This document shows positions 1 through 64,000 of a DNA stretch of 64,000 nt, in pieces. The DNA comes from a virus (Duplodnaviria; Caudoviricetes): IMG/VR virus record IMGVR_UViG_3300048503_000021, positions 1-64,000 of that record. One strand, written 5' to 3'. The first letter of the stretch is position 1. The number at the start of each line of letters is the position of its first letter. The notes below the pieces were generated by a model. That model was not told where the DNA came from. It worked only from the letters and a program-made list of their open reading frames with translations, and did not search any database. The position numbers and the translations under genes are program-made.

Positions 1-26
1 AAGCAGTGGTATCAACGCAGAGTACT
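1..26 (+). other. Library adapter (SMART / PacBio ultra-low-input amplification adapter); not biological
   Basis: Exact AAGCAGTGGTATCAACGCAGAGTACT at position 1. Confidence 0.95.
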
Positions 27-315
27 GTAACGCGCGCTCTCCCCGCCACGAACCGCAGCACCTCAAAGGTGGCATGGTGGCCCCATTGTGGCGGTACCGG
101 GCGGATGCACCACACTTCAGCGGCTTGTATGTTGTTGATCCTATTAGGGATCTCCCGACGCGGCGCAGGGGGTGGGGGTGGTACTCGCCGGGGTGGCTGA
201 AATTCAACTGTCCTCGATTCCGGCCACAAATAAAAAACCACAAAAAATAAAGCATTTATAATCATGCGATTGCGGAGGTTTAAGGTTGCGAAGTATCGAG
301 GTGGGGTGAATTCGC

Positions 316-344
316 TTGACAGGGAGAAGGTATAGTGGCACACT
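316..344 (+). promoter_or_regulatory. Putative sigma70 promoter
   Basis: TTGACA (316-321), 17 nt, CACACT (339-344) preceded by TG; upstream of ATG 373. Confidence 0.45.
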
Positions 345-372
345 CCCTAGTGAAGGAGAAGGTATAAGGTAT

Positions 373-777
373 ATGTCGCAAGGGAAGGTAGAAGAAGAGA
401 GGCTTGCGAGGATGTTTGGGGAGGACGATGGGGAAAGGGGAGAAGGTAAAGGGTTGAAGGTTCGGAAGAGATGGGAAGATCGGAAGCCGGTGTGGGATAG
501 GCACGGGAACCTGATGGAGTACGCGCCGAAGGCAGATGGATCACGGAAGAATGGGTACGTGCCGGTGAAGGTAATAGTGGCGCAAGGGTGGTTGGGGAGA
601 AGGTTAAAGGTTGACGAGAGGGTAGTTTTGAAGGATGGAGACGTGAAGAATTTAAGGATAGAGAACCTTGGGGTGAGGAAGTTAGGGAGCCGGGAAGTGC
701 GGTGGTTGGGAGGCGGGGTTGAAGACGGTAAGGGAGATGAGATGACGGGGCGTAAGTTTAAGGGATTACATACATAG
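373..777 (+). CDS. Degenerate HNH-like protein
   Basis: VIVAQGWLGRRL..ERVVLKDGDVKNLRIENL resembles the HNH_3 core but lacks the His residues. Confidence 0.5.
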   Translation: MSQGKVEEERLARMFGEDDGERGEGKGLKVRKRWEDRKPVWDRHGNLMEYAPKADGSRKNGYVPVKVIVAQGWLGRRLKVDERVVLKDGDVKNLRIENLGVRKLGSREVRWLGGGVEDGKGDEMTGRKFKGLHT

Positions 778-975
778 CTACCCTAGCGTAATTTTTAAGG
801 AAAGGAGGTGGACAATGGAACTAAACCAGACCGAGAAAGCCCGGATTGTCGCTTTGCAGCAGAAACCGGAAGCGCAGCGCACTGACGCGGAAAAGGCGGA
901 ACTGGCGGCATTGCTTCAGAAGCAAAGCCAATAGCGTTGGCCGTCTCGTAGCACATTGTTTTAGCTAGGGTAGCT

Positions 976-1218
976 ATGTATGTAATCCCTAAAAGGAGCT
1001 TTATGAGATACCGTGATGGGCTTCCGCCCTCCGAATACAATCTGCCACCGGGATGCTCGCAGCGAGACTGCGAAGGTTCTGGTATTTCTGATCGGGACGA
1101 CATGGACAATGACCCCAACCCCTACGATTTTGAGGAGGTGCCAACATGGGCTGACCGGCTAAAAACTGGCGCCGCAGGGACGGCGAGGCCACAAGACAAG
1201 TTGAAGGATTCGGATTAA
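976..1218 (+). CDS. Hypothetical phage protein
   Basis: ORF with YNLPPGCS.RD motif, acidic. Confidence 0.5.
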   Translation: MYVIPKRSFMRYRDGLPPSEYNLPPGCSQRDCEGSGISDRDDMDNDPNPYDFEEVPTWADRLKTGAAGTARPQDKLKDSD

Positions 1219-1377
1219 GCATGAGAACCGGGGTCTGGAGACAGGCCCCGGACAAAGGAAGGTACACCATGACCGAACTTGAATCGCGCCTGGCGGATTG
1301 CCGCCGGCGGATCGAGGGAGAGAAGCCATGACGCGCTACGTGCGAGTGCCCATCGAGGCCGAGGAAGGGGGCTCTCG

Positions 1378-1605
1378 ATGACGCGCATCGTGATTGAGAT
1401 AAATCGTGGGGAGGTGCGGCGGCGAGAGTGCGGAAGGTGCGATCAAATCATTTGGGGGCTGGATACTGCCTATTGCCGAGCATTCACTACGCGAGCATTC
1501 CGTCTCCCACGTCAACTGAGACGTGTTGGCGGAGCACCCCAGCGCTGCCCGCAGTGCCTAGCGGCAGAAGTGAAGGAGGGGGTGCCCAATGGCAGAGCAG
1601 TTTGA
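1378..1605 (+). CDS. Small Cys-rich hypothetical protein
   Basis: ATG in ATGA overlap; CxxC...C...CxxC. Confidence 0.55.
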   Translation: MTRIVIEINRGEVRRRECGRCDQIIWGLDTAYCRAFTTRAFRLPRQLRRVGGAPQRCPQCLAAEVKEGVPNGRAV

Positions 1606-1894
1606 TCTCGCCGAGTTAGAGCGGCTGCACGCGGCGGCGATGGGCTGCCCGCACTCTCTGGGCGAAGGCGCGAAGCCGGTTCACGAATTGACGAACTATC
1701 TAACGACGCATCTCCCAGCCATCCTCGCGATGGGTGCCGAGCGCGAGCGGCTGCGGGGAGAGCGGGAGAAGATGGCGAAGGCTCTGATAAAAACGTGGGG
1801 AGTCTTGGAGCCGATTTGCCCGTGGGGATCAAAAGACAAAATCATGAGCGAGCACGCCGAGGCACTCGCCATCGCACGGAGGATCGCGAAATGA
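1589..1894 (+). CDS. Hypothetical phage protein
   Basis: SD GGAGG, coupled to neighbours. Confidence 0.6.
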   Translation: MAEQFDLAELERLHAAAMGCPHSLGEGAKPVHELTNYLTTHLPAILAMGAERERLRGEREKMAKALIKTWGVLEPICPWGSKDKIMSEHAEALAIARRIAK

Positions 1895-2403
1895 CGGGAG
1901 AACTTGTATCAGCCACCCACCTAGTGATGGTGATGGCGAACGCATCAAATTGGGCCGACCTGTTCGACGATAGCGAGCGGGATGCGCTGCGCCTGGTTGT
2001 CACAGAGGTAACACACGCGCAAGCTATCATCGCCGAGAAGGACCGACAGATTGCGGAGTTGGCGGCGAAGATGGAGAAGGCAGTCGCTCTGCTCTACAAA
2101 GCATATGAGCTTGTGAACGACGGGAGTATGCAGAGTAGCCAGTGGGAAGCGTTCAAAAAGGTTTGCGCTGGGATTTCGCTGTTGAACCAACTCGATCCCG
2201 CCGTCATTCTCGCCGCCCGCGACAAGGCGCTCACGGAGCCGCTGGAGGCCCGCATTGCCGAGCTTGAGGCTCAGGTTAAGGCGTGCCACATGGAGAGAGA
2301 CAACTTGAAGGGGAATCTCACCGACCTCGCAGCCTATCGAGAGAAGGTGCGGATAGAGTTCGCTAACCAGTTACTTGACCCCGCAAGCCGGGAGGGTGCA
2401 TGA
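1891..2403 (+). CDS. Coiled-coil hypothetical phage protein
   Basis: ATGA overlap; RIAELEAQ heptads. Confidence 0.65.
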   Translation: MTGELVSATHLVMVMANASNWADLFDDSERDALRLVVTEVTHAQAIIAEKDRQIAELAAKMEKAVALLYKAYELVNDGSMQSSQWEAFKKVCAGISLLNQLDPAVILAARDKALTEPLEARIAELEAQVKACHMERDNLKGNLTDLAAYREKVRIEFANQLLDPASREGA

Positions 2404-2606
2404 GGATTCACATCAAACATTACGACTACGACTGGGCTAAGCCGGCACTCTACTATTGCTGGCGTCCTGAGTGGGATCGCCGCTTTCGCTTCGCCATGCC
2501 GTTGCTGTCCTACCAAGGGGCGTGGGAGCTTGCGTTCGACACGCTGAAACGGAGGGGCGCAGAGGTAAGCTATGAAGATTGGTACGAGGCTGCATCAGGT
2601 TGGTGA
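2400..2606 (+). CDS. Hypothetical protein
   Basis: ATGA overlap, SD GGAGG. Confidence 0.55.
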   Translation: MRIHIKHYDYDWAKPALYYCWRPEWDRRFRFAMPLLSYQGAWELAFDTLKRRGAEVSYEDWYEAASGW

Positions 2607-2639
2607 GTTGGAAGCGTTAATGTTGAAAGGGGAATTGGG

Positions 2640-2879
2640 ATGAGACAGCTTACGCTTGCTGGAGTGAACAAGGTGATCCAGAGGACTCTTGAAAAGGTGT
2701 CTGTTTTGGCTGGGCGAGATGGAGTAAACCCGCGTGACCAAGCTGTCTTTTTAGCTGGGGCGCTGTGGGGTGCAAAGCTACACGAAAACCAGTACGAGGG
2801 ATGGATGTGTTCTGGGGCATCAAAGTTCATCCGTGATGCAGTGAAGCCCATTCAGCAAGATCTGAAGAAGGTGCTATGA
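2640..2879 (+). CDS. Hypothetical protein, paralogue of 2876-3097
   Basis: RDQAVFLAG..AK / IRDAVK similarity to next ORF. Confidence 0.6.
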   Translation: MRQLTLAGVNKVIQRTLEKVSVLAGRDGVNPRDQAVFLAGALWGAKLHENQYEGWMCSGASKFIRDAVKPIQQDLKKVL

Positions 2880-3097
2880 GGATCACAGTGGCGACGATGG
2901 ACCGGGCGATCTGGGCGGCCCGCCTGGGGGTTGGATTAGATTGCTATGACCCGGCGCTACGTGATCGCGCCATCTATCTGCGGGGCCTCGCGGACGCGGC
3001 GAAGGTGCTGTGTCTTTGGGATGGATGTTCTTCCAGATCATTGCGTGACGCGATCCGCGAGACGGCGAAGAGGCTGAGAAAGGAGATCAAACCATGA
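2876..3097 (+). CDS. Hypothetical protein, paralogue of 2640-2879
   Basis: RDRAIYLRG..AK / LRDAIR; ATGA overlap. Confidence 0.6.
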   Translation: MRITVATMDRAIWAARLGVGLDCYDPALRDRAIYLRGLADAAKVLCLWDGCSSRSLRDAIRETAKRLRKEIKP

Positions 3098-3483
3098 ATA
3101 AGCAAACACTTCTTGGGGAGCGATTGCGACGTAAGGCCGGAGATCCCCGCGATGCCACCCTCCGCGAACTGGATCACTGGAAACAAGTATCCGGGTTCGA
3201 TACCCCAGAACAAATGGTGGCGGCTGTCAATGACAGGTTTGACAAAGAGCTTCCACGGGGGCTAGCGAAATCGTTGTGGCAGCTTACGCAACGAGACTGC
3301 ATTAAGTATGAGAGGATCATCCGCGAGCTGCTGGCGCTGTGTGCGAGGGAGGCGCTGAGGATTGAGGCACTGTCCCACGTAGTGCAGGATGACGACTTGC
3401 GGGTAGCAATGCACCGAGCTACGTTTGAACTCCGCGCGGCCAGCACAGACCCAGCGCTTGGAGGAGACGGCGAAAAAGGTTGA
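3094..3483 (+). CDS. Hypothetical protein (DPRDA family)
   Basis: DPRDATLREL and ELRAAS segments shared with neighbours. Confidence 0.6.
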   Translation: MNKQTLLGERLRRKAGDPRDATLRELDHWKQVSGFDTPEQMVAAVNDRFDKELPRGLAKSLWQLTQRDCIKYERIIRELLALCAREALRIEALSHVVQDDDLRVAMHRATFELRAASTDPALGGDGEKG

Positions 3484-3499
3484 GGAAGGAACTTAAGGG

Positions 3500-3856
3500 A
3501 TGAGCGAGTATCGAGAATTCAGGGATGCCGCAGACGTATTCGCGGCGTGCTGCCCTAAGGCAAAACACTTTGACGGAGATTGTGCAGCGGCGAATCGACT
3601 GTATCCAATCCTGGAGAAGATCAGGGAACGCGCCATAGCCACCGCTGACGATCCGCGTGACGCCACCATCGGCGAACTGCGGGCGCTGTGCGGGGAAGCG
3701 GCGGTGCAACTTGACGAGTACCTTGATTACGAGCGAGCGGAGCACATTTGCATCGTAATAGGCGACGTGGCCCTTGCTGCCAAGCTCCGCGCTGCCAGCG
3801 CAGCCCAGGCGCTTGAGGAGACGGCGCAGAGAATAAGGAAGGAGATCAAGGGATGA
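3500..3856 (+). CDS. Hypothetical protein (DPRDA family)
   Basis: DPRDATIGEL, KLRAAS, ETAQRIRKEIK. Confidence 0.6.
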   Translation: MSEYREFRDAADVFAACCPKAKHFDGDCAAANRLYPILEKIRERAIATADDPRDATIGELRALCGEAAVQLDEYLDYERAEHICIVIGDVALAAKLRAASAAQALEETAQRIRKEIKG

Positions 3857-4143
3857 GCAATACCAGCAAATCACAAGAGATGTCTGGGATGCCAGCCAAC
3901 ATGAAGTTTGTACCAGCGGGAAACATATTTGCGCCTAGCCCCGATCCGCGCGACGCAGAGATCGCCAAACTGCGGGAGGCGCTGACCAAGATCACGGCAG
4001 AGATCGTAAAATCTACCGACTTAGCCCTGCAAATGGTGGAGGCGAAAGCCTGGGCAACCTGCGCACTGAATCTCGCCCTGTCGATGAATAGGATTAACAG
4101 TATCGCAGTCCAGGCGCTCGCCGAGCCGGGAGGGAAGCCATGA
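3853..4143 (+). CDS. Hypothetical protein (DPRDA family)
   Basis: DPRDAEIAKLREAL; ATGA overlap. Confidence 0.6.
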   Translation: MSNTSKSQEMSGMPANMKFVPAGNIFAPSPDPRDAEIAKLREALTKITAEIVKSTDLALQMVEAKAWATCALNLALSMNRINSIAVQALAEPGGKP

Positions 4144-4301
4144 ACTCACTGCATATTGCCGCTTTTACTTGGGCGGTGGTGGCTCTAACAATGGCTATTT
4201 TCGTTAAGCCGATTCCGCCCTGGGTTTACTTCTGGTCTGCCGCTGCGATTATTGCCTACGTCGTCGCCGAAGTCGTTCGCTTGCTGAGAGAGAAGCCATG
4301 A
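4140..4301 (+). CDS. Small two-TM membrane protein (53 aa, not in ORF track)
   Basis: MNSLHIAAFTWAVVALTMAIFV..WVYFWSAAAIIAYVVAEVV; ATGA overlaps at both ends. Confidence 0.6.
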   Translation: MNSLHIAAFTWAVVALTMAIFVKPIPPWVYFWSAAAIIAYVVAEVVRLLREKP

Positions 4302-4588
4302 ACTTATTTGACCAAGGTCCGGATGGGAAGTTCATAAGCCGGAGTGAGGCGCTGAAAGCATGGTTGCCGAAGCTCTTAGATAGAGCCCTTGGCGATGAAA
4401 CCGCGCAAGCCCTGGATGTGCTGGCGGGGTATAAAGAGCGTCATGCGGCTAACGATCTGCGGGTAGCGGCCGACATGTTAGACAGACAAGATTCACACAG
4501 CGCGGACTACTGTATCAAGCGGCATACGCGCAAGCGCACCATCGCCGCCGAACTCCGCGCGACCAAGGAAAGGATCGGGAAGCTATGA
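4298..4588 (+). CDS. Hypothetical protein
   Basis: ATGA coupling. Confidence 0.6.
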   Translation: MNLFDQGPDGKFISRSEALKAWLPKLLDRALGDETAQALDVLAGYKERHAANDLRVAADMLDRQDSHSADYCIKRHTRKRTIAAELRATKERIGKL

Positions 4589-5004
4589 TTGAATCCCTGC
4601 TGATTGCCTACCTGCTGGCCCAGCCTCCAGCGACCGGGTGGCGCTTCTGTCCCGAGTCGGGCATATATCAGATAACCCCTTGCTATTCGGAAGTCCTAGC
4701 CCCTATCGTAATCGCTCAACAGCCCGACCTCGACGTCCTCCGCGCTAGGGTGGACGCGCTGGAGAAGCGGGTCAAGGAACTAGACCATAGCCTCACCTTG
4801 TGTGAATCTGCCGCTAGGCGAGAAAGTTTCGATAAGGGTTATCGGCCATTGGAGCCCTTGGATGTGAGTAGGTGTTGGAAGTTGGAAGTAGCGTGGGAAG
4901 CCTGCGACCGCGCCACGGCGCTCACGGTGCGGATCGTGCGCGACAACACCGCGCTGCTCACCGGCGGGCGGGCGATGGGGAAGAGCGAGCGGAGCCGGGC
5001 ATGA
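4585..5004 (+). CDS. Hypothetical protein with hydrophobic N-terminus and coiled coil
   Basis: MIESLLIAYLLAQ; LRARVDALEKRVKEL. Confidence 0.55.
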   Translation: MIESLLIAYLLAQPPATGWRFCPESGIYQITPCYSEVLAPIVIAQQPDLDVLRARVDALEKRVKELDHSLTLCESAARRESFDKGYRPLEPLDVSRCWKLEVAWEACDRATALTVRIVRDNTALLTGGRAMGKSERSRA

Positions 5005-5255
5005 CCGACGAAACATTCATCGCGACGATCAGCACAGCATTCCCGTCTGGGAAATATGGGGTAATATTGCCATTTTGGCGCAAGCCCGACGGCACGGTAG
5101 ACCGAGAGAGGACACTGGACAACCTAAAGTACTTCCCGTTAGCTAGCACGTTCACGCCGGAGCAACGAGCGAAGTTGCTTTCTGGGCCGCCAGAGCAACC
5201 GCCGAGCGACAAGCCGTCGAGTGAGGCGTGTAAGGAGCGCGGCAATGGGAAGTAA
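5001..5255 (+). CDS. Hypothetical protein (MTDE...ACKERG ends)
   Basis: ATGA overlap; termini shared with 6579-6803. Confidence 0.55.
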   Translation: MTDETFIATISTAFPSGKYGVILPFWRKPDGTVDRERTLDNLKYFPLASTFTPEQRAKLLSGPPEQPPSDKPSSEACKERGNGK

Positions 5256-6582
5256 CTCGAAGATTGAATGGACGAGGCACACATTTAACGCTTGGGTTGG
5301 CTGTTCCAAGGTAAGCGCGGGTTGTACCCGATGTTATGCCGAATCGCTGGCAAAGCGCACCGGATTGGCGATTTGGGGTGATTCCGGTACGCGGCATGTC
5401 ACCTCAGACGCCTATTGGCAGGAGCCATATAAATGGGCAACCGCTGCGAGCATGTTTGGCGAGAGGCATCGCGTATTCTGCAATTCGCTAGCGGATGTGT
5501 TCGAGGATCGACCGGACCTTTCCGCGCCCCGTCATCGACTCTGGCGATTGATTCTCGACACACGTCATTCGCTTGATTGGTTGCTGCTGACGAAGCGGCC
5601 CGAGAACTTCAACATGATACCGCTCTCATTGGCGGATTCAGTCTGGCTCGGCGTCTCCGTGGAGGACCAGGCGACAGCCGACGAGCGGATTCCGCTGCTG
5701 CTGAAGACACCGGCGGCGGTTCGGTTTGTGAGTTGCGAACCCTTGATTTCCCCTGTCGATGTGTCACAATATATCAGAGGTTACAAACCGTATGAAGGAA
5801 GCGGAGCGATCATTTTTAGCGCTGATGCAGATCGGTGTCTTTTCGATGGAGGCGGACGGCCAGATATGGAGACATCGCAGGCTAGTGGGGGGGAGCCACG
5901 TCGGAACACCTCCAGCGTGGAGGGACATCGCGAGAGTTCGGGCGGAAAAGTCAACGAGCAACGGATACCCCACGATCTTCTTCAACGACGGAGTGGACGG
6001 GAAGCGAAAGAAGGTGTGGGCGCACCGAATCGTTTGGATGATAGCGAACAGATCGGATATTGCGCCGGGCCTGGAAATCAACCACAAGGACGGCATACGG
6101 AAGAACACATCGCCCTCGAACCTGGAAACAGTAACCCACTCACAGAACATGATTCACGGTTGTCGGGTGCTGGGGAGGAAAGGGAAGTCCGCATCCGGCG
6201 AGACCAATCCGGCGGCCCGATTGCGGGTGAGCGATGTCTTACAAATCAGGGCGCTTGCGGGCAAGATACCGCAGTCGCAGATGGCTGCTATGTTCCACGT
6301 GAACCAGGGGACAATTTCAGCGGTCATAACGAAGAAGTCATGGGCGCATCTGGAATCTCGCTGATAATCGTCGGTTGCGAGAGCGGGCCGGGGGCGCGGC
6401 CGATGGATGAGAACTGGGTGCGCTCAATCCGCGATCAGTGCGTGGACACCGACGTGCCGTTCTTCTACAAGCAACGGCTGGAGAATGGCCACAAAGTATC
6501 GCTGCCCCTACTCGATGGTCAGCAGTGGGCACAGTTCCCGGAGGCGCCCGATGCCAAGGAGGGCGAGGAGGTAAGCGAATGA
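5245..6582 (+). CDS. DUF5131 / phage Gp37-Gp68 family protein with ~190-codon internal insertion
   Basis: SKIEWT..TFN.WVGCSKVSAGCTRCYA, LLLTKRPEN, VWLGVSVEDQ, RFVSCEPL, IIVGCESGPGARPM, VPFFYKQ. Confidence 0.9.
   Translation: MGSNSKIEWTRHTFNAWVGCSKVSAGCTRCYAESLAKRTGLAIWGDSGTRHVTSDAYWQEPYKWATAASMFGERHRVFCNSLADVFEDRPDLSAPRHRLWRLILDTRHSLDWLLLTKRPENFNMIPLSLADSVWLGVSVEDQATADERIPLLLKTPAAVRFVSCEPLISPVDVSQYIRGYKPYEGSGAIIFSADADRCLFDGGGRPDMETSQASGGEPRRNTSSVEGHRESSGGKVNEQRIPHDLLQRRSGREAKEGVGAPNRLDDSEQIGYCAGPGNQPQGRHTEEHIALEPGNSNPLTEHDSRLSGAGEEREVRIRRDQSGGPIAGERCLTNQGACGQDTAVADGCYVPREPGDNFSGHNEEVMGASGISLIIVGCESGPGARPMDENWVRSIRDQCVDTDVPFFYKQRLENGHKVSLPLLDGQQWAQFPEAPDAKEGEEVSE
5792..6364 (+). CDS. HNH homing endonuclease nested in an alternative frame inside DUF5131
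   Basis: AHRIVW...EINHKDGIRKN...NLETVTHSQN..H; C-terminal GETNPAARL...HTH-like..SWAH; GAGG upstream of ATG. Confidence 0.9.
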   Translation: MKEAERSFLALMQIGVFSMEADGQIWRHRRLVGGSHVGTPPAWRDIARVRAEKSTSNGYPTIFFNDGVDGKRKKVWAHRIVWMIANRSDIAPGLEINHKDGIRKNTSPSNLETVTHSQNMIHGCRVLGRKGKSASGETNPAARLRVSDVLQIRALAGKIPQSQMAAMFHVNQGTISAVITKKSWAHLESR

Positions 6583-6803
6583 CAGATGAATTCTCTGGGC
6601 TTGAGGAGAACTGCCGTTTAGTTCAGATCGGCGGCAACTTCGTATATGGGGAACCAGACAAGATCCTATCGATGATCTATGAGATACGGCGCTTGCGCGG
6701 CATATTGGATAATGTTCGGGTGGTTGATCGATTTCATGCTGAAGATGAATACAATCAAGAGATGAAAAGTCAAGCGTGTAAGGAGCGCGGCGATGGAAGA
6801 TAA
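6579..6803 (+). CDS. Hypothetical protein (MTDE...ACKERG ends)
   Basis: SD GGAGG, ATGA overlap. Confidence 0.55.
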   Translation: MTDEFSGLEENCRLVQIGGNFVYGEPDKILSMIYEIRRLRGILDNVRVVDRFHAEDEYNQEMKSQACKERGDGR

Positions 6804-7005
6804 CCCTGGAATTCAGGCGTGCATGAGACTGAACGCTAAACTGACAAAACGTGTGGAGTTACTGCGGGTAGCGTTGGAGCGCATACACGAAGGAGCTACC
6901 CGGCGGTTAACTGTACCGCGAGATTACAGCGCTGATTATTACGCATTCACGGCCATAGCGACTACCGCCGAAGATGCGCTTGCGGAGGCACCCGATGCCA
7001 AGTAA
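6793..7005 (+). CDS. Hypothetical protein
   Basis: SD AAGGAG; ends EAPDAK as does DUF5131. Confidence 0.55.
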   Translation: MEDNPGIQACMRLNAKLTKRVELLRVALERIHEGATRRLTVPRDYSADYYAFTAIATTAEDALAEAPDAK

Positions 7006-7198
7006 CGCCGCAGGCCCGTGGCACAAGTTCGACGCCCAGGACAAGGCGACGTGGCCGGAGGCAGGCGTCAGGTACCTGGTTTGGCTTGAATCGAATTATG
7101 CAATCACGGCCCACTTTTTTAATGGCAACGTATGGATCGGCGTAAAGGGCGTGACGCACTGGGCCGAGATCCTTCCGCCGGAATCGAGTGGCGAGTAA
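6995..7198 (+). CDS. DUF551-like small phage protein
   Basis: W..P..G.RYLVW...VTHWAEILPP. Confidence 0.6.
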   Translation: MPSNAAGPWHKFDAQDKATWPEAGVRYLVWLESNYAITAHFFNGNVWIGVKGVTHWAEILPPESSGE

Positions 7199-7476
7199 TG
7201 CCAGCACCAACACTCGGCGGCGGTTGGCGGCAGACGCTTCTCGCACTGGAGGAGGACTGGGATTCATATGGCGCTGTGTCTATAGCTGTCACTGCGCTTG
7301 AGACACTGGCGGGATTCTCCGTCGTCCCATGCTCGTCGGGCGGTATCCAGTTGGAAGTCCATCGTGACGGCTACGACATTGAGATTGAGATTGACGCAGC
7401 GGGGCGCATCGTTAGAGCGGTGGTGGGCCACGAAGCGCCGGAATCGAGCGCGACGCAGGAACGGGAGGGAAGATGA
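7198..7476 (+). CDS. Hypothetical protein
   Basis: LEEDWDSYGA...VPCSSGGIQLEVH..DIEIEI motif. Confidence 0.6.
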   Translation: MPAPTLGGGWRQTLLALEEDWDSYGAVSIAVTALETLAGFSVVPCSSGGIQLEVHRDGYDIEIEIDAAGRIVRAVVGHEAPESSATQEREGR

Positions 7477-7667
7477 AGCGTTTACCGTGGGGGCATAAGT
7501 CGCGACATTGCGTTTTCTGTGGGTTGGTGGGGCCGCGAGTACCTGTGCTGGGGGGCTATGCGCATCGGCGCTGCATTCAAGAACCGATGAAAGATTCCCC
7601 AAGGCCACCATTAAAGAGAGCCCCAAAGACCACGGGCAGCGGCTACGCGATTGCGGAGGGAAGATGA
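7473..7667 (+). CDS. Small Zn-finger-like protein
   Basis: CxxC...HxxC; ATGA overlap. Confidence 0.5.
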   Translation: MKRLPWGHKSRHCVFCGLVGPRVPVLGGYAHRRCIQEPMKDSPRPPLKRAPKTTGSGYAIAEGR

Positions 7668-7732
7668 CCCACGCGACCCTGCTCTCTGACCGGTCCGCCG
7701 TGCGCCGCGCCTACGTGGGGGTGACGGCATGA
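7664..7732 (+). CDS. Linker minigene copy 1 (MTHATLLSDRSAVRRAYVGVTA)
   Basis: ATGA overlaps at both ends; repeated family. Confidence 0.5.
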   Translation: MTHATLLSDRSAVRRAYVGVTA

Positions 7733-8007
7733 GCGACTGGAAAGTTATCACCCCCGGCCCGAAGCTCGGGCAAGCCCCAATGAAGGGCGGTCGTTTTCTC
7801 GTTGAAACGCGATCAGGTATAGAAGTTGCTCAGGTACGCTGTGAGGAACACGCTCGCCTAATTGCCGCTGCCCCAGCGTTACTGGACGCTTTAAGGCAGT
7901 ACATGGGATTTTGCGGGAATACCTGCTACTCGGTTCCCCGTGAAGTCGCCAAGATGTTGTACGACAATGCCGAAGCTGCTATTAAGGAAGCGGAGGGCGG
8001 GGTATGA
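7729..8007 (+). CDS. Hypothetical phage protein (ARLIAAAP motif family)
   Basis: TPGP...HARLIAAAPALLDAL. Confidence 0.7.
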   Translation: MSDWKVITPGPKLGQAPMKGGRFLVETRSGIEVAQVRCEEHARLIAAAPALLDALRQYMGFCGNTCYSVPREVAKMLYDNAEAAIKEAEGGV

Positions 8008-8225
8008 GAATTTATGCTTATGTGACCACTGAATCAGTCCGCGAAGGACCGGCAAAGCTACCGGGCGCAGAAGTCAACGGGAAGCCCGTCTCAAAACATG
8101 GTGATTACTGGGCCTGGACGAGAGGCAAGCGGGCTACGCTGAAGATCATTGCCGATCCGAAGTCGCTCGGCTGGCGATACCGCACCGCTCGGAGAGTTGC
8201 GGAACTGTGGGGGTGGACGCGATGA
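8004..8225 (+). CDS. Hypothetical protein
   Basis: ATGA coupling. Confidence 0.5.
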   Translation: MRIYAYVTTESVREGPAKLPGAEVNGKPVSKHGDYWAWTRGKRATLKIIADPKSLGWRYRTARRVAELWGWTR

Positions 8226-8514
8226 CGAAAGCAAATCCCATACCTAAACATCAGTGGACGCATATCGGCGACAAGGTTCTTGTCGTGCGTCAATGCGCTC
8301 ACGACGTGGGCCGCTACATTTGGTATCGGGCCTGGGTATGAGCGATGAGCGAGAAACGGATGCGTGATTCGATGGACGCGCCAGAGTTTCCCTACGACGA
8401 CGAGGGGCGCTGCCCTTACTGTGGTGCGGCCTCAGATGAGGACTGCATCCCAGAGAGCCATTGTGATGACCTTGATGATCTTGATGATGTGTAGTTGGGG
8501 GAGGAGGAGGGAAG

Positions 8515-8877
8515 ATGAGAGTAGATCCTGCCGCGACATACCGACTGCTGGAAGCCGTCGAGGAACTCTACCGCCAGCACGCCAAACTTCAAGAGATGCG
8601 GCGCAATGTGAAGCCTTGTACGGAATTTAGTTCCGGAGATAGAGAAACCGGGGACTACGGAACGCCCGCGTGCGACATCCACAAGGACACCGACGAGATG
8701 TGTGAGAACTGTCTTATCAAGGCAGCGCAACTCTCGGCTTTCAAGGTGGCGAAACGGAAGCGCGCTTTGGCACAACGCCGAATCCTGCGATGGGCCGAGC
8801 GGCACGTAAAGACACCCTACGAACGTGAGACGTGGCGCAACTCACTGGCGTGCTGGAAAAAGGTGGCTGGCAAATGA
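8515..8877 (+). CDS. Hypothetical protein with Cys cluster
   Basis: Strong SD GGAGG; C..C..CxxC. Confidence 0.55.
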   Translation: MRVDPAATYRLLEAVEELYRQHAKLQEMRRNVKPCTEFSSGDRETGDYGTPACDIHKDTDEMCENCLIKAAQLSAFKVAKRKRALAQRRILRWAERHVKTPYERETWRNSLACWKKVAGK

Positions 8878-8933
8878 CCCACGCGACCCTGCTCTCTGAC
8901 CAGGATGCGAAACAAATGAAAGGACAGAAATGA
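8874..8933 (+). CDS. Linker minigene copy 2 (MTHATLLSDQDAKQMKGQK)
   Basis: First 28 nt identical to 7664; ATGA overlaps at both ends. Confidence 0.5.
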   Translation: MTHATLLSDQDAKQMKGQK

Positions 8934-9301
8934 ACATAGACGATCTGACCATCAAGCAGGCCCGCGAACTGGTTGCGATGTTCGCGACAAGCCCAACGAT
9001 CAACCCCAAACCAGTGCATCCGATGCTCGGCAAACGCTGCCTTGTGCGGACCTACAGCGCCGGAGTGCATATCGGCGATGTGGTGTACGTCGATGGCATG
9101 GAATGTAAGCTGGAGAATGCGCTTCGACTGTGGAAGTGGGAAGGTGGCGGCTTGTCGCTGTCGGCGGTCGCAAACAACGGGATTTCTGGCGGCAGGCTGA
9201 ACAAGACTGGCGAAGTCTACCTGACGAACGTAATTGAGTTCATCCCGACGACCAAGATGGCAGAGGCGACGTATGAGCGATTTATCGAAGATCGTCGCTA
9301 G
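8930..9301 (+). CDS. DUF6948-like phage protein
   Basis: MNIDDLTIKQAREL..GKRCLVRTYSAGVH.G...ALRLWKW...LSAVA. Confidence 0.7.
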   Translation: MNIDDLTIKQARELVAMFATSPTINPKPVHPMLGKRCLVRTYSAGVHIGDVVYVDGMECKLENALRLWKWEGGGLSLSAVANNGISGGRLNKTGEVYLTNVIEFIPTTKMAEATYERFIEDRR

Positions 9302-9521
9302 GCATCGCGGCGACGGCTCCGGCTACGGCGACGGCTACGGCGACGGCTACGGCGAAGGCTCCGGCTACGGCGACGGCTCCGGCTACGGCTACGGCGACGG
9401 CTCCGGCTACGGCTACGGCGAAGGCTCCGGCTACGGCTACGGCGACGGCTACGGCGACGGCGACGGCTCCGGCGAAGGCTCCGGCTCCGGCTCCGGCTAC
9501 GGCTACGGCGACGGCTCATGA
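9273..9521 (+). CDS. Gly-X repeat protein
   Basis: (GY/GD/GS/GE)n repeat following the DUF6948-like gene. Confidence 0.6.
   Translation: MSDLSKIVARHRGDGSGYGDGYGDGYGEGSGYGDGSGYGYGDGSGYGYGEGSGYGYGDGYGDGDGSGEGSGSGSGYGYGDGS
9308..9517 (+). repeat. Hexamer tandem array GGC-(TAC/GAC/TCC/GAA)
   Basis: About 35 GGCNNN units read directly. Confidence 0.95.
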
Positions 9522-9598
9522 CGCAGGCAATGCTCCAGTCTGACCAGGATGCCGTGCGCCGCGCCTGCGTGGGGGGGGAGGACGATGAACTACGCTGA
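9518..9598 (+). CDS. Linker minigene copy 3 (MTQAMLQSDQDAVRRACVGG...)
   Basis: ATGA overlap; mosaic of copies 1 and 2; contains a G8 tract. Confidence 0.45.
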   Translation: MTQAMLQSDQDAVRRACVGGEDDELR

Positions 9599-10970
9599 GT
9601 TCCTAGCATCGAAACGTATCTTGTCTGAGCCGTGCGGATTTGAGGTAGCAGAATCAGATATTAACCCGATGCTGTTTCCGTTTCAACGGGATATCTGCCG
9701 ATGGGCGCTACGCGGCGGCAAGCGGGCCGTCTTTGCGCACACGGGGCTTGGCAAGGGGCCGATCCAGTTGGAGTGGTGCAGGCACGTCTGTCTGCACACG
9801 GGTGGCAACACACTCATCCTGGCCCCACTGGCAGTATCGCAGCAGTTCAAACGGGAAGCCGCAAAGTTCCACATCGCGGTGACGCTTTGTCGCGATCAGT
9901 CCGACGTGCGGCCCGGGATCAACGTCACAAACTACGAGCGCATGGGGCTGTTCGATCTGCGTTCATTCGCTGGCGTGGCGATGGACGAATCGAGTTGTAT
10001 CAAGGACTGGACCTCAAAGACAACCAAAGACCTGATAGAACAACTAGCCGAAACGCCGTTCAAGCTCTGCTCCACGGCGACCCCGAGCCCGAACGACCAC
10101 GCCGAACTGGGAACCCACGCCGAACTATTGGACGTGATGCGGCGCTCCGCCATGCTGGCGATGTTCTTTGAGCACGATGGCGGCGAGACGGCCAAGTGGT
10201 CGCTCAAGGGGCATGGACGCCGACCGTTCTGGAAGTTCGTAGCTTCGTGGGCCGTCTGCCTACTCAAGCCATCCGACCTTGGATACGACGACGAAGGATT
10301 CAATCTACCGCCCCTGCACCTCCAAGAGCACATCGTGGAAGTAGACCAAAGCATCAGCACGGATGGGATGCTTTTCAGATGCCCGGACATGAGCGCGACG
10401 GGCCTCCACAAAGAGATGCGTCTGACTTGCGACGACCGGGCGCGTAAGGTTGCAGAACTTGTACGAGAGAAGCCCGACGAACAGTGGATCATCTGGTGCA
10501 ACACGAACTACGAAGCCGACGCCATGCGGGCGGCGCTCCCTGAAGTCGTCGAAGTGCGCGGGTCTGATTCGCAGGAAAAGAAAGAGTCCGGAGTAGTCCA
10601 ATTCTTAGATGGAGACATCCACTGGCTGCTCAGTAAGCCTGAAATCTTCGGCTACGGCTTAAACCTTCAGTGCTGCTGTAATATGGCTTTCGTCGGCCTC
10701 TCGTATTCGTTTGAATCTATGTTCCAAGCGATCCGCCGATGTTGGCGCTTCGGGCAGGCGCATCCCGTCAACGCCCATATCATAGTGGCCGAAACAGAGG
10801 GCGGCGTACTCTCGACCATCCGGCGCAAGGAAGCGCAGTACGAAGAACTACAGCAAGAGATGAATGTCGCCATGCGCGAGGAGCAGCTTGCCGCGCGGCA
10901 TAAGGCAACGAGATACGACCACGAAACAGAAATGGAGATTCCGGAATGGCTGATATCGCAAACGGCGTGA
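9585..10970 (+). CDS. SF2 (SNF2-like) helicase
   Basis: HTGLGKG Walker A, MDESS Walker B, TATPSPND, GLNLQ, QAIRRCWRFGQ. Confidence 0.9.
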   Translation: MNYAEFLASKRILSEPCGFEVAESDINPMLFPFQRDICRWALRGGKRAVFAHTGLGKGPIQLEWCRHVCLHTGGNTLILAPLAVSQQFKREAAKFHIAVTLCRDQSDVRPGINVTNYERMGLFDLRSFAGVAMDESSCIKDWTSKTTKDLIEQLAETPFKLCSTATPSPNDHAELGTHAELLDVMRRSAMLAMFFEHDGGETAKWSLKGHGRRPFWKFVASWAVCLLKPSDLGYDDEGFNLPPLHLQEHIVEVDQSISTDGMLFRCPDMSATGLHKEMRLTCDDRARKVAELVREKPDEQWIIWCNTNYEADAMRAALPEVVEVRGSDSQEKKESGVVQFLDGDIHWLLSKPEIFGYGLNLQCCCNMAFVGLSYSFESMFQAIRRCWRFGQAHPVNAHIIVAETEGGVLSTIRRKEAQYEELQQEMNVAMREEQLAARHKATRYDHETEMEIPEWLISQTA

Positions 10971-11923
10971 AGGTAATAAACCAAGTGATTACGGAAGAGT
11001 ACGCCATTTACCAGGGCGACTGCGTTGAAGTAATGCGCGGGATGCCCAACGACAGTGTTCATATGAGCGTGTTTTCCCCGCCGTTTGGTTCCTTGTACTC
11101 ATACACGGACGCGCAGCAGGACATGAGCAATGTCCGCGACTACAAGGAGTTCTTTGCCGGATTCGATTTCATGGTGCGCGAACTTCACCGGATTATGATG
11201 CCCGGTCGGCTGGTCGCATTCCACTGCATGCAGATCCCAGCCATGAAGGAGCGCGACGGATACATTGGGCTGAAGGACTTTCGTGGCGATCTGATCCGGG
11301 CGTTTGAGAAGTACGATTTCATCCACCATTCCGAGGTGGTGATTTGGAAAGATCCACTGATCGAGGCCACGCGGACCAAGGCGCTCGGGTTGATGCACAA
11401 ACAACTTGTGAAGGATTCGGCCATCTGCCGAGTCGGAAGCCCCGATTATCTCGTAGTGATGCGCAAGGATGGCGACAATCCCGAGCCAATACCGCATGCC
11501 CCTTCGGGCTTCAACCGCTGGATTGGACGGCCCGAAGACGAACCCAAGGCCGAAAAAAAGATCGGTTCGGCAGTGAACAAGTATTCGCACTATGTCTGGC
11601 AGCGCTACGCTTCGCCGGTTTGGTTCGACATCAATCCGAGCGACACGCTACAGCGCACCAGCGCTCGCGAAGACGACGATTCCCGGCACATCTGCCCGCT
11701 TCAACTGACAGTGATCCGGCGTGCGATTGAACTATGGAGCAACCCCGGAGACATCTTATTTTCGCCGTTTGCCGGGATCGGATCGGAGGGCTATGTGGCA
11801 CTGGAGGAACGACGTCGGTTTGTAGGGGCCGAATTGAAAGAATCTTACTACAACCAAGCTTGCCGGAATCTTGAAGCCGCGTTGAAATTGCGAGACCAAG
11901 GAACGCTCTATGGCGGAGATTGA
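10946..11923 (+). CDS. DNA methyltransferase (N4-C/N6-A family)
   Basis: GDCVEVM, FSPPF motif IV, HICPLQL, SPFAGIGSEG motif I, GAELKESYY. Confidence 0.9.
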   Translation: MADIANGVKVINQVITEEYAIYQGDCVEVMRGMPNDSVHMSVFSPPFGSLYSYTDAQQDMSNVRDYKEFFAGFDFMVRELHRIMMPGRLVAFHCMQIPAMKERDGYIGLKDFRGDLIRAFEKYDFIHHSEVVIWKDPLIEATRTKALGLMHKQLVKDSAICRVGSPDYLVVMRKDGDNPEPIPHAPSGFNRWIGRPEDEPKAEKKIGSAVNKYSHYVWQRYASPVWFDINPSDTLQRTSAREDDDSRHICPLQLTVIRRAIELWSNPGDILFSPFAGIGSEGYVALEERRRFVGAELKESYYNQACRNLEAALKLRDQGTLYGGD

Positions 11924-12065
11924 GGATGAACTCGCCCGCTGCGTCCGCGAACAGGAAGCAGTGAAAGTATACCTGGACAGCGACGGACCAGACAAGGACG
12001 GGGCGTGGAAGGGATTGACGGATTGGCTCATGGAAGAGGCGCTGATTCGATTGGGGGCTCTATGA
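11910..12065 (+). CDS. Small hypothetical protein (51 aa)
   Basis: MAEIEDELARC...GLTDWLMEEALIRLGAL; overlaps both neighbours. Confidence 0.5.
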   Translation: MAEIEDELARCVREQEAVKVYLDSDGPDKDGAWKGLTDWLMEEALIRLGAL

Positions 12066-12163
12066 CCCCCTCCCAACTCCAGGCCGACCAGAACTCGGTT
12101 TGGCGGGCCTGCGTGGGCTCCTGGACGCGCGAGACAAATAACTTAATTCGGTTGGTGGGTTAA
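12062..12163 (+). CDS. Linker minigene copy 4 (MTPSQLQADQNSVWRACVG...)
   Basis: Diverged member of the family; ATGA overlap. Confidence 0.45.
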   Translation: MTPSQLQADQNSVWRACVGSWTRETNNLIRLVG

Positions 12164-12172
12164 GTTGTTAGT
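12134..12172. promoter_or_regulatory. AT-rich inverted repeat upstream of recombinase (candidate res/att or IHF-like sites)
   Basis: ACAAATAACTTAA-N13-TTAAGTTGTTAGT, 11/13 matches. Confidence 0.45.
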
Positions 12173-12207
12173 TTTCGTGGCACAATAAGTCTTGATACGG
12201 ACTGGAG

Positions 12208-12897
12208 GTGATGATGAAAGCAGCGGCATACTGTAGGGTTTCGACTAAAGATCAGGCAGAAAACGGCGTCTCCCTGAAGGACCAAAGGGCCAAGATCGAG
12301 GCTATGTGTGTGGTTCGAGGAGACGAGCTTGTAGCGCTGGTAACGGACGAGGAATCCGGCAAGGATCTCAACCGTCCCGGTTTCCAACAGATTCAGCGGA
12401 TGGTGGAGGACCACGAAGTCGATGTCGTCATCATCGCGAAGTTGGACCGGCTGACCAGAAGCGTGGGGGATCTGGCGCACCTTCTGGCCCTATTCGATAA
12501 ACATGGAGTGGCGCTCGTATCCCTAGCTGAGTCTCTTGACACACAGAGTGCAGCGGGCCGTCTTGTGATTAACGTCATGGGTGCCGTGGCCCAATGGGAG
12601 CGGGAAGTGATCTCCGAGCGGACGAAGGCGGCACTGGCGTATAAGAAATCGAAGGGGCAGCGGGTGGGGAACATCCCGTTCGGGTTTGAGTTGGGCGAGG
12701 GGAAGCAGTTGATCCCCAATCTGCGGGAGCAGAGCCTTATCAGGCTAATCAGGCGTGAACGTGAAAAAGGGGCGAGCTATCGCGCAATCGCGGGTGTGTT
12801 GAATAACTGTGAGTATAAGACTCGCACGGGCGGCAAGTGGCGGCACGAGTCGGTCGAAGACGTTTACAAGGCGAAGCCGGTAGTACTATCGGCGTAG
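12208..12897 (+). CDS. Serine recombinase (resolvase domain plus short recombinase domain)
   Basis: AYCRVSTKDQ, SGKDLNRPGF, KLDRLTRS, AQWEREVISERTK. Confidence 0.92.
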   Translation: MMMKAAAYCRVSTKDQAENGVSLKDQRAKIEAMCVVRGDELVALVTDEESGKDLNRPGFQQIQRMVEDHEVDVVIIAKLDRLTRSVGDLAHLLALFDKHGVALVSLAESLDTQSAAGRLVINVMGAVAQWEREVISERTKAALAYKKSKGQRVGNIPFGFELGEGKQLIPNLREQSLIRLIRREREKGASYRAIAGVLNNCEYKTRTGGKWRHESVEDVYKAKPVVLSA

Positions 12898-12905
12898 GAG
12901 GAAAT

Positions 12906-13739
12906 ATGCTTAAAACGAAAGACACGTACAACGGCCACCTGACTTTCCGAACCACCAGCCTCTACATCGGCGACGTGCTAGATCTGTATGAAGAATACTC
13001 GCCAGACGAAGTGGATCTTCTTAAGGTGCTGGCGAAGGATCGAAATGTGATACTGGCCGGGGCGAACATCGGGGCCATCGCGGTGCCGGTCGGGAAGGCT
13101 GCTAAGGAGCTTAGCGCGTTTGAGCCAAACCCGATTGAGTACGAACTGCTATGGGAAAATATACAGAACTGCGGCTCATGCTTACCGTGCTGCAAAGCGC
13201 TTGGAGAGAAGATTGGAAATATGTATTGCCCCGTCCTCAACCCGGAACAGCCGGGGAACGTAGGAGGCGCTTCCCTCTTGGGCTGGACAAGCCAGGACAA
13301 CACAACCCCAGTTCAAGTCATACCCCTAGATTATCTAAAGCAAAAAGACGTTGGCCTCATCATCGCCGACACCGAAGGCATGGAGATCCATGTTGTCAAA
13401 GGGGCGCTGGAAACAATCAAACGGGATCAGCCGTACCTCTACCTGGAGAATAACTTCGAGGCCATCCCCCCAGACGCGAACAATCCATATGGACGGCCCT
13501 GCCGCGCCGCCGAACTGATGAAACTGGTGGAGTCTTTGGGCTACACAATGTACTACCACTTCCCCAAGTTGACGAACAAAGCTAAGGAAGGGGAGTTGGC
13601 CTACGGCGTTGTTTCCTTCAACATGCTGTGCGTCCACCAATACAAGGGCTACGAGTTTGCGAAACTCGAACAAGCATCGTGGCATCTAAGTTCCGTAGTC
13701 AAGAATGCTGACGGGCAGTATGTGGTGAACCAGCAATGA
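12906..13739 (+). CDS. FkbM-family SAM-dependent methyltransferase
   Basis: AGANIG, AFEPNP, IADTEGMEIHVVKGALETIKR.QPYLYLEN. Confidence 0.85.
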   Translation: MLKTKDTYNGHLTFRTTSLYIGDVLDLYEEYSPDEVDLLKVLAKDRNVILAGANIGAIAVPVGKAAKELSAFEPNPIEYELLWENIQNCGSCLPCCKALGEKIGNMYCPVLNPEQPGNVGGASLLGWTSQDNTTPVQVIPLDYLKQKDVGLIIADTEGMEIHVVKGALETIKRDQPYLYLENNFEAIPPDANNPYGRPCRAAELMKLVESLGYTMYYHFPKLTNKAKEGELAYGVVSFNMLCVHQYKGYEFAKLEQASWHLSSVVKNADGQYVVNQQ

Positions 13740-13873
13740 GCACGCCACAATGGATCGCCGTAGCCGTCCAGTTAGCTGTATATGCCTTCTGGCTTGGATG
13801 GGTAGTTGGCAGGTCGTCGGGGAGAAAGCAAATCCTGTCGATGATCGAAAAGCAGATACACCGGGTTAAGTAG
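13736..13873 (+). CDS. Small single-TM protein (45 aa)
   Basis: WIAVAVQLAVYAFWLGWVVG; ATGA overlap. Confidence 0.45.
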   Translation: MSTPQWIAVAVQLAVYAFWLGWVVGRSSGRKQILSMIEKQIHRVK

Positions 13874-13881
13874 CTTTAGTC

Positions 13882-13936
13882 TTGACATTTCTTAATTGAC
13901 AAGCGAGGATGGAATTAAGAAAGTCTGGATGCAGAC
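13882..13936 (+). promoter_or_regulatory. Promoter/operator region
   Basis: Two TTGACA (13882, 13896); perfect 10-bp IR TTTCTTAATT...AATTAAGAAA (13888-13922); GTCTGGATGCAGAC palindrome abutting ATG 13937. Confidence 0.55.
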
Positions 13937-14185
13937 ATGGAAGCACTAGAAATCAACCCGACCCTCTACCACGGCTACTGTGATGAGCCGCGACGAGTGC
14001 TGTGTACGCGCTGTGGATACTGGCTGAACTTGAGCGCAGAGGACGGCGGGGTTGGCGACGACTACGCTACGGTTCTAACGAGGAAGCACCTGGAGATCTG
14101 TCAAGGGAATGCCGCACAAACCACGGAAGCACTTGGGGAGTGGTTCCAGAGACATGCCAGCCAAAGACGACCCCAGCCTGTTTGA
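13937..14185 (+). CDS. Small Zn-finger-like protein
   Basis: CTRC...HLEIC. Confidence 0.5.
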   Translation: MEALEINPTLYHGYCDEPRRVLCTRCGYWLNLSAEDGGVGDDYATVLTRKHLEICQGNAAQTTEALGEWFQRHASQRRPQPV

Positions 14186-14456
14186 AGACCATCCCGCAGG
14201 TAAAGTCCGTTTTCTTCGGCCCACCGGGGATACTGCCGTACCTATCGGCAAATGGCTGATTCGCGTCTCGCAACCTTATTATAAGGCGCTGAAACTGGAC
14301 GCGATGGACGAGTACATCTTGAACGAATACCTTGCCAGCGCTGACAGCGTGACTGGGGGCCGGTGCTTTTACTACCACCCCGAGACGCTGCGTATTCTGA
14401 AGTGCCAGACGTGGGATGAATACATGGACGAAGCCGAAGGGGTGCTTGCGCTTTGA
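14154..14456 (+). CDS. Hypothetical protein
   Basis: ORF with SD GGGGAG. Confidence 0.5.
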   Translation: MPAKDDPSLFEDHPAGKVRFLRPTGDTAVPIGKWLIRVSQPYYKALKLDAMDEYILNEYLASADSVTGGRCFYYHPETLRILKCQTWDEYMDEAEGVLAL

Positions 14457-14665
14457 AATGGACTGATGAAGGATGGGATGCGCCCGCCGATGAAAGGGCA
14501 GTCCCCTATGAAAAGTGGCGGCGCGATGCGGCTATGGCTATAATAACCGAAGCAGCGCGGGCGCGGTCGCAGCCTACCCTTAGTGTGCAACAAGAAAGCA
14601 GCGGCCCTCCGGCGAAGGCCAAGAAAAAACCACAGATGGGGCTTTTGTTCAAGGATAAGACTTGA
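14453..14665 (+). CDS. Hypothetical protein
   Basis: TTG start overlapping the previous stop. Confidence 0.4.
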   Translation: MKWTDEGWDAPADERAVPYEKWRRDAAMAIITEAARARSQPTLSVQQESSGPPAKAKKKPQMGLLFKDKT

Positions 14666-14693
14666 ATAGGAATTATAGTTCGATGTATGCTTA

Positions 14694-15503
14694 ATGCTGG
14701 TGGAGCCCCAAACACTCTTTGATAAGCACATGGCTCAAGCTGACAGGGTAGCCGAAAGGCTCTGTTGGAGCTATCGCGTATCAGGGGCGTTGACCTATCA
14801 GGAAGAAGCCAGATCCGAGGCGAGACTGGCATTGTGGCGCTGCTGCCTATCCTACAATCCTGACCTTCAAGCCTTCCAAAAGAAACTTAATCGGGTGGCT
14901 GACCTCGTAATTTTCTGGTCGCCAGTGTTGGGGGTTGTGGCCAACGAAACACGAAAAGACCCCTATGCTTCCTTCTGGATCTGGGCTGTCCAGCGCGTAG
15001 GGGGCCGGGTGTTAGACTTCTTCCGATCCCAACACTTGATAACGCGCCTAGCCCCAGGCGAAACCCATACGATGCTCTACCGAGAGCGCTTCGTTTCAAT
15101 GGGGACGCCAAAGGGGCAGACGGCGAGAGGAAGCTCGAACCCCAGCCTCCGCGACGAATACTTGAGTCAGGACTACACTGACTCTTTTTTTTCGTCTGAT
15201 CGGGCCGACACGTATAACGAGTTAGAATCCATACAGTTAGAAATCTCCACCATCATGTCAGACGCTCATCTCACACAGACGGAGAGGCAGTCGATTGATC
15301 TGGCGTATGGGAATGAGGAGATGGAGCCTGCGGAGATTGCGGAGATGATGGGGATTGGTACGGCCACAGCCAAGCTGCTATTGAAAACAGCCTTGGGCAA
15401 GTTGCAAGACGCGGCTCACTCGCTTTGTAACGGCTGTGGGCGCTCAGCCTTGAGCCACGCTTCCGCCACAAAATCAATAACCTTACCCATGCTGCAACCT
15501 TGA
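14694..15503 (+). CDS. Phage-encoded sigma70-family factor (FliA/WhiG-like)
   Basis: Region 2: EEARSEARLALW...YNP...SFWIWAVQRVGGRVLDFFR; region 4: LTQTERQSIDLAY..EMEPAEIAEMMGI...ALGKLQ. Confidence 0.8.
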   Translation: MLVEPQTLFDKHMAQADRVAERLCWSYRVSGALTYQEEARSEARLALWRCCLSYNPDLQAFQKKLNRVADLVIFWSPVLGVVANETRKDPYASFWIWAVQRVGGRVLDFFRSQHLITRLAPGETHTMLYRERFVSMGTPKGQTARGSSNPSLRDEYLSQDYTDSFFSSDRADTYNELESIQLEISTIMSDAHLTQTERQSIDLAYGNEEMEPAEIAEMMGIGTATAKLLLKTALGKLQDAAHSLCNGCGRSALSHASATKSITLPMLQP

Positions 15504-15631
15504 ACGGCGGTCTTTTCTAATAGGAAAGACATAGTTTGGGGAGAAACCCTGCATCCAATCCTCACTCGTTTCTTTTCTTCTGGCAGGGCTTTACGGCCTA
15601 ATTTCTTGGGAGTGGGGATTGTGCTATCCAT
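15416..15631 (-). CDS. Ribbon-helix-helix-like DNA-binding regulator
   Basis: GRKALPEEKKRVRIGCRVSP.T...L......SMGKVID; appears leaderless behind TTGCAT-18-TACTGT. Confidence 0.65.
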   Translation of the reverse strand: MDSTIPTPKKLGRKALPEEKKRVRIGCRVSPQTMSFLLEKTAVQGCSMGKVIDFVAEAWLKAERPQPLQSE

Positions 15632-15661
15632 AAATCCACAGTACACTGATGTTGGGCGAAA

Positions 15662-16114
15662 ATGCAAACAATTCTGTTGGCCATCTTTGGTACGTTCTGC
15701 TTCTGCCTTTTCCTAGTGGCATTGGCCGTTGGCGGCTATTGGATGTACCGCAGCCGAAAGAAGCAGATCGAAGTCCAGGAGCAGTTCTGTAAGGCCGTCG
15801 AGACCCTTTCCTCTGTCGCTAAGGATCTGAGCGACATCCCCAAACTCATCGCAGGGCATGGCAACGCAGCCGGGGCCATCGCTATTGAAGTGGCGAAGCT
15901 CCGAGACTCGATTGATCGCTTCGTTGGCGTCGTAGTGAAGCCGAGAGAGACGGAAGCGGGCGTGGACTACACCAAAGAAGAGGACGCCAGCCTGCATTGG
16001 GAAGTGGCGCAGGTCCTAGCCGAAGACCCCTCTGTTGGTATCGAGAGGGCTAAGGAGATAGCCGAAGGGCGGATCGCGGAACAGGCGGCGCTACCGCACT
16101 TGGGAATGGAGTGA
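15662..16114 (+). CDS. Membrane-anchored hypothetical protein
   Basis: N-terminal TM segment followed by helical region. Confidence 0.65.
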   Translation: MQTILLAIFGTFCFCLFLVALAVGGYWMYRSRKKQIEVQEQFCKAVETLSSVAKDLSDIPKLIAGHGNAAGAIAIEVAKLRDSIDRFVGVVVKPRETEAGVDYTKEEDASLHWEVAQVLAEDPSVGIERAKEIAEGRIAEQAALPHLGME

Positions 16115-16115
16115 C

Positions 16116-16343
16116 ATGGGTGACCTGACCGATCTGAAGATTGTTGAAAACGAATACCTACCCGAAGGGTTTGTCCAGTTTAATGACGGTCATGGCGTGT
16201 CTATCTTAGACGTAAAAAGTGGTAACGTGGTCCGTATCCCGCATAGTAGTTTTCAAGTAAGCTATGAACTTTCTCCAATATGCGAGCAGAAGGAAGACTC
16301 GACGGTTTTCTATTTGCTGTGCACGATGAGGTTCTATGAGTGA
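16116..16343 (+). CDS. Hypothetical protein
   Basis: SD GGAG, operon context. Confidence 0.5.
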   Translation: MGDLTDLKIVENEYLPEGFVQFNDGHGVSILDVKSGNVVRIPHSSFQVSYELSPICEQKEDSTVFYLLCTMRFYE

Positions 16344-16554
16344 GACCGTAGCCACGCGATCCCCGTCTGAGACTCTGATGGGCTGTCTGGAAGAGTTCGG
16401 AAAAGCCGAGCCGACAAGGGTTATGGTCATCTGGACCGACGAGACGGGCGATCTCTGTTGGAGCACTTCTTCTCCTCGCGTCCTGTCGCAAATGATAGGT
16501 ATGTTGGAGTGTGCGAAGGCAGCGTTGACCCGCGAGTTTCTGGAGTTGGAATGA
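16336..16554 (+). CDS. Hypothetical protein
   Basis: VMVIW...IGMLECAK motif; SD GAGG. Confidence 0.6.
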   Translation: MSETVATRSPSETLMGCLEEFGKAEPTRVMVIWTDETGDLCWSTSSPRVLSQMIGMLECAKAALTREFLELE

Positions 16555-17333
16555 CCCCCAAACAATTCAAACCCATCATCCTTAGAACCCTGAAAGCAGG
16601 GCAGAAGTTCCAAACCGTAGAAGCCTTCGCGGACCATCTCATAGCGAAGATGGACGACTTCGCAGATATGTTTGCGATGGCGCTGGAGGTGGCGGGAACC
16701 ACTACCAGCCCGGCAATCGAGTCTGTATCCAGACAAGAGCTTCCTCCCGCAGACCCAGCCATCATCCTCCCCACGGCGAGGGACGCTGCCGACGTCTCGG
16801 AGAGATTCAAGCCCAAACAGCCTACGGTGGGATTCCTAGAGAATTTCACTAAAGAGGAGATGTTTGAGCACTACAGCAAGAACCTCCCAGCTACCCTGCA
16901 AGTCCATCCTCTTGGGTGTAAAGCCCCAATCACATTGGCCCGAAGCATTCAGAGAGGGCCTGGGGAGAGCTTTGCCGACATTCGAAATGGCGGCATCTAC
17001 ATGCCGACAGTAAAGATCAGTTACGCACAGCCGGGGGTGTCCGATCCAGCAGAATGCGTTAGTGTGGTAGTGTCCACGTCCGATGCGGACATGAACCCGA
17101 AGCGAGTGCTGGACGAGATTACAGCGCAAGCCAATGCCCGCTACACCTCTGAGCGCCGGAAGATAGAACCGAAGTTCGCCATCCCCCCACCGCAATCCCT
17201 AGACGAGACGATCCGAGGGACACAGGAGGAGCGCACCCCATGGAACACAACCGACGAGCAGGCTTCAGGTAACGACTTGAGCCAGTGGGGAGCGCCGGTC
17301 GCGGGGGTAGCGGCATCGAAGTTCAATAAATAA
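16551..17333 (+). CDS. Hypothetical protein
   Basis: ATGA overlap; contains a palindrome copy at 16721. Confidence 0.6.
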   Translation: MTPKQFKPIILRTLKAGQKFQTVEAFADHLIAKMDDFADMFAMALEVAGTTTSPAIESVSRQELPPADPAIILPTARDAADVSERFKPKQPTVGFLENFTKEEMFEHYSKNLPATLQVHPLGCKAPITLARSIQRGPGESFADIRNGGIYMPTVKISYAQPGVSDPAECVSVVVSTSDADMNPKRVLDEITAQANARYTSERRKIEPKFAIPPPQSLDETIRGTQEERTPWNTTDEQASGNDLSQWGAPVAGVAASKFNK

Positions 17334-17341
17334 GGAGTGGA

Positions 17342-17776
17342 ATGACGCGCTACTATCAGTCCGATGTCACCACCCTGAGCGACGAGGAGATCCGCGTCCT
17401 GATGGACGAGATCCAGGCAACCGGGATTCTTGACGGGGATGAGTATTCCCTGGCCGACTTTATGCCAGAAGATTCTTGGGAGCGGCAGGCTTCAACACGA
17501 TGGAGTGAGTTATGTATAGAGCAGCACCACCGTTACGATCTGGCCCATCCCGAAGAGGTGGAGCGCAGGAAGAAATTGGGCAGCGCCATGGGACAGCTTT
17601 TGGCGTCTATGGCCGAGCTAGAGATAGACTCCTTATTTAGCAACTCCGGTGTCTTTGGTAAATGCAAACTGGACAACTTACGCACGTCCGGGGTAGTCTG
17701 CGATGGCGGGGTATCCATCCAAGAGCCAATCATGTATGGGAATGATTCTCCGTGGAAGGTCCCCCGCGATTCCTAA
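17342..17776 (+). CDS. Hypothetical protein
   Basis: SD AAGGAG. Confidence 0.55.
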   Translation: MTRYYQSDVTTLSDEEIRVLMDEIQATGILDGDEYSLADFMPEDSWERQASTRWSELCIEQHHRYDLAHPEEVERRKKLGSAMGQLLASMAELEIDSLFSNSGVFGKCKLDNLRTSGVVCDGGVSIQEPIMYGNDSPWKVPRDS

Positions 17777-17782
17777 CAATGT

Positions 17783-18190
17783 ATGGCGGATCAGTCCACA
17801 AACCCCAGTTTCCTGGGGATAACGAACCAGAGCGGCGCAACTGGGGGGACTACCCCCTCCATCAGCCGCTCCGCCATCAAGGTTACGCGCAAGAACATCG
17901 CCAAGATCCCAGAGCGCCATCTTATAGAGAACATTGACCCTATGCTCACAGAGGCGTTCATAGGATTGCGCCAGAAGATCAAAGACGGCAACGTGCGCTG
18001 TATCGAGTTGGCCCTGCAAATTGTGAACCTCATCAAGCCGCCAGGGGGCGTCACTGTCACCAACAACCTACTCCAGCAGAACAGCAACAAGACCGATAAC
18101 ACCTCCGTCAGCTTCGAGTCCCTTGTCCGTAAGTTGGAGAAAAGGAATTTGTCCGCTTCCCAAAACGTGATCGACGTAACCCCAGAGTAA
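17783..18190 (+). CDS. Putative terminase small subunit
   Basis: Immediately upstream of TerL; GNVRCIEL...IDVTPE features typical of this position. Confidence 0.5.
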   Translation: MADQSTNPSFLGITNQSGATGGTTPSISRSAIKVTRKNIAKIPERHLIENIDPMLTEAFIGLRQKIKDGNVRCIELALQIVNLIKPPGGVTVTNNLLQQNSNKTDNTSVSFESLVRKLEKRNLSASQNVIDVTPE

Positions 18191-18200
18191 GGGCGTGTGT

Positions 18201-20471
18201 ATGGCCGACTCCCGTTGGCACCAAGACCTTGAGGTTGCTCAGCTTATCGAGCACCTGAATCAAGAAGATAAATTCAATCAACCCGATAACCTCACCCCAT
18301 CCGAGGTCAGGGTCATCCTCCGCGAACTCGAACACTGCCGGAACGACTTCGTGTATGCGGCCAGAAACTACTTCTGGATCACTACCAAAAAGCTAAGAAA
18401 TCAATTACTTACGCTGTTACCGGCCCAGGAACTTATATTGGAAAAAGTTCTTGAAATGAAGGCTAAGAAACAGCCACAAAAGATTATAATCATAAAAGCC
18501 CGGCAGTTAGGGTGCTCGACACTAATAGAGGCGCTTATAGCTTGGCGCACGATGTTCTTTACAAACATAAATGCCCTCGTAGTCTCTTACGACAAGGCCC
18601 ATACTTCGGATGTTCTGTTCCCCATCATGTGCTTCATTTACGATAATATGCCCTGGTGGATGAAGCCGATGTGCGCCCAGAGGAAGGCCGACGAGCTTCT
18701 ATACTTCGACAATCCCAAGCCAGACTTAAGGAGCATTGATCCTGGATTAAACAGTAAGGTGTTCGTCAGAGGAGCAAATTCTTCTGGCGTCGGGCAGGGA
18801 ATAAGGTTAAGCGCCGTACACGTTTCTGAGTTTACGGAATATGCGGAGGACGTAGCTCGCGGGATTATTGATGAAGACATGGTGAATGCTCTTGTGGAAG
18901 ACGAGAACACCTTTGCTATTTTGGAATCAACGGCTAAGGGGGCCAACCGTTACGGGCATAAACTCTGGAAGCGCTGTATGGAATTGCTGGGGAGCGATGA
19001 GGCTGAGTGGTATCCACTATTCCTTCCGTTCTTTTTTGAGGCAACTAGAGTCCGCCCGGTGCCTGTCAACTGGAGGGTTGAGACGCCGGAGTTTAGAATG
19101 AGGGAGAAAGTAGAGTCGGAGTGGCTTCGCTGCCAGCGAAGTGAATGTTTACAGTATCACTACCGCTACGTTCAAAAGGTAGACAGATCTGGTTTAATTT
19201 GCCCAACCTGCGAGATTGGGATACTTAACCCATACGTGTTGGCCGACGAGCAACTGGCATGGTATGAGCATCGTAGAAAGAATTCGGACAGAGACGAAGA
19301 GAGTTCTAAGTTACTGAAACAGGAAATGGCCAGCACAGGCGAAGAGGCATTCCAGTTGCAGGGTTATCAGATATTCGGGCAGAAGGCGCAGGACTTCGCC
19401 AATATAAACGTGCGGAACCCGATAGCAGAGGGAGACTTCGATCTGGCTGGAAGATTCCACGGATGTAATACTACCAATCCAAAGAACGAAGCTGGGTTTT
19501 ATTCCTGCTACCAGGAGGATTGCAACCTCGATCACACTTACGACGATACTCCGCTGAAGATCTGGGAGTGGCCCATGCCGGAGGCTGAATACTGCATAGG
19601 TGCTGATCTCTCGGAGGGGTTGGGCGGCAAGTCGGCCTACAGCGTAGGGGTCGCTATCCGGTTTAGCACGACAGGCGGCGGAGATTATCAGGTAGCAACG
19701 TGGAGGGCAAACACGATTGATCCTATTGGGTTTGCCTATAAACTGAACCATCTTGGTTTGCTTTACAACAGCGGACTGATGTCTGTCGAATGCAACCGAT
19801 ATGACATTTGCTTAGGCACGCTGCGCTACCAGTTGGGGTATCCCAATCTATACCGCTGGAAGCACCTGGATTCGATGAACATCATGTCGAACAAACTAGG
19901 ATGGTGGACAAATATGTCTTCCCGTCCCCGGTTATGGCAGACGTTCAAGCGGTGGCTACAGCAGGAATTGTTCTTTGTCCGATCTCGCAATCTGGCGGAA
20001 GAAATGAAAAACTTCGTTAAGAACGAAGAAGATTCCTACAGCGCTGGTGGCGACCAAGATGAGTTTGATGACGAGAATATGGCGGCGATGATTGCCCTTT
20101 ATACCGCCCACGAAGGAGATTGGAACGACAGCCTGGGGATGATCGCGCCGAAGGCGAAGTTGGCAAAAGAAGATGCCGTCTATGTGATAAAGTGCCAGAA
20201 CTGTCAGAACGAATGGTGGGCCAACACAGTCGAGGATAAGAACATAGACCCGACAGAGTTTCAGCCGCAGATGGACCCCAATCACAAAGTAGTCCAGTCT
20301 GGAGGGATGCGGTGTGCGGTATGTGGGAGCCGTAGGCTTGAGATTACGCGGAACAATAATAGTGGCACGCCGGTGTCGCAACAAGGAGAAGATGATCTTA
20401 TCGACGAAGCGAACCAGTATTGGGACCCATCGCAGGAGTGGAATAATCCGAACGACATGGAAGTTTTCTAG
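18201..20471 (+). CDS. terL: Terminase large subunit with inserted Cys clusters
   Basis: IIIKARQLGCST Walker A, VHVSEF Walker B, ILESTAKG coupling motif, IGADLSEG, VECN, DDENMA nuclease acids. Confidence 0.92.
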   Translation: MADSRWHQDLEVAQLIEHLNQEDKFNQPDNLTPSEVRVILRELEHCRNDFVYAARNYFWITTKKLRNQLLTLLPAQELILEKVLEMKAKKQPQKIIIIKARQLGCSTLIEALIAWRTMFFTNINALVVSYDKAHTSDVLFPIMCFIYDNMPWWMKPMCAQRKADELLYFDNPKPDLRSIDPGLNSKVFVRGANSSGVGQGIRLSAVHVSEFTEYAEDVARGIIDEDMVNALVEDENTFAILESTAKGANRYGHKLWKRCMELLGSDEAEWYPLFLPFFFEATRVRPVPVNWRVETPEFRMREKVESEWLRCQRSECLQYHYRYVQKVDRSGLICPTCEIGILNPYVLADEQLAWYEHRRKNSDRDEESSKLLKQEMASTGEEAFQLQGYQIFGQKAQDFANINVRNPIAEGDFDLAGRFHGCNTTNPKNEAGFYSCYQEDCNLDHTYDDTPLKIWEWPMPEAEYCIGADLSEGLGGKSAYSVGVAIRFSTTGGGDYQVATWRANTIDPIGFAYKLNHLGLLYNSGLMSVECNRYDICLGTLRYQLGYPNLYRWKHLDSMNIMSNKLGWWTNMSSRPRLWQTFKRWLQQELFFVRSRNLAEEMKNFVKNEEDSYSAGGDQDEFDDENMAAMIALYTAHEGDWNDSLGMIAPKAKLAKEDAVYVIKCQNCQNEWWANTVEDKNIDPTEFQPQMDPNHKVVQSGGMRCAVCGSRRLEITRNNNSGTPVSQQGEDDLIDEANQYWDPSQEWNNPNDMEVF

Positions 20472-20566
20472 GTGGACGAAAATACGATTTCATAGTATCG
20501 TAGGGGCGTAAGACGGCGCTGGCATAGCCCGACCCCCTAAAAGGAATAGGGAAGGAGAAAAATCCC

Positions 20567-21106
20567 GTGTCCTCCTGCAATACAGCGACGACATACACTT
20601 CGACTTTGAATTACCGCCAGGACACTGGTGGGACGGACATCGTATATCAAGGCAAGGGGATCTGTGCGATTCACAGCCAGATGCCAAGCCAGAGGACGTT
20701 GACTACCGATGCGGGTAGCGCTGCCGGTACCTATGTCCTGTATTTCCCTTCAACCGCTGGGCTTTATACTGGCGTTTGGGCCAATGCTGATGGTATCCCA
20801 GGCAACACGCATGTCACCGCAATCCAATCAACCTTTCTCCAGCTTGACACAACGCTAGCCACGACCATCACGACTGGCACGCCGATCATATTTACTCCAG
20901 GCCCCATTGGTGTTCCAACGATCTGGGGGACAAGCCCCGCCAACACCTATGCCATACCAGCCCCAAACAGCGACGGGACTTACGGGCCGCAACACGCTAC
21001 CGATCCCTATACCTATACTGTGCAGATGGCCGCTGCTAGTTTGGGGTTCGGACAAAGTTTTAAGTTTGTTTACAATGGTCAGGTTATCTACGGCGAGGTA
21101 GTGTAG
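20567..21106 (+). CDS. Thr/Gly-rich beta protein (fibre-module-like)
   Basis: GIPGNTHVTAI...LATTITTGTPIIF module. Confidence 0.6.
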   Translation: MSSCNTATTYTSTLNYRQDTGGTDIVYQGKGICAIHSQMPSQRTLTTDAGSAAGTYVLYFPSTAGLYTGVWANADGIPGNTHVTAIQSTFLQLDTTLATTITTGTPIIFTPGPIGVPTIWGTSPANTYAIPAPNSDGTYGPQHATDPYTYTVQMAAASLGFGQSFKFVYNGQVIYGEVV

Positions 21107-21130
21107 ACGGATTCGCTGTTAGGAAGCACT

Positions 21131-21388
21131 ATGAACAACCCGTCGTTTGACATCGCTCCGGTAACTCGGGCACAGGTAGATAATCTACTCGCTCAACTCA
21201 CGGCGAGCGGCAGGACCGTCACGGAGACGGGGCCAGCCGCCTGGAATATCAAGACAAGGGTGATGTTCGTGACTATTGAAGTCAATGCCGAGTGGGCGGA
21301 GCCCTCGATACTCACGGTCAACGTAGTCCATGGACCGGCTGGAGAGATCGAGTCCGGCCTGAGGAAGCAACTAGGAATGCAATCGTAA
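21131..21388 (+). CDS. Hypothetical protein
   Basis: SD AGGA. Confidence 0.55.
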   Translation: MNNPSFDIAPVTRAQVDNLLAQLTASGRTVTETGPAAWNIKTRVMFVTIEVNAEWAEPSILTVNVVHGPAGEIESGLRKQLGMQS

Positions 21389-21405
21389 GAAAGTAAGGAG
21401 TAAAA

Positions 21406-22086
21406 ATGTCCACACCAACAGATCCGATGCAAGGTTTTATCGGCCAGCCCGCCCCTGGGGCCACCCCGCTCCCGCCCCCGGCTCCTGCCCCGGCAACGAA
21501 AACAATCACGCGGTCCACATGGGCCGCGACCACCCCCGTCCCGGCGTCTTTCCTCTTGGAACTGCTGACGGTCGTTGATGCCCCGGCGGGAAGCAATGCG
21601 CTTACTCTCGGCTGGCCGGGCTGGATTCCAGCCGGAACGACCGTTTTCAACATGGCCGCATTCCCGGCAGGGATTGTGAATCTGGCGGTCGGCCAATCGG
21701 TCCTTTGCCAATACTGGAACGCTATCTCCGCAGGTGCCACGATTGCTTCCATCACGCCGACTGGGATTACACTATCCGTTCCTTTAGCCGCCGACCTTCC
21801 GCAAAACACCCCCGTTGATGTCACGGATGGTGCATCTTATGCGGCAATCGGCGATGGTGTTACGGGATCGCGCCTGTGCTTCCGCACGGAACCTGCCCTC
21901 TACGCAAACCTGAAACCGGGCATGAAGGTTTCCGGCGAGGGTATCAACCCGGACGCCAACGTAGTCGTGGCGTCGGTCATCAGGAGTGGGCAGGTGGTGA
22001 CGGTCGTCTCCACGGTGCTCAATGAGCCTGCCCTGACCGCCCCTATCGTGCCGGGAACTGCAATTAGTTTTGCGGAAAAATCCTAA
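21406..22086 (+). CDS. Protein with two copies of the fibre-like beta module
   Basis: LAVGQSV..ISAGATIASI; LKPGMKVSGEGI...PGTAISF. Confidence 0.6.
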   Translation: MSTPTDPMQGFIGQPAPGATPLPPPAPAPATKTITRSTWAATTPVPASFLLELLTVVDAPAGSNALTLGWPGWIPAGTTVFNMAAFPAGIVNLAVGQSVLCQYWNAISAGATIASITPTGITLSVPLAADLPQNTPVDVTDGASYAAIGDGVTGSRLCFRTEPALYANLKPGMKVSGEGINPDANVVVASVIRSGQVVTVVSTVLNEPALTAPIVPGTAISFAEKS

Positions 22087-22099
22087 TAGGAGTCCCCCA

Positions 22100-22636
22100 A
22101 TGAAACTGAAACCGTTTCTGGCCGTACTCGCGGCGGCTGCCATGCTCACCCAAACCGGCTGCACTGGTTCCCAGATCCTAACCACCCTGGAGGGTAGCGT
22201 AGCGGCTACGGAGTTGCTGGTGGCGGCATTGGCCGCAAACAACACGATCCCCGCCGACATCGCAGGCCCGCTTGAGGGTGCGATTGCTGACGTTCCCGCT
22301 GCTTACACCCAGACCGCCGCAGAGATAGCGTCTTCGGACACAAACGCGATCAAGGCGCTGAAGATCACCGCGTACTTCGCTAATTCCCTTCAAGCGCTCA
22401 AAGTTCTGCCTCCTGCGGCCCAAGTGTATGCCGTCCCTGTGATAAATGCGATCAACGCTTTCTTAAACGAAATCAATCCGCCAGCGACGGCAGGGGCGTT
22501 CCAGCCTGCCTATCGCGGGACTGCGGTGTCCTTCCCCGCCACCGGCTGGGCTCACCAGATAGCGCGGCACCACCTTACCGACGTCAAGACCAGGGCGCTG
22601 AATCTTCAAATCGCCATCGACAACCTCAAGAAGTAG
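22100..22636 (+). CDS. Putative lipoprotein
   Basis: MKLKPFLAVLAAAAMLTQTGC lipobox-like. Confidence 0.65.
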   Translation: MKLKPFLAVLAAAAMLTQTGCTGSQILTTLEGSVAATELLVAALAANNTIPADIAGPLEGAIADVPAAYTQTAAEIASSDTNAIKALKITAYFANSLQALKVLPPAAQVYAVPVINAINAFLNEINPPATAGAFQPAYRGTAVSFPATGWAHQIARHHLTDVKTRALNLQIAIDNLKK

Positions 22637-22639
22637 GCT

Positions 22640-23104
22640 ATGCGCGCGGTATTCCTAGTGTTGCTTGCGTTGGGGCTAGCCCCGCTAGCCCTTCCTCAAG
22701 ACAACTTCGCTGCGGCGGGGGTGTCGTACAACCATACCTCAGCCTCTGCACTGGCGGGAACGGCGGTCTACGCGCATGTCGTCGCCGGGAACTCTTGGTT
22801 CTTCTCCAGCCTGGACGTGATCCCGGCCTCGACCAAGCCGGGCAACGTCGCCACTAACTTTGCGCCAGGTCTAGCCCAGAAGCTGTTCACAGCCGGGTGG
22901 CTGGACCTGTACACGGTCACTGGCGCCGGGGTAAGCTGGGCGGGCGCAAACACGGGCTGGACCTGGAGCGGCGGCGAGATGCCCGTCGTTCGCCTACCGC
23001 GGGGCTGGGTAATCGCGCTCCCGGTGCGGTTCGTCAAAAGCAGCGTGAACAACAACTCCAACTACCAAGTGATCGCCACGCTGATGATTGGGAAAGGTTG
23101 GTGA
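22640..23104 (+). CDS. Putative small outer-membrane beta-barrel protein
   Basis: Signal peptide, alternating beta strands, C-terminal Trp. Confidence 0.55.
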   Translation: MRAVFLVLLALGLAPLALPQDNFAAAGVSYNHTSASALAGTAVYAHVVAGNSWFFSSLDVIPASTKPGNVATNFAPGLAQKLFTAGWLDLYTVTGAGVSWAGANTGWTWSGGEMPVVRLPRGWVIALPVRFVKSSVNNNSNYQVIATLMIGKGW

Positions 23105-23106
23105 AC

Positions 23107-23901
23107 ATGCCAGAATTTACATGGAAGCTCGGTCGGAACCCGAGTCCGCCTGATGATCGCAATCTGAAGCTCACCAAGTACCTAACCATAGGGAAGCTGC
23201 CGCCCACGCCGCAGAGCGTCCGGTATAGCACAGCAGTACTTCGGGTTGGTGGGTATCGGATGCTGCTTAACGACACGCTAGGATGCTGCGTCCCTGCGGA
23301 AATGTTCCACACTGTTATGCAGCACGCCGCCAATGCGGGCCATCCTATGCCGGTGCCGAGCGATGCCGAAGTGATTTCGCTGTACTCAGCCATCGGCGGC
23401 TATGTTCCCGGCGATCCATCAACCGACAACGGATGCGATATGTTGACCGCGTTGAACTACTGGCGCAACACGGGCATCACCATCGGCGGCGTTGTGCATA
23501 AGATTGGTGCATTCGCGCAGATCAACTTAGCCGATCCCGACGAAATCAACGCGGCCCTTTGGCTCTTCGGTTCGACCTTCGATGGCGTAAACCTTCCTGT
23601 CGCCATGCAGAATTCTAACTTCTGGGGTAATATCCCATCCGACCTGAGCGGAGATTGGGAACCCGGTAGTTGGGGCGGGCACTGCGTCGGTCAGGCAGAC
23701 GCCACACTGGACCCAAACCTAGACCTCTACCAGACAGTTACGTGGGGCGGATTGATGGCAACCGACGCCACATTCATGAAGGCCTATTGCGACGAGGCTT
23801 ATGTGGTCATCTCGCAAGACTGGCTCGCCGACAACGGGCAATGCCCGGCTGGGTTCGACATCGCCGCATTGACGGACGATCTGGCTACGGTGTCCGCATA
23901 A
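23107..23901 (+). CDS. Papain-like cysteine peptidase
   Basis: NDTLGCCVPA, DNGC, GGHCV, VTWG, YCDEAY. Confidence 0.75.
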   Translation: MPEFTWKLGRNPSPPDDRNLKLTKYLTIGKLPPTPQSVRYSTAVLRVGGYRMLLNDTLGCCVPAEMFHTVMQHAANAGHPMPVPSDAEVISLYSAIGGYVPGDPSTDNGCDMLTALNYWRNTGITIGGVVHKIGAFAQINLADPDEINAALWLFGSTFDGVNLPVAMQNSNFWGNIPSDLSGDWEPGSWGGHCVGQADATLDPNLDLYQTVTWGGLMATDATFMKAYCDEAYVVISQDWLADNGQCPAGFDIAALTDDLATVSA

Positions 23902-23911
23902 AGAAGGAGTC

Positions 23912-24280
23912 ATGCTCTCAACTGAACTCGGCAGCCAAGCGGGCATTAGTATCATCCTGGTCTACCTGTTACAGTGGCTCAAGGGATCGCCGTGGTTCCC
24001 CTGGCTCACGGCGAGAACGGACACCATCAACCGAACGTTGGCCATCGTAATCGCATTCCTAACTTCGGTTGGTTTTCAGATCAACATGACGGGAAGCTGG
24101 ACATCGGGCGGCACGCTCATCATTCAGATCCCAGCCGCGACGGCTATCTTTTCCGTAATCCTGCACTCTGCCGCGCAAGTGGGGATGCAGGAAGGATTCT
24201 ATCGAATGGCGGTCAAACCGCCACCCGAGCCCCTGCTCAAACTCAGTAAAGACGATACCGTCTCCGTAACGAAAGGATAA
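23912..24280 (+). CDS. Holin-like membrane protein
   Basis: Two to three hydrophobic segments; directly after the peptidase. Confidence 0.5.
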   Translation: MLSTELGSQAGISIILVYLLQWLKGSPWFPWLTARTDTINRTLAIVIAFLTSVGFQINMTGSWTSGGTLIIQIPAATAIFSVILHSAAQVGMQEGFYRMAVKPPPEPLLKLSKDDTVSVTKG

Positions 24281-24287
24281 GTCTACT

Positions 24288-24467
24288 ATGGGAATAAGTC
24301 TGGCGTTTTGGATCTTGATGCTTTTCTGGTTGATCTTCGGCTGCTGGAATCAGTACGTGCCGAATCAGCCGTACCCAATGAAGTGGGCGGGGTTTTACCT
24401 GCTACAGTTCGTGTTGTTCTTCATGATTGGCTGGAAACTGTTTGGAGCGCCAATCCACGGAGGGTAG
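24288..24467 (+). CDS. Small two-TM membrane protein (59 aa, not in ORF track)
   Basis: MGISLAFWILMLFWLIFG...LLQFVLFFMIGWKLFGAPIHGG. Confidence 0.7.
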   Translation: MGISLAFWILMLFWLIFGCWNQYVPNQPYPMKWAGFYLLQFVLFFMIGWKLFGAPIHGG

Positions 24468-24481
24468 ACCATGCTGCTTCT

Positions 24482-24517
24482 CTTGACATCCTCCGTCGCC
24501 TAAAGGCGACGGTCTCC
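24482..24517 (+). mobile_element. Orphan IS200/IS605-like end hairpin
   Basis: TTGAC-ATCCT-CCGTCGCC-TAAA-GGCGACGG-TCTCC; no tnpA/tnpB nearby. Confidence 0.4.
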
Positions 24518-24530
24518 TTGAGAAAATCGT

Positions 24531-24812
24531 ATGATGACAATTCTAAACTTGGTTCACCAGATCATCGCCCTACTGCGAAATGTGCTAACGAACCAAGCCA
24601 ATTTGGCCTCACAGGTCAAAGTAGTGCAGTCGGGGCTTTCGGCTCAGATTGCTGCCGTGCGATCCCTCGTCCAGCAGCAAGGCGAGGCTCAAGTTCTTAC
24701 GCTGGCTCAGATCACGGACAGTCTCGCAGTCATCGAGAAGGCCGTTTTCTACATACCAGGACCGCCAGTGAAGTTGCAAATCACTCTCGGGAAACCGCAA
24801 CCACAGAAATAG
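24531..24812 (+). CDS. Coiled-coil protein with terminal ITLG.P strand
   Basis: Heptad repeats; ends VKLQITLGKPQPQK. Confidence 0.6.
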   Translation: MMTILNLVHQIIALLRNVLTNQANLASQVKVVQSGLSAQIAAVRSLVQQQGEAQVLTLAQITDSLAVIEKAVFYIPGPPVKLQITLGKPQPQK

Positions 24813-24830
24813 AATCCTATAGGAGTTCAC

Positions 24831-25175
24831 ATGGCTAATTTCCAACTTCAAGATGCACAGAAGGTCTCGTATGCGGTGGCTGTCACCGACGTAGACAACA
24901 ACCCGACAACCCTCCAGCCCGGCGATGTGGTGACTGCCATTTCGTCCATGCCCGCCTCTTTGGCCGTCGTGCCCGACGCGACTCCTGTAGCTGGCAGCGT
25001 GGCCTCCGGCTTCCTGGTGGCTAGCTCGACGCTCGCACTCGGCGTTACGTTCACGGTGACGATCACTCCGGCTGCCACTGGCGCAGCGGCCATCGTTGCC
25101 ACCGACCTGATTGATGTGGTCGCTGGTGCCGATACCGGCGTGACCATTACGCTCGGCACGCCCGTCAGCCAGTAA
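24831..25175 (+). CDS. Ig-like beta-sandwich protein
   Basis: FQLQDAQKVSYAV..TDVDNNP; ends VTITLGTPVSQ; SD AGGAG. Confidence 0.7.
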   Translation: MANFQLQDAQKVSYAVAVTDVDNNPTTLQPGDVVTAISSMPASLAVVPDATPVAGSVASGFLVASSTLALGVTFTVTITPAATGAAAIVATDLIDVVAGADTGVTITLGTPVSQ

Positions 25176-25192
25176 CTCTTGCAAGAGTGCAA

Positions 25193-25222
25193 GCCGGGGG
25201 CTTAGGCCCCCGGTATTGTTTC
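25193..25222 (+). terminator. Putative intrinsic terminator
   Basis: GCCGGGGGC-TTAG-GCCCCCGGT followed by ATTGTTT. Confidence 0.55.
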
Positions 25223-25237
25223 GTAGAAAGGTCAACC

Positions 25238-25825
25238 ATGCCCGTCCAGCCGTCTATCCATATTCCCTTGACGCTCGTACTTCGGGAGGAAACTGCGAAG
25301 CAATTCCAGGACTCCCTGAAAGATGTCCCCTTCACCGATTGGCTGGCTACCAGAGCACGGCTTTGGTTTGAGAATTATGCTAACGGCGGCGTCATGCTGT
25401 CGCCCGATCAGGTCAAGAAGATTGAGGAAACTGTCGAAAAGCCAGTCAGCAACGGCAGCGACGTTGTGAATGCCGTTGGGGCAAGCCGCAATATCCAGGA
25501 CGGCTCCCACACGTTTCTCTTGACGCTGGACCCAACTTGGGTACAGCCGCTTAAAGATCGCGCTGCCGAGATGGGCCGCACGCCAGAGGAGCTTATCGAC
25601 GATATGTTCTCCATCGGCATGGAGAACAATTGGGCCTATTCGCTTGACCCGGCGTATCAGCCTCCGGTGTATTTCCCGCATCCTGAGATTCTGAAGGGGC
25701 TGACGGGGAAAGATCGCCCAACCGGCGCGGAGGTTGAGAAGGGTATCCAGCAACTTGTTACGGAAGCACGGAAGGCCGTGGATCGGGCGAAGGCGCTTGA
25801 GGCCCCTGTAGAGGTGGCGGGCTAA
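25238..25825 (+). CDS. Hypothetical protein (possible RHH-like segment)
   Basis: LKDRAAEMGRTPEELI. Confidence 0.6.
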   Translation: MPVQPSIHIPLTLVLREETAKQFQDSLKDVPFTDWLATRARLWFENYANGGVMLSPDQVKKIEETVEKPVSNGSDVVNAVGASRNIQDGSHTFLLTLDPTWVQPLKDRAAEMGRTPEELIDDMFSIGMENNWAYSLDPAYQPPVYFPHPEILKGLTGKDRPTGAEVEKGIQQLVTEARKAVDRAKALEAPVEVAG

Positions 25826-26340
25826 TGCCCATCTACGAGTTCGCCTGCGCTCACGAAGGATGCTACTTGCAGGGGCAAGTCTGGGAAGCCTACTTTACGA
25901 AGATTGGCGCTACGATGCCCAACTGTGTGGAGTGTGGCAATCCGACGCAGCTTATACCTTCAATCTCCCACGCCATCTGGTTGGGCACTCTCGACAAGTA
26001 CAACCAGCCGGGATGCGTAACCCAGAACCCCACAGAGGACGGCGGGCACGTCGCCTATCGGGTCAGAAGTAGCCGTATGGTGGATGGCTCCCCTGAGCCC
26101 GTCCGCATCCGCACAGTCCAAGAGCAGAGGGAGTATTGCAAGGCCGAAGGACTGACAATGCCGAGCGACATGCCGCCGCACGCGGAGTATTCGGCTAAGG
26201 GGGCAAGCTGCCAAGGAATGCCGGGGTGCTGGGCCAGTGTCAACGAGGATTTTATTGCAGAGCAGAAAGCGAAGCCCCTACCGCCAGAGGCACCGGCTCC
26301 CATTACTGTGGTTGAGCGGTCTGTGGAGGTTGCGGACTAG
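25825..26340 (+). CDS. FmdB-like zinc-ribbon protein
   Basis: MPIYEFAC..C...CVECG. Confidence 0.7.
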   Translation: MPIYEFACAHEGCYLQGQVWEAYFTKIGATMPNCVECGNPTQLIPSISHAIWLGTLDKYNQPGCVTQNPTEDGGHVAYRVRSSRMVDGSPEPVRIRTVQEQREYCKAEGLTMPSDMPPHAEYSAKGASCQGMPGCWASVNEDFIAEQKAKPLPPEAPAPITVVERSVEVAD

Positions 26341-26393
26341 GGCCTCGATTCAAAGTAACGAGAGCGTTTGTCTGTATCCAGACACGCACAAAC

Positions 26394-28283
26394 ATGGACT
26401 TTTTACCAGTTGGCCCACATTACGGCTCTGACTCAGAGGGTGAGAACGCGCATTATGCCACCGGGAATCAGGGCGAGGACAGGCAGAAGTACCTGTCAGG
26501 GTTAGAGCATTGGCGCGAATCCGCAAAAGAGGAAGCCTACAAAACAGCAGACCTGAACCCAGAAAAGGAAGCTGCTGCTAGGTACATGCGGGCGCTAGGC
26601 GGTGAGTATTGGGATCGCCGCAGAGCGAAGTACAAGTCAAAGGTTTTCGACAATCGCCTCAACAATTCTCGCATTACCGACCTTTCCCTCCTTACCCAAA
26701 CCCGTCCTACGATAGACATCTCTACCAAAATTGACGCCTACAAAGGGGATGCAGACATCGTTTCTAAGGTCATCCGCTCAGAGTGGCTGACAAGAGACAT
26801 GGATGCTGAATTCATCCGCGTCAACGACATCACCAAATTGAACGGGACAGGGTTCTGGAAGATTGGCGCGGCGTCTCCAGGGATGATGCAGGCTATTTCC
26901 TGTGGGCCGGATTCTGTATTCCCGATCCAGCCTGGATTCCATTTACAGAATTCCACAGCCATTCTCTACAAGACGTGGAAAGCCCTGTCATATTTCAGGA
27001 ACAAGTTTCCTTACGGCTGCGCTGGAATTGAAAAAGAACTGTCCGACGTAGAACAGGGCGCGGGCGGAGCGGCGCAGTTCGCGCGGCCTAAAGAATATCC
27101 AGAGTACACTTGGGAGCGCTTATCGCCAGCAATGCGGCGCTCTGTTGGGATTCGCATAGGATCGGGGGATATTGGCACCAGCGTTTTCAAATCATTGGAA
27201 ATGCAAGAGTACTACGTCGATGACCCGCAGGTGAACGAATCCAAGAATAAGGTCTTGATGCGGCACCCCTATCTGCCGCTTAACCTTTACAACTGGTGGT
27301 ACTGGGTCAACCCCGGAGAGCGTCTGTATCCACGTAAACGGCTCCTGGTGTTTGCGGGCCGTAGGCTGATGTACGATGGGCCTGCCCCGTTCTGGCATGG
27401 GCTGTTCCCCTTCGCTACGCTGCGACTCAATCCAGTCCCGTGGTCCTTCTGGGGGCTGTCAAAGTATCGAGACCTGATACCTCTTAACGAGGGGATGAAT
27501 GAGATCATCGCTGGCATCCTGGATATGGTGCGGCGGGCTCTCAATCCTACGGTTGTCACCAAGGCGGGTGCTGTGCCCCAGGCAACGTGGCGGGAGTTCT
27601 ACCCCGACATGCCAGGGGCGAGGCTCTACATGCTGCCAAACAGCAACCCGCAGACGGACGTGAGGTACATAGCTCCCCCAGAGATCCCCGCGTGGGTGAT
27701 GCAGGCCCACCAATACCTGTCGATGGAGTTTGACCGCCTTGCCGGGATTGTCGATCCAGGGGCACTTGGGAAGAAAAAGCAAGTTCCAGGCGGCGACACC
27801 ATCGAACAGATGCGGGAAATGTTGAACACCCCAACTCAATTGGAATCCCGTTACGGGGAATTGTTCCTGCGTGATGTGGGCGTACAGGCTATGTCCAACG
27901 TTTTCCAATACTTCGAGTTGCCCATGCGGTTGCGACTCTTAGGGAAAGACGGGATCAGCCTGGAGGACTTCAACTACGAAGGGCCAAATCTCATTCCTGA
28001 CCACGTAACCCGCGAAGATCACTGGAAGAACTTCTCGATGATGATTACGCCGGGATCGCTGTTAGGATCTAGCCGTGACCGTGAAAAACAGACCGCCATC
28101 AATATGGCCGCAAAGGGCCTACTGCCCCTGCAATATCTGTGGAGCGTTTTGGAACTCAACCCGAAACAGCTTATGGAAATGCTCAAGCAGGAACATGAGA
28201 TGGGTATTGGGGCCAAAGCGCCTAAGCCGTCAGGGCAGTCCGCTCCCAAGATGACGGGTGGCCAGAAGACGGGGAACGTCTGA
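26394..28283 (+). CDS. Portal protein (P22-like podovirus type)
   Basis: 629 aa between TerL and scaffold/capsid; GTGFWK, PF..LR..P.P.SFWG, LIPLN...N. Confidence 0.8.
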   Translation: MDFLPVGPHYGSDSEGENAHYATGNQGEDRQKYLSGLEHWRESAKEEAYKTADLNPEKEAAARYMRALGGEYWDRRRAKYKSKVFDNRLNNSRITDLSLLTQTRPTIDISTKIDAYKGDADIVSKVIRSEWLTRDMDAEFIRVNDITKLNGTGFWKIGAASPGMMQAISCGPDSVFPIQPGFHLQNSTAILYKTWKALSYFRNKFPYGCAGIEKELSDVEQGAGGAAQFARPKEYPEYTWERLSPAMRRSVGIRIGSGDIGTSVFKSLEMQEYYVDDPQVNESKNKVLMRHPYLPLNLYNWWYWVNPGERLYPRKRLLVFAGRRLMYDGPAPFWHGLFPFATLRLNPVPWSFWGLSKYRDLIPLNEGMNEIIAGILDMVRRALNPTVVTKAGAVPQATWREFYPDMPGARLYMLPNSNPQTDVRYIAPPEIPAWVMQAHQYLSMEFDRLAGIVDPGALGKKKQVPGGDTIEQMREMLNTPTQLESRYGELFLRDVGVQAMSNVFQYFELPMRLRLLGKDGISLEDFNYEGPNLIPDHVTREDHWKNFSMMITPGSLLGSSRDREKQTAINMAAKGLLPLQYLWSVLELNPKQLMEMLKQEHEMGIGAKAPKPSGQSAPKMTGGQKTGNV

Positions 28284-28288
28284 AGTGT

Positions 28289-28365
28289 GCGCCCATGGCT
28301 CAATTGGATAAAGCAACTGACTCTTAATCAGTAGATTGAAGGTTCGACTCCTTCTGGGCGCACCA
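28289..28365 (+). tRNA. tRNA-Lys(CTT)
   Basis: Acceptor GCGCCCA/TGGGCGC, anticodon arm ACTGA-CTCTTAA-TCAGT, T arm GAAGG-TTCGACT-CCTTC, encoded CCA. Confidence 0.92.
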
Positions 28366-28438
28366 GTCTAACCCCCTTAGCCGATTTATTAGTAACGGTT
28401 GGGACTCCAGCCAAAACTGAGAAAGGGGGATCTACATT

Positions 28439-28489
28439 ATGGCACGTAAAAAGGGCCGCAAGGCGAAGCGCGGGCACAAGCGCGCGTAA
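28439..28489 (+). CDS. 16-aa basic peptide MARKKGRKAKRGHKRA
   Basis: SD AAAGGGGG; similar to 32915-32965. Confidence 0.55.
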   Translation: MARKKGRKAKRGHKRA

Positions 28490-28570
28490 CTCAACGCCGA
28501 TAGGGGGTAGTGGAGAACAGGCAGAACCGCTTGGACACTACCCTCTGCGCCTGCCATAAGAGAGAACCAT

Positions 28571-28849
28571 ATGGAAAAACAACTTATCGGAACAGAAGCC
28601 TCGCTTCAGAAGAACTTTCCGCTGAATGTCGAGCCCGATGGCAAGACGGGGACTCCTGAAGAGCAGTTGCTTGGCTCCCATGCCCCGATCTCTCGCACGC
28701 CCGTTCCGTTGCAGCAATTCAATAAGGGAGAAAAGGCCGGGACGTTCCAACTTTCCGGCTCAGAAGCTCCTTTGGACCACACGCCGACCAAAGGTTTTAC
28801 GTCGTTCAAAACTCCGATGAGCGACCGTGCGGTGAAACAATCGAAGTAG
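28571..28849 (+). CDS. Hypothetical protein (head module)
   Basis: ORF between portal and scaffold. Confidence 0.6.
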   Translation: MEKQLIGTEASLQKNFPLNVEPDGKTGTPEEQLLGSHAPISRTPVPLQQFNKGEKAGTFQLSGSEAPLDHTPTKGFTSFKTPMSDRAVKQSK

Positions 28850-28860
28850 GTTAGGCGTTT

Positions 28861-29235
28861 ATGGCCACCACAGCCACCCCTCCTCTTTCCCCTGATGTGA
28901 CCCAGCAGCAGGCTCCCCCACTCCAGCGATACGCCGAAGGTGCGGCTCAACAGAGTGCGGGGGCTGGCGGTGCGTCCGGTCCTCAGGCGTCCATGCAATT
29001 TGTTCTGCAAAAGATGCAGTCCATTTCAAAGGACATGATGGACGTGGCGAAGGTGTTGTCGATTGAGAAGCCCGCGCTGATGCCAATAGTGACAAGGGCG
29101 GCGGGCATGATGAAGATGATCGAGAAAGAAGCACAGCAGAGTTTACAAGGCCAGGGGAGCCCAATGTCCACTGGGTCGGAACCGGCGCAAACCGCGATGG
29201 CGATGCCGGAAGGCCCTGAAGCAATGGGCGCATAA
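28861..29235 (+). CDS. Hypothetical Gln/Met-rich protein (head module)
   Basis: ORF upstream of scaffold. Confidence 0.65.
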   Translation: MATTATPPLSPDVTQQQAPPLQRYAEGAAQQSAGAGGASGPQASMQFVLQKMQSISKDMMDVAKVLSIEKPALMPIVTRAAGMMKMIEKEAQQSLQGQGSPMSTGSEPAQTAMAMPEGPEAMGA

Positions 29236-29259
29236 CCTTCTGGCTGGAAGGGACGCGCT

Positions 29260-30168
29260 ATGGCTAAGAAAACGAGCAGTGCGTTTGACGCGCTGCTTGA
29301 AACGTTTGGGAACGATGAAGACAAAACCCTCTTCACCCAGTTGGCAGAAAAGAACCCCAAGGTCATGGAGTTCGGGCTTCGCCAGGACGACTACTCAAGA
29401 AAGCTTGACGAACACCGAACAGAGCTAGAGGAGCTTCAGGGCTGGCGCGATTGGCGCACCGCAAACTGGGACCCCGAAGCTAAGATGACCAAGGCGGAAC
29501 GAGAAAAGCAGACACGGCTCGAAACTCTGGAAACAGAAAAGGCCGACCTGGAAAGCCGAATTGCACTGGGAGGGGATATGTCATTTGAAGACGTGGAACG
29601 CTTCGGCAACGAGTGGCTGAAGAAAACGGGGATCGACCCCACCAAGCTAGTCAAAACTGATGTTTTTGACGAGAAGGTTAAGGGATTTGAACAGTGGACT
29701 AAGAACCTGAACGCCTATACGGCGAAGGCTGCACTGGAGGTTCCTTACCTGAACTCTAAGCATCAACAGGAATTCGGGGAAATGTTCGATCCCGAAGAGT
29801 TCCTGAAGGCGGCGAACGAGGCCGGAACGGTCGATTTGAGGGGTTTCTACAACGACAAGTATGTAGCTTCCAAGCGGATCGACAAGATGAAGGCTGACTA
29901 CGACGCGAAGCTGAAGGAAAAGGATGACGCTCTTGTCGCAGAGAAGAAAGCGGCAGACGAGCGGCTGGCGCGAGTGGCTGGGATGGGGCCGCAAGGCTCT
30001 GGAAGCCCAACCGACATGGAAGGCCCTACAATGGGTCCGCTCCAGAAGAAGTTGCTCGGGATGGAAAAGCGGGATGATTCAAGCGGGGCTCCCGAAGTCC
30101 CACTTGGCGACGGCGGAATCGCCGCCTACGCGGCGAGAGAATTCAACAAGAACGCGGCTGGCCGCTAA
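29260..30168 (+). CDS. Putative capsid scaffolding protein
   Basis: Charged helical protein directly upstream of capsid; RQDDYSRK motif. Confidence 0.65.
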   Translation: MAKKTSSAFDALLETFGNDEDKTLFTQLAEKNPKVMEFGLRQDDYSRKLDEHRTELEELQGWRDWRTANWDPEAKMTKAEREKQTRLETLETEKADLESRIALGGDMSFEDVERFGNEWLKKTGIDPTKLVKTDVFDEKVKGFEQWTKNLNAYTAKAALEVPYLNSKHQQEFGEMFDPEEFLKAANEAGTVDLRGFYNDKYVASKRIDKMKADYDAKLKEKDDALVAEKKAADERLARVAGMGPQGSGSPTDMEGPTMGPLQKKLLGMEKRDDSSGAPEVPLGDGGIAAYAAREFNKNAAGR

Positions 30169-30226
30169 GCTCAAATAGTAGAGCGTAGTGCCATAGCCGC
30201 CGATTTGGACTAACGAAGGATTGTCT

Positions 30227-31309
30227 ATGGCACTGCAATTAAGCGACCTCACTGCATTTACTGAGCAGTATATTGTGGAGAGGACGACTGATGTGATCTT
30301 CAAACAGTCGCCGCTCTTCACACGACTGCTCAATCGTCGGCGTATGCGCTTCTCCGGGGGCACATTCATCCAAAGGCCGATAATCTACAGCGAACTGAAC
30401 GGCGACTGGTTCTCGAAGGGCGACACCTTCAACATCAGCTACGTCACCACGGACACGGCCTTCACGGTCAACATGAAGACCAGCTACGTCAATGTCACGC
30501 TGTTTGGAATAGATGACGTTTTGAACCGTGGCCCGCAGGCAGCGTTCTCCATCGTGGAGTCCAAGTTCGCAAACGCCTCGATGAAGATGGCGAAACTGAT
30601 TGCGACTGGTCTGTACCAGGACGGTCAGAGTTCCGTATCGCCGCCTTTCACCGGAGCCCTGTCAGGCACCAAGTCGACGGACGGCTTGCTGGCTTGGGTT
30701 GACGACGGCAATTCCAGCGGCTCTTATTCGTCGGCCACCGACCAGACGAAGAGCTTCCTCTCCATTGGTGGTATCACCCGTACCGATCTGTTCGCGTCGG
30801 GCGCGTACAGCTTCACCAGCGGCATTACGCCTATCGCTGCGGTCGCTGGGGCCAACGCCTACACGATCCGTGGATACAGCGCGTACTCGCTGATCGACGT
30901 GAACACGGTCTACGGTGCTGCGTGGTTCGGCAACGACTACCCAGACCTGCTTGTTGGCACGCAGACGGCCTACAACAAGATATGGAACACCCTCCAGCCC
31001 CAACAGCGCTACAACGACGGTCAGAGCGACGTCGGCAAGGTGGGCTTCCAGGCGTTCCGGTTTAACGCCGCCGAAGTCGTCATCGACAAGTACATCCCCT
31101 CAGACGGCACCAACGGGCTGCTGCTCCTGCTCAACACGAACTACTTGGAACTGTACATCAGCGAGAACAAGAAGTTCCAGTTTGGGTTCACCGGCTTCAA
31201 GGAAGCACAAAACTCCATCGACATCGCCGGTCAGTTCCTCTTTGCTGGAAATCTGATTGTCCCGTCTCCTCGCTGCTGCGGGAAAATCGTAGGACCAGTG
31301 CTTCTCTAG
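30227..31309 (+). CDS. Major capsid protein (podovirus type)
   Basis: LTAFT...DVIFKQSPLF.RL...GGTFIQRPIIY; LYQDG; GF..FRFN..EVVIDKY; GNLIV..PR. Confidence 0.85.
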   Translation: MALQLSDLTAFTEQYIVERTTDVIFKQSPLFTRLLNRRRMRFSGGTFIQRPIIYSELNGDWFSKGDTFNISYVTTDTAFTVNMKTSYVNVTLFGIDDVLNRGPQAAFSIVESKFANASMKMAKLIATGLYQDGQSSVSPPFTGALSGTKSTDGLLAWVDDGNSSGSYSSATDQTKSFLSIGGITRTDLFASGAYSFTSGITPIAAVAGANAYTIRGYSAYSLIDVNTVYGAAWFGNDYPDLLVGTQTAYNKIWNTLQPQQRYNDGQSDVGKVGFQAFRFNAAEVVIDKYIPSDGTNGLLLLLNTNYLELYISENKKFQFGFTGFKEAQNSIDIAGQFLFAGNLIVPSPRCCGKIVGPVLL

Positions 31310-31338
31310 GGATACAGGAAGGAAAAAGGAGAAATAAT

Positions 31339-31995
31339 ATGTTTAACGCTGTATCTTACGGAATCGAGTCTCAGACTCTTTCGACTGCTGCCTTTACTCT
31401 GGGCACTGGCCCAGGCCAAACGGCACCTCCGCGCTTTCTGCTCATCGTGCCCACGGCGACTACAACCATCACGCTGCCTGCTATCCCTCCTGGCTTGCCG
31501 ACTCCGATTGGCACGCCGGGCACATCCCCCGGTATCGGCGACGGCTTCATGCTCACGATTCGCAACGGCTTGTCACCGACCGCTACCCAGTACGCTGTGT
31601 CTGTGGTTGCGGCTTCGGGCGACACGTTGACCGATCCCCTGCCTTTGGGCTACGGGGGAAATCAGGCAACCCTCTACGGCGCTCTGGTGAACAGGACTTG
31701 GTATAACCTCACGCCCAACACGGGCAATGGTGCGTATCGCGCCGTTGGCGCTCCTGTCACGGTTGCTGCCACGGATCGGTATCTCCAGATCGGCACAGCC
31801 GGGACAGTCACACTGCTGGCCCCTTCGGCCTACCCGGTCGGTATCGAGTTCGTTACGCTGCTTAACGATGCTGGCGTGACCTTCACCATCGCTCCCGCTT
31901 CCGGCAACATCAACGGCACCGCTACCGTCACCATTACGGCGACTGACGCTGGGGTGCTTTCGGACGGAACGAACTACCACTTAACCCATAAGTAA
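31339..31995 (+). CDS. Putative capsid decoration/auxiliary protein
   Basis: TITLPA beta repeats, after capsid. Confidence 0.6.
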   Translation: MFNAVSYGIESQTLSTAAFTLGTGPGQTAPPRFLLIVPTATTTITLPAIPPGLPTPIGTPGTSPGIGDGFMLTIRNGLSPTATQYAVSVVAASGDTLTDPLPLGYGGNQATLYGALVNRTWYNLTPNTGNGAYRAVGAPVTVAATDRYLQIGTAGTVTLLAPSAYPVGIEFVTLLNDAGVTFTIAPASGNINGTATVTITATDAGVLSDGTNYHLTHK

Positions 31996-32028
31996 GGACT
32001 TAGGTTCTTATTCAACGGAGAACACATC

Positions 32029-32505
32029 ATGGCCTTACAGCAAGCAAAAGTTTGGAACATCAACCAACAGGCGGTCTATTTCGTCACGGCGGGGGCAGCG
32101 GATCTGCCCTCGACCGCTGACTTCTTCAATGTCGGAGATTGGGTTGTCAACACGAACCCAACGATGGCGGCGGGCGATCCTCTTTTGTGGGCCGTCACCA
32201 CCATTGCTAGCGGAGTCACCCCGACCTTCTCCGTATTGGCCCGGTCGTATCAGCTATACACGGCTGGAGCGGCTTACACAGCTTCCACGTCTGCTAAGGC
32301 TATCCTTGCTGGCGCTGTTACAATCACTCTTCCGGCAGCGACCACTTGGCCTGCTGGGCAAGAGGTTGCTATCAGAAGTCTCACGTCCTCCACGACGGTT
32401 ACTCCGGTTTCTGGGAACGTCAACGGTGTGGCTTCCCTTACCCTGACTGCGGGCCAATATGCTCGTTTGATTGGGGATGGGACTGCATACTGGCAGATTG
32501 GTTAA
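32029..32505 (+). CDS. Putative capsid decoration/auxiliary protein
   Basis: VTITLPAA...SGNVNG...GDGT.W similar to previous ORF. Confidence 0.6.
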   Translation: MALQQAKVWNINQQAVYFVTAGAADLPSTADFFNVGDWVVNTNPTMAAGDPLLWAVTTIASGVTPTFSVLARSYQLYTAGAAYTASTSAKAILAGAVTITLPAATTWPAGQEVAIRSLTSSTTVTPVSGNVNGVASLTLTAGQYARLIGDGTAYWQIG

Positions 32506-32522
32506 GAATGGAGTAGGCCTCC

Positions 32523-32888
32523 ATGCCTGTCAACACACTAAACTACTGGGCCGCAACGCTGACGGTGCCTACCGTTGCGACGAGCTTGTGGACCCTCGCC
32601 ACTACCTACTTTGCGGCTAATCGCTCCACTGACTCCATTGACCAATCGGCTACGGTCATGTTCATGACTGGGGAAGTGGGCAATGGGGCTACGGTCATCT
32701 ACGTTGGGGACAAGACTCTTAACGTCACGGCTACACCACCTGTCGGCGTAGGTTTAGAACTTACTGCGGGTGCATCGGCGTGGAGCGGGCAGAGCATGTC
32801 TGGCGGGATGACAACCGATCTCAATAACTTCTTTGTTCAAGCGGCTACTACCGTTACGCCGTATCTATGCGTCCTTGTCATGAAGTGA
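32523..32888 (+). CDS. Putative virion beta-rich protein
   Basis: IYVGD...VGLELTAG. Confidence 0.55.
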   Translation: MPVNTLNYWAATLTVPTVATSLWTLATTYFAANRSTDSIDQSATVMFMTGEVGNGATVIYVGDKTLNVTATPPVGVGLELTAGASAWSGQSMSGGMTTDLNNFFVQAATTVTPYLCVLVMK

Positions 32889-32914
32889 CAGGGCGCAGAA
32901 AGGAGGGACTTTCA

Positions 32915-32965
32915 ATGGCGCGTCACAAGAAGGGCCGGAAGAAGGTTCGGAAGGAAGTTCGGTAG
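32915..32965 (+). CDS. 16-aa basic peptide MARHKKGRKKVRKEVR
   Basis: Strong SD AAAGGAGG; last gene before terminator. Confidence 0.6.
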   Translation: MARHKKGRKKVRKEVR

Positions 32966-32989
32966 GGCAAGGGCCGGTTTACTGGCTTG

Positions 32990-33027
32990 AGGGGCGGAGG
33001 GCGATTGCCCCTGCCCCTTTCGTCTTT
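32990..33027 (+). terminator. Putative intrinsic terminator of head operon
   Basis: AGGGGCGGAGGGC-GATT-GCCCCTGCCCCT followed by TTCGTCTTT. Confidence 0.6.
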
Positions 33028-33060
33028 GAGGAGTCTCGATCCAGACAAGGTAGTCTTATT

Positions 33061-35757
33061 ATGCGAACAGCAATTTTGTTTCTCTTAACGGCGCTGGGCT
33101 GTCTGGCGCAAGGCACCAGACCTGCGTCAGTTCGGCCCCCATGCTCCGCGACCGTCACGACGAATTGCACGCCGCAAGTGTCCGGAGCGGGAGCGTATGT
33201 CCCATACGTCGTGGGCGGCAGTGGTGCCAACCCACTCGGGTTGTTCGTTGTCGCCGGTGCCGCCAACGCGCCCGCCAATGCCGTGAATCTGGGACTGCTC
33301 TCCACGGGGCTGTTGAAGATTGTCGTGGCCGGCCAAATTGCCAGCTTCACGAACCCTTCCATCTCGGATCTGTTGTCACTCGGGAGCTGGCCGTGGGCTT
33401 CGCTGTCGGGAGTGCCAGCGAGCTTCACGCCCGCGCTGCATGCCGCGACGCATGGCAACGCGGGCAGCGATCGCGTTACGTTGGATTACAGCCAAATCAC
33501 CTCCGGCGCGCCGACGATCCCCGCGGCCTACTCCTCGAGCCCGGCCATGGACGGCAGCGCGTCAGCCGGGTCCAGCGGCAACTTCGCCCGCGGCGACCAT
33601 GTGCACCCCAGCGACACCAGCCGCGCACCCACGGCCAGCCCGACGTTCACAGGTACGGTAACAACGCCGATCACGGGCGGCGGCGTCCAGTGCACTCACG
33701 TCAACAATGCGGGTGTCCTCACCGGTACTGGGTCTGACTGCGGCACTGGCGGCGGCGGGGCCAACTCAGCCGGCTACTATCTGGTCAGCCAGGCGAGCAA
33801 TGAACCCGCCAACGCCGTCAACCTTGGCCTCCTGACTACGGGCCTGCTCAAGACGACCGTCGCGGGCAGCGTGGCGAGCTTCAGCACGGCCACCGCCGGC
33901 ACGGACTACATGGGCGCGTTCTCGTGGCCCGCGAACGGCTCCATCGTCAAAATGGTCAGCGGCGCACCCACGGCAGCCGTGGCGGGCACGGACTACGTCA
34001 CCCCTTCGGGTAGCATCACCGGCAACGCGGGCACGGCCACGGCCCTTGCCGCGCTTCCTACGGCCTGCTCGGCGGGGAACTATCCACTGGGCATCCTGGC
34101 GAATGGCAACGCTACGGGCTGTACGGCGGCCAACAGCGGGACAGTCACGCATTCAGCAGGGGCGCTGACGAACACTTACGTACTGGTCGGCAACGGCGGG
34201 GCGGACGCGAGCGTGTCGGCGGCCTATGTGGATGGGTCGAACATTCTCAACAATCCAGCCGGGTTCAAGAGCGGCGGAGCGGGGAGCGGATCTGTACAAC
34301 TCGGCGGCGCCACTTCGGGGGCGGTGACAGTCACGGCACAGGCCGCTGCGGGGACGTGGACACTCACACTTCCCAACACGCCAGGAACCAATGGGTATGC
34401 ACTGACGACGGACGGGAGCGGCAATGCGGCATGGGCGGCGATCCCTACGACCCTACCGCCGAATGGAACGGCGGGCGGCGATCTTGGTGGCACCTATCCT
34501 AATCCAAGTGTTTCGCAAATTGGCGGGGCGGTCTTGCCGGCGGCAGGGTCTATCACCAAGACCAACAGTAGCGGCCAACTTGTCGCGGCGACGGCGGGGA
34601 CCGATTACGTACTCCCCGCGGGCAGCATCACGGGTAATGCGTCGACGGCGACGGCGTTGGCATCCACGCCGACCACCTGTGCGGCCGGCAACTATCCGCT
34701 GGGGATCACTGCGAATGGCAACGTAACGGGCTGCACGGCGGCAACGGGTGGAGGCGGCACGATCACGGGCCCTGGCTCCGCGACATCGGGCTATGTGCCT
34801 CTGTGGGGCACGTACCCGGCGCTGACGTTGGGCCTGCCAGTCACGCAATCGAACGGCGCGAACTCGATTGTCGAGACGGGCGCGGGCGGCACTATCGCGG
34901 CGGCGGCGATCCCGACGCTCAACCAGAACACGACCGGATCGTCGGGCAGCGTGTTGAATGCCCTCACCCTCAACAACGGCGGCGCGGGCGCGGCCTCGGG
35001 TTCGACGTTCAATGGATCGGCGGCAATCACGCTCTCGTACAACACTCTCGGGGCAGCTCCGCTCGCCTCTCCGACCTTCACGGGGACTGTGACGATTCCC
35101 AGCGGCGCGTCCCTCGGCACGCCGACGACCCTCAATGTCTCGAATGCGACCGGCTTGACGGCCTCGCAAGTGCCCGCCGCGCTCTCCTCTACCACCTCGG
35201 TCAATGGCACGAGCATCCCAGCATCTTCCGCGCTGATGACTACCGGCACCACGCTCGCATCGGGACAGATGCCCACCTTCACGGGGGACGTCACGAACAG
35301 CGGTCTGGCTATGACCGTTGGCAAGGTGAACGGGGCAGCAGTCCCAACCAGCAAGAACTTTCTGGGCTCGAACGGCTCCGGCCAACTCGTCCAAACGACG
35401 AACGCGCGCGCCTTCGGCTACAGTTTCAACTCTTCGTCTGCGCTGACGACCGGCCTGACGGCCTACGGGAATGTCCCCTTCGCCTGCACCATCAGCGCAT
35501 GGACGATCAGCCTCTCGCCGGCCGACACCGCGACCGTGGACGTGTGGAAGGTGGCGACGGGTTCGGCAGTGCCGACCGTCTCTAACACCATCACCGCTTC
35601 GGCCGTCCCGGCCATCACCACCGGCACCTCGGTGCACTCGTCCACCCTGACCGGCTGGACGACTTCCGTGTCGGCCAACGATCTGTTCGCCGTCAACATC
35701 AAGGCGATTGGCGGAACGGCAACCTTCGTGAATTTGACAGTGGAGTGTGACCAATGA
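33061..35757 (+). CDS. Fibre-like Gly/Thr/Ala-rich repeat protein with signal peptide
   Basis: MRTAILFLLTALGCLAQ; duplicated ANAVNLGLL.TGLLK, AGTDYV.P.GSITGNA.TATALA, ASPTFTGTVT; ARGDHVHP. Confidence 0.8.
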   Translation: MRTAILFLLTALGCLAQGTRPASVRPPCSATVTTNCTPQVSGAGAYVPYVVGGSGANPLGLFVVAGAANAPANAVNLGLLSTGLLKIVVAGQIASFTNPSISDLLSLGSWPWASLSGVPASFTPALHAATHGNAGSDRVTLDYSQITSGAPTIPAAYSSSPAMDGSASAGSSGNFARGDHVHPSDTSRAPTASPTFTGTVTTPITGGGVQCTHVNNAGVLTGTGSDCGTGGGGANSAGYYLVSQASNEPANAVNLGLLTTGLLKTTVAGSVASFSTATAGTDYMGAFSWPANGSIVKMVSGAPTAAVAGTDYVTPSGSITGNAGTATALAALPTACSAGNYPLGILANGNATGCTAANSGTVTHSAGALTNTYVLVGNGGADASVSAAYVDGSNILNNPAGFKSGGAGSGSVQLGGATSGAVTVTAQAAAGTWTLTLPNTPGTNGYALTTDGSGNAAWAAIPTTLPPNGTAGGDLGGTYPNPSVSQIGGAVLPAAGSITKTNSSGQLVAATAGTDYVLPAGSITGNASTATALASTPTTCAAGNYPLGITANGNVTGCTAATGGGGTITGPGSATSGYVPLWGTYPALTLGLPVTQSNGANSIVETGAGGTIAAAAIPTLNQNTTGSSGSVLNALTLNNGGAGAASGSTFNGSAAITLSYNTLGAAPLASPTFTGTVTIPSGASLGTPTTLNVSNATGLTASQVPAALSSTTSVNGTSIPASSALMTTGTTLASGQMPTFTGDVTNSGLAMTVGKVNGAAVPTSKNFLGSNGSGQLVQTTNARAFGYSFNSSSALTTGLTAYGNVPFACTISAWTISLSPADTATVDVWKVATGSAVPTVSNTITASAVPAITTGTSVHSSTLTGWTTSVSANDLFAVNIKAIGGTATFVNLTVECDQ

Positions 35758-36269
35758 AAAAACTGCTTTTCTCTCTGATCTTGTTCGCCGGGCTGGCGGT
35801 CGCGCAAAGCGGCTTCAGCCTGTCCGGCACATTGAGCGCGGACGCCGTGACGAACCTCAACGCCTGGGCCACAACGCAGGTGCAGATGGCGGGCGCGGCC
35901 ACGGCCACCGCGGCCATCGGGGCCGGGGATACCACCATCACAGTCGCCAACTGCACCAATGTGGCGGCGGGCGTGACTGTGCTGATCGACGCTGAGGCGG
36001 TCTCGACATCGACCTGTAGCGGCAATACCTTGACGGTGGCTGCCAGTGGGCGCGGCTACTTCGCCACGGCGGCGGCGGCGCACCTCAGCGGCGTGCAGAT
36101 CGCAGTCTTGAAGTATGCCAGCCTGACGGCGGTGGGGAAGGCGGTGCTCCTCCAGGCGGTGCAGAACATCGCGCATCAGATGATGCTCGGGAACTACGCG
36201 ACGTACAAGGCGCAAGCGGCCACCACGCAGACCAATCAGGCGGCGTCCGACGCGGTGCTGGTGCAGTAA
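35754..36269 (+). CDS. Secreted hypothetical protein
   Basis: MKKLLFSLILFAGLAVAQ; LIDAE...RGY.AT.AAAH module. Confidence 0.7.
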   Translation: MKKLLFSLILFAGLAVAQSGFSLSGTLSADAVTNLNAWATTQVQMAGAATATAAIGAGDTTITVANCTNVAAGVTVLIDAEAVSTSTCSGNTLTVAASGRGYFATAAAAHLSGVQIAVLKYASLTAVGKAVLLQAVQNIAHQMMLGNYATYKAQAATTQTNQAASDAVLVQ

Positions 36270-36271
36270 CT

Positions 36272-37441
36272 ATGAGACGCCTTCTTCCTCTTCTCCTCCT
36301 TGCCCTCTCCGCTCCGGCGTGGGGCGCGTATACCTACAAAGCGACGATCACGCTGGCTCAGACAACGGGCAGTTCCGACCTGACCGATCGCACCAACATC
36401 GTCTATCTGAGCCACGCGTCCCTAAAGTTGGCAGGTAATGGCGGCCAGATCCAACATACCGTCAGCCGCAGCGGCCAGACCGTTCCGGCAGACCTGATAT
36501 TCACATCGGACTCCGGCGGATCTGTTGTGCTGAATTGGGGCATTGAGTCATACGACGGCTCATCGACCGGCGGCGTCGTCTGGGCACACGTCAAGAAGAC
36601 CACCTCGCACATCGGCACGACGGTCATCTATGCCTTCTGGGGCAACACGGCCATCAGCGCATTCCAAGGCGGCGCGGTAGGGTCGGAGTTCGACTCCTCC
36701 ACCATTCTCATGTCGCCGTTTCCGGGCATGACGGGAGGGTGTGCTGGCAACGTCACCTATCGCGACTTCACTTCTGCCGCGAATGATGGCACCTCGTCTT
36801 GTGACTACGGGTCGTCGAGTGGTGGCGTGGTGGGCGGTTACGCTTATGATTATTCGGCGACGTCTTTCCCCGCTTCGTCTGCCTACAATGTTACGACGGG
36901 GACCATCGCACTGTGGGTGAACCCACATACGGGTGACTGCTCTGGCGGAAGCGCCGGGCTGACTATGTTCGCTGGCGTGGGAAGTGACTACTATCTATCC
37001 AACGGATTCCTGCTCGGGTGCTCTCCGCTTAACGGCTACATAGCGGCAATGGCGGGATCTGGCGGGACCAATCCCATCTTCATGGGAACCTCTGTCGTGC
37101 CAGAGAATGCCTGGCATCATGTAGCCATGACGTTCACGAACGGTGGGACGAGTACGTTTTATTTTGACGGCGCGAGCGCGGGCACGTTCACGCCGACCAT
37201 TGGCTCTCCGGGTACGTCGGCCTTCAAAGTGGACGGCAATTTTTCTGTTGTCTCTGCCGGAAATGGAGGGTACGACAATATGTATTTCACGAACAATCTG
37301 CGTTCTGCCGATTGGATCGCCGCTGAGTATAACAACGGCCATGCGCCTTCCACTTTTGCCGCCGTCTCGGGGCTGGCGCCGTGCTCCGGTAGTTGCGGCG
37401 GTGGCGGGGGGGCACCGGTTAGTATGACGCCGATTTTTTGA
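36272..37441 (+). CDS. Secreted DUF2341-like + LamG/ConA-like lectin protein
   Basis: Signal peptide; DLIFT...WGIESYD...WAHV; GTIALWVNP, WHHVAMT, RSADWIAAEYNN. Confidence 0.8.
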   Translation: MRRLLPLLLLALSAPAWGAYTYKATITLAQTTGSSDLTDRTNIVYLSHASLKLAGNGGQIQHTVSRSGQTVPADLIFTSDSGGSVVLNWGIESYDGSSTGGVVWAHVKKTTSHIGTTVIYAFWGNTAISAFQGGAVGSEFDSSTILMSPFPGMTGGCAGNVTYRDFTSAANDGTSSCDYGSSSGGVVGGYAYDYSATSFPASSAYNVTTGTIALWVNPHTGDCSGGSAGLTMFAGVGSDYYLSNGFLLGCSPLNGYIAAMAGSGGTNPIFMGTSVVPENAWHHVAMTFTNGGTSTFYFDGASAGTFTPTIGSPGTSAFKVDGNFSVVSAGNGGYDNMYFTNNLRSADWIAAEYNNGHAPSTFAAVSGLAPCSGSCGGGGGAPVSMTPIF

Positions 37442-37533
37442 GGATTTGAATGTGTGCCTGAGAAGTGAAGAAAGGAAGGAGTTCGAGAAGTGATAACGAA
37501 TCTGAAAATAATGGGGTTCTTGGCACTGACCAT

Positions 37534-37791
37534 ATGACTCAAGCCCAGACTCTCGCCCTGGTGCGCCTCCGGCTCGATACCGTCAGGCCGCACGCGGTGC
37601 GGCGGGGACGCGGGCGCTGGGACGTGGAGCTGCCGCGGCTCAAGACCTACCGCCTCCAGGCGACGCCGCAGGAGCTGGCGCTCGCGCGCTGGTTCGGTTG
37701 CGGCATCGGGCCGCGGCCATCGCCGGAGAGTTCGCTCACGCTTTGGGACCGGGCGGCGCACGCGGACTATTTCGAGAAGGAGACAGAATGA
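37534..37791 (+). CDS. Hypothetical protein
   Basis: High GC3; ATGA overlap with next ORF. Confidence 0.5.
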   Translation: MTQAQTLALVRLRLDTVRPHAVRRGRGRWDVELPRLKTYRLQATPQELALARWFGCGIGPRPSPESSLTLWDRAAHADYFEKETE

Positions 37792-38045
37792 CGCGATGCA
37801 GTTTTCTGCTTGGCCTGCTCCCGATTGCCGCGTTGGCGCAAACCGCGCCGGCCGCTCCGGTGAATGGCCAGTGCCCCGTGTGTAAAACGCAGGCGCCGCC
37901 CTACACGACCGCCCAGCGGCTCGCGGCAGGGTATTGCACCAGCACGGACGGCGGACTTACGGTGGGCCTCTGCGAGTCTGCAAGTAGGGTCACCCGCTGC
38001 CTCGCCTGCAATGCCGCCTTCTGGCAGGACGTAGCGACATCGTGA
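37788..38045 (+). CDS. Small secreted Cys-rich protein
   Basis: MTRCSFLLGLLPIAALAQ; CPVC..C..C..CLAC. Confidence 0.6.
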   Translation: MTRCSFLLGLLPIAALAQTAPAAPVNGQCPVCKTQAPPYTTAQRLAAGYCTSTDGGLTVGLCESASRVTRCLACNAAFWQDVATS

Positions 38046-38052
38046 GCCTCCC

Positions 38053-38289
38053 ATGCCAGTCTCTGCCACCAGCACTCTCGTTCGAGCCTACATGGGAGAC
38101 GCACGCGCCATTGAGACGGTGTTTCGGCAGGCGCTGGGCCAACTCCGGCGCTACGACGGCTCTGGGCGCTGCTTTGCCTCGAAGGAGGAACGATTCACGT
38201 GGCGGGTCAGGCACGATCCCGACTGGACTGGTCCAGACCCTCAACCGGGGAATTGGTGGAGTAGAATTAACCAGATCGCCTTAGGGTAA
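38053..38289 (+). CDS. Hypothetical protein
   Basis: ORF in operon context. Confidence 0.4.
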   Translation: MPVSATSTLVRAYMGDARAIETVFRQALGQLRRYDGSGRCFASKEERFTWRVRHDPDWTGPDPQPGNWWSRINQIALG

Positions 38290-38343
38290 ACTGAAGGCGA
38301 AAAATGCTTTGCTGTGGGGCTCGATTCCAAATAAAGAGAGAGT

Positions 38344-39513
38344 ATGGCCCAATTTACAGAGACCCTACAGTCGATGCAGAACCGCGTGTGCAAGCAGCGC
38401 ATCGGCCTGGACCGGACTCTGGCCGTAGACTTCCTTAACGAGAGGTTGCGGCAAATACTCGACCGTAAGCCGGATTGGTCTAGTCTACTGAAGCGTAACC
38501 TTCTATCCATCCCGCAGGCATACTCTATTGGGACGATTGCGGTTACAACTGGGTCTACGCTCGTCGCGGGAACAGGCACAAATTGGCCTGTAGATGACGC
38601 AGTTAATACCCACATCCAGGAGCCACTACGGGCAGCTAGAACCGTTTGGGTCACTCCCGACAGCACTGTCGGCATCACGCCCAGCAGCCTGCTCTACGTG
38701 GACTCCGCAGGCCCTTACCCTGAGACTGTAGCCGTGTTGGACATGATGGCAGGGCGCATCCTGTGCGCCTTTCAATTCCCGCACGAGGCGAACTTCACAG
38801 CGACAGCAAGCTCTCTCGTCAATCTTCAGTTGCGTGTCAATTCAATTAACCCAATTTTCACCGTGCAGGCGGTAACGAGCCCCACGAGTCTGTATCTAGA
38901 CAATCCGTGGGGACAGGTTGGCGCTGCGGGGATGGCCTATCAGATTTTGCTAGCCTATACGCCTTTTGCGGGGGACGTGAAAGAACTGGTTGTCGTTGTG
39001 GATAATTTCCAGCAAATCGCGCTCCGGTTGCAGGTATCTCAGGAAGAACTCAACCTGTACGACCCGAACCGAACGGCGACTGATTCTCCCAACTGTATTG
39101 CCAATTTGGGGCCGAACCTCAACGGCCAGCAAATGTACGAGATTTATCCTCCACCGTCAATCCCGTACCAGCTTTCTTACCTTTACCATGCCCGTTGGAA
39201 GGGGATGAGGCTCCCAGACGATACTCCTCCTGCGGGAATCAACCCCAATGCCCTCATATATGGGGCTCTGGCAGATGCCTTTGCTACGCCTTGCCCTCGC
39301 CCTCCAGACATGAAGGATGCGTTCTTCAGCCTGGAAACGGCGAATATGTACCAATCTCGGTTCGAGCAGGCCGTCATCGAACTTATGACTTCCGAAGAGA
39401 GCACATACCAGAAGGCCTTTACTTGGAATTTCGCTCAAACTTGGGGAGGAATGGGAATGGGTGCGAACTGGGAGCAATCGCACTCGTGGGAAGCGGCGGC
39501 TGGAGATTACTAA
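38344..39513 (+). CDS. Head-tail adaptor/ring protein 1 with inserted beta modules
   Basis: DFLNERL...W; IYPPP...L.Y.Y...DD.P...ALIYGALA. Confidence 0.65.
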   Translation: MAQFTETLQSMQNRVCKQRIGLDRTLAVDFLNERLRQILDRKPDWSSLLKRNLLSIPQAYSIGTIAVTTGSTLVAGTGTNWPVDDAVNTHIQEPLRAARTVWVTPDSTVGITPSSLLYVDSAGPYPETVAVLDMMAGRILCAFQFPHEANFTATASSLVNLQLRVNSINPIFTVQAVTSPTSLYLDNPWGQVGAAGMAYQILLAYTPFAGDVKELVVVVDNFQQIALRLQVSQEELNLYDPNRTATDSPNCIANLGPNLNGQQMYEIYPPPSIPYQLSYLYHARWKGMRLPDDTPPAGINPNALIYGALADAFATPCPRPPDMKDAFFSLETANMYQSRFEQAVIELMTSEESTYQKAFTWNFAQTWGGMGMGANWEQSHSWEAAAGDY

Positions 39514-39514
39514 T

Positions 39515-42001
39515 ATGAAACACTTTCCTTTCCCTGTCTTGATTGCTTTCTCTCTCTTCACGGCGAAAGCTCAGACCATCCCCCAGCCTCTCCAAGTGGT
39601 TAGGGTCTACAACGTCACAAGCGCCTCTCAGGTGTTCGACAACCGCTCTACGGCGGCTATGGGCTGCAACTACTTCAGTTACTACGTGAACAGCAACGTA
39701 GGGGCCTATACGATCCAGTTGGAGTACAGCGACGTGAGCAGGACTGGGCCGTGGACGCCATTCCCCACAAGCCAGATCACCAACACGTCCTTTGTCCCAA
39801 TTGGCGTCGGCAACGGGTATCACAATTGGGTGCGCCTCAACACGCTTTCAGGTAGCACGTCTTCAACGCTCTCCTGCTCCAAGGACTACTTCATCACCTC
39901 TTCGGCTTCCTCTATCAGCGCCATAGCGGACCCTGGCCTAAACTGCATTCCCTACCGCAGCGGGGCAGGAGAGGCGCGATGCGTGGTTGTCTCTGACATT
40001 GCAAACCTCTTTGGGTCGCTGGCCGAACACTATGTTTACGCTGCTCCAGAAAATGCGAACGGTTTGCCTTCTTTCCGTCAAATGTATGCCGACGACATCA
40101 GCTTTACACAAACAGGGGCAGGGGCCGTCGCTAGTACGGTAGACGCCAAGCTCAGAGAAACAATTAGCGTTAAGGACTTCGGGGCCAAAGGAGATGGCGT
40201 GACCGACGATACCGCGGCTATCCAGGCGGCGCTGACGGCGGCTGGCACTAGTTGTGGGCTGGTTTACTTCCCTCACGGCACGTACATGATGAGCGTGACG
40301 GCGGGCAGTCTCACGGGCACGGTGATTCCGAGCTGCGTGGAAATGGCGGGCGAATCCAACACCGGGGCGGTCATCAAGCTCAAGAGCGCGGCATTCAATG
40401 GCGAATGGTTCAGCTCTAACGGGACGCATAACATCACCATCCGCGATCTGACGTTCGACGGGGCGAACGCGCCGATTAACAGCGGCTATGGCACGGTAAC
40501 GACAAACGGAACGGCGGTCACTCTCGTAACGGGCACCCCGTTCTATACAGACGGGACGTGGGCGGGGCTGCCGTTCGTCATCAACTACGTTTACTATACA
40601 ATCGCCTCCGTGACAGACAGCTCTCACCTGGTGCTCACCGCGACCGCTGGGGTGCAATCCTCCGCCGTCACATACTTCAGCGTGGGGCTCTTTTACCAAG
40701 TGATCGGAATGGTCAATGCCTCCTACGTCACGATCAGGGACTGCCGATTCGTCAACGTCTTTCCCACGCTGGTGGTCGCCTTCTACGGCGGGGCCGGATT
40801 TATCACCCTGGACCACAACTACATCGAGACCACGGCGGCCAGCGGGAACCAGAACGAAGGGTTCAACATCAGCACCGGCGGCCCTTACGCGATGAACGGA
40901 GTACGTGTCACAAATAACACCCTCGTCCATACCGGTATGGACATCAACACCTACGGGGCGCATGTGGAGGGCAACGACATCAGCGGGTGGGGATATGGCG
41001 CTGGGATCACCACAGAAGAAAGCGCCCTGTGCGGGTACAACCTAATCTCCAGAAACATGCTCGTTAGCTCGACCGGGATCGACACTAATGCAACCCGTCC
41101 CAACGCGATTGAGGACTGGGCGTCTTACGATAGGATCACCGAGAACTTCGTAAGCGGAATGTCGGGAGACGGCATCGATGCGGGCGGCCCCAATACCCTG
41201 ATCGCCAACAACATAACAATCGACAACGGCTCTAGCGCTCCGGGAGCAGGGTGCGGTATATCGGCGCGCTACGGGAATGACACGTACCAGTGCAGCTACT
41301 GCACCTTCACTGGGAACGTGTCCCTTGATACAAATTCCAACCTAGCTCTGGGGACTCAAGGTTACGGATTCTGCATCCAGGCCAGCCCTAGCGGCACGCT
41401 TCCGACTCATGTCTTTGTCACGCCGGACAACAACTTCAACCACAATATGGAGAACCCGACGAATACGGTATTAGCCCAAGGTACGGTGACTACCAACCAC
41501 AACATAATCACCTGGGCTTCCGGCTCGCCGTTTGTAACAAGTGGCCCATGGTTTAACGGGATGACAATTGTCATAAATAATGTGGCCTACTCCATCGGCA
41601 ACGTAGGCTCCGCCACGGCGCTGGCCGTGAATGAAGACAGCGGGGTCCAGGCCACCGCCGTACCCTACTACGTGCCGGCATTCGATCAGACCAAGGCCGT
41701 CTGGGCGCTTTCCCAGGGCGTCCCTCCTTCGTTCCCCTACTGCGTCGCCTGGACCCCCGGTACAATCGCCGCCGGTGCCACGGCATCTGTCCAGGAGACT
41801 GTCCCCGGAGCGCAAATGGGGTCCACGATTGCGCCACCCAGTTTCTCCCTGAACGCGGGCGGCGTGCTGTTCTACGGGTACGTATACACCCCCAATGCCA
41901 TCACCTTCGTGGCCTACAATCTCTCCGGTGCGTCGCAGACCTTGGCCGCCGGACAGATTTGCACGACCGTGACCATGCCTCTCGGCTATAGCAACTACTA
42001 G
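39515..42001 (+). CDS. Tailspike-like pectate-lyase-3 beta-helix protein with signal peptide
   Basis: MKHFPFPVLIAFSLFTAKAQ; AVASTVDAKLRETISVKDFGAKGDGVTDDTAAIQAA; VYFPHGTY. Confidence 0.85.
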   Translation: MKHFPFPVLIAFSLFTAKAQTIPQPLQVVRVYNVTSASQVFDNRSTAAMGCNYFSYYVNSNVGAYTIQLEYSDVSRTGPWTPFPTSQITNTSFVPIGVGNGYHNWVRLNTLSGSTSSTLSCSKDYFITSSASSISAIADPGLNCIPYRSGAGEARCVVVSDIANLFGSLAEHYVYAAPENANGLPSFRQMYADDISFTQTGAGAVASTVDAKLRETISVKDFGAKGDGVTDDTAAIQAALTAAGTSCGLVYFPHGTYMMSVTAGSLTGTVIPSCVEMAGESNTGAVIKLKSAAFNGEWFSSNGTHNITIRDLTFDGANAPINSGYGTVTTNGTAVTLVTGTPFYTDGTWAGLPFVINYVYYTIASVTDSSHLVLTATAGVQSSAVTYFSVGLFYQVIGMVNASYVTIRDCRFVNVFPTLVVAFYGGAGFITLDHNYIETTAASGNQNEGFNISTGGPYAMNGVRVTNNTLVHTGMDINTYGAHVEGNDISGWGYGAGITTEESALCGYNLISRNMLVSSTGIDTNATRPNAIEDWASYDRITENFVSGMSGDGIDAGGPNTLIANNITIDNGSSAPGAGCGISARYGNDTYQCSYCTFTGNVSLDTNSNLALGTQGYGFCIQASPSGTLPTHVFVTPDNNFNHNMENPTNTVLAQGTVTTNHNIITWASGSPFVTSGPWFNGMTIVINNVAYSIGNVGSATALAVNEDSGVQATAVPYYVPAFDQTKAVWALSQGVPPSFPYCVAWTPGTIAAGATASVQETVPGAQMGSTIAPPSFSLNAGGVLFYGYVYTPNAITFVAYNLSGASQTLAAGQICTTVTMPLGYSNY

Positions 42002-42026
42002 GAGCGCCAAAGGATAGAATACCTAA

Positions 42027-42542
42027 ATGCCAGAACAAAGCATCTCGGAACTAACCACACGCCTATCCGTGATAGAAGCAGCAGAGAAGCGAGAACATGC
42101 TGCCTTGCAATGCCAGTTTGGGCTAAAACTTTCAGCACTCCAGGCGGAGTTTCTGTTGCGACTTGAATCTGCCTCGCGAGCCCTTGAACTGGCACGAACC
42201 GAACTAAGCAGGCGGCTGGAGTCGTTGAACAACGAAGCGGAACGGGTAAAGAAAATCCAGGACACATACGCACTCCGCGAGGTCGTGGAAAACAACTTCA
42301 AAGAGATTCGCTTAATTATTGAATCTCAGACCCGAGAGACACGCAGTTACCTTGACCAGCGAGTAGATAAGGTGTGGTCGTCCTGCGAGGCGGAGTTCAA
42401 GGATGTTCAGAAAGCCGTCAAGGAACTGAACGATTTCCGTAACAACTTTCTTGGCAAGCAGGCTGTTGTCGCCTTCTGTATCGCGTCGGTGGTCTCTCTC
42501 GCCCTGCGCTATCTGATCCCCATTAGAGGAGCAACCCCGTGA
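42027..42542 (+). CDS. Coiled-coil protein with C-terminal TM segment
   Basis: RRLESLN; AVVAFCIASVVSLAL. Confidence 0.65.
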   Translation: MPEQSISELTTRLSVIEAAEKREHAALQCQFGLKLSALQAEFLLRLESASRALELARTELSRRLESLNNEAERVKKIQDTYALREVVENNFKEIRLIIESQTRETRSYLDQRVDKVWSSCEAEFKDVQKAVKELNDFRNNFLGKQAVVAFCIASVVSLALRYLIPIRGATP

Positions 42543-42626
42543 TGCCACCTGACGGCCAAGACCAGCCCGACAAGGTGGAAGTAATTCGGCGGGTCTTCGG
42601 CCCGCTTGATTGGAGAAAACAAATTG

Positions 42627-42917
42627 ATGCCAGATAACGCTTACAAGACGGAGCCATCCACTATTAAATGGGGCCTAAATCCTGGACAGATTATTACGAT
42701 CATCGTCCTGGTAGTAGGCATGGCTGCCTCTTGGGGTAGTCTCTCTCAGCAGATTGCTACGCACACCGAAATGCTCGGCAGGATGTCGGTAGACCAAGCC
42801 ACTATGGGCCGTGACCTCCTCGGATTGCGGGAAGAACAGGCGCGCGTTCGCGGCAAACTGGAAGAGCATGATCGTGAAGATTCCGCGTGGCGCGCGGCTC
42901 ATCGTCAAGACAGATAA
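42627..42917 (+). CDS. N-terminal TM plus coiled-coil protein (lysis-associated?)
   Basis: GQIITIIVLVVGMAASW. Confidence 0.6.
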   Translation: MPDNAYKTEPSTIKWGLNPGQIITIIVLVVGMAASWGSLSQQIATHTEMLGRMSVDQATMGRDLLGLREEQARVRGKLEEHDREDSAWRAAHRQDR

Positions 42918-42930
42918 AAGAGAGGGTATT

Positions 42931-43257
42931 ATGCAGCGTAAACCAGACAACGGCGAGTCCACGTTCGACAAGTTTCGTTCTCCGCAGGCGGTCCCAGTGG
43001 AGCCTGAAGGTGAGATCCTTCAACGCATGGCCCAGTCGGACACCTATAACGAAAGCGAACGCAAGTCAATGGTGAGATCGGCGGAATGGCTTAATCGTGA
43101 GGCTATGGGGCGGGAACTGTTCAACACGCAGATGAACTCGCCTGGGGCTTCTACGTTCTCCAAGGGCCGAGTGTTCGATTGCCCAGAGCCGGAAACGTCT
43201 GAGCGAAGGAAAGAGAGCATCAAAGACTTTCCAGAAGTTCCTAGCAGTCGCAGGTAG
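42931..43257 (+). CDS. Hypothetical protein
   Basis: SD GAGGG. Confidence 0.55.
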   Translation: MQRKPDNGESTFDKFRSPQAVPVEPEGEILQRMAQSDTYNESERKSMVRSAEWLNREAMGRELFNTQMNSPGASTFSKGRVFDCPEPETSERRKESIKDFPEVPSSRR

Positions 43258-43269
43258 AGAAGGTGCGTA

Positions 43270-43923
43270 GTGCCGCTTGTTACGCTTGGGAGTCTTATCG
43301 GCCGGGTGTACACACGCCTTGATAATAATGGCCTACTCTACCCTCGTCCGGAGATTGTCAATGCCATTAACGAAGCGGTCCAGGTCGTCAACCTCTCCAC
43401 GGGGTTCATCCAAGGCACTTTCCAGATTCCAGGGTGGTCTCAGGTCAACCGAGTCTGGTACGACACCCCCGCTCAGATCATCATTCCCCTGCGCGTCACG
43501 TTCGAGGGCATGTACCTTCAACCGACGACGCTTTGGCAACTGGGCGCTTCTTATCCCAATTGGACGGCAGACACAACCAGCAGTGTGGGGCTTCCTGTTT
43601 CCTATTGGGTCCCGTGTGGTCTGACGAAGTTCGGGATCTACCCCGCTGATTCCCTTGGTGGCTGTGACATCAGGGTAACTGGAGTGATGGAGCCGGTCCC
43701 ATTGGTGGCCGATACGGACATCCTCAATCTCCCCAACGAGTACGCCAGCGCCGTTGATTTTCTGGCGGCACATACCCTCATGCTGAAGGAATCCTCAACC
43801 ATCTTTGCACACGGATCGACGGACTATCAGAAGTACCTGTCCGTCAACAAGAAGATGACAATTTGGAAGGGGTTGACGCAACCGCGCTACTTCTTACCGG
43901 AAGCCCAGCAGGCTAAAACATGA
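43270..43923 (+). CDS. Head-tail adaptor/ring protein 2
   Basis: RVYTRLD...EIVNAINEA; FGIYP; LPNEY. Confidence 0.65.
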   Translation: MPLVTLGSLIGRVYTRLDNNGLLYPRPEIVNAINEAVQVVNLSTGFIQGTFQIPGWSQVNRVWYDTPAQIIIPLRVTFEGMYLQPTTLWQLGASYPNWTADTTSSVGLPVSYWVPCGLTKFGIYPADSLGGCDIRVTGVMEPVPLVADTDILNLPNEYASAVDFLAAHTLMLKESSTIFAHGSTDYQKYLSVNKKMTIWKGLTQPRYFLPEAQQAKT

Positions 43924-44441
43924 CAGATGAATTCCAAGCAAAGCTGATCGCCATGCTCTCTACCCATGAGGGCCGCAAAGCATGGATGTATCCCGATACA
44001 GCAGGGAACGTCACCGTGGGGGTAGGGCACATGATCCCCTCGCCCGATGCCGCAACGCAGTTAGGGTTCTCAGACGCCAATCTTGAGACGGCTTCAGAGG
44101 AGGATGTCGTCAACGGATGGGGCTTTGTCAAATCCAGCAACCAGGAATACAAGGCACTGACGCTATCAGACAGCAAAATCAACAATCTCCTAATGGGGGA
44201 TGTGGCTCACTTCTACCTTGTCTTGATCCAGACTTTCCCAAAGTTTAAGTCTTATCCTGAGTCAGCCCAATTGGGCCTCTACGACATGGTATTCAACCTA
44301 GGAAGCTTTCGGGCTTTTCCTAGATTTGCGGCGGCTGTGCTGCAACAGAATTGGGCATCGGCGGCGGCAGAATGCCAGCGTGAAGGCATTGGAGCCGCCC
44401 GCAATCAGGATACGAAGAATCTTTTCCTGGAGTGCGCATGA
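43920..44441 (+). CDS. Lysozyme (GH24-like)
   Basis: HEG...YPDTAGNVTVGVGH; DMVFNLG; NWASAAAE; ARN. Confidence 0.85.
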   Translation: MTDEFQAKLIAMLSTHEGRKAWMYPDTAGNVTVGVGHMIPSPDAATQLGFSDANLETASEEDVVNGWGFVKSSNQEYKALTLSDSKINNLLMGDVAHFYLVLIQTFPKFKSYPESAQLGLYDMVFNLGSFRAFPRFAAAVLQQNWASAAAECQREGIGAARNQDTKNLFLECA

Positions 44442-45286
44442 GCACGTCGAACCCATACGTCGAGATCTTTCAAACTCGGCTCACGTCGGACCTCTACGCT
44501 ATCTACAAACAATGCTCCAATGTTTTGCTTGAAGATGGAGGTCTTACTTTAGGGCTGATTACAGATAGTGAGTTCTACGCTATCGCCAATGAGGTTGTAA
44601 CGGACTTCTTGAGTAAGACTCAGATCATCAAAAAAGTATTCTGCGTCCCATTATTGGTCGGCGTGGACACATACACGAAGCCCGATCAACTGGGGGAGAT
44701 TGACGAAGCGCTTGCGGGGCAGACGCACATCAACCGGACGAGCGGGTTCTATTTGGACAATTCCGACCCTTCGTGGCCGACGCAGTTCAACCAGCCACAG
44801 TCCTTCAAGGAAGATGAAGTCCCAGTCAATCAGATCCAACTAAGCCCTATGCCAAACGTGGAAGGAGAGTTGACGTACACCTACGATCAGGGCTATGGCG
44901 TGCCCGCCTCTACGTCTGGCGCGGTTGACTTCGACATCCAGGCCAATCCGTCTACCCCTGGTTACGGGGTGTTTGCCGAAGCCATTGGGAATCCATATTT
45001 AGAAGCAGCCGGGACTGGTTACGGGGTGTATGCCGACATGGTATGCTCCACTGGGAATCTGACGATGATTGGGAATGTCATCCCGACCGATCCGACGTAT
45101 ATTCAGCTAATCCCCGCTTCGTTCCAGTGCTACTTGAAGTATGGGATACTCTCCAGGATCTTTTCTACAAACAGCGAATTGAAAGACGAACAGAAAGCCA
45201 CCTATTGCCAAGCGCGGTATGCTGAAGGTGTGAACTTAGCAGGAGCAATTATGGCCAACATCTACACGGAGCAAGCCAATGCCTGA
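44438..45286 (+). CDS. Head-tail adaptor/ring protein 3
   Basis: ANEVVTDFL.KT; IQLSP.P; IPASFQCYLKYG.L. Confidence 0.6.
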   Translation: MSTSNPYVEIFQTRLTSDLYAIYKQCSNVLLEDGGLTLGLITDSEFYAIANEVVTDFLSKTQIIKKVFCVPLLVGVDTYTKPDQLGEIDEALAGQTHINRTSGFYLDNSDPSWPTQFNQPQSFKEDEVPVNQIQLSPMPNVEGELTYTYDQGYGVPASTSGAVDFDIQANPSTPGYGVFAEAIGNPYLEAAGTGYGVYADMVCSTGNLTMIGNVIPTDPTYIQLIPASFQCYLKYGILSRIFSTNSELKDEQKATYCQARYAEGVNLAGAIMANIYTEQANA

Positions 45287-45515
45287 TGCCATCACCGTTA
45301 CTTTCAGAGGGATCGTCGTCGAAGACTTCATGATGGTCACTGTCGCCGGTCCTGCCACTACGACTGTTCTTGGAGTAGGCCCTGGCGTAACCGTCTCTCC
45401 CTTCGTCATGGCGGCAAGCGATGCAGGCGCAGCGACGGCAGGAGTACCTGTCGGCGGGGTCTATATCGTCACGTCAGCTCCAGGGAATAGCTACCTCAAG
45501 GCCAGAATGAGCTAA
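45279..45515 (+). CDS. Small fibre-tip-like protein
   Basis: DAGAATAGVPVGGVY motif. Confidence 0.55.
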   Translation: MPDAITVTFRGIVVEDFMMVTVAGPATTTVLGVGPGVTVSPFVMAASDAGAATAGVPVGGVYIVTSAPGNSYLKARMS

Positions 45516-45521
45516 GACAAC

Positions 45522-48500
45522 ATGGCTGACCTCCAACCTATTTCCCGTGCTTTCCCCAATGGCGGGCTCCAACTGAAGCAGGACCCGGCCCTGTTGGACG
45601 AGTCGCATTACAGCGAATTGACCAATGTTGTCAGTGTCCAGGAGGGGAACATCACGGTTAGGGCGGGGAGTCAGAAGATCACCAGGGCTGACGAATGGCA
45701 ACAGGATTTCGACGAAGCTCCGGTCATCCATTCAATCTCTGCGTTGCACGTAGGGGACTTGGGGGAGGAAATCTTATACGTTGGCGAGGATGTGAACATT
45801 TGGTCTCGGATCAACGGCGGAGATTGGAATGAGATTGCAACTGGCGTAGCCCCATCGGACGCTTACGCTCGTCAGAGATTCAGCGCTATCTCCTATTCTG
45901 CTGGGTCTAGCGGACTCCCCTACCAGTACTTTGCCTGCCCCAGCGCGATGCTGAAGGATAGCGGGATAAACCCAGCCACAGCTTCGCCGGGACTTCAAAA
46001 GTGGGGGATATTGCCTCCAGTGCAACCAGTCCAGGCAGCGTTGGGCGCGTACACGTTACTGCCTCCAGACATGGACGTGGTTTACAACTTAGCCGTAGGC
46101 TCAGACATAAGCAGATTGCCCTATATGTCCGTCGCAGAGGCTAGCGGGACAGTCCCAGGGAACATCACCATCACCCCGTCCACTATGTCTGGGATCAACG
46201 TGGGGATGCTGTTGCAGATCGTAACTCCGGCTATTGGAGGGGTTCCAGCCTACACTCAATACGCTCCCGTTCTCTCCAGCGATTCGACTACCTTCAGCGT
46301 GTATCTGGAAGATATACCCAATGTCGGGGCCTTGATCCAAGCGGCAGAGGATTTAGATACGGACACTGGTTCAAGTGACTTCGTAACGCTTGCGACGATG
46401 GACATAGCGCTAGATGCTTCTTTTGACGGAATCCCGTCAACTGGCTATTCCACGGATGATCTTGTTCACATTTCGGTCTACGCCTCAGACCCGGCTCAAT
46501 ATACAGACATCCGGTTTAGAGTCTTGGTCAACAATAGCAACTCCGACTATTATGAAAAATCAATCCTTCCAACTGCGATCCAGCCGCAGGTTACGGGTAC
46601 GCAGACTTCTACCCAGAACCTCAGCAATATCGGAGCAACCATTCCTCAGAGCGCCCTTAACGACACTCCGTATATCAGCCAGGAAATCACTCAAGCTAAA
46701 GCCCAAGCACTGGCTGCCGTATCGGCTGAAGCTGCCGATTCAGGCAACGCAGTCTGGACAGAGATTAGTATTCCAAAGTCTCAATTCCTGGCTGTCGGGA
46801 ATGCCGGGAACCCGGTATATTCGTGGAAGAATGTAACTGGGTTTCAGGTCGTTTATAAGACCGTTGCGGTCCCAACCGGAAGCCCCGAGCTTGGCATTAG
46901 CAGCATTTATATCGCCGGTGGGGCTGGGCCAAACGCGGTTACTACTTCATCGGACTTTCCCCTCCAGCCGTACAGTTACATTTTCACGTTCCGTAACCCC
47001 ATTACTGGGGCCGAAGGCAATCCCTGCGCCTTGATGATTCCAACGGCGGCGGTGAGCCCGCAACGGCAAGGCGTTGATTTAACTCTCTACGGGACAGACG
47101 ATCCTCAGATAACTGGGGAGAATTCCATTTCGGTCTACAGGGCTGGGGGCTCTTTTGCTGACTCGTACTATCGGTTTGTCGGCTATGCTGCTAATCCTGG
47201 GGCTGGCGAGACTGTCATTTTCAGCGATCAGCAGAGCGACCAGAGCATAGATATTAACAATCTAGTAGACTTTGACAACGATACGCCGGTAACGAGCGCC
47301 CTTCCAACCCCAGTGGTAATGACTTCCTCCACTGTGGCTGTAGCCAATACGCTTGCGGTTTTGAACGTAATAGTCACCTCCGGTTCTTTGGCAAGCCTGA
47401 CCGTAGGGACACCTCTCACTGTGGGCATAAACACGCTGACGCAAGAAACGTCGATCTTGGCGGCTGTGGATGCAGTCGGCGGGACGGTTACGCTGTTTCT
47501 CCAGTACGACCATTCGGACGCGGCTACGAACCCGATCACGATCCAAGCTGACGCTATTGCCAACCAACCCGTGACTCTTTCCCTAGAAGCGTTTGATTCG
47601 GTATTTCTTGCAGGCGATCCGAACAATCCGCATGTCCTTTACCAGTCAAAGACTGGCAGGCCCGAGGCTTTCCCGATCATCAACCTAACGACGAACGTAG
47701 CAAACGCCATCAACGTCGGAACCCCCTCCAATTATATCGTCAATATGACGGAGTTCTCTGGCGGGGTTCTGTGCATGAACCTAAACAACCTGTACTACGT
47801 GGCTGTGGCGTCTGGCCAGATGGAGGCCCCTATTGCCACCCCTGCCCAAAGGGGCTTGTTGGCCACTAAGGCATGGTGCATGGCAGACAATGAGTTGTGG
47901 TACTTGTCTTACGACGGGATCTATTCATGGAGCGGGGGGATGAGCGCCTGGAGAAGCCAAGACATAGACCCGCTGTTCAACGGGCATACGATTGGTCCTT
48001 ATTCCCCAATAGACACCCGGCCTCATCTTGGGACGGCAGGCGCAGACGTAGTTACGATGGAGTACAACGACAACGAGGTGTTCGTCTCCTACCTGGACAC
48101 CCTTGGCGTCCCACACCGTCTCAGATACCATACGAAGTTCAAAAGATGGAGCATTGAGGACTTAAGTGACATTCTAGCCAACGGAGCCCTTGTTGGAATA
48201 ACGGCTCAGTTCAACGACAAGACGACAGGAATCCTCTATGCGGCTAAAAGCCCAAACACATTCGCCTTCTTGTACGAAGAGAAGTCTGGGACGTCCGATG
48301 GCTGGGTGGATACACCGAACGATGGGCAGGCTATCGTCTATTCCTTGACCCCAGCGGCCTTCACGGCGAATGCTCCTAGCGCGAACAAGACATTTGCGGA
48401 TCTCATCCTGGAGATGAAGTCCACCGACATCGTGACTATCCAGACGTTCTACGACTTCTCGACAACGCAGGATGAGCTTTTTACGATTGTTCCCAACCCC

Positions 48501-49550
48501 AATCGGGTTCGTATTCCCAATTCAATCCAGGGTGGATACCACAAGGAAGCTTATGCCATCCAGACAAGGATCTCTGGGACGACAACAGGCGGAGGCTCCT
48601 TCTATTCGTTGACGTTGAATGTCGTCCCTCTGGCTCAGATCCAAGTGGGGCGTGCTTACGATTGGGACGATTTGGGATGGCCCTTTGATAAGCGACTATA
48701 CCAATTGGTGATGGAATATGACATCCCGGTGGGGCAAACCGTCGTGATGAACATGGACACGATGACCGGCGTTATCGGCGTCCAGCAAGAGAACACGGCT
48801 GTCCAGTCTTTCGTCTTAGCCCCTCCAACCACTACGGGAGGGAAGCCTAACCGGATCACGGCCAACTTCGCCCTGAATGACAACATGATCGTCAAGAAGG
48901 TTCGGTTGCGGCCAACGGTTGCGGGCGTCCCCTTTAAGCATTTCTCTTACTCGTTTCCCGGCCTCAGTAAGTATCCTGCCGACAGGACTCTCTATACGGA
49001 GTGGAGCGACCTGGAGTATTCTGGCGACAAAGTTTTTAGGACTCTCAACCTAGAAATGAATTCATCGGGGTTGCCATGCGCGGTTCAACTGCAAGGGGAT
49101 TCTGGGAATCTGGGAGCTCCGATCTCTGTTGTCACCACGTTGAATGACCGGGCTCGCATCTTGACTCTACAGAGCGACTTGATCTCGAAAAACACTCGGC
49201 TTGTTTTCACGCCATCTCCAGGGGGATACTCCCAATACTTCAAGCACAGTTTCGATTTCTGGAAAGAGCCGATGGCTGTGTCTCATTGGGATTCCTACGA
49301 GTTCAACTTCGGCTACGATGGATACAATTTCGTCAAGCAGGCGTGGCTGGAGTACACTTGTTCTGTGCCAATTCGGGTGACATTTTACGGGGACGACGGA
49401 GAGCCGTTTTATCAGATTACCCTACCGGCGCACCCACAGCGGGACGTTGAACGGTTCTATTTGCCCGCTTCTCTCATAGACAACGAAGGTGACGTTTCTC
49501 TGAATAAGAGCAAGCGGAAAAGGATGACAATTGATACGGTTGCCAGCTAA
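45522..49550 (+). CDS. Tail nozzle / tail tubular protein B-like
   Basis: GGL..KQDP...LTNV...VRAGS N-terminus, LYQSK..RPEAFP, YLSYDGIY, four tandem C-terminal beta domains. Confidence 0.75.
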   Translation: MADLQPISRAFPNGGLQLKQDPALLDESHYSELTNVVSVQEGNITVRAGSQKITRADEWQQDFDEAPVIHSISALHVGDLGEEILYVGEDVNIWSRINGGDWNEIATGVAPSDAYARQRFSAISYSAGSSGLPYQYFACPSAMLKDSGINPATASPGLQKWGILPPVQPVQAALGAYTLLPPDMDVVYNLAVGSDISRLPYMSVAEASGTVPGNITITPSTMSGINVGMLLQIVTPAIGGVPAYTQYAPVLSSDSTTFSVYLEDIPNVGALIQAAEDLDTDTGSSDFVTLATMDIALDASFDGIPSTGYSTDDLVHISVYASDPAQYTDIRFRVLVNNSNSDYYEKSILPTAIQPQVTGTQTSTQNLSNIGATIPQSALNDTPYISQEITQAKAQALAAVSAEAADSGNAVWTEISIPKSQFLAVGNAGNPVYSWKNVTGFQVVYKTVAVPTGSPELGISSIYIAGGAGPNAVTTSSDFPLQPYSYIFTFRNPITGAEGNPCALMIPTAAVSPQRQGVDLTLYGTDDPQITGENSISVYRAGGSFADSYYRFVGYAANPGAGETVIFSDQQSDQSIDINNLVDFDNDTPVTSALPTPVVMTSSTVAVANTLAVLNVIVTSGSLASLTVGTPLTVGINTLTQETSILAAVDAVGGTVTLFLQYDHSDAATNPITIQADAIANQPVTLSLEAFDSVFLAGDPNNPHVLYQSKTGRPEAFPIINLTTNVANAINVGTPSNYIVNMTEFSGGVLCMNLNNLYYVAVASGQMEAPIATPAQRGLLATKAWCMADNELWYLSYDGIYSWSGGMSAWRSQDIDPLFNGHTIGPYSPIDTRPHLGTAGADVVTMEYNDNEVFVSYLDTLGVPHRLRYHTKFKRWSIEDLSDILANGALVGITAQFNDKTTGILYAAKSPNTFAFLYEEKSGTSDGWVDTPNDGQAIVYSLTPAAFTANAPSANKTFADLILEMKSTDIVTIQTFYDFSTTQDELFTIVPNPNRVRIPNSIQGGYHKEAYAIQTRISGTTTGGGSFYSLTLNVVPLAQIQVGRAYDWDDLGWPFDKRLYQLVMEYDIPVGQTVVMNMDTMTGVIGVQQENTAVQSFVLAPPTTTGGKPNRITANFALNDNMIVKKVRLRPTVAGVPFKHFSYSFPGLSKYPADRTLYTEWSDLEYSGDKVFRTLNLEMNSSGLPCAVQLQGDSGNLGAPISVVTTLNDRARILTLQSDLISKNTRLVFTPSPGGYSQYFKHSFDFWKEPMAVSHWDSYEFNFGYDGYNFVKQAWLEYTCSVPIRVTFYGDDGEPFYQITLPAHPQRDVERFYLPASLIDNEGDVSLNKSKRKRMTIDTVAS

Positions 49551-49558
49551 AGGATTTT

Positions 49559-50989
49559 ATGTCACTTCAAATCAGTTCGGTCGGCTCGACGCAGTACTCC
49601 GAGGTGCCATGCACGACGACGATGACATTGATGCAAGCGGTTGTGGATCAATTAGTTCTCTCAGGCTGGACCATTTCTCAGCAGTTCGCCGCTACCGGGG
49701 AAATTCTGGTAACCGGATATCCGAACAACGGCTGGACGATTACCTTCTCTAGCCCTTGGGCATTGTTCCCGACGCAGGTGTGGACCTACGTAACGACCGT
49801 CACTGGGGCAAACCAGATTCTAGTTGGGGCCAATCTGCCAGCGGTGGCTGCGAATCTTGCTGCGGCAATGACTAGTACCGGGCTAATGACGGCGACCGTT
49901 GACGGCTCCAACAATTTACTGATTCACTTAGTCTCGGCTGGAACGGGCGCGGCAGCCAACAGCATCATCGGGATTGCCGACCCCACTGCTTCCTGGGGAT
50001 CGACCAATCTATACATAGGCGGTCTCGGCACTTTTTACACGCCGTTCCTTGCCAATGGTGGCTTTTTCATGCTTTCCGGGGTAACGGCTCAGGGCTTGCA
50101 AATGGGCCTATTTGTAGAGAATGGTGGCGATTATGTCAGATTTAGGGTGGCCTCAGTCCTGCAAGACATGGTGAGCTTTGTCCTAACTGACAGTGCGCGC
50201 AAGGCTGTGGTCACCAACACTGCGGGGATTGCTAACGTCCTATGCTATTCAAACTCCACCCGTGTCCTGGAATTCGTCTCGAATGCTCATCAATGTTTCT
50301 TGTGGTTACTGGGGGACTCTAGTACGAACTTTACCAGGATGGCCTTCGGCCTCCCCTACATTCGGGCGTTCAATGCACCAATTTTAATTTCCGCCGCTAG
50401 TAATACGAGCCCGGTTGTTCTGGCGACAGCGACGGCGCACGGCAGAACTACCGGAGATTACGTCTTCGTGGCCGACACGCAAGGCAACCTAGGCGCAAAC
50501 GGCTATTGGCAGTGTGTCGTGATAGACCCGACGCACCTTTCACTGACGGGATCAACCGGCACAGGCGCATACGCGAGCGGCGGCCTACTCGCGGGCGCTT
50601 CTACTCAACTGGCGCGCGCCGCGTGGTTTGCCGGTGAAAACTCGCCATTCTTCAGGACCACTCTCGGCGCTGGGTCACAGGCGTCTACTTGGGTCGTAAC
50701 AAACCAACTTCCCATGGGTGGACCGCCAATCAGCCTGAAGTCTTCCGGCCCATTTTCTAACATCGGCACCCCCGTCTCCGCTTATGGCTCAATCCCGAGC
50801 GCCATGGACCCGGTGATTTGCTGGGCGCCAGAAGGAACGAGCGGGACTCTGTATGAGATCGGGCAATTGTGGGATTGTTTCATCACGATGGAAAACGTCC
50901 CAATAGACCGAGTGGCCCCGAACTTTCTTGGATTCCCGTGGGTGCAGTATACAAATTCAGGATATTCGATGTGGCTGAAGAGGGGATGA
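49559..50989 (+). CDS. Tail-associated protein with FCCH-like beta module
   Basis: ASNTSPVV..TATAHG.TTGD.V...GN.GANG.W...SL.GSTGTG.Y..GG. Confidence 0.6.
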   Translation: MSLQISSVGSTQYSEVPCTTTMTLMQAVVDQLVLSGWTISQQFAATGEILVTGYPNNGWTITFSSPWALFPTQVWTYVTTVTGANQILVGANLPAVAANLAAAMTSTGLMTATVDGSNNLLIHLVSAGTGAAANSIIGIADPTASWGSTNLYIGGLGTFYTPFLANGGFFMLSGVTAQGLQMGLFVENGGDYVRFRVASVLQDMVSFVLTDSARKAVVTNTAGIANVLCYSNSTRVLEFVSNAHQCFLWLLGDSSTNFTRMAFGLPYIRAFNAPILISAASNTSPVVLATATAHGRTTGDYVFVADTQGNLGANGYWQCVVIDPTHLSLTGSTGTGAYASGGLLAGASTQLARAAWFAGENSPFFRTTLGAGSQASTWVVTNQLPMGGPPISLKSSGPFSNIGTPVSAYGSIPSAMDPVICWAPEGTSGTLYEIGQLWDCFITMENVPIDRVAPNFLGFPWVQYTNSGYSMWLKRG

Positions 50990-50990
50990 T

Positions 50991-51611
50991 GTGGCTCTGA
51001 GTACAGAAGAGGACCTCTTATACCCGGTCTACTCCTATCCCAATTGCTTCGGCGGGGATTGGCCGGAGACTGTCGAAACAATGGGGATGACTTTTGCGAC
51101 TCTGGCGATTGCAACCGTTAACGGAACCAATCCAGTTGCGCTGGGCTTTAGCGTTGCATCTGGGCTCTGGGTGGGCCAGCCTATTACAGTTGTTGGCGTT
51201 GGGGGTGGAGTCGACGGCCCACACCAAGTACTCACCGCCCCTACAACCGTTTCAGCCACAATCGACGCGGTGGGCACTGGGACATATACAAACGGGACCG
51301 TAGTCCCTTCCGACAGATTCGTTGGGGTGAATTTGGCAGAGGGTCTTTTCCTGGCAGAGAGAGATGTACTCATGCCAGCAAACCCGTTCATCACTCTTTC
51401 GACAACTGTTTCGACAATTGTTTCGACAACTGTTACTGTGACAACGACGGTTACCACTACGGTTAGTCCCACCATCACCCCAGTTGTTGGATTGCCGGTA
51501 TTTAAGCTCTATGCTGATGGGTCGCGTTTAGAATGGATGGCCTGTGGGGCCGATCAGAGGTCGGCGTATCAGCAAACCACGTTGTCAACTTTGATGGCCC
51601 CGAGGATTTAA
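50991..51611 (+). CDS. Tail-associated protein: beta module, Thr/Val linker and nozzle-like C-terminal strand
   Basis: TNPVAL...GLWVGQ; STTV repeats; PVFKLYADGSRLEW. Confidence 0.6.
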   Translation: MALSTEEDLLYPVYSYPNCFGGDWPETVETMGMTFATLAIATVNGTNPVALGFSVASGLWVGQPITVVGVGGGVDGPHQVLTAPTTVSATIDAVGTGTYTNGTVVPSDRFVGVNLAEGLFLAERDVLMPANPFITLSTTVSTIVSTTVTVTTTVTTTVSPTITPVVGLPVFKLYADGSRLEWMACGADQRSAYQQTTLSTLMAPRI

Positions 51612-51612
51612 C

Positions 51613-52254
51613 GTGGCAAATACGAGCGGCTACGCAGAGTTAAAAACATCGGACCTCCAGGACGAAACCCTCTTCGCCCTGAATCAGAGGATGCGCTATC
51701 TATACCAGAAGGTGTCTGGCGTTTACGGACAAAACTCCCCCAATCTGCTCTCGTCCCCTACGCTGGCAACAGCCTACTCTTCACAGCAGACGGCCCAGAA
51801 TGTATCCCCAAACGAGTTCATCACGAACGCGGTTGCCAATAAGCTCTACGGGATAGCAGCTATCCAGGCGGCAATCAATAGCGGCAAGCTTCAGGTTGGT
51901 GGGCCGAACGGCCAACAGGTAGCGCAGGCGGCGCTTTTCACGATCATCACCCTAGCGCAGCTTCCTACGGCTGGGACGCTGGCTACAAATGCCGACAATG
52001 CCGGGATGACGTTCTTCATCAGCGACTACTACCACTGGCTAGAGTTCAACGGGACGGGGTATCAGTGGCACCCGTGGGAGTCGGACGGGTCGGCCTATTA
52101 CCGGCTGGCGGATGCTCCCCCCAATTGGGGCAGATGGGCTTCGGTCAGCGGCGGAGGGACAGCCGCCTTCCTGCAATCTAACGGGACGTTGGGGTTGGCC
52201 ACTATGGCAACAGTGACAGCGGGATTCTTTACGGGAGTGTGGTTCCGCCAATGA
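51613..52254 (+). CDS. Putative tail protein
   Basis: Position after nozzle; GTG start with SD GAGG. Confidence 0.55.
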   Translation: MANTSGYAELKTSDLQDETLFALNQRMRYLYQKVSGVYGQNSPNLLSSPTLATAYSSQQTAQNVSPNEFITNAVANKLYGIAAIQAAINSGKLQVGGPNGQQVAQAALFTIITLAQLPTAGTLATNADNAGMTFFISDYYHWLEFNGTGYQWHPWESDGSAYYRLADAPPNWGRWASVSGGGTAAFLQSNGTLGLATMATVTAGFFTGVWFRQ

Positions 52255-52832
52255 CACTTAAAAAAGATGGTCCGCTTTACGAGATGGGCGATCTGATTGT
52301 GGCTCCGGTCTCGATGGACCTTTTGGCCAGCGCGTACCTGACGATGAAGATAGACGGCACGCTCTCTGTGCTGTTTTACGAGTCAGACCCAGGCATCCCG
52401 AAGTTTCTAGCCACGCACTCTGATCCCAACGCCATCACCTACGGCTGCTACCTGAAGTCTGGAGACAAGACAAAACTGGTGGGGATTGGACATATCTCTG
52501 CGGCCATTGGGAGAGGCGATGGTAGCAAGAAATCAGAACTAAGCTGTGCCTTTTTTGCCGGATACCAGCGTCGGGATATTACCTTCCCTCTATCCCAGAT
52601 GATGCTGGAGCAGACCTTCGACCGCTACGACATCGACGTTCTATTTGGGACGACGCCAGAAAAGAACAGAGCAATGCTGATGTTTATGAAAAACCTGGGG
52701 TTTGGGCACACTGCCGAGCCCATCCCTTACTTTACCACCTGGAAGGGCGAGGTTTGTGGGGTCTATGTTTCGTGGATTACGCGGGAGATGTGGCAGGATA
52801 TTAGCCCCTTCAAGGACCACGATTCCAAATAA
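52251..52832 (+). CDS. GNAT-fold acetyltransferase-like protein
   Basis: GYQRR...GTTPEKNRAML.FMKNLGF; usual position before podovirus ejection genes. Confidence 0.7.
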   Translation: MTLKKDGPLYEMGDLIVAPVSMDLLASAYLTMKIDGTLSVLFYESDPGIPKFLATHSDPNAITYGCYLKSGDKTKLVGIGHISAAIGRGDGSKKSELSCAFFAGYQRRDITFPLSQMMLEQTFDRYDIDVLFGTTPEKNRAMLMFMKNLGFGHTAEPIPYFTTWKGEVCGVYVSWITREMWQDISPFKDHDSK

Positions 52833-52846
52833 AGGAGCAGTAACTT

Positions 52847-53461
52847 ATGGGCGGCGACCAAGGACAAGGCCAGCAGAATCAGATCACCCAGCAGCAATTG
52901 GGCGTCGAACAACAGTACCTCGGGATGGCGCAGAACCAGCTTACCCAAGAGCAAACATTGACGGCCCCGCAAAAGACGTACAATACTGGCGTCATCAATG
53001 CCGCTGAAAGCGGGAACTATTCTAACCTGATCTCTGCCGCAGGCCCCGCCACTGGAACCATCGCTCAAACCGAGAAGCAGGCGCAAGAGCAAATCATGAA
53101 TTCAGTCCCCGCAGGACCGGGAAGAGACTATGCTCTCGCTGCCTCCAAGCAGGGCGAAGCAACGCAGATGTCCACCACGCTCAACCAGCTTTTCCAGAAT
53201 GCGCTTCAGTCCAATACCAATATCGGGTTGGCATCGGCGGGCATCGGCCTTCAGGAAACTGGTGCTGGGTTGTCAAGCGCGAACATCGCGAGCCAGTCTA
53301 ACCAAGCCACCATGAACGCGAATGAACAACAAAAATCCAGCACAATGTCCATGATTGGATCTATCGCCGGTGGTTTGGGCAGCGCGGCTGGCGGTGGCGC
53401 GTTTGGCTCTCTTGGAGGGGGTGGCGGCAGCACGGCTGGGGCAGAAGGACTGATGGGATAG
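52847..53461 (+). CDS. Putative ejection (internal virion) protein
   Basis: Gln/Ala/Gly-rich; C-terminal Gly-rich hydrophobic segment. Confidence 0.65.
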   Translation: MGGDQGQGQQNQITQQQLGVEQQYLGMAQNQLTQEQTLTAPQKTYNTGVINAAESGNYSNLISAAGPATGTIAQTEKQAQEQIMNSVPAGPGRDYALAASKQGEATQMSTTLNQLFQNALQSNTNIGLASAGIGLQETGAGLSSANIASQSNQATMNANEQQKSSTMSMIGSIAGGLGSAAGGGAFGSLGGGGGSTAGAEGLMG

Positions 53462-53496
53462 CACACTCGATTCTTTAAGAGTAGAGGGCTATAGCC

Positions 53497-55296
53497 TTGT
53501 CCACTACTCCCGTAGTCACGAGTCCACCTCCCGATACTGCCCAGACGACGGCTACTACGGCTAATCCAGCAGCCGGGCCGTTCAGTTCATTCCTTGACCC
53601 GTCCCAAATCGCGCCTTCTACCTATCAGGCTTCCCAGCAACGCCCTAGCGGTTATATGGGGAAGCTGGGCAAGGGGGCGATGATAATTGACAAGTTCCTT
53701 GAAGGAATGTCCAAGGGCCGGGCAATGCAATATGCCAAGTCGCGGCAGAAAGAAGCGGATATTTATAACCGGATTGGGCAGACAGAGGAGTACGTCCGTA
53801 AATCTGACATTGACCCAGCTTTGCAGAAGCAGCAAATTGACAAACTAGAGGCCTTGAGGCTTGGGATATTGAGGGATCAGACTAGCCCCGACGCGGCGGG
53901 TGGTGGTGGGGATTCTGGGCAGGGTGGCAAGAAAAAGGGGAAGAAGGACGATCAGGATCAAAGCCCCATCGTGAAGTTTTTCCATCAGGCCGCAACCAAC
54001 ATGCTTGGTCCCGGTGCTCAGGCGTCGTCTTTCGACGAGAAGACCGTAAGGGCAACGCTGGGCGACGTGTCGCATGACGTGAGGATGGCGCAGTCGCAGA
54101 CGGCACAGATTGCTCAATTCGGATCAATTGCTATAAACAAGATAAGTAAAGGGTTGTCGGACGGCACTATTAAGAGCAGGGCGGATATTTTCAAAGATCC
54201 AGAACTTGCTCAAATCATGAATGCTTTAGGGAAAACCCCAACCGACAAATTACCTTCTGGTTTAGTTGAAATAATCAAATCCATCCCAGAGAAGGCCGAA
54301 ACAGCTAAAGTCACCGACTATGGCACAGCCGAAGTGGACGGGAAACAAATCAATGTCGTTAGGACAGACAAAGGATTAGAGGATGGGAAGGGGAATCCCG
54401 TTTCTCTTGACACCATTAAGCCGGGAAGCCTTCGCATGGGCAATGAATCCGCCCCGAAGCCCCCCACAGAGAAGCAGGTTGAGCTTGACCGCGCCTATGC
54501 GTCTTGGTCTAAGACACTGGGCAAGGACAAACTGGACGACGGCGAAAAGAGCATCGTTGCCGACCTGGAGAGGACGCCTAACAGCCCACTCAGTATAGAG
54601 ATACAGGCGAATCTCTTAAAGCAGAAGGGGTCGAAGAATTTAGAACTGGCGAAGAATCAAGCTATTCTACTTACGTCCCAAGAGAGGCAAACGTCAATTG
54701 CGGAGAAGGCAGCGAACGCCAGTTTGAGAATTGCCCTCGAAAGAATGAACCTTGACGACAAGAAGAACAAGTACAACCCGAGGGAACTGGACGACGTATC
54801 CAGGTCCATCATCAACGATGTTCACGGGGACGGGACTCCGGGGCAGGCGAAAGCATTGGAGGATCTTCGCAAATCAGCGAGCGACCCGAAAGACCCCAAG
54901 CGCACAGAGAGCGCGGGTGCTCTTAGAAAAATGGCTCTTGAGAATGTTAGAGATCACCCCGAGTTCTACCAGCACCTAACCGACCAACAGCGCGAACAGG
55001 TTATCCATCACATCGACGGGATGCCTGTGGATAAGATTGTGGGCAGGGGCGGGAGCGCGGCTGCCGCCCCTGCTATACAGGGTCTTCACGGCAACAATAC
55101 CGGGGCGAAACCCGGGCAGGACTCCGGGAGAAAGACCGACGACGTTCCGCAGACAGTTTCCAAGGTGAAGTCGCCAGCGGGAGCCGTTCTTCCCAAGGGA
55201 CAAATTTGGGTTCAGGCCCCAGACGGGTCTGTCGGCTACATTCCAGCGGACAAGAAAGACGATTTCGCTAAAAAGCATCCAGGCTCGGTATTCTAG
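53497..55296 (+). CDS. Putative ejection (internal virion) protein
   Basis: Charged helical 599 aa; C-terminal VQAPDG...IP motif. Confidence 0.65.
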   Translation: MSTTPVVTSPPPDTAQTTATTANPAAGPFSSFLDPSQIAPSTYQASQQRPSGYMGKLGKGAMIIDKFLEGMSKGRAMQYAKSRQKEADIYNRIGQTEEYVRKSDIDPALQKQQIDKLEALRLGILRDQTSPDAAGGGGDSGQGGKKKGKKDDQDQSPIVKFFHQAATNMLGPGAQASSFDEKTVRATLGDVSHDVRMAQSQTAQIAQFGSIAINKISKGLSDGTIKSRADIFKDPELAQIMNALGKTPTDKLPSGLVEIIKSIPEKAETAKVTDYGTAEVDGKQINVVRTDKGLEDGKGNPVSLDTIKPGSLRMGNESAPKPPTEKQVELDRAYASWSKTLGKDKLDDGEKSIVADLERTPNSPLSIEIQANLLKQKGSKNLELAKNQAILLTSQERQTSIAEKAANASLRIALERMNLDDKKNKYNPRELDDVSRSIINDVHGDGTPGQAKALEDLRKSASDPKDPKRTESAGALRKMALENVRDHPEFYQHLTDQQREQVIHHIDGMPVDKIVGRGGSAAAAPAIQGLHGNNTGAKPGQDSGRKTDDVPQTVSKVKSPAGAVLPKGQIWVQAPDGSVGYIPADKKDDFAKKHPGSVF

Positions 55297-55298
55297 TC

Positions 55299-58200
55299 AT
55301 GCCTAGCGATGTGTTTGCTGAGTATGGGGGTGCTCTTGTAACTGCTCCGCCAGATGCCAAGACAGACATCTTTGCGGAGTATGGTGGGAAATCTGTATCT
55401 ACCCCTAAGCCGAACCTAGCCGCCGCTAGCGCAGAGGCCGAACGGGCTGCGGTTACGCACATGGGGCCAGTTACCCCTCCGGGGGAAGAAAAGCGACCGC
55501 TCTCAACCGTGCCTGGGGCAGAGAAAACGGGGCTACCTGGGGTGCCGTTGGTGGGCACATACCGGCCCATTATCCCGATGGGAGTTCCGCAACCGCAGGT
55601 TCCGTATGGGCTGCAATCTCCCGAAGAACAAGCAAAGAGCGCCCCTCAGTTTACAAACCCGCGCACGGGAGCAAAGTCCCCTCGCGTGCCTCCAGGCCAA
55701 GAGGGCGGGCCAGTCTCTTGGATGACCGACATGCCGATCACTGGGGCTCAGCGGGTGGTGGCTGGCGTTGAGGGGTTGGGCAAGCCTGCGGAAGCGTTTG
55801 CCACCCCCGACAAGCCGGGTGGCTACGGCAACAAACTGACGCCTGAACTGAGGAAGCAGGCCTCTGCCGCTGGGACGGAAATCATAACTGGCGGGCTGGA
55901 GGTAGCGACTCCGTTTATGATCGCGGGCGCAGCCGTTGCGCCGGTTACGGCGCTCAAAGCCGTTGGCCTGTACGCGGGGACGGAATATGCTACCCGCAAG
56001 GGGCTTGAGTCGGCTGGAGTTGCTCCAGAACATGCTCGATTCTTCGGCCAAGTGGCCGGGCTGGCTTCCGGCTCTATCCCCATCGGCCTGAAGATCATCG
56101 ACGCAAGGCTGGAAGCGCACAACGAAATTGCCGAGAAGTTGTTCCAGGAAGAAGCCGAAGGCGGGCAACGTATCGAGAAGATGCGCGATGTTATCGCTCA
56201 GAGCCCTGAGATCGCTAAGCCCATCCCCGTATCCATTGGCGGCAAACCGCATGAGATTCGCTTCCTGGATGTTGGCAAGAACGGACGTCTCTCCCGCGAG
56301 GTCATTGATCTTAAAACAGGGAAGCGCGTATATGCAGGATACGACAAGGCCGTTTCTGGATGGCTCCATATCCATGCCGACGCCGAGCAAGGTCCTGTCG
56401 TAAAACTGACGGTTAAGGATGCTACGGGCAAGGTAATCGAAGAAGGGCTCATCACCCCAGAGCAAGCCGACTTTGCCAAAGACCTTGTGGCGTCTAAGGC
56501 TCCCGACCACACCGTAACGATTGAGCCGGTCGAGCAAGCGCCGAAACCAGCCGCCGAAGCCGCCACTACGGAACCGCCCGTAACGTCAAAGAAAGGAGGT
56601 TCTGAGCGTGTCACGCCCGAAGGGCAACAGCCCGGAAAGGAAGTGATCCAGCCATCTAGCGCGGAGGCCCCTGCCCCGAAGACAGAGGCGGGGGCTACTG
56701 CGCCTACGGCGGATTTCAAGCCGGGGCAGGTATGGAACTTAAACGGCGGGGCTTACGCTGTCACCAGCATCGAGGCCGACGAATCCGGCAAGCCTATCGT
56801 TAAATACGACTTCACCGGGCCGAAGGGGAATAAGAACCCCAACCAGAAGATCCCCCTTGCTGCGTTTACCAGCATGATGTCGAAGGGCAAGCTCCAGGGT
56901 GCGGCAGAGGGCACTGCTGCGCCACCAGCGGCGGCGGAGCCACCGGCCAAGGCGGAAGCGGCCAAGCCCGTAGAGATGCCGTCAGAGGCCAAGGCAGAGC
57001 CAATTAAGCCGCCGCTCAAGCCGAAGCCTGCGCCGAAGCCCGTTGAGTCTGCATCCAGACAAGCGCCGCCTGCTGATGCGGCTAAGTCCGAATCTACACC
57101 CGCGAAGGTAGCCGGGGTTATATCTAGGGAAAGCAACAACTTACCGAATAAAGCCCCCCCCGAGGTGGCCACCCCTAAGGCCGTGACCGAGCCACCCGCG
57201 CCGAAGCTCGACCCTGAAGAACTCCCTGCGATGAAGCGGCTTAGGGCGGCAGGGCAAGCCATCTCCGACACGGAACTGACGCAGCTTCAACTGCCCAAGG
57301 CCAAAGTGATACTGGCGAAGCTCAAGCAGGTAGGGGAAGCTGCATTAGCGGAGGCCGACAAGCAGACCGATCCCAGCGCAGCGGCAGAGCTAAGAAGGGT
57401 TGCGGCAGAGACGGACAAGCGGGCGGAGAGCATCCGCAACAGGGCGAAGGTGCTGGAGCAAGAGCAGGCGGCGAAGGCCGCGCCGAAGGCGACACCAGCA
57501 CCGCCTACTACACAAAACGCTCCCTCAAATGAGGCGAAAAAGCAGGAAGTAGCGGCTGATAACTTAACAGAGGGCAACGAGTTAAGTTCTGCGTCTGTAA
57601 AACCTGCTCAGATTATTCCAAAAGATATTCCTCCCGTGACGAGAGCCAAGGCAGCAGACTTCAAGGTGGATTCCGCGAAGCCGGAAGATCTGGTTGCATC
57701 ACAGGACTTCCAGAAATGGGCTGGAGATCCCAACCAAAAGCGTTCTTTCCGCGATACCTACGGGGACGCCATCCGCATTGCGGATCAAATCCGAGATGCT
57801 ATCAAGAGTGGGCGTCCAGCCGCTACTATTGAAGCGCAGAGAGAGGCATTAAGGGAGGCTCTTGAAGAGATCGGCGTGAAGGCGGAAGCCAAGCCCACGG
57901 ATCTCATATCGATTCCAGCTAGATCGAAATCCCGCGATACGGACAAGGGCTATGAACAGTGGGCAAAGGATGTCCACAACCTGAGCCTGTCCACCTACCG
58001 AGACAAGACACCATTCGCGCCAAGTGACTTGACGAAGCTAACGGATACACAACTGGAGGATCTGAAGTCGGCTGTCGATGAGGCTGCGTCTTGGCACCCC
58101 AAGGTCCAGCCCGGTAGAGATCTGGTCTTCACCTCGCCAGAGCAAGCGGCGTCGATGAAGTGGTGGGACAAGCAGCGGGACGACATCAAGAAGGAGTTCT

Positions 58201-61200
58201 GGAGGCGTGGAGAGCCAGCACGCGAGGCCGAGAAGCAGGCGAACAAGGTCGCGGCAGACAAGAAGGACCAGGAAGCCTTCGAGCGAGCCACGACCGTCAG
58301 GCCCAAGAACCCTACGCTCAAGGACGTTGACGCTCAGCGGGACAAGGACATTCCCGAAGGCTACCGCGTCTCGGGATACTCAGGCGGGCAGCGCCTACTG
58401 ACGCAGGCCGGGCAGTTTAGCGTCTACCAGACATTCGATACGAGAGAGTGGGGATGGTACGACGAGAAGGTCGGCCCTTCTAAGAAGGTGAAGGAGCGAT
58501 ACCAGGAAGGAGTCAAGTCCCCAATCACTCAAAAGTATATCGACGACGAGACCGCCTACATTTATGGCCCGTGGGCAAAAGAGCGCAAAGTTGCGACCGC
58601 GCCTCCTCCCGCGCAAGCGACCGTGCCGCCGCCCTCAGCCGTAGACAAAGAACTGCCTGCGGCGAAGAAGAATACCGTGGAGCCGTCTGTCGAACGCTAC
58701 GAGGAGTTGCAGAAAGAAGTCCGCGCCATACAGAAGAACCCCGTCTATGCAGAAGACACGCACGAGGGGATGCAGCTTCGAGACCGTGCCCTTGAGTTAG
58801 AAGACGAGATGCTGTTGCACCGCAAAGTGGCGATAGCGAAGTATCAGGCAGACATTGACAGGGAAAAGGCGGAACGTGAAGCCAAGGCCAAGAAGGCCGA
58901 ACCCCCAGCGGTGAAGAAGGCGGAGCATAAACCCGCACCAGCAGCCGAGAAACCACTTGAAACCAAGGAAGAAAAGAAGCAAACTAAAGCGGAAGAGAAG
59001 CCCGATGAGCAGCCAAAGCGATCTGACGACCGAGCAGTTGGAGAAGGGCCAAAGGTTTCAGGAACTCGTAAACCAAGCGTCCGACCGATTGCGGGTGAGG
59101 GGACGAAGATTCGTGTTCCAGGACGAGATCGAGCCTACGCCGCCGTCTACTCCGTCCGAGAACTCTCCGACACCTACCCAAGCCACGACCCGTTCTCCTT
59201 TGAGCGAAACGCCGACTACCACCACCTGAACGACCGGGACTATACCGATCCCGTCGCACAAACTCGCGTTATCGTCAACAGCGGGGCAAAGTTCGATCCT
59301 GATTATCTAATCACGGATGATCCCACGGCCACCAACGGCCCGTCTATTATTGACCCGGATGGTAACGTCTTAGGCGGGAACAACCGGCGCATGACGCTGG
59401 AGCGCGTGTACGCGCAGAACCCCAAGGGGGCCGCTGCGTATCGCGCCTTGTTGGTGAAAAAAGCGGCTGTGTTCGGGCTTGACCCCAAAGCAATTGAAGG
59501 GATTAAGAAGCCCATATTGGTTCGGGAATTGAAGGACGCGGATGTCAAGCCACAACGCGCCATAACCGATCTAAACAAGGGTACTACTGCCGCACTTTCG
59601 CAGGGAGAGCGGGCTACTGCTGACGCCAGAAGCATGACGGCAGAGACGGCCAGCCACATTGCCAGCGTCTTGGAATCTGTGGGGCCAGACGTAAACCTGA
59701 ATGATGTCCTCAGTTCAAAGTATGGGCCGGTGCTCATCAACCGCCTCATCCGCGAGGGCATCTTCACAGAAGAGGAACGTCCCGCCCTACTAGATGACAA
59801 GAATGGAACCGTCACCAAGGAAGCTAAAAACCGAACGGCCAAGATGTTACTGGGGGATCTGTTCACAGACAACCAGCAATTTGAACGAGCAGAACCTTCT
59901 CTTCGCAACAAGCTAGAGCGTACCGTCGTTTGGCTAAAGAAGGTCGAGCGCGTCCCTAGGTGGGGCCTGACCAAAGACGTGCGCGATGCCATCTCCCTGA
60001 TTGAGCACGAGCGCGACGAGAAGGAATACCAAGAGGCGCACGGATTCAAGGCTGGTGGGTTCTTGGCTGAAAACCAAGCCGATATGTTCGGTGGCGCTGG
60101 CGAGAGACCACAAGTATCTGAGAAGGCCGAGAGAATAGCCGAGTTCATAAAGGGGAACAGCCAAAAGAGTATTGCCCAAGCATTTAAGTCCTATGCTGCG
60201 GATGCGGCCAAGTCCTATGCTGCGGATGCGGCCAAAGCAGAGGAGTTGTTCGCAGAGAGGGCGCAGGAGATGCCCACAGGGAAGGCTCCAGGGGAAGCAT
60301 TTGATGACTCTTTCGGGGCAGCGAAGAAGGAACCTGAGCCATCTGCCAAAGCCGATACCGGCCCAATCAAAACGCAAGCCCCGCCGCAGGCGGCAGCGGA
60401 GCCGGAGTCTGCATCCAGACAGACGGCTCCCCCTCCCGGCGCTGGCAGCGTCACTCTTGGAGGTGGCCTGGGCGCGCTTGATCCCTACGTGGAAGAGGCT
60501 ATCGACGTAGCCAAGAAGTACACTCCGCTCGTCATGTCGCACTTGGCAGAATTGCCTCCTGTCCAGGGTGCGGCTGAGACGATGAAGCTGGCTCGGCAGG
60601 CATTTGACCCACGGCATAACGTCTCCTTCGGCGCTCTGAACTCCGTGATGAAGCGTAACGGGAGCATGGTGGAGTTTAACTGGATTTTGCAGCAGCTTGG
60701 GGATCGGTGGCGTAGCCTGTTCGATGCGATGCCCGCCCGTATGCAAGTGGGGTTCGTTGATGCCATCCGGCATGGGCGCAAGCAGAAGGCGCAACTCCCA
60801 GCGCGAAGCAGCCTATTTGGGAAGAGGGAAGCACAGGACATATCCGCGCCGTTACAAGAGGCGGCTGACTTCTTTAGGGGCGTAGACGACGATCTCTACC
60901 ATTCCCTGCAAGAAGTGGGTGTCAATCCAGAATATCTGGAGAACCACTACCGGACTCTGTGGAAAGTGATCCCCTCATTTGGGGAGCCGTCAGACAAGCG
61001 TGGGTTCAAGGGCGTCACTAAGCAGAGGCTTGAAGGCACCAAGGGGATGCTGAAAAAGCACGTCTTCGAGGATATGAGCGAAGGCTTGCGTTGGGACTTC
61101 TCCGCGTTGACGGAAGAGGAAGTCCATGCCGCCATGCAGAAGGCTGGGATCAGGCCGGATGGGTACAAGGTGGAGCAGGGTGTCGATAACCTGGAGGTGA

Positions 61201-63959
61201 CGCCTTTCTCAGACAAGGCCATAGACGCCCTCAACAAACTGGAGAAGAGTGGGGCCGAAGTTGTCAAGCGTGGTGGCACGCCGACCTACTGGAACGCGAT
61301 GACGATGTTCCAGGCGCACTATGCCGATGCCCTGAGATTCGTTACCACGCGGCGCATGTGGAAGGATGGTATCGAGAGCGGCAGGATTAGGTTCGTCAAG
61401 AGGGGCATGAAGCCGCTGGATGGGTTCAAGCGCATCGACGACGCCATCGCTAAGGTCAACATCCCAGTCAAAACATCTCGTTCTATTGACGACGCAACAC
61501 AGCGGGTTAAGGACGGGGTAGCCTCGGACATGAACGAGGCGATGCAGCAAATCATTGACGAGCATCGACAGCGGGGCAGCGTTATCACCGCAACTCAGGT
61601 CATGGCCCCTGTGGGAGAGTGGTACGTCGAAGAGGGCCTAGCGCGGTTGCTCAACAACCTCCAGTCTCGCGACCGAATCAGGGAATACGCTTTGGGCCGG
61701 GGGCTTTCCAGGATTAAGAATGGGTACACCGGCATAGAGCTTGGGGTCAGCCCCTTCCACTTCGTTTTCGAGTCGATTGAAGCGATGGGCTCGATGTTTG
61801 CGCTTGCTTTTCGAGAAGCATATCTTGGCGTTGGGAAGATGACCTTTGAGCGTAACCGGCCAGGGTCAACGAGCCTTGGAAAGCGCCTCATGTGGCAAAG
61901 CCTGAAGGATCTGACCGGCGCTTTACCCAGCGCTACTCCAGGATTTCGCTTCGGCAAGGTCAGCGCAGCCCCGCTTGTGCATGAGTTTTCTATCGAGCAA
62001 TTGGGCGCTTCGGCCAAACTACTCTACGGACAGGCTGGGAAGCCGTATCTGGAAACTGAGCAGCTAAAGGACGCCATCGCTGGGTACAATAAGTCCTTGG
62101 AATTCATGCGGCCCAGCAACCCGCGCTACAACGATTTGATCTCACAGCGGGCGTCGGCAGAGGCTCAACTCGCAGCAGCGCAGGGCGATTACAACGAAGC
62201 GTTAAAGAAGTTCGCCTCTGGCAAGGTGGGGCAGCGATTCCTGGAGCGCTATCCTGACGCCGCACCTCTGATCCACGATTACTTCCAGGCTGGCGGCAAG
62301 CCGCACATGGATGAGCGCTTCAGATTGAGGGCGACGGAAAACTTCAGAACTGCCTACAAGAATGCGGTTGCCGATCATAGGGAGCTTGCGGCGGCGGGCA
62401 ACGCATTACTGGCAATCAACGAAGCGATGCTCGCGCCTCTATTTGAGACCTTCATCCCCAACTTGAAACTGGGTATATTCCTGAAGGAATACTCTTTTGC
62501 TAAGGTTGAGAACGAACGCAAATTAGAGAGGGTTGAAAACCTCCGTAAAGGCATTGACCGCATCCAATACGAGATTGCTCAGTTGAACGACGAGCGTAGG
62601 CGCACTCCCGCTTCGCATCCTCCAGGCGTGCCTGTTGACCCGGCGCGAATGGCTAAGATTCAAGGCATAGAGGACAGGCTGAGGGCCAAGACCGAACAAC
62701 TGAACAAGACACAAATAGAGCACGACGCGATGCAAGCGCAGCGCGGATACAGCCTTGAACAGATTGCCAGAGAAACAAACGATTTCGTAGAAGATCGCTT
62801 TGGCGAGATGAACTTCGACAACCTATTCTGGAACAACACGATCAAGACGTGTCTTCAGTTGGCATTCCGGTCTGTTACTTGGAAACTTGGGAATGCGAGG
62901 GCGACCGGAAAGGGTGTTCGTGGTGGCTGGAGAACCATGCGTGATTTCTATAAGGCTCTCCCTGGACTTGCCTCAGGTACAGGAGAAGCCCCCGCCCTTG
63001 AGGCGCACTTTTCTTGGCTCTTCACAACAATGATGCTGGCCGTCACAGTGTCTGCCATCCTCTCTAAGATGATGGGGCATCAATCCTTTAAGGACACCTT
63101 CCGCAAGCTCGCAGAAGGCGACTGGACCGAAGCCGTGTATTTCCATTCGGACGAAGTTGGAGGGCGTAATTCCTTCGCCTCTTATGCGAGGGATTGGGTC
63201 CACTTAGCCCGCAGTATTGGAGGGTACATATCCTCTTCTTATGCTGGCGACATCGGCAGGTTTATGGACTTGTTACGGGGTGGAATCGGGAAGGGAGGGA
63301 AGGACTTCTACGGCACGGAGGTCTATCACCCAGCCGACCCGTGGTACGAGCAGGCGAAGGATATTGCCGGGCACATGATCCCGATGCCTTTTGCGGCGCA
63401 GTCTTTCTTTAAGTCTAGGGAACAGGGGCAACCCCTATCCTCGCAAGTGCTGGGGCTTCTGGGGTTCACCAAGGCCCCTACGGACATCACCGACTCTCCC
63501 GCTGTGCGTGCAGCCAAAGAAGCGGCGGCAGAGACCGTATCTGTAGGCGCTCGTACCAAAGAGCAATTCGAGAAAACTAAAGACAAGAGCCAGTTGATGA
63601 ACAAGCTGAAGCGGGGTGAGGATGTCTACGATCAGGCCATGGACCTAGTAGGTAAAGGTAAGCTCACTGTCAAGGACCTGGAAGACGTGGCTAAGCAGTA
63701 CCGAACTCCTCCTCTGACCAGGGCGATCCAGCGCATCACCGACCCAGATAAACTGTTAGAAGTTTGGGAGAAAGCGACGAACGAAGAGAAGGCTGAGATT
63801 CAGAGCCTCCTACTTAACAAGCTAGGCTCTGTTGTTCGTAACCGGCCAGGACAGTGGACGCCAAGAATTGAGCAACGAGTCGCTAAAGATGAAGTCGAAA
63901 CCTGGAGACCGCCGCAGCAGATACGTACAGCACCCCCGCCAGGGGTGGAAGGATACTAG
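55299..63959 (+). CDS. Giant ejection / polyvalent protein with DdrB-like ParB domain
   Basis: 2886 aa; DVFAEYGG x2; Y.VREL...PSH...RDY...FDP.YL...NGP.I....VLGGNNR. Confidence 0.75.
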   Translation: MPSDVFAEYGGALVTAPPDAKTDIFAEYGGKSVSTPKPNLAAASAEAERAAVTHMGPVTPPGEEKRPLSTVPGAEKTGLPGVPLVGTYRPIIPMGVPQPQVPYGLQSPEEQAKSAPQFTNPRTGAKSPRVPPGQEGGPVSWMTDMPITGAQRVVAGVEGLGKPAEAFATPDKPGGYGNKLTPELRKQASAAGTEIITGGLEVATPFMIAGAAVAPVTALKAVGLYAGTEYATRKGLESAGVAPEHARFFGQVAGLASGSIPIGLKIIDARLEAHNEIAEKLFQEEAEGGQRIEKMRDVIAQSPEIAKPIPVSIGGKPHEIRFLDVGKNGRLSREVIDLKTGKRVYAGYDKAVSGWLHIHADAEQGPVVKLTVKDATGKVIEEGLITPEQADFAKDLVASKAPDHTVTIEPVEQAPKPAAEAATTEPPVTSKKGGSERVTPEGQQPGKEVIQPSSAEAPAPKTEAGATAPTADFKPGQVWNLNGGAYAVTSIEADESGKPIVKYDFTGPKGNKNPNQKIPLAAFTSMMSKGKLQGAAEGTAAPPAAAEPPAKAEAAKPVEMPSEAKAEPIKPPLKPKPAPKPVESASRQAPPADAAKSESTPAKVAGVISRESNNLPNKAPPEVATPKAVTEPPAPKLDPEELPAMKRLRAAGQAISDTELTQLQLPKAKVILAKLKQVGEAALAEADKQTDPSAAAELRRVAAETDKRAESIRNRAKVLEQEQAAKAAPKATPAPPTTQNAPSNEAKKQEVAADNLTEGNELSSASVKPAQIIPKDIPPVTRAKAADFKVDSAKPEDLVASQDFQKWAGDPNQKRSFRDTYGDAIRIADQIRDAIKSGRPAATIEAQREALREALEEIGVKAEAKPTDLISIPARSKSRDTDKGYEQWAKDVHNLSLSTYRDKTPFAPSDLTKLTDTQLEDLKSAVDEAASWHPKVQPGRDLVFTSPEQAASMKWWDKQRDDIKKEFWRRGEPAREAEKQANKVAADKKDQEAFERATTVRPKNPTLKDVDAQRDKDIPEGYRVSGYSGGQRLLTQAGQFSVYQTFDTREWGWYDEKVGPSKKVKERYQEGVKSPITQKYIDDETAYIYGPWAKERKVATAPPPAQATVPPPSAVDKELPAAKKNTVEPSVERYEELQKEVRAIQKNPVYAEDTHEGMQLRDRALELEDEMLLHRKVAIAKYQADIDREKAEREAKAKKAEPPAVKKAEHKPAPAAEKPLETKEEKKQTKAEEKPDEQPKRSDDRAVGEGPKVSGTRKPSVRPIAGEGTKIRVPGRDRAYAAVYSVRELSDTYPSHDPFSFERNADYHHLNDRDYTDPVAQTRVIVNSGAKFDPDYLITDDPTATNGPSIIDPDGNVLGGNNRRMTLERVYAQNPKGAAAYRALLVKKAAVFGLDPKAIEGIKKPILVRELKDADVKPQRAITDLNKGTTAALSQGERATADARSMTAETASHIASVLESVGPDVNLNDVLSSKYGPVLINRLIREGIFTEEERPALLDDKNGTVTKEAKNRTAKMLLGDLFTDNQQFERAEPSLRNKLERTVVWLKKVERVPRWGLTKDVRDAISLIEHERDEKEYQEAHGFKAGGFLAENQADMFGGAGERPQVSEKAERIAEFIKGNSQKSIAQAFKSYAADAAKSYAADAAKAEELFAERAQEMPTGKAPGEAFDDSFGAAKKEPEPSAKADTGPIKTQAPPQAAAEPESASRQTAPPPGAGSVTLGGGLGALDPYVEEAIDVAKKYTPLVMSHLAELPPVQGAAETMKLARQAFDPRHNVSFGALNSVMKRNGSMVEFNWILQQLGDRWRSLFDAMPARMQVGFVDAIRHGRKQKAQLPARSSLFGKREAQDISAPLQEAADFFRGVDDDLYHSLQEVGVNPEYLENHYRTLWKVIPSFGEPSDKRGFKGVTKQRLEGTKGMLKKHVFEDMSEGLRWDFSALTEEEVHAAMQKAGIRPDGYKVEQGVDNLEVTPFSDKAIDALNKLEKSGAEVVKRGGTPTYWNAMTMFQAHYADALRFVTTRRMWKDGIESGRIRFVKRGMKPLDGFKRIDDAIAKVNIPVKTSRSIDDATQRVKDGVASDMNEAMQQIIDEHRQRGSVITATQVMAPVGEWYVEEGLARLLNNLQSRDRIREYALGRGLSRIKNGYTGIELGVSPFHFVFESIEAMGSMFALAFREAYLGVGKMTFERNRPGSTSLGKRLMWQSLKDLTGALPSATPGFRFGKVSAAPLVHEFSIEQLGASAKLLYGQAGKPYLETEQLKDAIAGYNKSLEFMRPSNPRYNDLISQRASAEAQLAAAQGDYNEALKKFASGKVGQRFLERYPDAAPLIHDYFQAGGKPHMDERFRLRATENFRTAYKNAVADHRELAAAGNALLAINEAMLAPLFETFIPNLKLGIFLKEYSFAKVENERKLERVENLRKGIDRIQYEIAQLNDERRRTPASHPPGVPVDPARMAKIQGIEDRLRAKTEQLNKTQIEHDAMQAQRGYSLEQIARETNDFVEDRFGEMNFDNLFWNNTIKTCLQLAFRSVTWKLGNARATGKGVRGGWRTMRDFYKALPGLASGTGEAPALEAHFSWLFTTMMLAVTVSAILSKMMGHQSFKDTFRKLAEGDWTEAVYFHSDEVGGRNSFASYARDWVHLARSIGGYISSSYAGDIGRFMDLLRGGIGKGGKDFYGTEVYHPADPWYEQAKDIAGHMIPMPFAAQSFFKSREQGQPLSSQVLGLLGFTKAPTDITDSPAVRAAKEAAAETVSVGARTKEQFEKTKDKSQLMNKLKRGEDVYDQAMDLVGKGKLTVKDLEDVAKQYRTPPLTRAIQRITDPDKLLEVWEKATNEEKAEIQSLLLNKLGSVVRNRPGQWTPRIEQRVAKDEVETWRPPQQIRTAPPPGVEGY
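60186..60233 (+). repeat. Perfect 24-bp tandem duplication
   Basis: AAGTCCTATGCTGCGGATGCGGCC x2. Confidence 0.95.
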
Positions 63960-64000
63960 GGCTTAAGACCTTTTCTTCTTGTCCCGGCCTTCTATAAACT

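Follow-up and report, generated by a model that had tools for sequence, protein, structure and literature searches.

A hidden out-of-frame HNH endonuclease gene in a phage DUF5131 gene, with the host frame kept open across the insertion

An HNH gene nested in a DUF5131 gene

The window, a stretch of 64,000 nt, covers positions 1 to 64,000 of IMG/VR record IMGVR_UViG_3300048503_000021 from an uncultured environmental phage. The ORF list gives an uninterrupted plus-strand frame of 445 aa at 5245-6582 (Table 1), with a GTG at 5221 as an alternative start that yields an extended form. This host gene belongs to the DUF5131 (Gp37/Gp68) family, which has been placed in a listing of the radical-SAM superfamily (PMC9477430). 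Pfam PF07505 matched it in two stretches with an E value of 1.7e-64 (218 bits, curated cut-off 28.9), phrog_2045 matched at 3.5e-71, and the gene was also called by JGI on the near-identical contig L009. The host protein keeps every one of the 40 columns that are invariant across 74 aligned sequences, including the Cys triad C20, C27 and C30 and the residues E379-S380-G381. A PDB search with the DUF5131 profile gave no match; radical-SAM structures matched the structural model of the host protein over both of its halves (4fhc, Z 12.6, rmsd 3.4, 205 aligned residues; 5vsl, Z 11.5).

The Pfam profile is split between its positions 172 and 173 by an insertion. A six-frame profile search found the N and C parts of DUF5131 in one and the same frame with no stop between them. 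Since the profile stretches end at 5763 and resume at 6349 in this shared, stop-free frame, the insertion measures exactly 585 nt, or 195 codons. An annotation made in a first pass over the sequence had bounded the insert by the host motifs EPLISPVDV and LIIVGCESG and had described about 190 open host codons, and both descriptions agree with these edges. The TGA of the nested gene (6362-6364) lies across the Leu-Ile codons with which the host encodes part of the strand ISLIIVG.

Read in the host frame, the insertion encodes a polar, G/E/R/S-rich peptide (74% polar/Gly/Pro). Its translation matched no Pfam family, and among 5.8 billion proteins its only match was the near-identical copy on L009; the frame is therefore not a conserved domain, in keeping with the non-domain-like character noted in the first pass. 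AlphaFold2 gave residues 184-367 a pLDDT below 50 and no secondary structure, with both host halves above 90; in the model the insertion forms a disordered loop that connects two strands of the barrel.

The intact HNH ORF seen in the first pass lies on the same strand as the host gene, at an offset of +1, takes up almost all of the insertion and has its own ATG behind a putative ribosome-binding motif; an ATG at 5759 is an alternative start that gives an extended form. Its catalytic motif was the sole HNH_3 match in a six-frame profile search of the 96-kb record. Residues N97, H98 and N110 are invariant in a 13-sequence alignment, and tblastn against 50,697 phage records returned full-length matches to annotated free-standing phage HNH genes. 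A profile of the nested-HNH clade matched I-HmuI (1u3e) with an E value of 9e-21 over profile positions 13-181 of 182, and weak helix-turn-helix matches fell at positions 130-180. By its HNH motif and its full-length similarity, including a putative C-terminal helix-turn-helix, the nested nuclease is I-HmuI-like. The single HNH sequence gave no match in the PDB, only distant matches among viral contigs and, modelled by AlphaFold2 without an alignment, a pLDDT of 31.6. At the DNA level, a search of the 50,697 phage records yielded no close relative.

Table 1. Positions of the host gene, the insertion and the nested gene in the window
Feature	Position	Strand	Basis
Host gene, DUF5131 / Gp37-Gp68, radical-SAM superfamily	5245..6582	+	Pfam PF07505, phrog_2045, L009 gene call
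DUF5131 N part, profile positions 1-172, last motif EPLISPVDV	5254..5763	+	six-frame profile match, 157.7 bits; AlphaFold2 pLDDT ~90-98
Donor-type flank upstream of the insertion	5669..5763	+	encoded QATADERIPLLL...RFVS like nested L092, unlike empty alleles
Insertion, 585 nt = 195 codons, host frame without stop	5764..6348	+	gap between two DUF5131 profile stretches
Shine-Dalgarno-like AGAGG, within host codons Arg-Gly, 11 nt upstream of the HNH ATG	5776..5780	+	sequence
Nested HNH homing-endonuclease gene, 190 aa, I-HmuI-like, offset +1 to host	5792..6364	+	Pfam HNH_3 E 2.5e-11; phrog_59 E 1e-29
HNH_3 catalytic motif of the nested gene	6014..6151	+	six-frame profile match, E 5.5e-13
DUF5131 C part, profile positions 173-243, first residues (S)GISLIIVGCESG	6349..6540	+	six-frame profile match, 58.5 bits; pLDDT ~88-96

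The independent JGI contig L009 is 99.94% identical to the window, with two SNPs and no indel, and the frames of the window are therefore not an assembly artefact. Empty alleles, which the first pass had proposed to look for, exist: insert-free DUF5131 genes were recovered at 89-92% protein identity (P0003/L010, L012/L013 and L093), so that the insertion is present in some close alleles and absent from others. The window and the empty alleles L013/L012 are 99.8% identical over 5218-5668 and unalignable from 5669 onwards; the tract of near-identity thus stops 95 nt upstream of the insertion, and the flank between is of donor type. This mosaic flank is likely a co-conversion tract, although the neighbourhood is mosaic in general, and the breakpoint at 5668 therefore need not stem from homing.

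Selection on the open host frame in six diverged alleles

Genome-wide, the +1 offset produces stops at a rate of 0.038 per codon junction, and 4.8 stops were expected in the host frame across the insertion of the window; there are none. The nested gene has 20 codons that end in T, and in no case does the next codon begin with AA, AG or GA. The open frame had a P value of 0.008 under a Poisson model, 0.0025 under permutation of codon order and 0.006 under synonymous-codon shuffling. A rough first-pass estimate of below about 1% by chance was thus upheld (P 0.002-0.008), and by these statistics the open host frame in the window is not chance.

Further nested alleles were sought by six-frame DNA searches that were blind to the openness of the host frame, and an alignment-based scan was needed for this. 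Five came from metagenomes (L092, L036, L101/L102, L103 and L104). Their HNH proteins are mutually 28-50% identical, apart from 83% between L101 and L103. The search for nested HNH genes and for depletion of junctions of the T-AA type, suggested in the first pass, gave a uniform result: all five have the nuclease at offset +1 and no host-frame stop, against 3.7-8.6 expected in each. P values from synonymous shuffling ran from 0.017 down to <5e-5 and, as the alleles share ancestry, are not fully independent. The third frame of the nested alleles holds 7-23 stops. L101 and L103 are stop-free at only 44-46% GC, where 8.6 stops are expected. As a control, the same offset was read in 55 distinct free-standing HNH homologues: the median was 11 stops in every 100 codons, and GC-matched free-standing homologues had 4-11 stops in 120-166 codons. 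Two other loci were flagged as possibly nested and rejected: L084, a GC-rich chance open frame that matched no Pfam family, and the free-standing L088 (GC 0.69, 0 stops in 133 codons), which was likewise taken for a chance open frame.

The pair L101 and L103 shows how the two readings of the insertion evolve. Nucleotide differences within the insertion fall 28/17/81 at the three HNH codon positions. In amino acids the two alleles are 83% identical when read in the HNH frame, but in the host frame they are 50% identical, no more than in the third frame. What is maintained in the host frame is thus its openness and not its sequence. These substitution patterns show purifying selection on the HNH frame; selection for an open host frame is shown by the missing stops. 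In L036 the HNH gene has one internal TGA, and the host frame is nevertheless open. In L104 the insertion occupies a second site, at about profile position 124/125 as against 172/173 in the window.

The host halves are constrained as well. dN/dS is 0.11-0.26 on the two sides of the insertion, with 0.26 for the part downstream of it between the window and nested allele L092. Between L101 and L103, a 50-codon count in the host domain downstream of the insertion gave 9/4/28 differences by codon position; this count replaced a dN/dS of 0.79 for the whole C-tail, in which the divergent tail was poorly aligned. By these codon-level comparisons, purifying selection acts in nested alleles on the part of DUF5131 that follows the insertion.

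Splicing, splitting, bypassing or dual coding

The first-pass annotation had proposed a splicing-free invasion, by dual coding or by ribosomal bypassing. Dual coding has gained from the six open alleles, the empty alleles and the constrained downstream domain, and bypassing has lost because no take-off stop is present. We regard unspliced dual coding as very probably the best explanation of the locus. None of the observations that had been named in advance as speaking against such a reading was made: no nested allele has a host-frame stop, no Rfam intron model matched, and the host gave no sign of being a pseudogene. Signatures of an intron, an intein, bypassing or a split gene were looked for at the locus, and none was found.

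A cryptic self-splicing intron would have a group I-like or other ribozyme core that shares sequence with the HNH ORF, and the host frame would be open by coincidence. This reading is improbable, though it is the strongest of the alternatives. The closest solved relative, I-HmuI, sits in a group I intron, and Rfam models may miss divergent introns or those interrupted by an ORF. Against this, a permissive Rfam scan of the window up to an E value of 10 returned only chance-level HgcC and flavi_FSE (E 2.5 and 5.7), and scans of five to six related or nested loci, five of them other nested loci, returned no family up to an E value of 1. The insertion leaves only about 28 nt before the HNH ORF and about 0 nt after it for an RNA core, as the first pass had recognised; a recognisable group I catalytic core and the non-coding room for one are thus both missing, and a divergent core within the ORF is improbable. 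Moreover, a spliced insertion needs no open frame, yet six of six diverged alleles are open where 3.7-8.6 stops are expected, and the substitutions across the insertion are distributed as the HNH codons would have it, which gives no hint of an added RNA constraint. An intein is contradicted by the out-of-frame position of the nuclease, likewise noted in the first pass, and by a host-frame peptide that has no Pfam family, is unconserved between alleles and is predicted to be disordered.

A gene in pieces is less probable still. Here an N fragment would assemble with a C fragment started at the in-frame ATG at 6340, behind GAAGAAG, as in Aeh1 NrdA/mobE. This ATG lies three codons ahead of the point where the profile resumes, and a genuine split exists in the same DUF5131 family: in L020 the N part has its stop behind GGES, and an antisense LAGLIDADG gene separates it from the C part, which has a new start at an ATG. 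However, all six HNH-bearing alleles lack a stop that would close the N fragment, and a read-through product would therefore have to form. The internal Met is unconserved and missing near the junction in L092 and L036, and selection on a split gene would have no cause to maintain 160-210 codons free of stops.

In the known case of bypassing, T4 gene 60, ribosomes span about 50 nt and a stop follows the take-off codon. That the host copy is dispensable or decaying, or that ribosomes hop over the insertion, with the open frame due to chance or composition, is the most remote of the alternatives: GC3-rich genes do lose stops in the +1 offset, and the free-standing L088 is stop-free, but L101 and L103 are open at 44-46% GC, the conserved host residues are all kept under the low dN/dS of both flanks, and a bypass would lack its take-off stop, have to clear 585 nt and not need an open frame.

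Under unspliced dual coding, an I-HmuI-like HNH gene would have entered a phage DUF5131 gene at a surface loop of variable length and, with a length that is a multiple of three and a position in the +1 frame, would persist through dual coding and not through splicing. In this frame a host stop could arise only where an HNH codon ending in T meets a codon starting with AA, AG or GA, and such junctions would be removable by synonymous T-to-C changes that cost the nuclease nothing. With selection removing the stop-making junctions, ribosomes would translate the host gene from end to end. Probably, then, the host protein is produced in one piece, without splicing and with a floppy loop of about 190 residues. 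The product would be a 445-aa enzyme, its two barrel halves joined by this disordered, unconserved segment, and we infer that it still works; that a radical-SAM barrel tolerates 190 residues between two strands is a prediction.

The nuclease would be translated separately, by internal initiation at the ATG at 5792 behind the SD-like AGAGG, probably at a low level and from the same mRNA. A promoter scan near the HNH gene found no plus-strand promoter. The SD-like motif varies among nested alleles: a stronger AGGAGG or GGAG stands at the same place in L101, L103 and L104, the signal is weak in L036, and none is obvious in L092. As these signals are inconsistent, the route of nuclease translation is uncertain. 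The presumed targets of the nuclease are DUF5131 alleles that lack the insert, in co-infecting relatives; it would cut or nick these, and repair would then copy the element together with flanking host sequence.

Relation to known nested and homing genes

I-HmuI of Bacillus phage SPO1 (PDB 1u3e) is an HNH nicking homing endonuclease encoded in a self-splicing group I intron of a DNA polymerase gene. The nested nuclease shares with it the HNH_3 motif, a near full-length profile match and a similar size (190 aa, 174 in I-HmuI), but lacks intron room and intron signal. In Aeh1 nrdA/mobE and in T4 gene 39/60 with mobA, free-standing homing endonuclease genes split their hosts, and two polypeptides result from a stop and a restart. 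These too are homing endonuclease genes in conserved phage genes without an intron or intein; the DUF5131 host frame, by contrast, runs through, and the split form is seen in this family with another nuclease (L020). In phage lambda, Rz1 lies inside Rz in the +1 frame, and the two are cooperating genes that arose in place. The layout of a complete gene nested at +1 in a longer gene is the same, whereas here the inner HNH gene appears to be a selfish invader, and what the outer frame encodes over the stretch is filler.

As a correction to the first-pass account, the layout has a precedent: hidden out-of-frame HNH genes were already described for mycobacteriophage DNA methylase genes, namely the ShiLan domain and the insertion in Pacc40 gp60 (Arsenault, Gosselin & Gogarten 2025, PMC11855218; earlier PMC9957025). 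There, too, some close homologues have the insertion and others lack it, and the host frame is stop-free; the other-frame HNH ORF starts a few codons after the insertion does and ends where the insertion ends, no sign of an intron or intein was detected, and the host-frame product is predicted as a loop apart from the enzyme. The mechanism proposed for the ShiLan type was inferred from sequence only (PMC11855218). The DUF5131 locus differs in its host, a radical-SAM-like gene instead of a methylase; in its nuclease, I-HmuI-like with a C-terminal helix-turn-helix instead of flanking zinc fingers; in its start, an ATG with an SD-like motif instead of a GTG without a ribosome-binding site; and in its source, an uncultured environmental phage instead of mycobacteriophages. 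In the tblastn search with the nested HNH against the 50,697 phage records, Mycobacterium was absent among the organism tallies listed. By layout, not by descent, the locus is a hidden out-of-frame HNH insertion of the ShiLan type. The DUF5131 alleles extend that work by quantitative evidence of open-frame selection over six alleles, by a second insertion site and by an account of what makes the +1 offset workable.

It seems rather likely, if less so than dual coding at this locus, that the whole I-HmuI-like lineage is specialised for a third, splicing-free life inside genes: always at +1 in DUF5131 loops, with wobble bases tuned against host stops, able to move between the two loops, and in an enzyme that works with a disordered filler of about 190 residues.

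In the textbook view, homing endonuclease genes avoid harm to their hosts by residing in introns, inteins or intergenic sites. An element that is overprinted and transparent to translation would be a further route, and this idea has so far rested on one computational paper (PMC11855218). The DUF5131 clade firms it up, with six diverged alleles and clear statistics for selection acting on a frame that otherwise carries no meaning. The empty alleles could serve as cleavage substrates, and one nested allele has a nuclease with a premature stop. Gene callers never report the nested nucleases. Protein databases therefore lack them, mobile-element counts pass over them, and the inflated host proteins may be mistaken for new domain architectures.

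Anatomy of the nested locus and its relatives

The window covers the opening 64 kb of an IMG/VR virus record of 96 kb. A six-frame profile search resolved DUF5131 into two stretches that share one frame without an intervening stop, so 585 nt (195 codons) have been inserted cleanly into the host gene. The HNH ORF within it has AGAGG 11 nt upstream of its ATG, and its TGA shares bases with the Leu-Ile codons of ISLIIVG, a conserved strand of the host. The frames are genuine, because a second assembly, made from a JGI sample, agrees at 99.94% identity and departs from the window by two SNPs without any indel. Translated in the host frame, the insertion matched no Pfam family, and its peptide, searched against 5.8 billion proteins, matched solely a near-identical second copy of the window protein. 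Several searches identify the nested ORF as a predicted HNH homing endonuclease: it matched Pfam HNH_3 (E 2.5e-11) and PHROG 59 'HNH endonuclease' (E 1e-29), annotated free-standing phage HNH genes aligned with it over almost its full length, and the HNH family profile matched the homing endonuclease I-HmuI (1u3e; E 9e-21, positions 13-181).

Features of the window and of related contig loci
Feature	Locus	Position	Strand	Evidence or remark
DUF5131 (Gp37/Gp68) ORF, 445 aa	window	5245-6582	+	Pfam E 1.7e-64, in two stretches
DUF5131 profile positions 1-172	window	5254-5763	+	six-frame profile search
DUF5131 profile positions 173-243	window	6349-6540	+	six-frame profile search
HNH ORF, 190 aa, within insertion	window	5792-6364	+	frame +1 relative to host
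Boundary repeat pair	window	5220-5256 and 6768-6804		
Boundary repeat pair	window	3059-3097 and 3818-3856		
Boundary repeat pair	window	7659-7691 and 8869-8901		
Tandem array	window	9266-9552		
Nested HNH	L036	3575-4075		
DUF5131 locus with nested HNH	L104	1978-3657		
Locus of DUF5131 with in-frame insertion and downstream HNH_3-type gene	L065	3001-4670		
Free-standing HNH_3-type gene	L065	4218-4670		
DUF5131 gene in pieces	L020	2863-4560		
LAGLIDADG endonuclease gene, 244 aa	L020	3566-4300	opposite to host	
Second copy of DUF5131 3' end, 141 nt	L093	1448-1588		97% identical to window 6425-6565

The comparison of homologues proposed in the first-pass annotation found both empty and nested alleles. 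A search with the N-terminal domain recovered empty alleles, which lack the insertion, at 89-92% identity (P0003/L010, L012/L013 and L093), and a relative of 459/465 aa that also bears an insertion, at the window's site. The DNA of this relative, found in a metagenome scan (L092), holds a 211-aa HNH gene at offset +1 that is ~30% identical to the window HNH, and its host frame is open over the 648-nt insertion. Two six-frame scans of viral contigs, for the DUF5131 domain and with an HNH alignment, both blind to host-frame openness, yielded four further nested alleles (L036, L101/L102, L103 and L104). The L036 nuclease contains a single in-frame TGA (PIPD*ITVNH), is otherwise intact and was probably inactivated recently; despite this TGA the host frame is open across the 504-nt insertion. 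In L104, a nuclease of the same clade, 47-48% identical to those of L092 and L036, is nested at +1 with an open host frame in a different DUF5131 loop, near profile position 124/125 between the LxxKR strand and VWLG. The clade thus seems to have switched sites within one host family.

Other arrangements were also observed. At the window's loop, L065 carries 375 nt of in-frame, Trp-rich inserted sequence that resembles real protein and holds no nested ORF, and an HNH_3-type gene lies directly downstream of DUF5131. In L020, the frame stops immediately after GGES, and host sequence restarts behind an ATG (MKARPCDLAW...) past the LAGLIDADG gene; this makes L020 a classical gene in pieces within the DUF5131 family, and no Rfam intron was found there.

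Stop depletion in the host frame

At offset +1, the only source of a host stop is an HNH codon ending in T that is followed by one beginning with AA, AG or GA. The window HNH gene has 20 codons of the first kind and 46 of the second, with zero adjacent pairs. The stop rate at this offset was 0.038 per junction in long ORFs of the record. Against 4.8 host-frame stops expected in the insertion, none was present (Poisson P 0.008); codon-order permutation gave P 0.0025, and synonymous-codon shuffling that kept the protein gave P 0.006. For this single sequence, the first-pass estimate of below about 1% by chance was right.

The same depletion was found on searching homologues for nested HNH ORFs. 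In six of six distinct nested alleles the nuclease lay at +1, and none had a host-frame stop, against 3.7-8.6 expected (synonymous-shuffle P from 0.017 to below 5e-5). HNH proteins of different nested lineages are 28-50% identical; silent sites are therefore saturated, and each allele comes near to being an independent trial. The same scan supplied 55 distinct free-standing homologues as a control. At that offset their median was 11 stops per 100 codons, and GC-matched ones had 4-11 stops in 120-166 codons. Composition does not account for the depletion, since GC content is only 44-46% in two nested alleles.

The choice of offset may have a simple basis. At +1, silent T-to-C substitutions in the nuclease gene can eliminate all potential host stops. 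At the remaining offset, stops result where A or G follows a Met or Leu/Val codon, and the conserved ATGAA start of HNH would itself read TGA, which would account for the 7-23 stops in the third frame of the six nested alleles.

Inside the insertion, L101 and L103 differ at 28/17/81 sites at HNH codon positions 1/2/3, and they share 83% of amino acids in the HNH frame, as against 50% in both the host and the third frame. Thus, the nuclease evolves under ordinary purifying selection, and staying open is the only constraint on the host reading. The host-frame insertion peptides are 71-84% polar, Gly or Pro.

State of the host protein and reading of the insertion

Downstream of the insertion, the DUF5131 part showed a dN/dS of 0.26 between the window and L092 and of 0.20-0.24 against empty alleles, and L101 and L103 differ there at 9/4/28 sites by host codon position; this part is constrained in nested alleles. 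None of the 40 columns that are invariant in an alignment of 74 sequences is altered in the window protein; the Cys triad and the ESG motif located after the insertion are among them. The host gene is therefore not a pseudogene, a case the first-pass annotation had named against its reading, and its 3' part is evidently translated, judging by these sequence comparisons. An AlphaFold2 model built with the 74-sequence alignment had pLDDT of about 90-98 for residues 11-180 and 371-430, and placed residues 184-367, with pLDDT below 50 and no secondary structure, between strands 159-164 and 373-377. The modelled core aligned to the radical-SAM enzymes spore photoproduct lyase (4fhc; Z 12.6, rmsd 3.4, 205 residues) and viperin (5vsl; Z 11.5) across both host halves, in keeping with a published list that places DUF5131 in the radical-SAM superfamily (PMC9477430).

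Ribosomes probably read through the insertion in the host frame, unspliced. Were N and C fragments instead made separately, the in-frame ATG at 6340 could start the second, but this Met is not conserved among the nested HNH alleles and a stop ending the N fragment occurs in none of them. Splicing of an intron would not need an open host frame; the insertion has almost no non-coding room, as the first-pass annotation had noted, and no Rfam signal was found at any locus examined, including all nested loci. Ribosomal bypassing, the alternative offered there, in which the insertion is skipped, fared poorly: no stop lies behind any take-off codon, and ribosomes would have to cross a gap ten times as long as the known one. 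An intein is contradicted by the out-of-frame nuclease, also recognized at first pass, and by a host-frame peptide that forms no domain.

Mobility and known out-of-frame insertions

Over 5218-5668 the window matches the empty alleles L013/L012 at 99.8% identity, and it is unalignable from 5669 onward, 95 nt upstream of the insertion, where the divergent flank resembles nested L092. Such a break would be the expected trace of co-conversion during homing, a reading held with moderate confidence because the region is mosaic in general. The intact nuclease of the window, the single-nonsense nuclease of L036 and the empty alleles fit the usual invasion-decay cycle.

Short repeats (33-39 nt, 79-94% identity) lie on gene boundaries of the window and include SD, stop and next start, and the ORF ends they encode recur (e.g. 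...ACKERGNGK and ...ACKERGDGR). These repeats could promote the module shuffling seen between the window phage and L012/L013/L092. The isolated 3'-end copy in L093 lies out of context, ~1 kb downstream of an intact empty allele. The tandem array of the window, with 15 overlapping copies of 12- and 18-nt units (GGCTACGGC-type) inside a coding region, probably encodes a Gly/Tyr-rich repeat protein.

The locus belongs to an already described layout. In the 'ShiLan domain' of mycobacteriophage DNA methylases, a purely computational study found an insertion, free of host-frame stops, that is filled by an out-of-frame HNH and has no intron or intein, and described a second methylase case, Pacc40; according to its abstract, other phages and prokaryotes were also found to have similar out-of-frame insertions when surveyed (Arsenault, Gosselin and Gogarten 2025, PMC11855218). 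Among the papers searched, a single one mentions DUF5131, and it does not deal with such insertions. Whereas the ShiLan host is a DNA methylase, the present finding adds DUF5131 as a different host family, with a different nuclease subfamily and a rigorous selection signal; it also adds a second site of insertion and a rationale for why this frame is used.

What the first reader, a model, noticed from the sequence alone, without database searches (positions are those of the whole stretch)
33061..42001. Virion fibre, lectin and tailspike-like genes carry Sec signal peptides and paired cysteines
Seen: five genes in the structural region begin with classic signal peptides ending near A-Q or G-A (33061, 35754, 36272, 37788, 39515). 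They include an 898-aa fibre-like protein and a beta-helix tailspike with the usual SVKDFGAKGDG motif. Their Cys residues often occur as nearby pairs (CSATVTTNC, CTHV...SDC, CSAGNYP...TGC twice, CIPY...RC). Known: tailed virions assemble in the reducing cytoplasm and their fibres normally lack signal peptides, whereas disulfides form in the periplasm. Inference: either appendages are exported, oxidatively folded and attached to particles during or after lysis (extracytoplasmic virion maturation), or the phage decorates the host surface with adhesins or depolymerases. The signal-peptide style is reminiscent of Acidobacteriota proteins (weak inference).
Basis: partly seen in the sequence, partly recalled or inferred. 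Interest (0 to 1): 0.75.

Follow-up and report, generated by a model that had tools for sequence, protein, structure and literature searches.

The report
Phage fibre/spike-like genes with export signals
In a 96-kb short-tailed phage of soil Acidobacteriota, five fibre-, lectin- and sugar-cutting-type genes in the structural gene block start with genuine-looking secretion signals, so these proteins most likely fold outside the cytoplasm; whether they ever join the virus particle is open.

Summary
Genes at 33061, 35754, 36272, 37788 and 39515 start with a basic residue, a 10-12-residue hydrophobic core and a small-x-small site, four of them followed by Gln. That is 5 of 6 consecutive genes against 2 of about 104 elsewhere (Fisher p 1e-6). 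The mature proteins have 10, 2, 6, 6 and 14 cysteines.

The signals are conserved while the cargo is swapped. Related phages share the upstream DNA and the signal codons of the first gene, and identity collapses just after the predicted cleavage site. The jelly-roll domain that follows the spike's signal defines a family of about 120 clusters; 85 of 87 full-length members carry a presequence, 84 with [AGS]-Q.

The fibre's central module is 74-88% identical to secreted proteins inside chromosomal exopolysaccharide loci of Bryobacteraceae/Terriglobia. The cultured Acidobacteriota podophage Tunturi_2 has the same layout.

Best reading (about 0.5): a late, Sec-exported cassette of glycan-binding and glycan-cutting proteins that act on the host envelope or exopolysaccharide and are released at lysis, not virion parts. 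Rival (about 0.2): true virion appendages that join particles after export. No trained signal-peptide predictor or proteomics was available. This scan has noted the same pattern on other phage genomes. I found no description of it in print.

The parts
32915..32965 (+). Tiny basic ORF (16 aa) with an AAGGAGG ribosome site, conserved in relatives upstream of the first signal-peptide gene
   Evidence: function unknown
32999..33016 (+). GC-rich hairpin followed by a T-rich run (terminator-like), conserved in L004/L005
   Evidence: consensus match only
33033..33046 (+). 14-bp motif GTCTCGATCCAGAC in the leader of the fibre gene
   Evidence: copy of the dispersed motif noted by earlier readers
33061..35757 (+). 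898-aa fibre-like protein. Signal peptide is codons 1-16 (33061-33108). There are 10 mature Cys in five near pairs. The central module, residues 300-560, is 74-88% identical to secreted Terriglobia proteins. The C-terminus matches phrog_35197.
35754..36269 (+). 171-aa protein of unknown function; signal peptide 35754-35804; 2 Cys
36272..37441 (+). 389-aa lectin-type protein. Laminin_G_3/ConA-like at residues 198-350, with a weak DUF2341 match. Signal peptide 36272-36325; 6 Cys. The homologue in L005 keeps the signal.
37788..38045 (+). 85-aa Cys-rich small protein (6 mature Cys, including two CxxC); signal peptide 37788-37838; strong ribosome site
38344..39513 (+). 389-aa protein without a signal, probably a head-tail adaptor paralogue. 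Conserved in L006, L020 and L027, and weakly similar to Tunturi_2 gp11 'tail protein'.
39515..42001 (+). 828-aa spike-like enzyme. Signal peptide 39515-39571. Conserved jelly-roll N-domain 39572-39919. Right-handed beta-helix from about residue 215, plus a C-terminal beta domain. 14 Cys.
42027..42542 (+). 171-aa coiled-coil protein with a C-terminal membrane helix; candidate lysis-associated protein
   Evidence: topology only
42606..42917 (+). 103-aa protein with one membrane helix; candidate holin or spanin-type protein
   Evidence: topology only
43270..43923 (+). SU10-type head-tail adaptor, a true virion gene with no signal
   Evidence: PF24175, E 4.5e-9, above cut-off
43920..44441 (+). Phage lysozyme-type endolysin, no signal
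22100..22636 (+). 178-aa lipoprotein-like protein (presequence ending T-G-C), the only other exported-type protein in the window; homologue in L028

Best explanation
The five genes form a late-expressed cassette of exported proteins, not parts built into the particle in the cytoplasm. The inferred steps are these. The host Sec machinery exports the proteins and signal peptidase I cuts them, mostly leaving Gln at +1. They fold in the oxidising periplasm with disulfides. They include glycan binders (fibre, LamG lectin) and a glycan-cutting or glycan-modifying beta-helix enzyme. They act on the host's exopolysaccharide, capsule or envelope during infection. At lysis they are released as free, stable enzymes and binders that clear matrix around progeny and neighbouring cells. 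The cargo is exchanged by recombination just behind a conserved signal-peptide 'handle'. Modules are shared both with host secreted proteins of exopolysaccharide loci and with ordinary signal-less phage fibres and spikes. Shown here: the signals, their conservation, the cargo swapping, the cysteine pattern, the folds and the host-locus homologues. Inferred: export itself, the substrate, the timing and absence from virions.
For: (1) The N-termini are canonical and tightly clustered. (2) The signals are conserved as a feature while sequence and cargo change. Window, L004 and L005 share about 160 bp upstream plus the signal codons of the 33061 gene, then diverge completely, so the mature N-termini in this slot share no docking domain. 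P0124 keeps the mature N-domain at 80% identity behind a different signal. 85 of 87 full-length members of the N-domain family carry a presequence. (3) All five mature proteins have even cysteine counts, while core virion proteins are Cys-poor: 0 in 599 aa and 1 in 2886 aa. SP-bearing fibre homologues are richer in Cys than SP-less ones, p 0.004. (4) Fibre residues 300-560 are 74-88% identical to signal-bearing proteins of Bryobacteraceae/Terriglobia. These sit in chromosomal loci with an initiating glycosyltransferase, Wzz/Wzc, Wza, NusG-like and further glycosyltransferase genes. That matches exported, tailspike-like WceF of Pantoea (PMC7949094). (5) The cargo is heterogeneous (lectin, 85-aa Cys-rich protein, 171-aa unknown), unlike a set of virion parts. 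(6) The spike's N-domain is an 8-strand jelly roll. Its best solved matches are YomS (Z 9.9) and XepA (Z 9.7). XepA is a late PBSX protein reported as exported and absent from particles. (7) The phage deploys other exported proteins: a PEP-CTERM protein and a lipoprotein-like protein. (8) Signal-less candidates for real fibres exist. The 51613 product keeps its first 79 residues but swaps its C-terminus in L028. The post-capsid families 31339, 32029 and 32523 vary in copy number. (9) The beta-helix resembles secreted exopolysaccharide-acting enzymes (AlgE4/6, RbmB) as well as tailspikes.
Against: The genes sit inside the structural block, between the capsid gene, adaptor paralogues and the nozzle, in several phage lineages including cultured Tunturi_2. 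The spike's N-domain diverges at the same rate as core tail proteins: 54% between window and L028, against 53-62% for nozzle and adaptors. It carries hypervariable C-termini, which is the classic signature of a virion anchor domain. The N-domain was not found in 401 sampled genomes of the host phylum, so it appears phage-specific. Pfam found no depolymerase-type domain in the signal-less proteins that were scanned, which include the large tail proteins at 45522, 49559 and 53497. The 2886-aa protein (55299) was scanned only with PHROGs, and many small ORFs were not scanned at all. C-terminal parts of both large proteins have signal-less, phage-type relatives. How periplasmic proteins would reach exopolysaccharide before lysis is unexplained. 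The YomS/XepA match stands only about 1.7 Z units above generic jelly rolls.
Confidence: 0.5

Rival explanations
1. They are the phage's true host-recognition appendages. They are exported by Sec, cut, folded oxidatively in the periplasm, and bound to DNA-filled particles only when lysis mixes the two compartments. This would be an extracytoplasmic step in tailed-phage assembly.
For: The genes sit in the tail/structural block next to adaptor paralogues, in the window, L006, L027, L028 and Tunturi_2. The N-domain is phage-restricted, as conserved as core tail proteins, and carries hypervariable enzyme or fibre C-termini. No depolymerase-type Pfam domain was found in the signal-less proteins scanned. 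The C-terminal modules have relatives in ordinary signal-less fibres and spikes. From general knowledge, tailspike-less P22 heads can be completed in vitro, so late attachment is chemically possible.
Against: No tailed phage is known to assemble this way. Proteins in the first slot share only the signal, not a mature N-terminal anchor. The cassette includes a lectin and small Cys-rich proteins that are unlikely virion parts. The closest sequence relatives of the fibre module are host exopolysaccharide-locus proteins. WceF shows that a tailspike-like build with an N-terminal head domain does not imply a virion. Dilution at lysis would make attachment inefficient. Earlier checks in this scan priced this reading at 9-30% on other DNA.
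Confidence: 0.2
2. The proteins are displayed on the surface of the infected (or lysogenic) cell. There they act as adhesins or receptor-destroying or receptor-masking factors, for example for superinfection exclusion or to stop progeny re-adsorbing. This resembles the Bdellovibrio MAT fibres, which have a conserved beta-rich domain right after the signal peptide.
For: The build is the same as in MAT fibres: signal, a conserved beta domain of about 115-130 aa, then a variable fibre or tip. The phage also encodes a PEP-CTERM surface-sorting protein. The 33061 presequence also fits a loose lipobox (A-L-G-C). Porphyromonas phage genes with Q-rule signals have been read as envelope modifiers (PMC10367356).
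Against: No outer-membrane anchor, autotransporter, PEP-CTERM or clear lipobox was found on four of the five proteins. Homology to the MAT N-domain was not tested because no Bdellovibrio sequence was at hand. No integrase was looked for, so lysogeny is unknown. The genes lie in the late structural block, which is an odd place for exclusion genes.
Confidence: 0.15
3. The hydrophobic N-termini are not used for export. Possible causes are wrong start codons, uncleaved N-terminal helices that serve assembly in the cytoplasm, or relics of host-derived genes.
For: No trained predictor or experiment was available. GC3 of the five genes (0.68-0.87) is above the backbone (0.54-0.67), which suggests foreign origin.
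Against: Ribosome sites sit before the ATGs that open the presequences. No homologue starts downstream of the hydrophobic segment except evident fragments. The presequence persists across about 120 clusters at 50% identity while its own sequence drifts, and 84 of 87 keep the [AGS]-Q site. Even, elevated cysteine counts fit oxidative folding.
Confidence: 0.05

Closest known systems
Pantoea stewartii WceF (PMC7949094)
   Same: An exported protein with a right-handed beta-helix and a tailspike-like build that includes an N-terminal head domain. It acts on the cell's own exopolysaccharide. The host homologues of the fibre module likewise lie inside Wza/Wzc-type exopolysaccharide loci.
   Different: WceF is bacterial and chromosomal and uses a Tat signal. 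The proteins here are phage-encoded, use Sec-type signals, are Cys-rich and sit in a phage structural block. No sequence homology to WceF was shown.
PBSX XepA / SPbeta YomS (PDB 6i56, 6i5o; PMC6834076)
   Same: These are the best solved fold matches of the spike's N-domain (Z 9.7-9.9, rmsd 2.2-2.3 A over 91-95 residues). XepA is a late phage protein encoded between tail and lysis genes, reported as exported and absent from mature particles.
   Different: Sequence identity is about 12%, and the fold is a common jelly roll. XepA is a pentameric two-domain protein of a Gram-positive host without an enzyme domain. Its function is itself unsettled.
Bdellovibrio MAT (mosaic adhesive trimer) fibres (PMC10769870)
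   Same: [quoted passage not shown] The proteins are exported and surface-exposed.
   Different: They are encoded by a predatory bacterium, not a phage. Homology of the N-domains was not tested here.
Canonical podovirus tailspikes and fibres (P22 gp9, HK620, Sf6, LKA1 gp49, T7 gp17)
   Same: The beta-helix fold, the SVKDFGAxGDG start motif, a modular conserved N-part with a swapped C-part, and a position in the tail gene block.
   Different: Those proteins have no signal peptide and fold in the cytoplasm. Their N-terminal particle-binding domains were not matched by the N-domain here.
Tunturiibacter phages Tunturi 1 and 2 (PP887698.1, PP885685.1; PMC11924767)
   Same: Cultured podophages of Acidobacteriota, and the only GenBank phage relatives of the nozzle-like protein. 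Tunturi_2 has a tail protein followed by gp12, gp13, gp14, gp16 and gp17. All five have signal-like N-termini and many cysteines, and lysis genes follow.
   Different: Similarity is only distant (24.5% over the nozzle), and the exported proteins are not homologous by BLAST. The paper does not mention signal peptides or virion proteomics.
Porphyromonas phage genes with Q-rule signal peptides (PMC10367356)
   Same: Phage genes with SPase I signals that expose Gln at +1, read as adapted to host secretion and as envelope modifiers.
   Different: Different phylum. Those were unknown-function genes, capsid genes and spanins, and no fibre or spike-type proteins were named.

Membership tests
Sec-type (SPase I) signal peptide | Basic n-region, hydrophobic h-region of about 7-15 residues, small residues at -3 and -1 | tested here: met
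   All five meet it: K/R within the first 5 residues, mean Kyte-Doolittle 2.4-2.8 over 10 residues, and A/C at -3 with A/G at -1
Sec-type (SPase I) signal peptide | Kept in homologues as a feature while its sequence drifts; no homologue starts downstream of it | tested here: met
   85 of 87 members have a presequence and 84 of 87 have [AGS]-Q. Exceptions are fragments.
Sec-type (SPase I) signal peptide | Positive call by a trained predictor (SignalP 6) and experimental export or cleavage | not testable with these tools
   No such predictor or experiment was available
Virion tailspike (P22 gp9 type) | Right-handed parallel beta-helix with carbohydrate-active cleft | tested here: met
   PF12708 at E 9.6e-19. 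The AlphaFold model (mean pLDDT 70) matches the Dettilon, HK620, phi297 and LKA1 spikes, and equally AlgE4/6
Virion tailspike (P22 gp9 type) | N-terminal particle-binding domain related to known ones | tested here: inconclusive
   The N-domain is a jelly roll closest to YomS/XepA, cement proteins and TNF/C1q-like heads. No known spike anchor was among the listed matches
Virion tailspike (P22 gp9 type) | Made and folded in the cytoplasm (no export signal) | tested here: not met
   A 19-aa cleavable-type presequence is conserved across the family
Virion tailspike (P22 gp9 type) | Present in purified particles | not testable with these tools
   Needs proteomics of a cultured relative
WceF-like exported exopolysaccharide-modifying enzymes | Export signal plus beta-helix | tested here: met
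   the signal is Sec-type, not Tat
WceF-like exported exopolysaccharide-modifying enzymes | Encoded within an exopolysaccharide biosynthesis or export cluster | tested here: not met
   The phage genes lie in a phage structural block. Only the host homologues of the fibre module (L010, L014) lie in such clusters
XepA/YomS lysis-cassette proteins | C2-like or jelly-roll beta sandwich fold | tested here: met
   Z 9.9 and 9.7, rmsd 2.2-2.3 A, 91-95 residues aligned, 11-12% identity
XepA/YomS lysis-cassette proteins | Sequence homology; pentameric assembly; encoded next to holin and endolysin | tested here: inconclusive
   No sequence match was found and the oligomer state is untestable. The next genes are two membrane-helix proteins, and the lysozyme gene lies 1.9 kb downstream
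Concanavalin A-like lectin/glucanase (Laminin_G_3, PF13385) | Pfam match above gathering score | tested here: met
   36272 product, residues 198-350: 48.4 bits against a cut-off of 27.6
SU10-type head-tail adaptor (PF24175) | Pfam match above gathering score | tested here: met
   The 43270 product scores 37.5 bits against a cut-off of 27. For 38344 the only support is an Atlas feature match of 0.97 to a cluster in which 37% carry the family; this second case is inconclusive
PEP-CTERM exosortase substrates | C-terminal PEP motif, membrane helix and basic tail, plus N-terminal signal | tested here: met
   Gene at 76557-77165 (minus strand) of the record: TIGR02595 scores 17.8 bits against a cut-off of 16

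The most novel reading that the evidence does not exclude
In this phage and many other Acidobacteriota podophages, including cultured Tunturi 1 and 2, the host-recognition proteins of the virion are themselves exported by Sec. They are trimmed to a +1 Gln, folded with disulfides in the periplasm, and dock through the conserved jelly-roll N-domain onto adaptor paralogues only when lysis brings them together with DNA-filled particles. Part of tailed-phage assembly would then be extracytoplasmic.
Probability: 0.2. Interest if true: 0.9.

Novelty: new variant of a known kind. Interest (0 to 1): 0.6.

Why it matters
Tailed phages are taught to build their whole particle in the cytoplasm, and fibre and spike genes are annotated as virion parts from position and fold alone. 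In this lineage every depolymerase- or fibre-like gene in the structural block carries a conserved export signal.

If these are free exported enzymes, soil phages of exopolysaccharide-rich hosts carry a sizeable secretome that remodels the matrix. Such genes are then being mis-annotated as tail fibres or as 'auxiliary metabolic' carbohydrate enzymes. If instead they are virion parts, the assembly pathway has an unrecognised periplasmic branch.

Either answer is directly testable, because cultured relatives with the same layout exist (Tunturi 1 and 2 on Tunturiibacter psychrotolerans). The strong +1 Gln preference also suggests a 'Q rule' outside Bacteroidota.

Tried and rejected
1. Sequence searches of the fibre, lectin and spike N-domain against solved structures gave nothing. 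The full-length spike matched only over the start of its beta-helix, residues about 192-327.

2. Pfam at E up to 5 gave nothing for the spike N-domain, the 171-aa protein or the fibre ends.

3. I suspected from memory that the large signal-bearing proteins of L005 and L006 start with heparinase-like domains. Pfam did not confirm this; it found only He_PIG, BACON_2 and weak beta-helix hits. I dropped the claim.

4. The Atlas search on spike residues 1-160 scored 0.80 or less and was uninformative.

5. The word-based search for longer homologues of the N-domain found only close relatives and no named proteins.

6. The N-domain and the fibre have no match in GenBank phages.

7. The N-domain gave no match in 401 sampled genomes of the host phylum. 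This was a single-protein query, so it means 'not found', not 'absent'.

8. Cysteine enrichment in SP-bearing versus SP-less beta-helix homologues was not significant, p 0.2.

9. The promoter/terminator scan gave no more sites than shuffled sequence.

10. Four literature searches found no description of export signals on tailed-phage fibres or spikes. The library is incomplete.

11. Homology to the Bdellovibrio MAT N-domain could not be tested, because no sequence reference was available.

12. Disulfide geometry could not be checked, because model coordinates are not returned.
Full report
**What the record is.** The window is the first 64 kb of a 96,253-bp IMG/VR virus record judged 96% complete. 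All genes of the window lie on the + strand. They include:
- a large terminase (18195),
- a portal of SU10/P22 type (26394),
- a tRNA-Lys,
- a scaffold-like gene,
- a major head protein (30221, phrog_9953, E 3e-23),
- an SU10-type adaptor (43270, PF24175 above cut-off),
- a phage lysozyme (43920),
- a 1342-aa nozzle-like protein (45522) and a 2886-aa protein.

The capsid is distantly like those of Myxococcus phages Mx8/Mx9. The nozzle-like protein has its only GenBank phage relatives in the cultured Acidobacteriota podophages Tunturi 1 and 2, at 24.5% identity. It is therefore a novel podovirus-like phage.

**The observation.** The ORFs at 33061, 35754, 36272, 37788 and 39515 begin with one or two basic residues, a hydrophobic core and a small-x-small site. 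Four of the five are followed by Gln. Ribosome sites precede these ATGs. The upstream TTG/GTG extensions at 37698 and 39461 are not needed.

A crude scan of every ORF in the record flags only two more. One is a lipoprotein-like protein at 22100. The other is a 202-aa protein on the other arm (76557-77165, minus strand) that is a PEP-CTERM protein by TIGR02595. Five of six consecutive genes against two of 104 gives Fisher p 1e-6.

The mature proteins hold 10, 2, 6, 6 and 14 cysteines, all even numbers and mostly in near pairs. Core virion proteins are Cys-poor: the 599-aa protein has 0 and the 2886-aa protein has 1.

**Are the signals functional?** Three lines of comparison say they are selected as signals.

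First, relatives found through the capsid gene keep signal-bearing genes in the same slot with different cargo. At the DNA level, window, L004 and L005 are nearly identical through 160 bp of leader and the signal codons of the 33061 gene. Identity collapses right after the codons for C-L-[AG]-Q-G. The signal belongs to the conserved backbone and the cargo is swapped behind it.

Second, the spike is modular. Residues 1-162 recur with other C-termini (P0123, 751 aa; P0124, 1364 aa). In P0124 the mature part is 80% identical but the signal has a different sequence of the same kind.

Third, an exhaustive profile-free search with mature residues 20-200 found 127 cluster representatives. In 87 of them the conserved DNR motif lies far enough from the start to judge. 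Of these, 85 have a hydrophobic presequence (median 24 aa) and 84 have [AGS]-Q in the c-region. The exceptions are fragments.

**What the proteins are.**
- *The 898-aa protein* is a Gly/Ala/Thr-rich fibre with repeated modules. Its C-terminus matches phrog_35197.
- *The 389-aa protein* has a ConA-like Laminin_G_3 domain above cut-off and a weak DUF2341 match.
- *The 828-aa protein* has a PF12708 beta-helix. The model of residues 200-828 (mean pLDDT 70) matches secreted alginate epimerases AlgE4/6 best in compactness (TM 0.70 on the target). It also matches many phage tailspikes and the Vibrio matrix lyase RbmB.
- *The spike's N-domain*, folded with a 43-row alignment, is a confident 8-strand jelly roll (block-mean pLDDT 82-98 over residues 1-110). 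Against 48,161 chains the best matches are YomS (Z 9.9) and XepA (Z 9.7). Next come a phage cement protein, Ena pilins, BclA and TNF/C1q heads at Z 8.1 or below.

According to PMC6834076, XepA appears late, is exported beyond the membrane and is not in mature particles. The gap to the generic matches is modest, so I treat this as a lead.

**Where the relatives live.** Fibre residues 300-560 are 74-88% identical to signal-bearing proteins of Bryobacteraceae/Terriglobia metagenome-assembled genomes. In two long contigs these proteins (1375 aa, fibre plus beta-helix) sit with other signal-bearing beta-helix proteins inside chromosomal exopolysaccharide loci. Those loci hold an initiating glycosyltransferase, Wzz/Wzc, Wza, a NusG-like gene and several glycosyltransferases. 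This is the WceF situation: an exported, tailspike-like enzyme of an exopolysaccharide cluster (PMC7949094).

The same fibre modules also occur in signal-less, phage-type fibres. Within this fibre superfamily, signal-bearing members are richer in cysteine: median 1.14% against 0.30%, p 0.004. No such difference holds for beta-helix homologues.

By contrast, the spike's N-domain family was found only in phage-like contexts:
- L027, a close relative;
- L028, a 50-60% identical relative in which the gene sits directly before the nozzle gene;
- L029;
- L030/L031, a different phage of about 100 kb with five signal-bearing genes in a row.

The N-domain was not found in 401 sampled genomes of the host phylum.

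The GC3 of the five genes (0.68-0.87) exceeds that of the tail backbone (0.54-0.67) and resembles host loci, though the capsid gene is also high.

**A cultured parallel.** In Tunturi_2, a 'tail protein' (gp11) is weakly similar to the 38344 product (E 0.004). It is followed by gp12 (1191 aa, 20 Cys), gp13 (676 aa, 10 Cys), gp14 ('pectin lyase'), gp16 and gp17 (1281 aa, 34 Cys). All five have signal-like N-termini, and the lysis genes follow. The paper describing these phages mentions neither signal peptides nor virion mass spectrometry.

**Weighing the readings.** Export and oxidative folding are well supported but indirect. The fate of the proteins is not resolved.

For free exported proteins:
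- the host exopolysaccharide-locus relatives;
- swapping of cargo directly behind the signal, with no shared mature anchor in the first slot;
- the mixed cargo (lectin, small Cys-rich protein);
- the XepA-like fold;
- the phage's other exported proteins;
- signal-less candidates for true fibres.

For virion parts:
- the position among adaptor paralogues and the nozzle in several lineages;
- a phage-restricted N-domain that evolves at the pace of core tail proteins and carries hypervariable C-termini;
- no depolymerase-type Pfam domain in the signal-less proteins that were scanned (the 2886-aa protein and many small ORFs were not scanned with Pfam).

I put about 0.5 on the exported cassette, 0.2 on post-export virion attachment, 0.15 on surface display and 0.05 on unused signals.

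**Prior knowledge.** Known pieces are:
- exported late phage proteins (XepA);
- Sec-exported endolysins;
- free phage depolymerases;
- bacterial exported tailspike-like enzymes (WceF);
- signal-bearing mosaic fibres with a conserved beta domain after the signal (Bdellovibrio MATs, PMC10769870);
- Q-rule signals on Porphyromonas phage genes (PMC10367356).

I found no paper describing export signals on the fibre/spike-type genes of tailed phages.

This scan has already noted the same pattern on several other phage genomes. Later checks there priced the bold virion reading at 9-30%. My estimate was formed on the evidence above and falls in that range.

Noticed in passing
L005:9351-9974, L006:9308-9952, L008:10351-10932: In three relatives the major head protein gene is split by an inserted LAGLIDADG-type ORF, as an intron or intein-like insertion. 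The window's capsid gene (30221-31309) is uninterrupted.
   Followed up: no
G000 76557-77165, minus strand (outside the window; L033:558-1166): The phage encodes a 202-aa protein with an N-terminal signal and a C-terminal PEP-CTERM sorting signal (TIGR02595 above cut-off). This implies a host with an exosortase system.
   Followed up: partly
window 38344-39513, 43270-43923, 44432-45286: There appear to be three adaptor-like paralogues: one clear SU10_adaptor, one weak Pfam match, and one matched only by Atlas features. Variable genes lie behind them: the signal-bearing spike directly behind the first, and the endolysin behind the second (replaced by a signal-bearing 432-aa ORF in L027). The third (44432) is followed by a conserved 78-aa gene and then the nozzle here; in L028 a signal-bearing N-domain gene is inserted between those two.
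   Followed up: partly
window 32915-33046: A conserved leader lies before the first exported gene. It holds a 16-aa very basic mini-ORF with a strong ribosome site, a terminator-like hairpin, and a copy of the dispersed 14-bp motif GTCTNNATCCAGAC.
   Followed up: partly
family of P0241-P0364; host proteins in L010, L011, L014: There is a strong preference for Gln at the predicted +1 position (84 of 87 family members, and also host secreted proteins). It is reminiscent of the 'Bacteroidetes Q rule' but occurs in Acidobacteriota-linked sequences.
   Followed up: partly
window 37788-38045: The 85-aa exported protein has two CxxC pairs about 40 residues apart plus two further Cys. It could be zinc-ribbon-like or a small disulfide knot. 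No family match was found.
   Followed up: no
window 51613-52254 versus L028:16052-17251: The first 79 residues are conserved (49% identity) but the rest is replaced by a longer, unrelated C-terminus in the relative. This is the pattern expected of a real, signal-less tail fibre.
   Followed up: no
window 22100-22636 and L028:2410-2919: A conserved lipoprotein-like gene lies upstream of the portal region (50% identity between the two phages). In L028 it sits near a GH19 endolysin and a signal-bearing 115-aa protein, so it may be spanin-related.
   Followed up: no
window 12837-13739: The product matches the FkbM-family methyltransferase domain (TIGR01444, E 6.7e-14).
   Followed up: no
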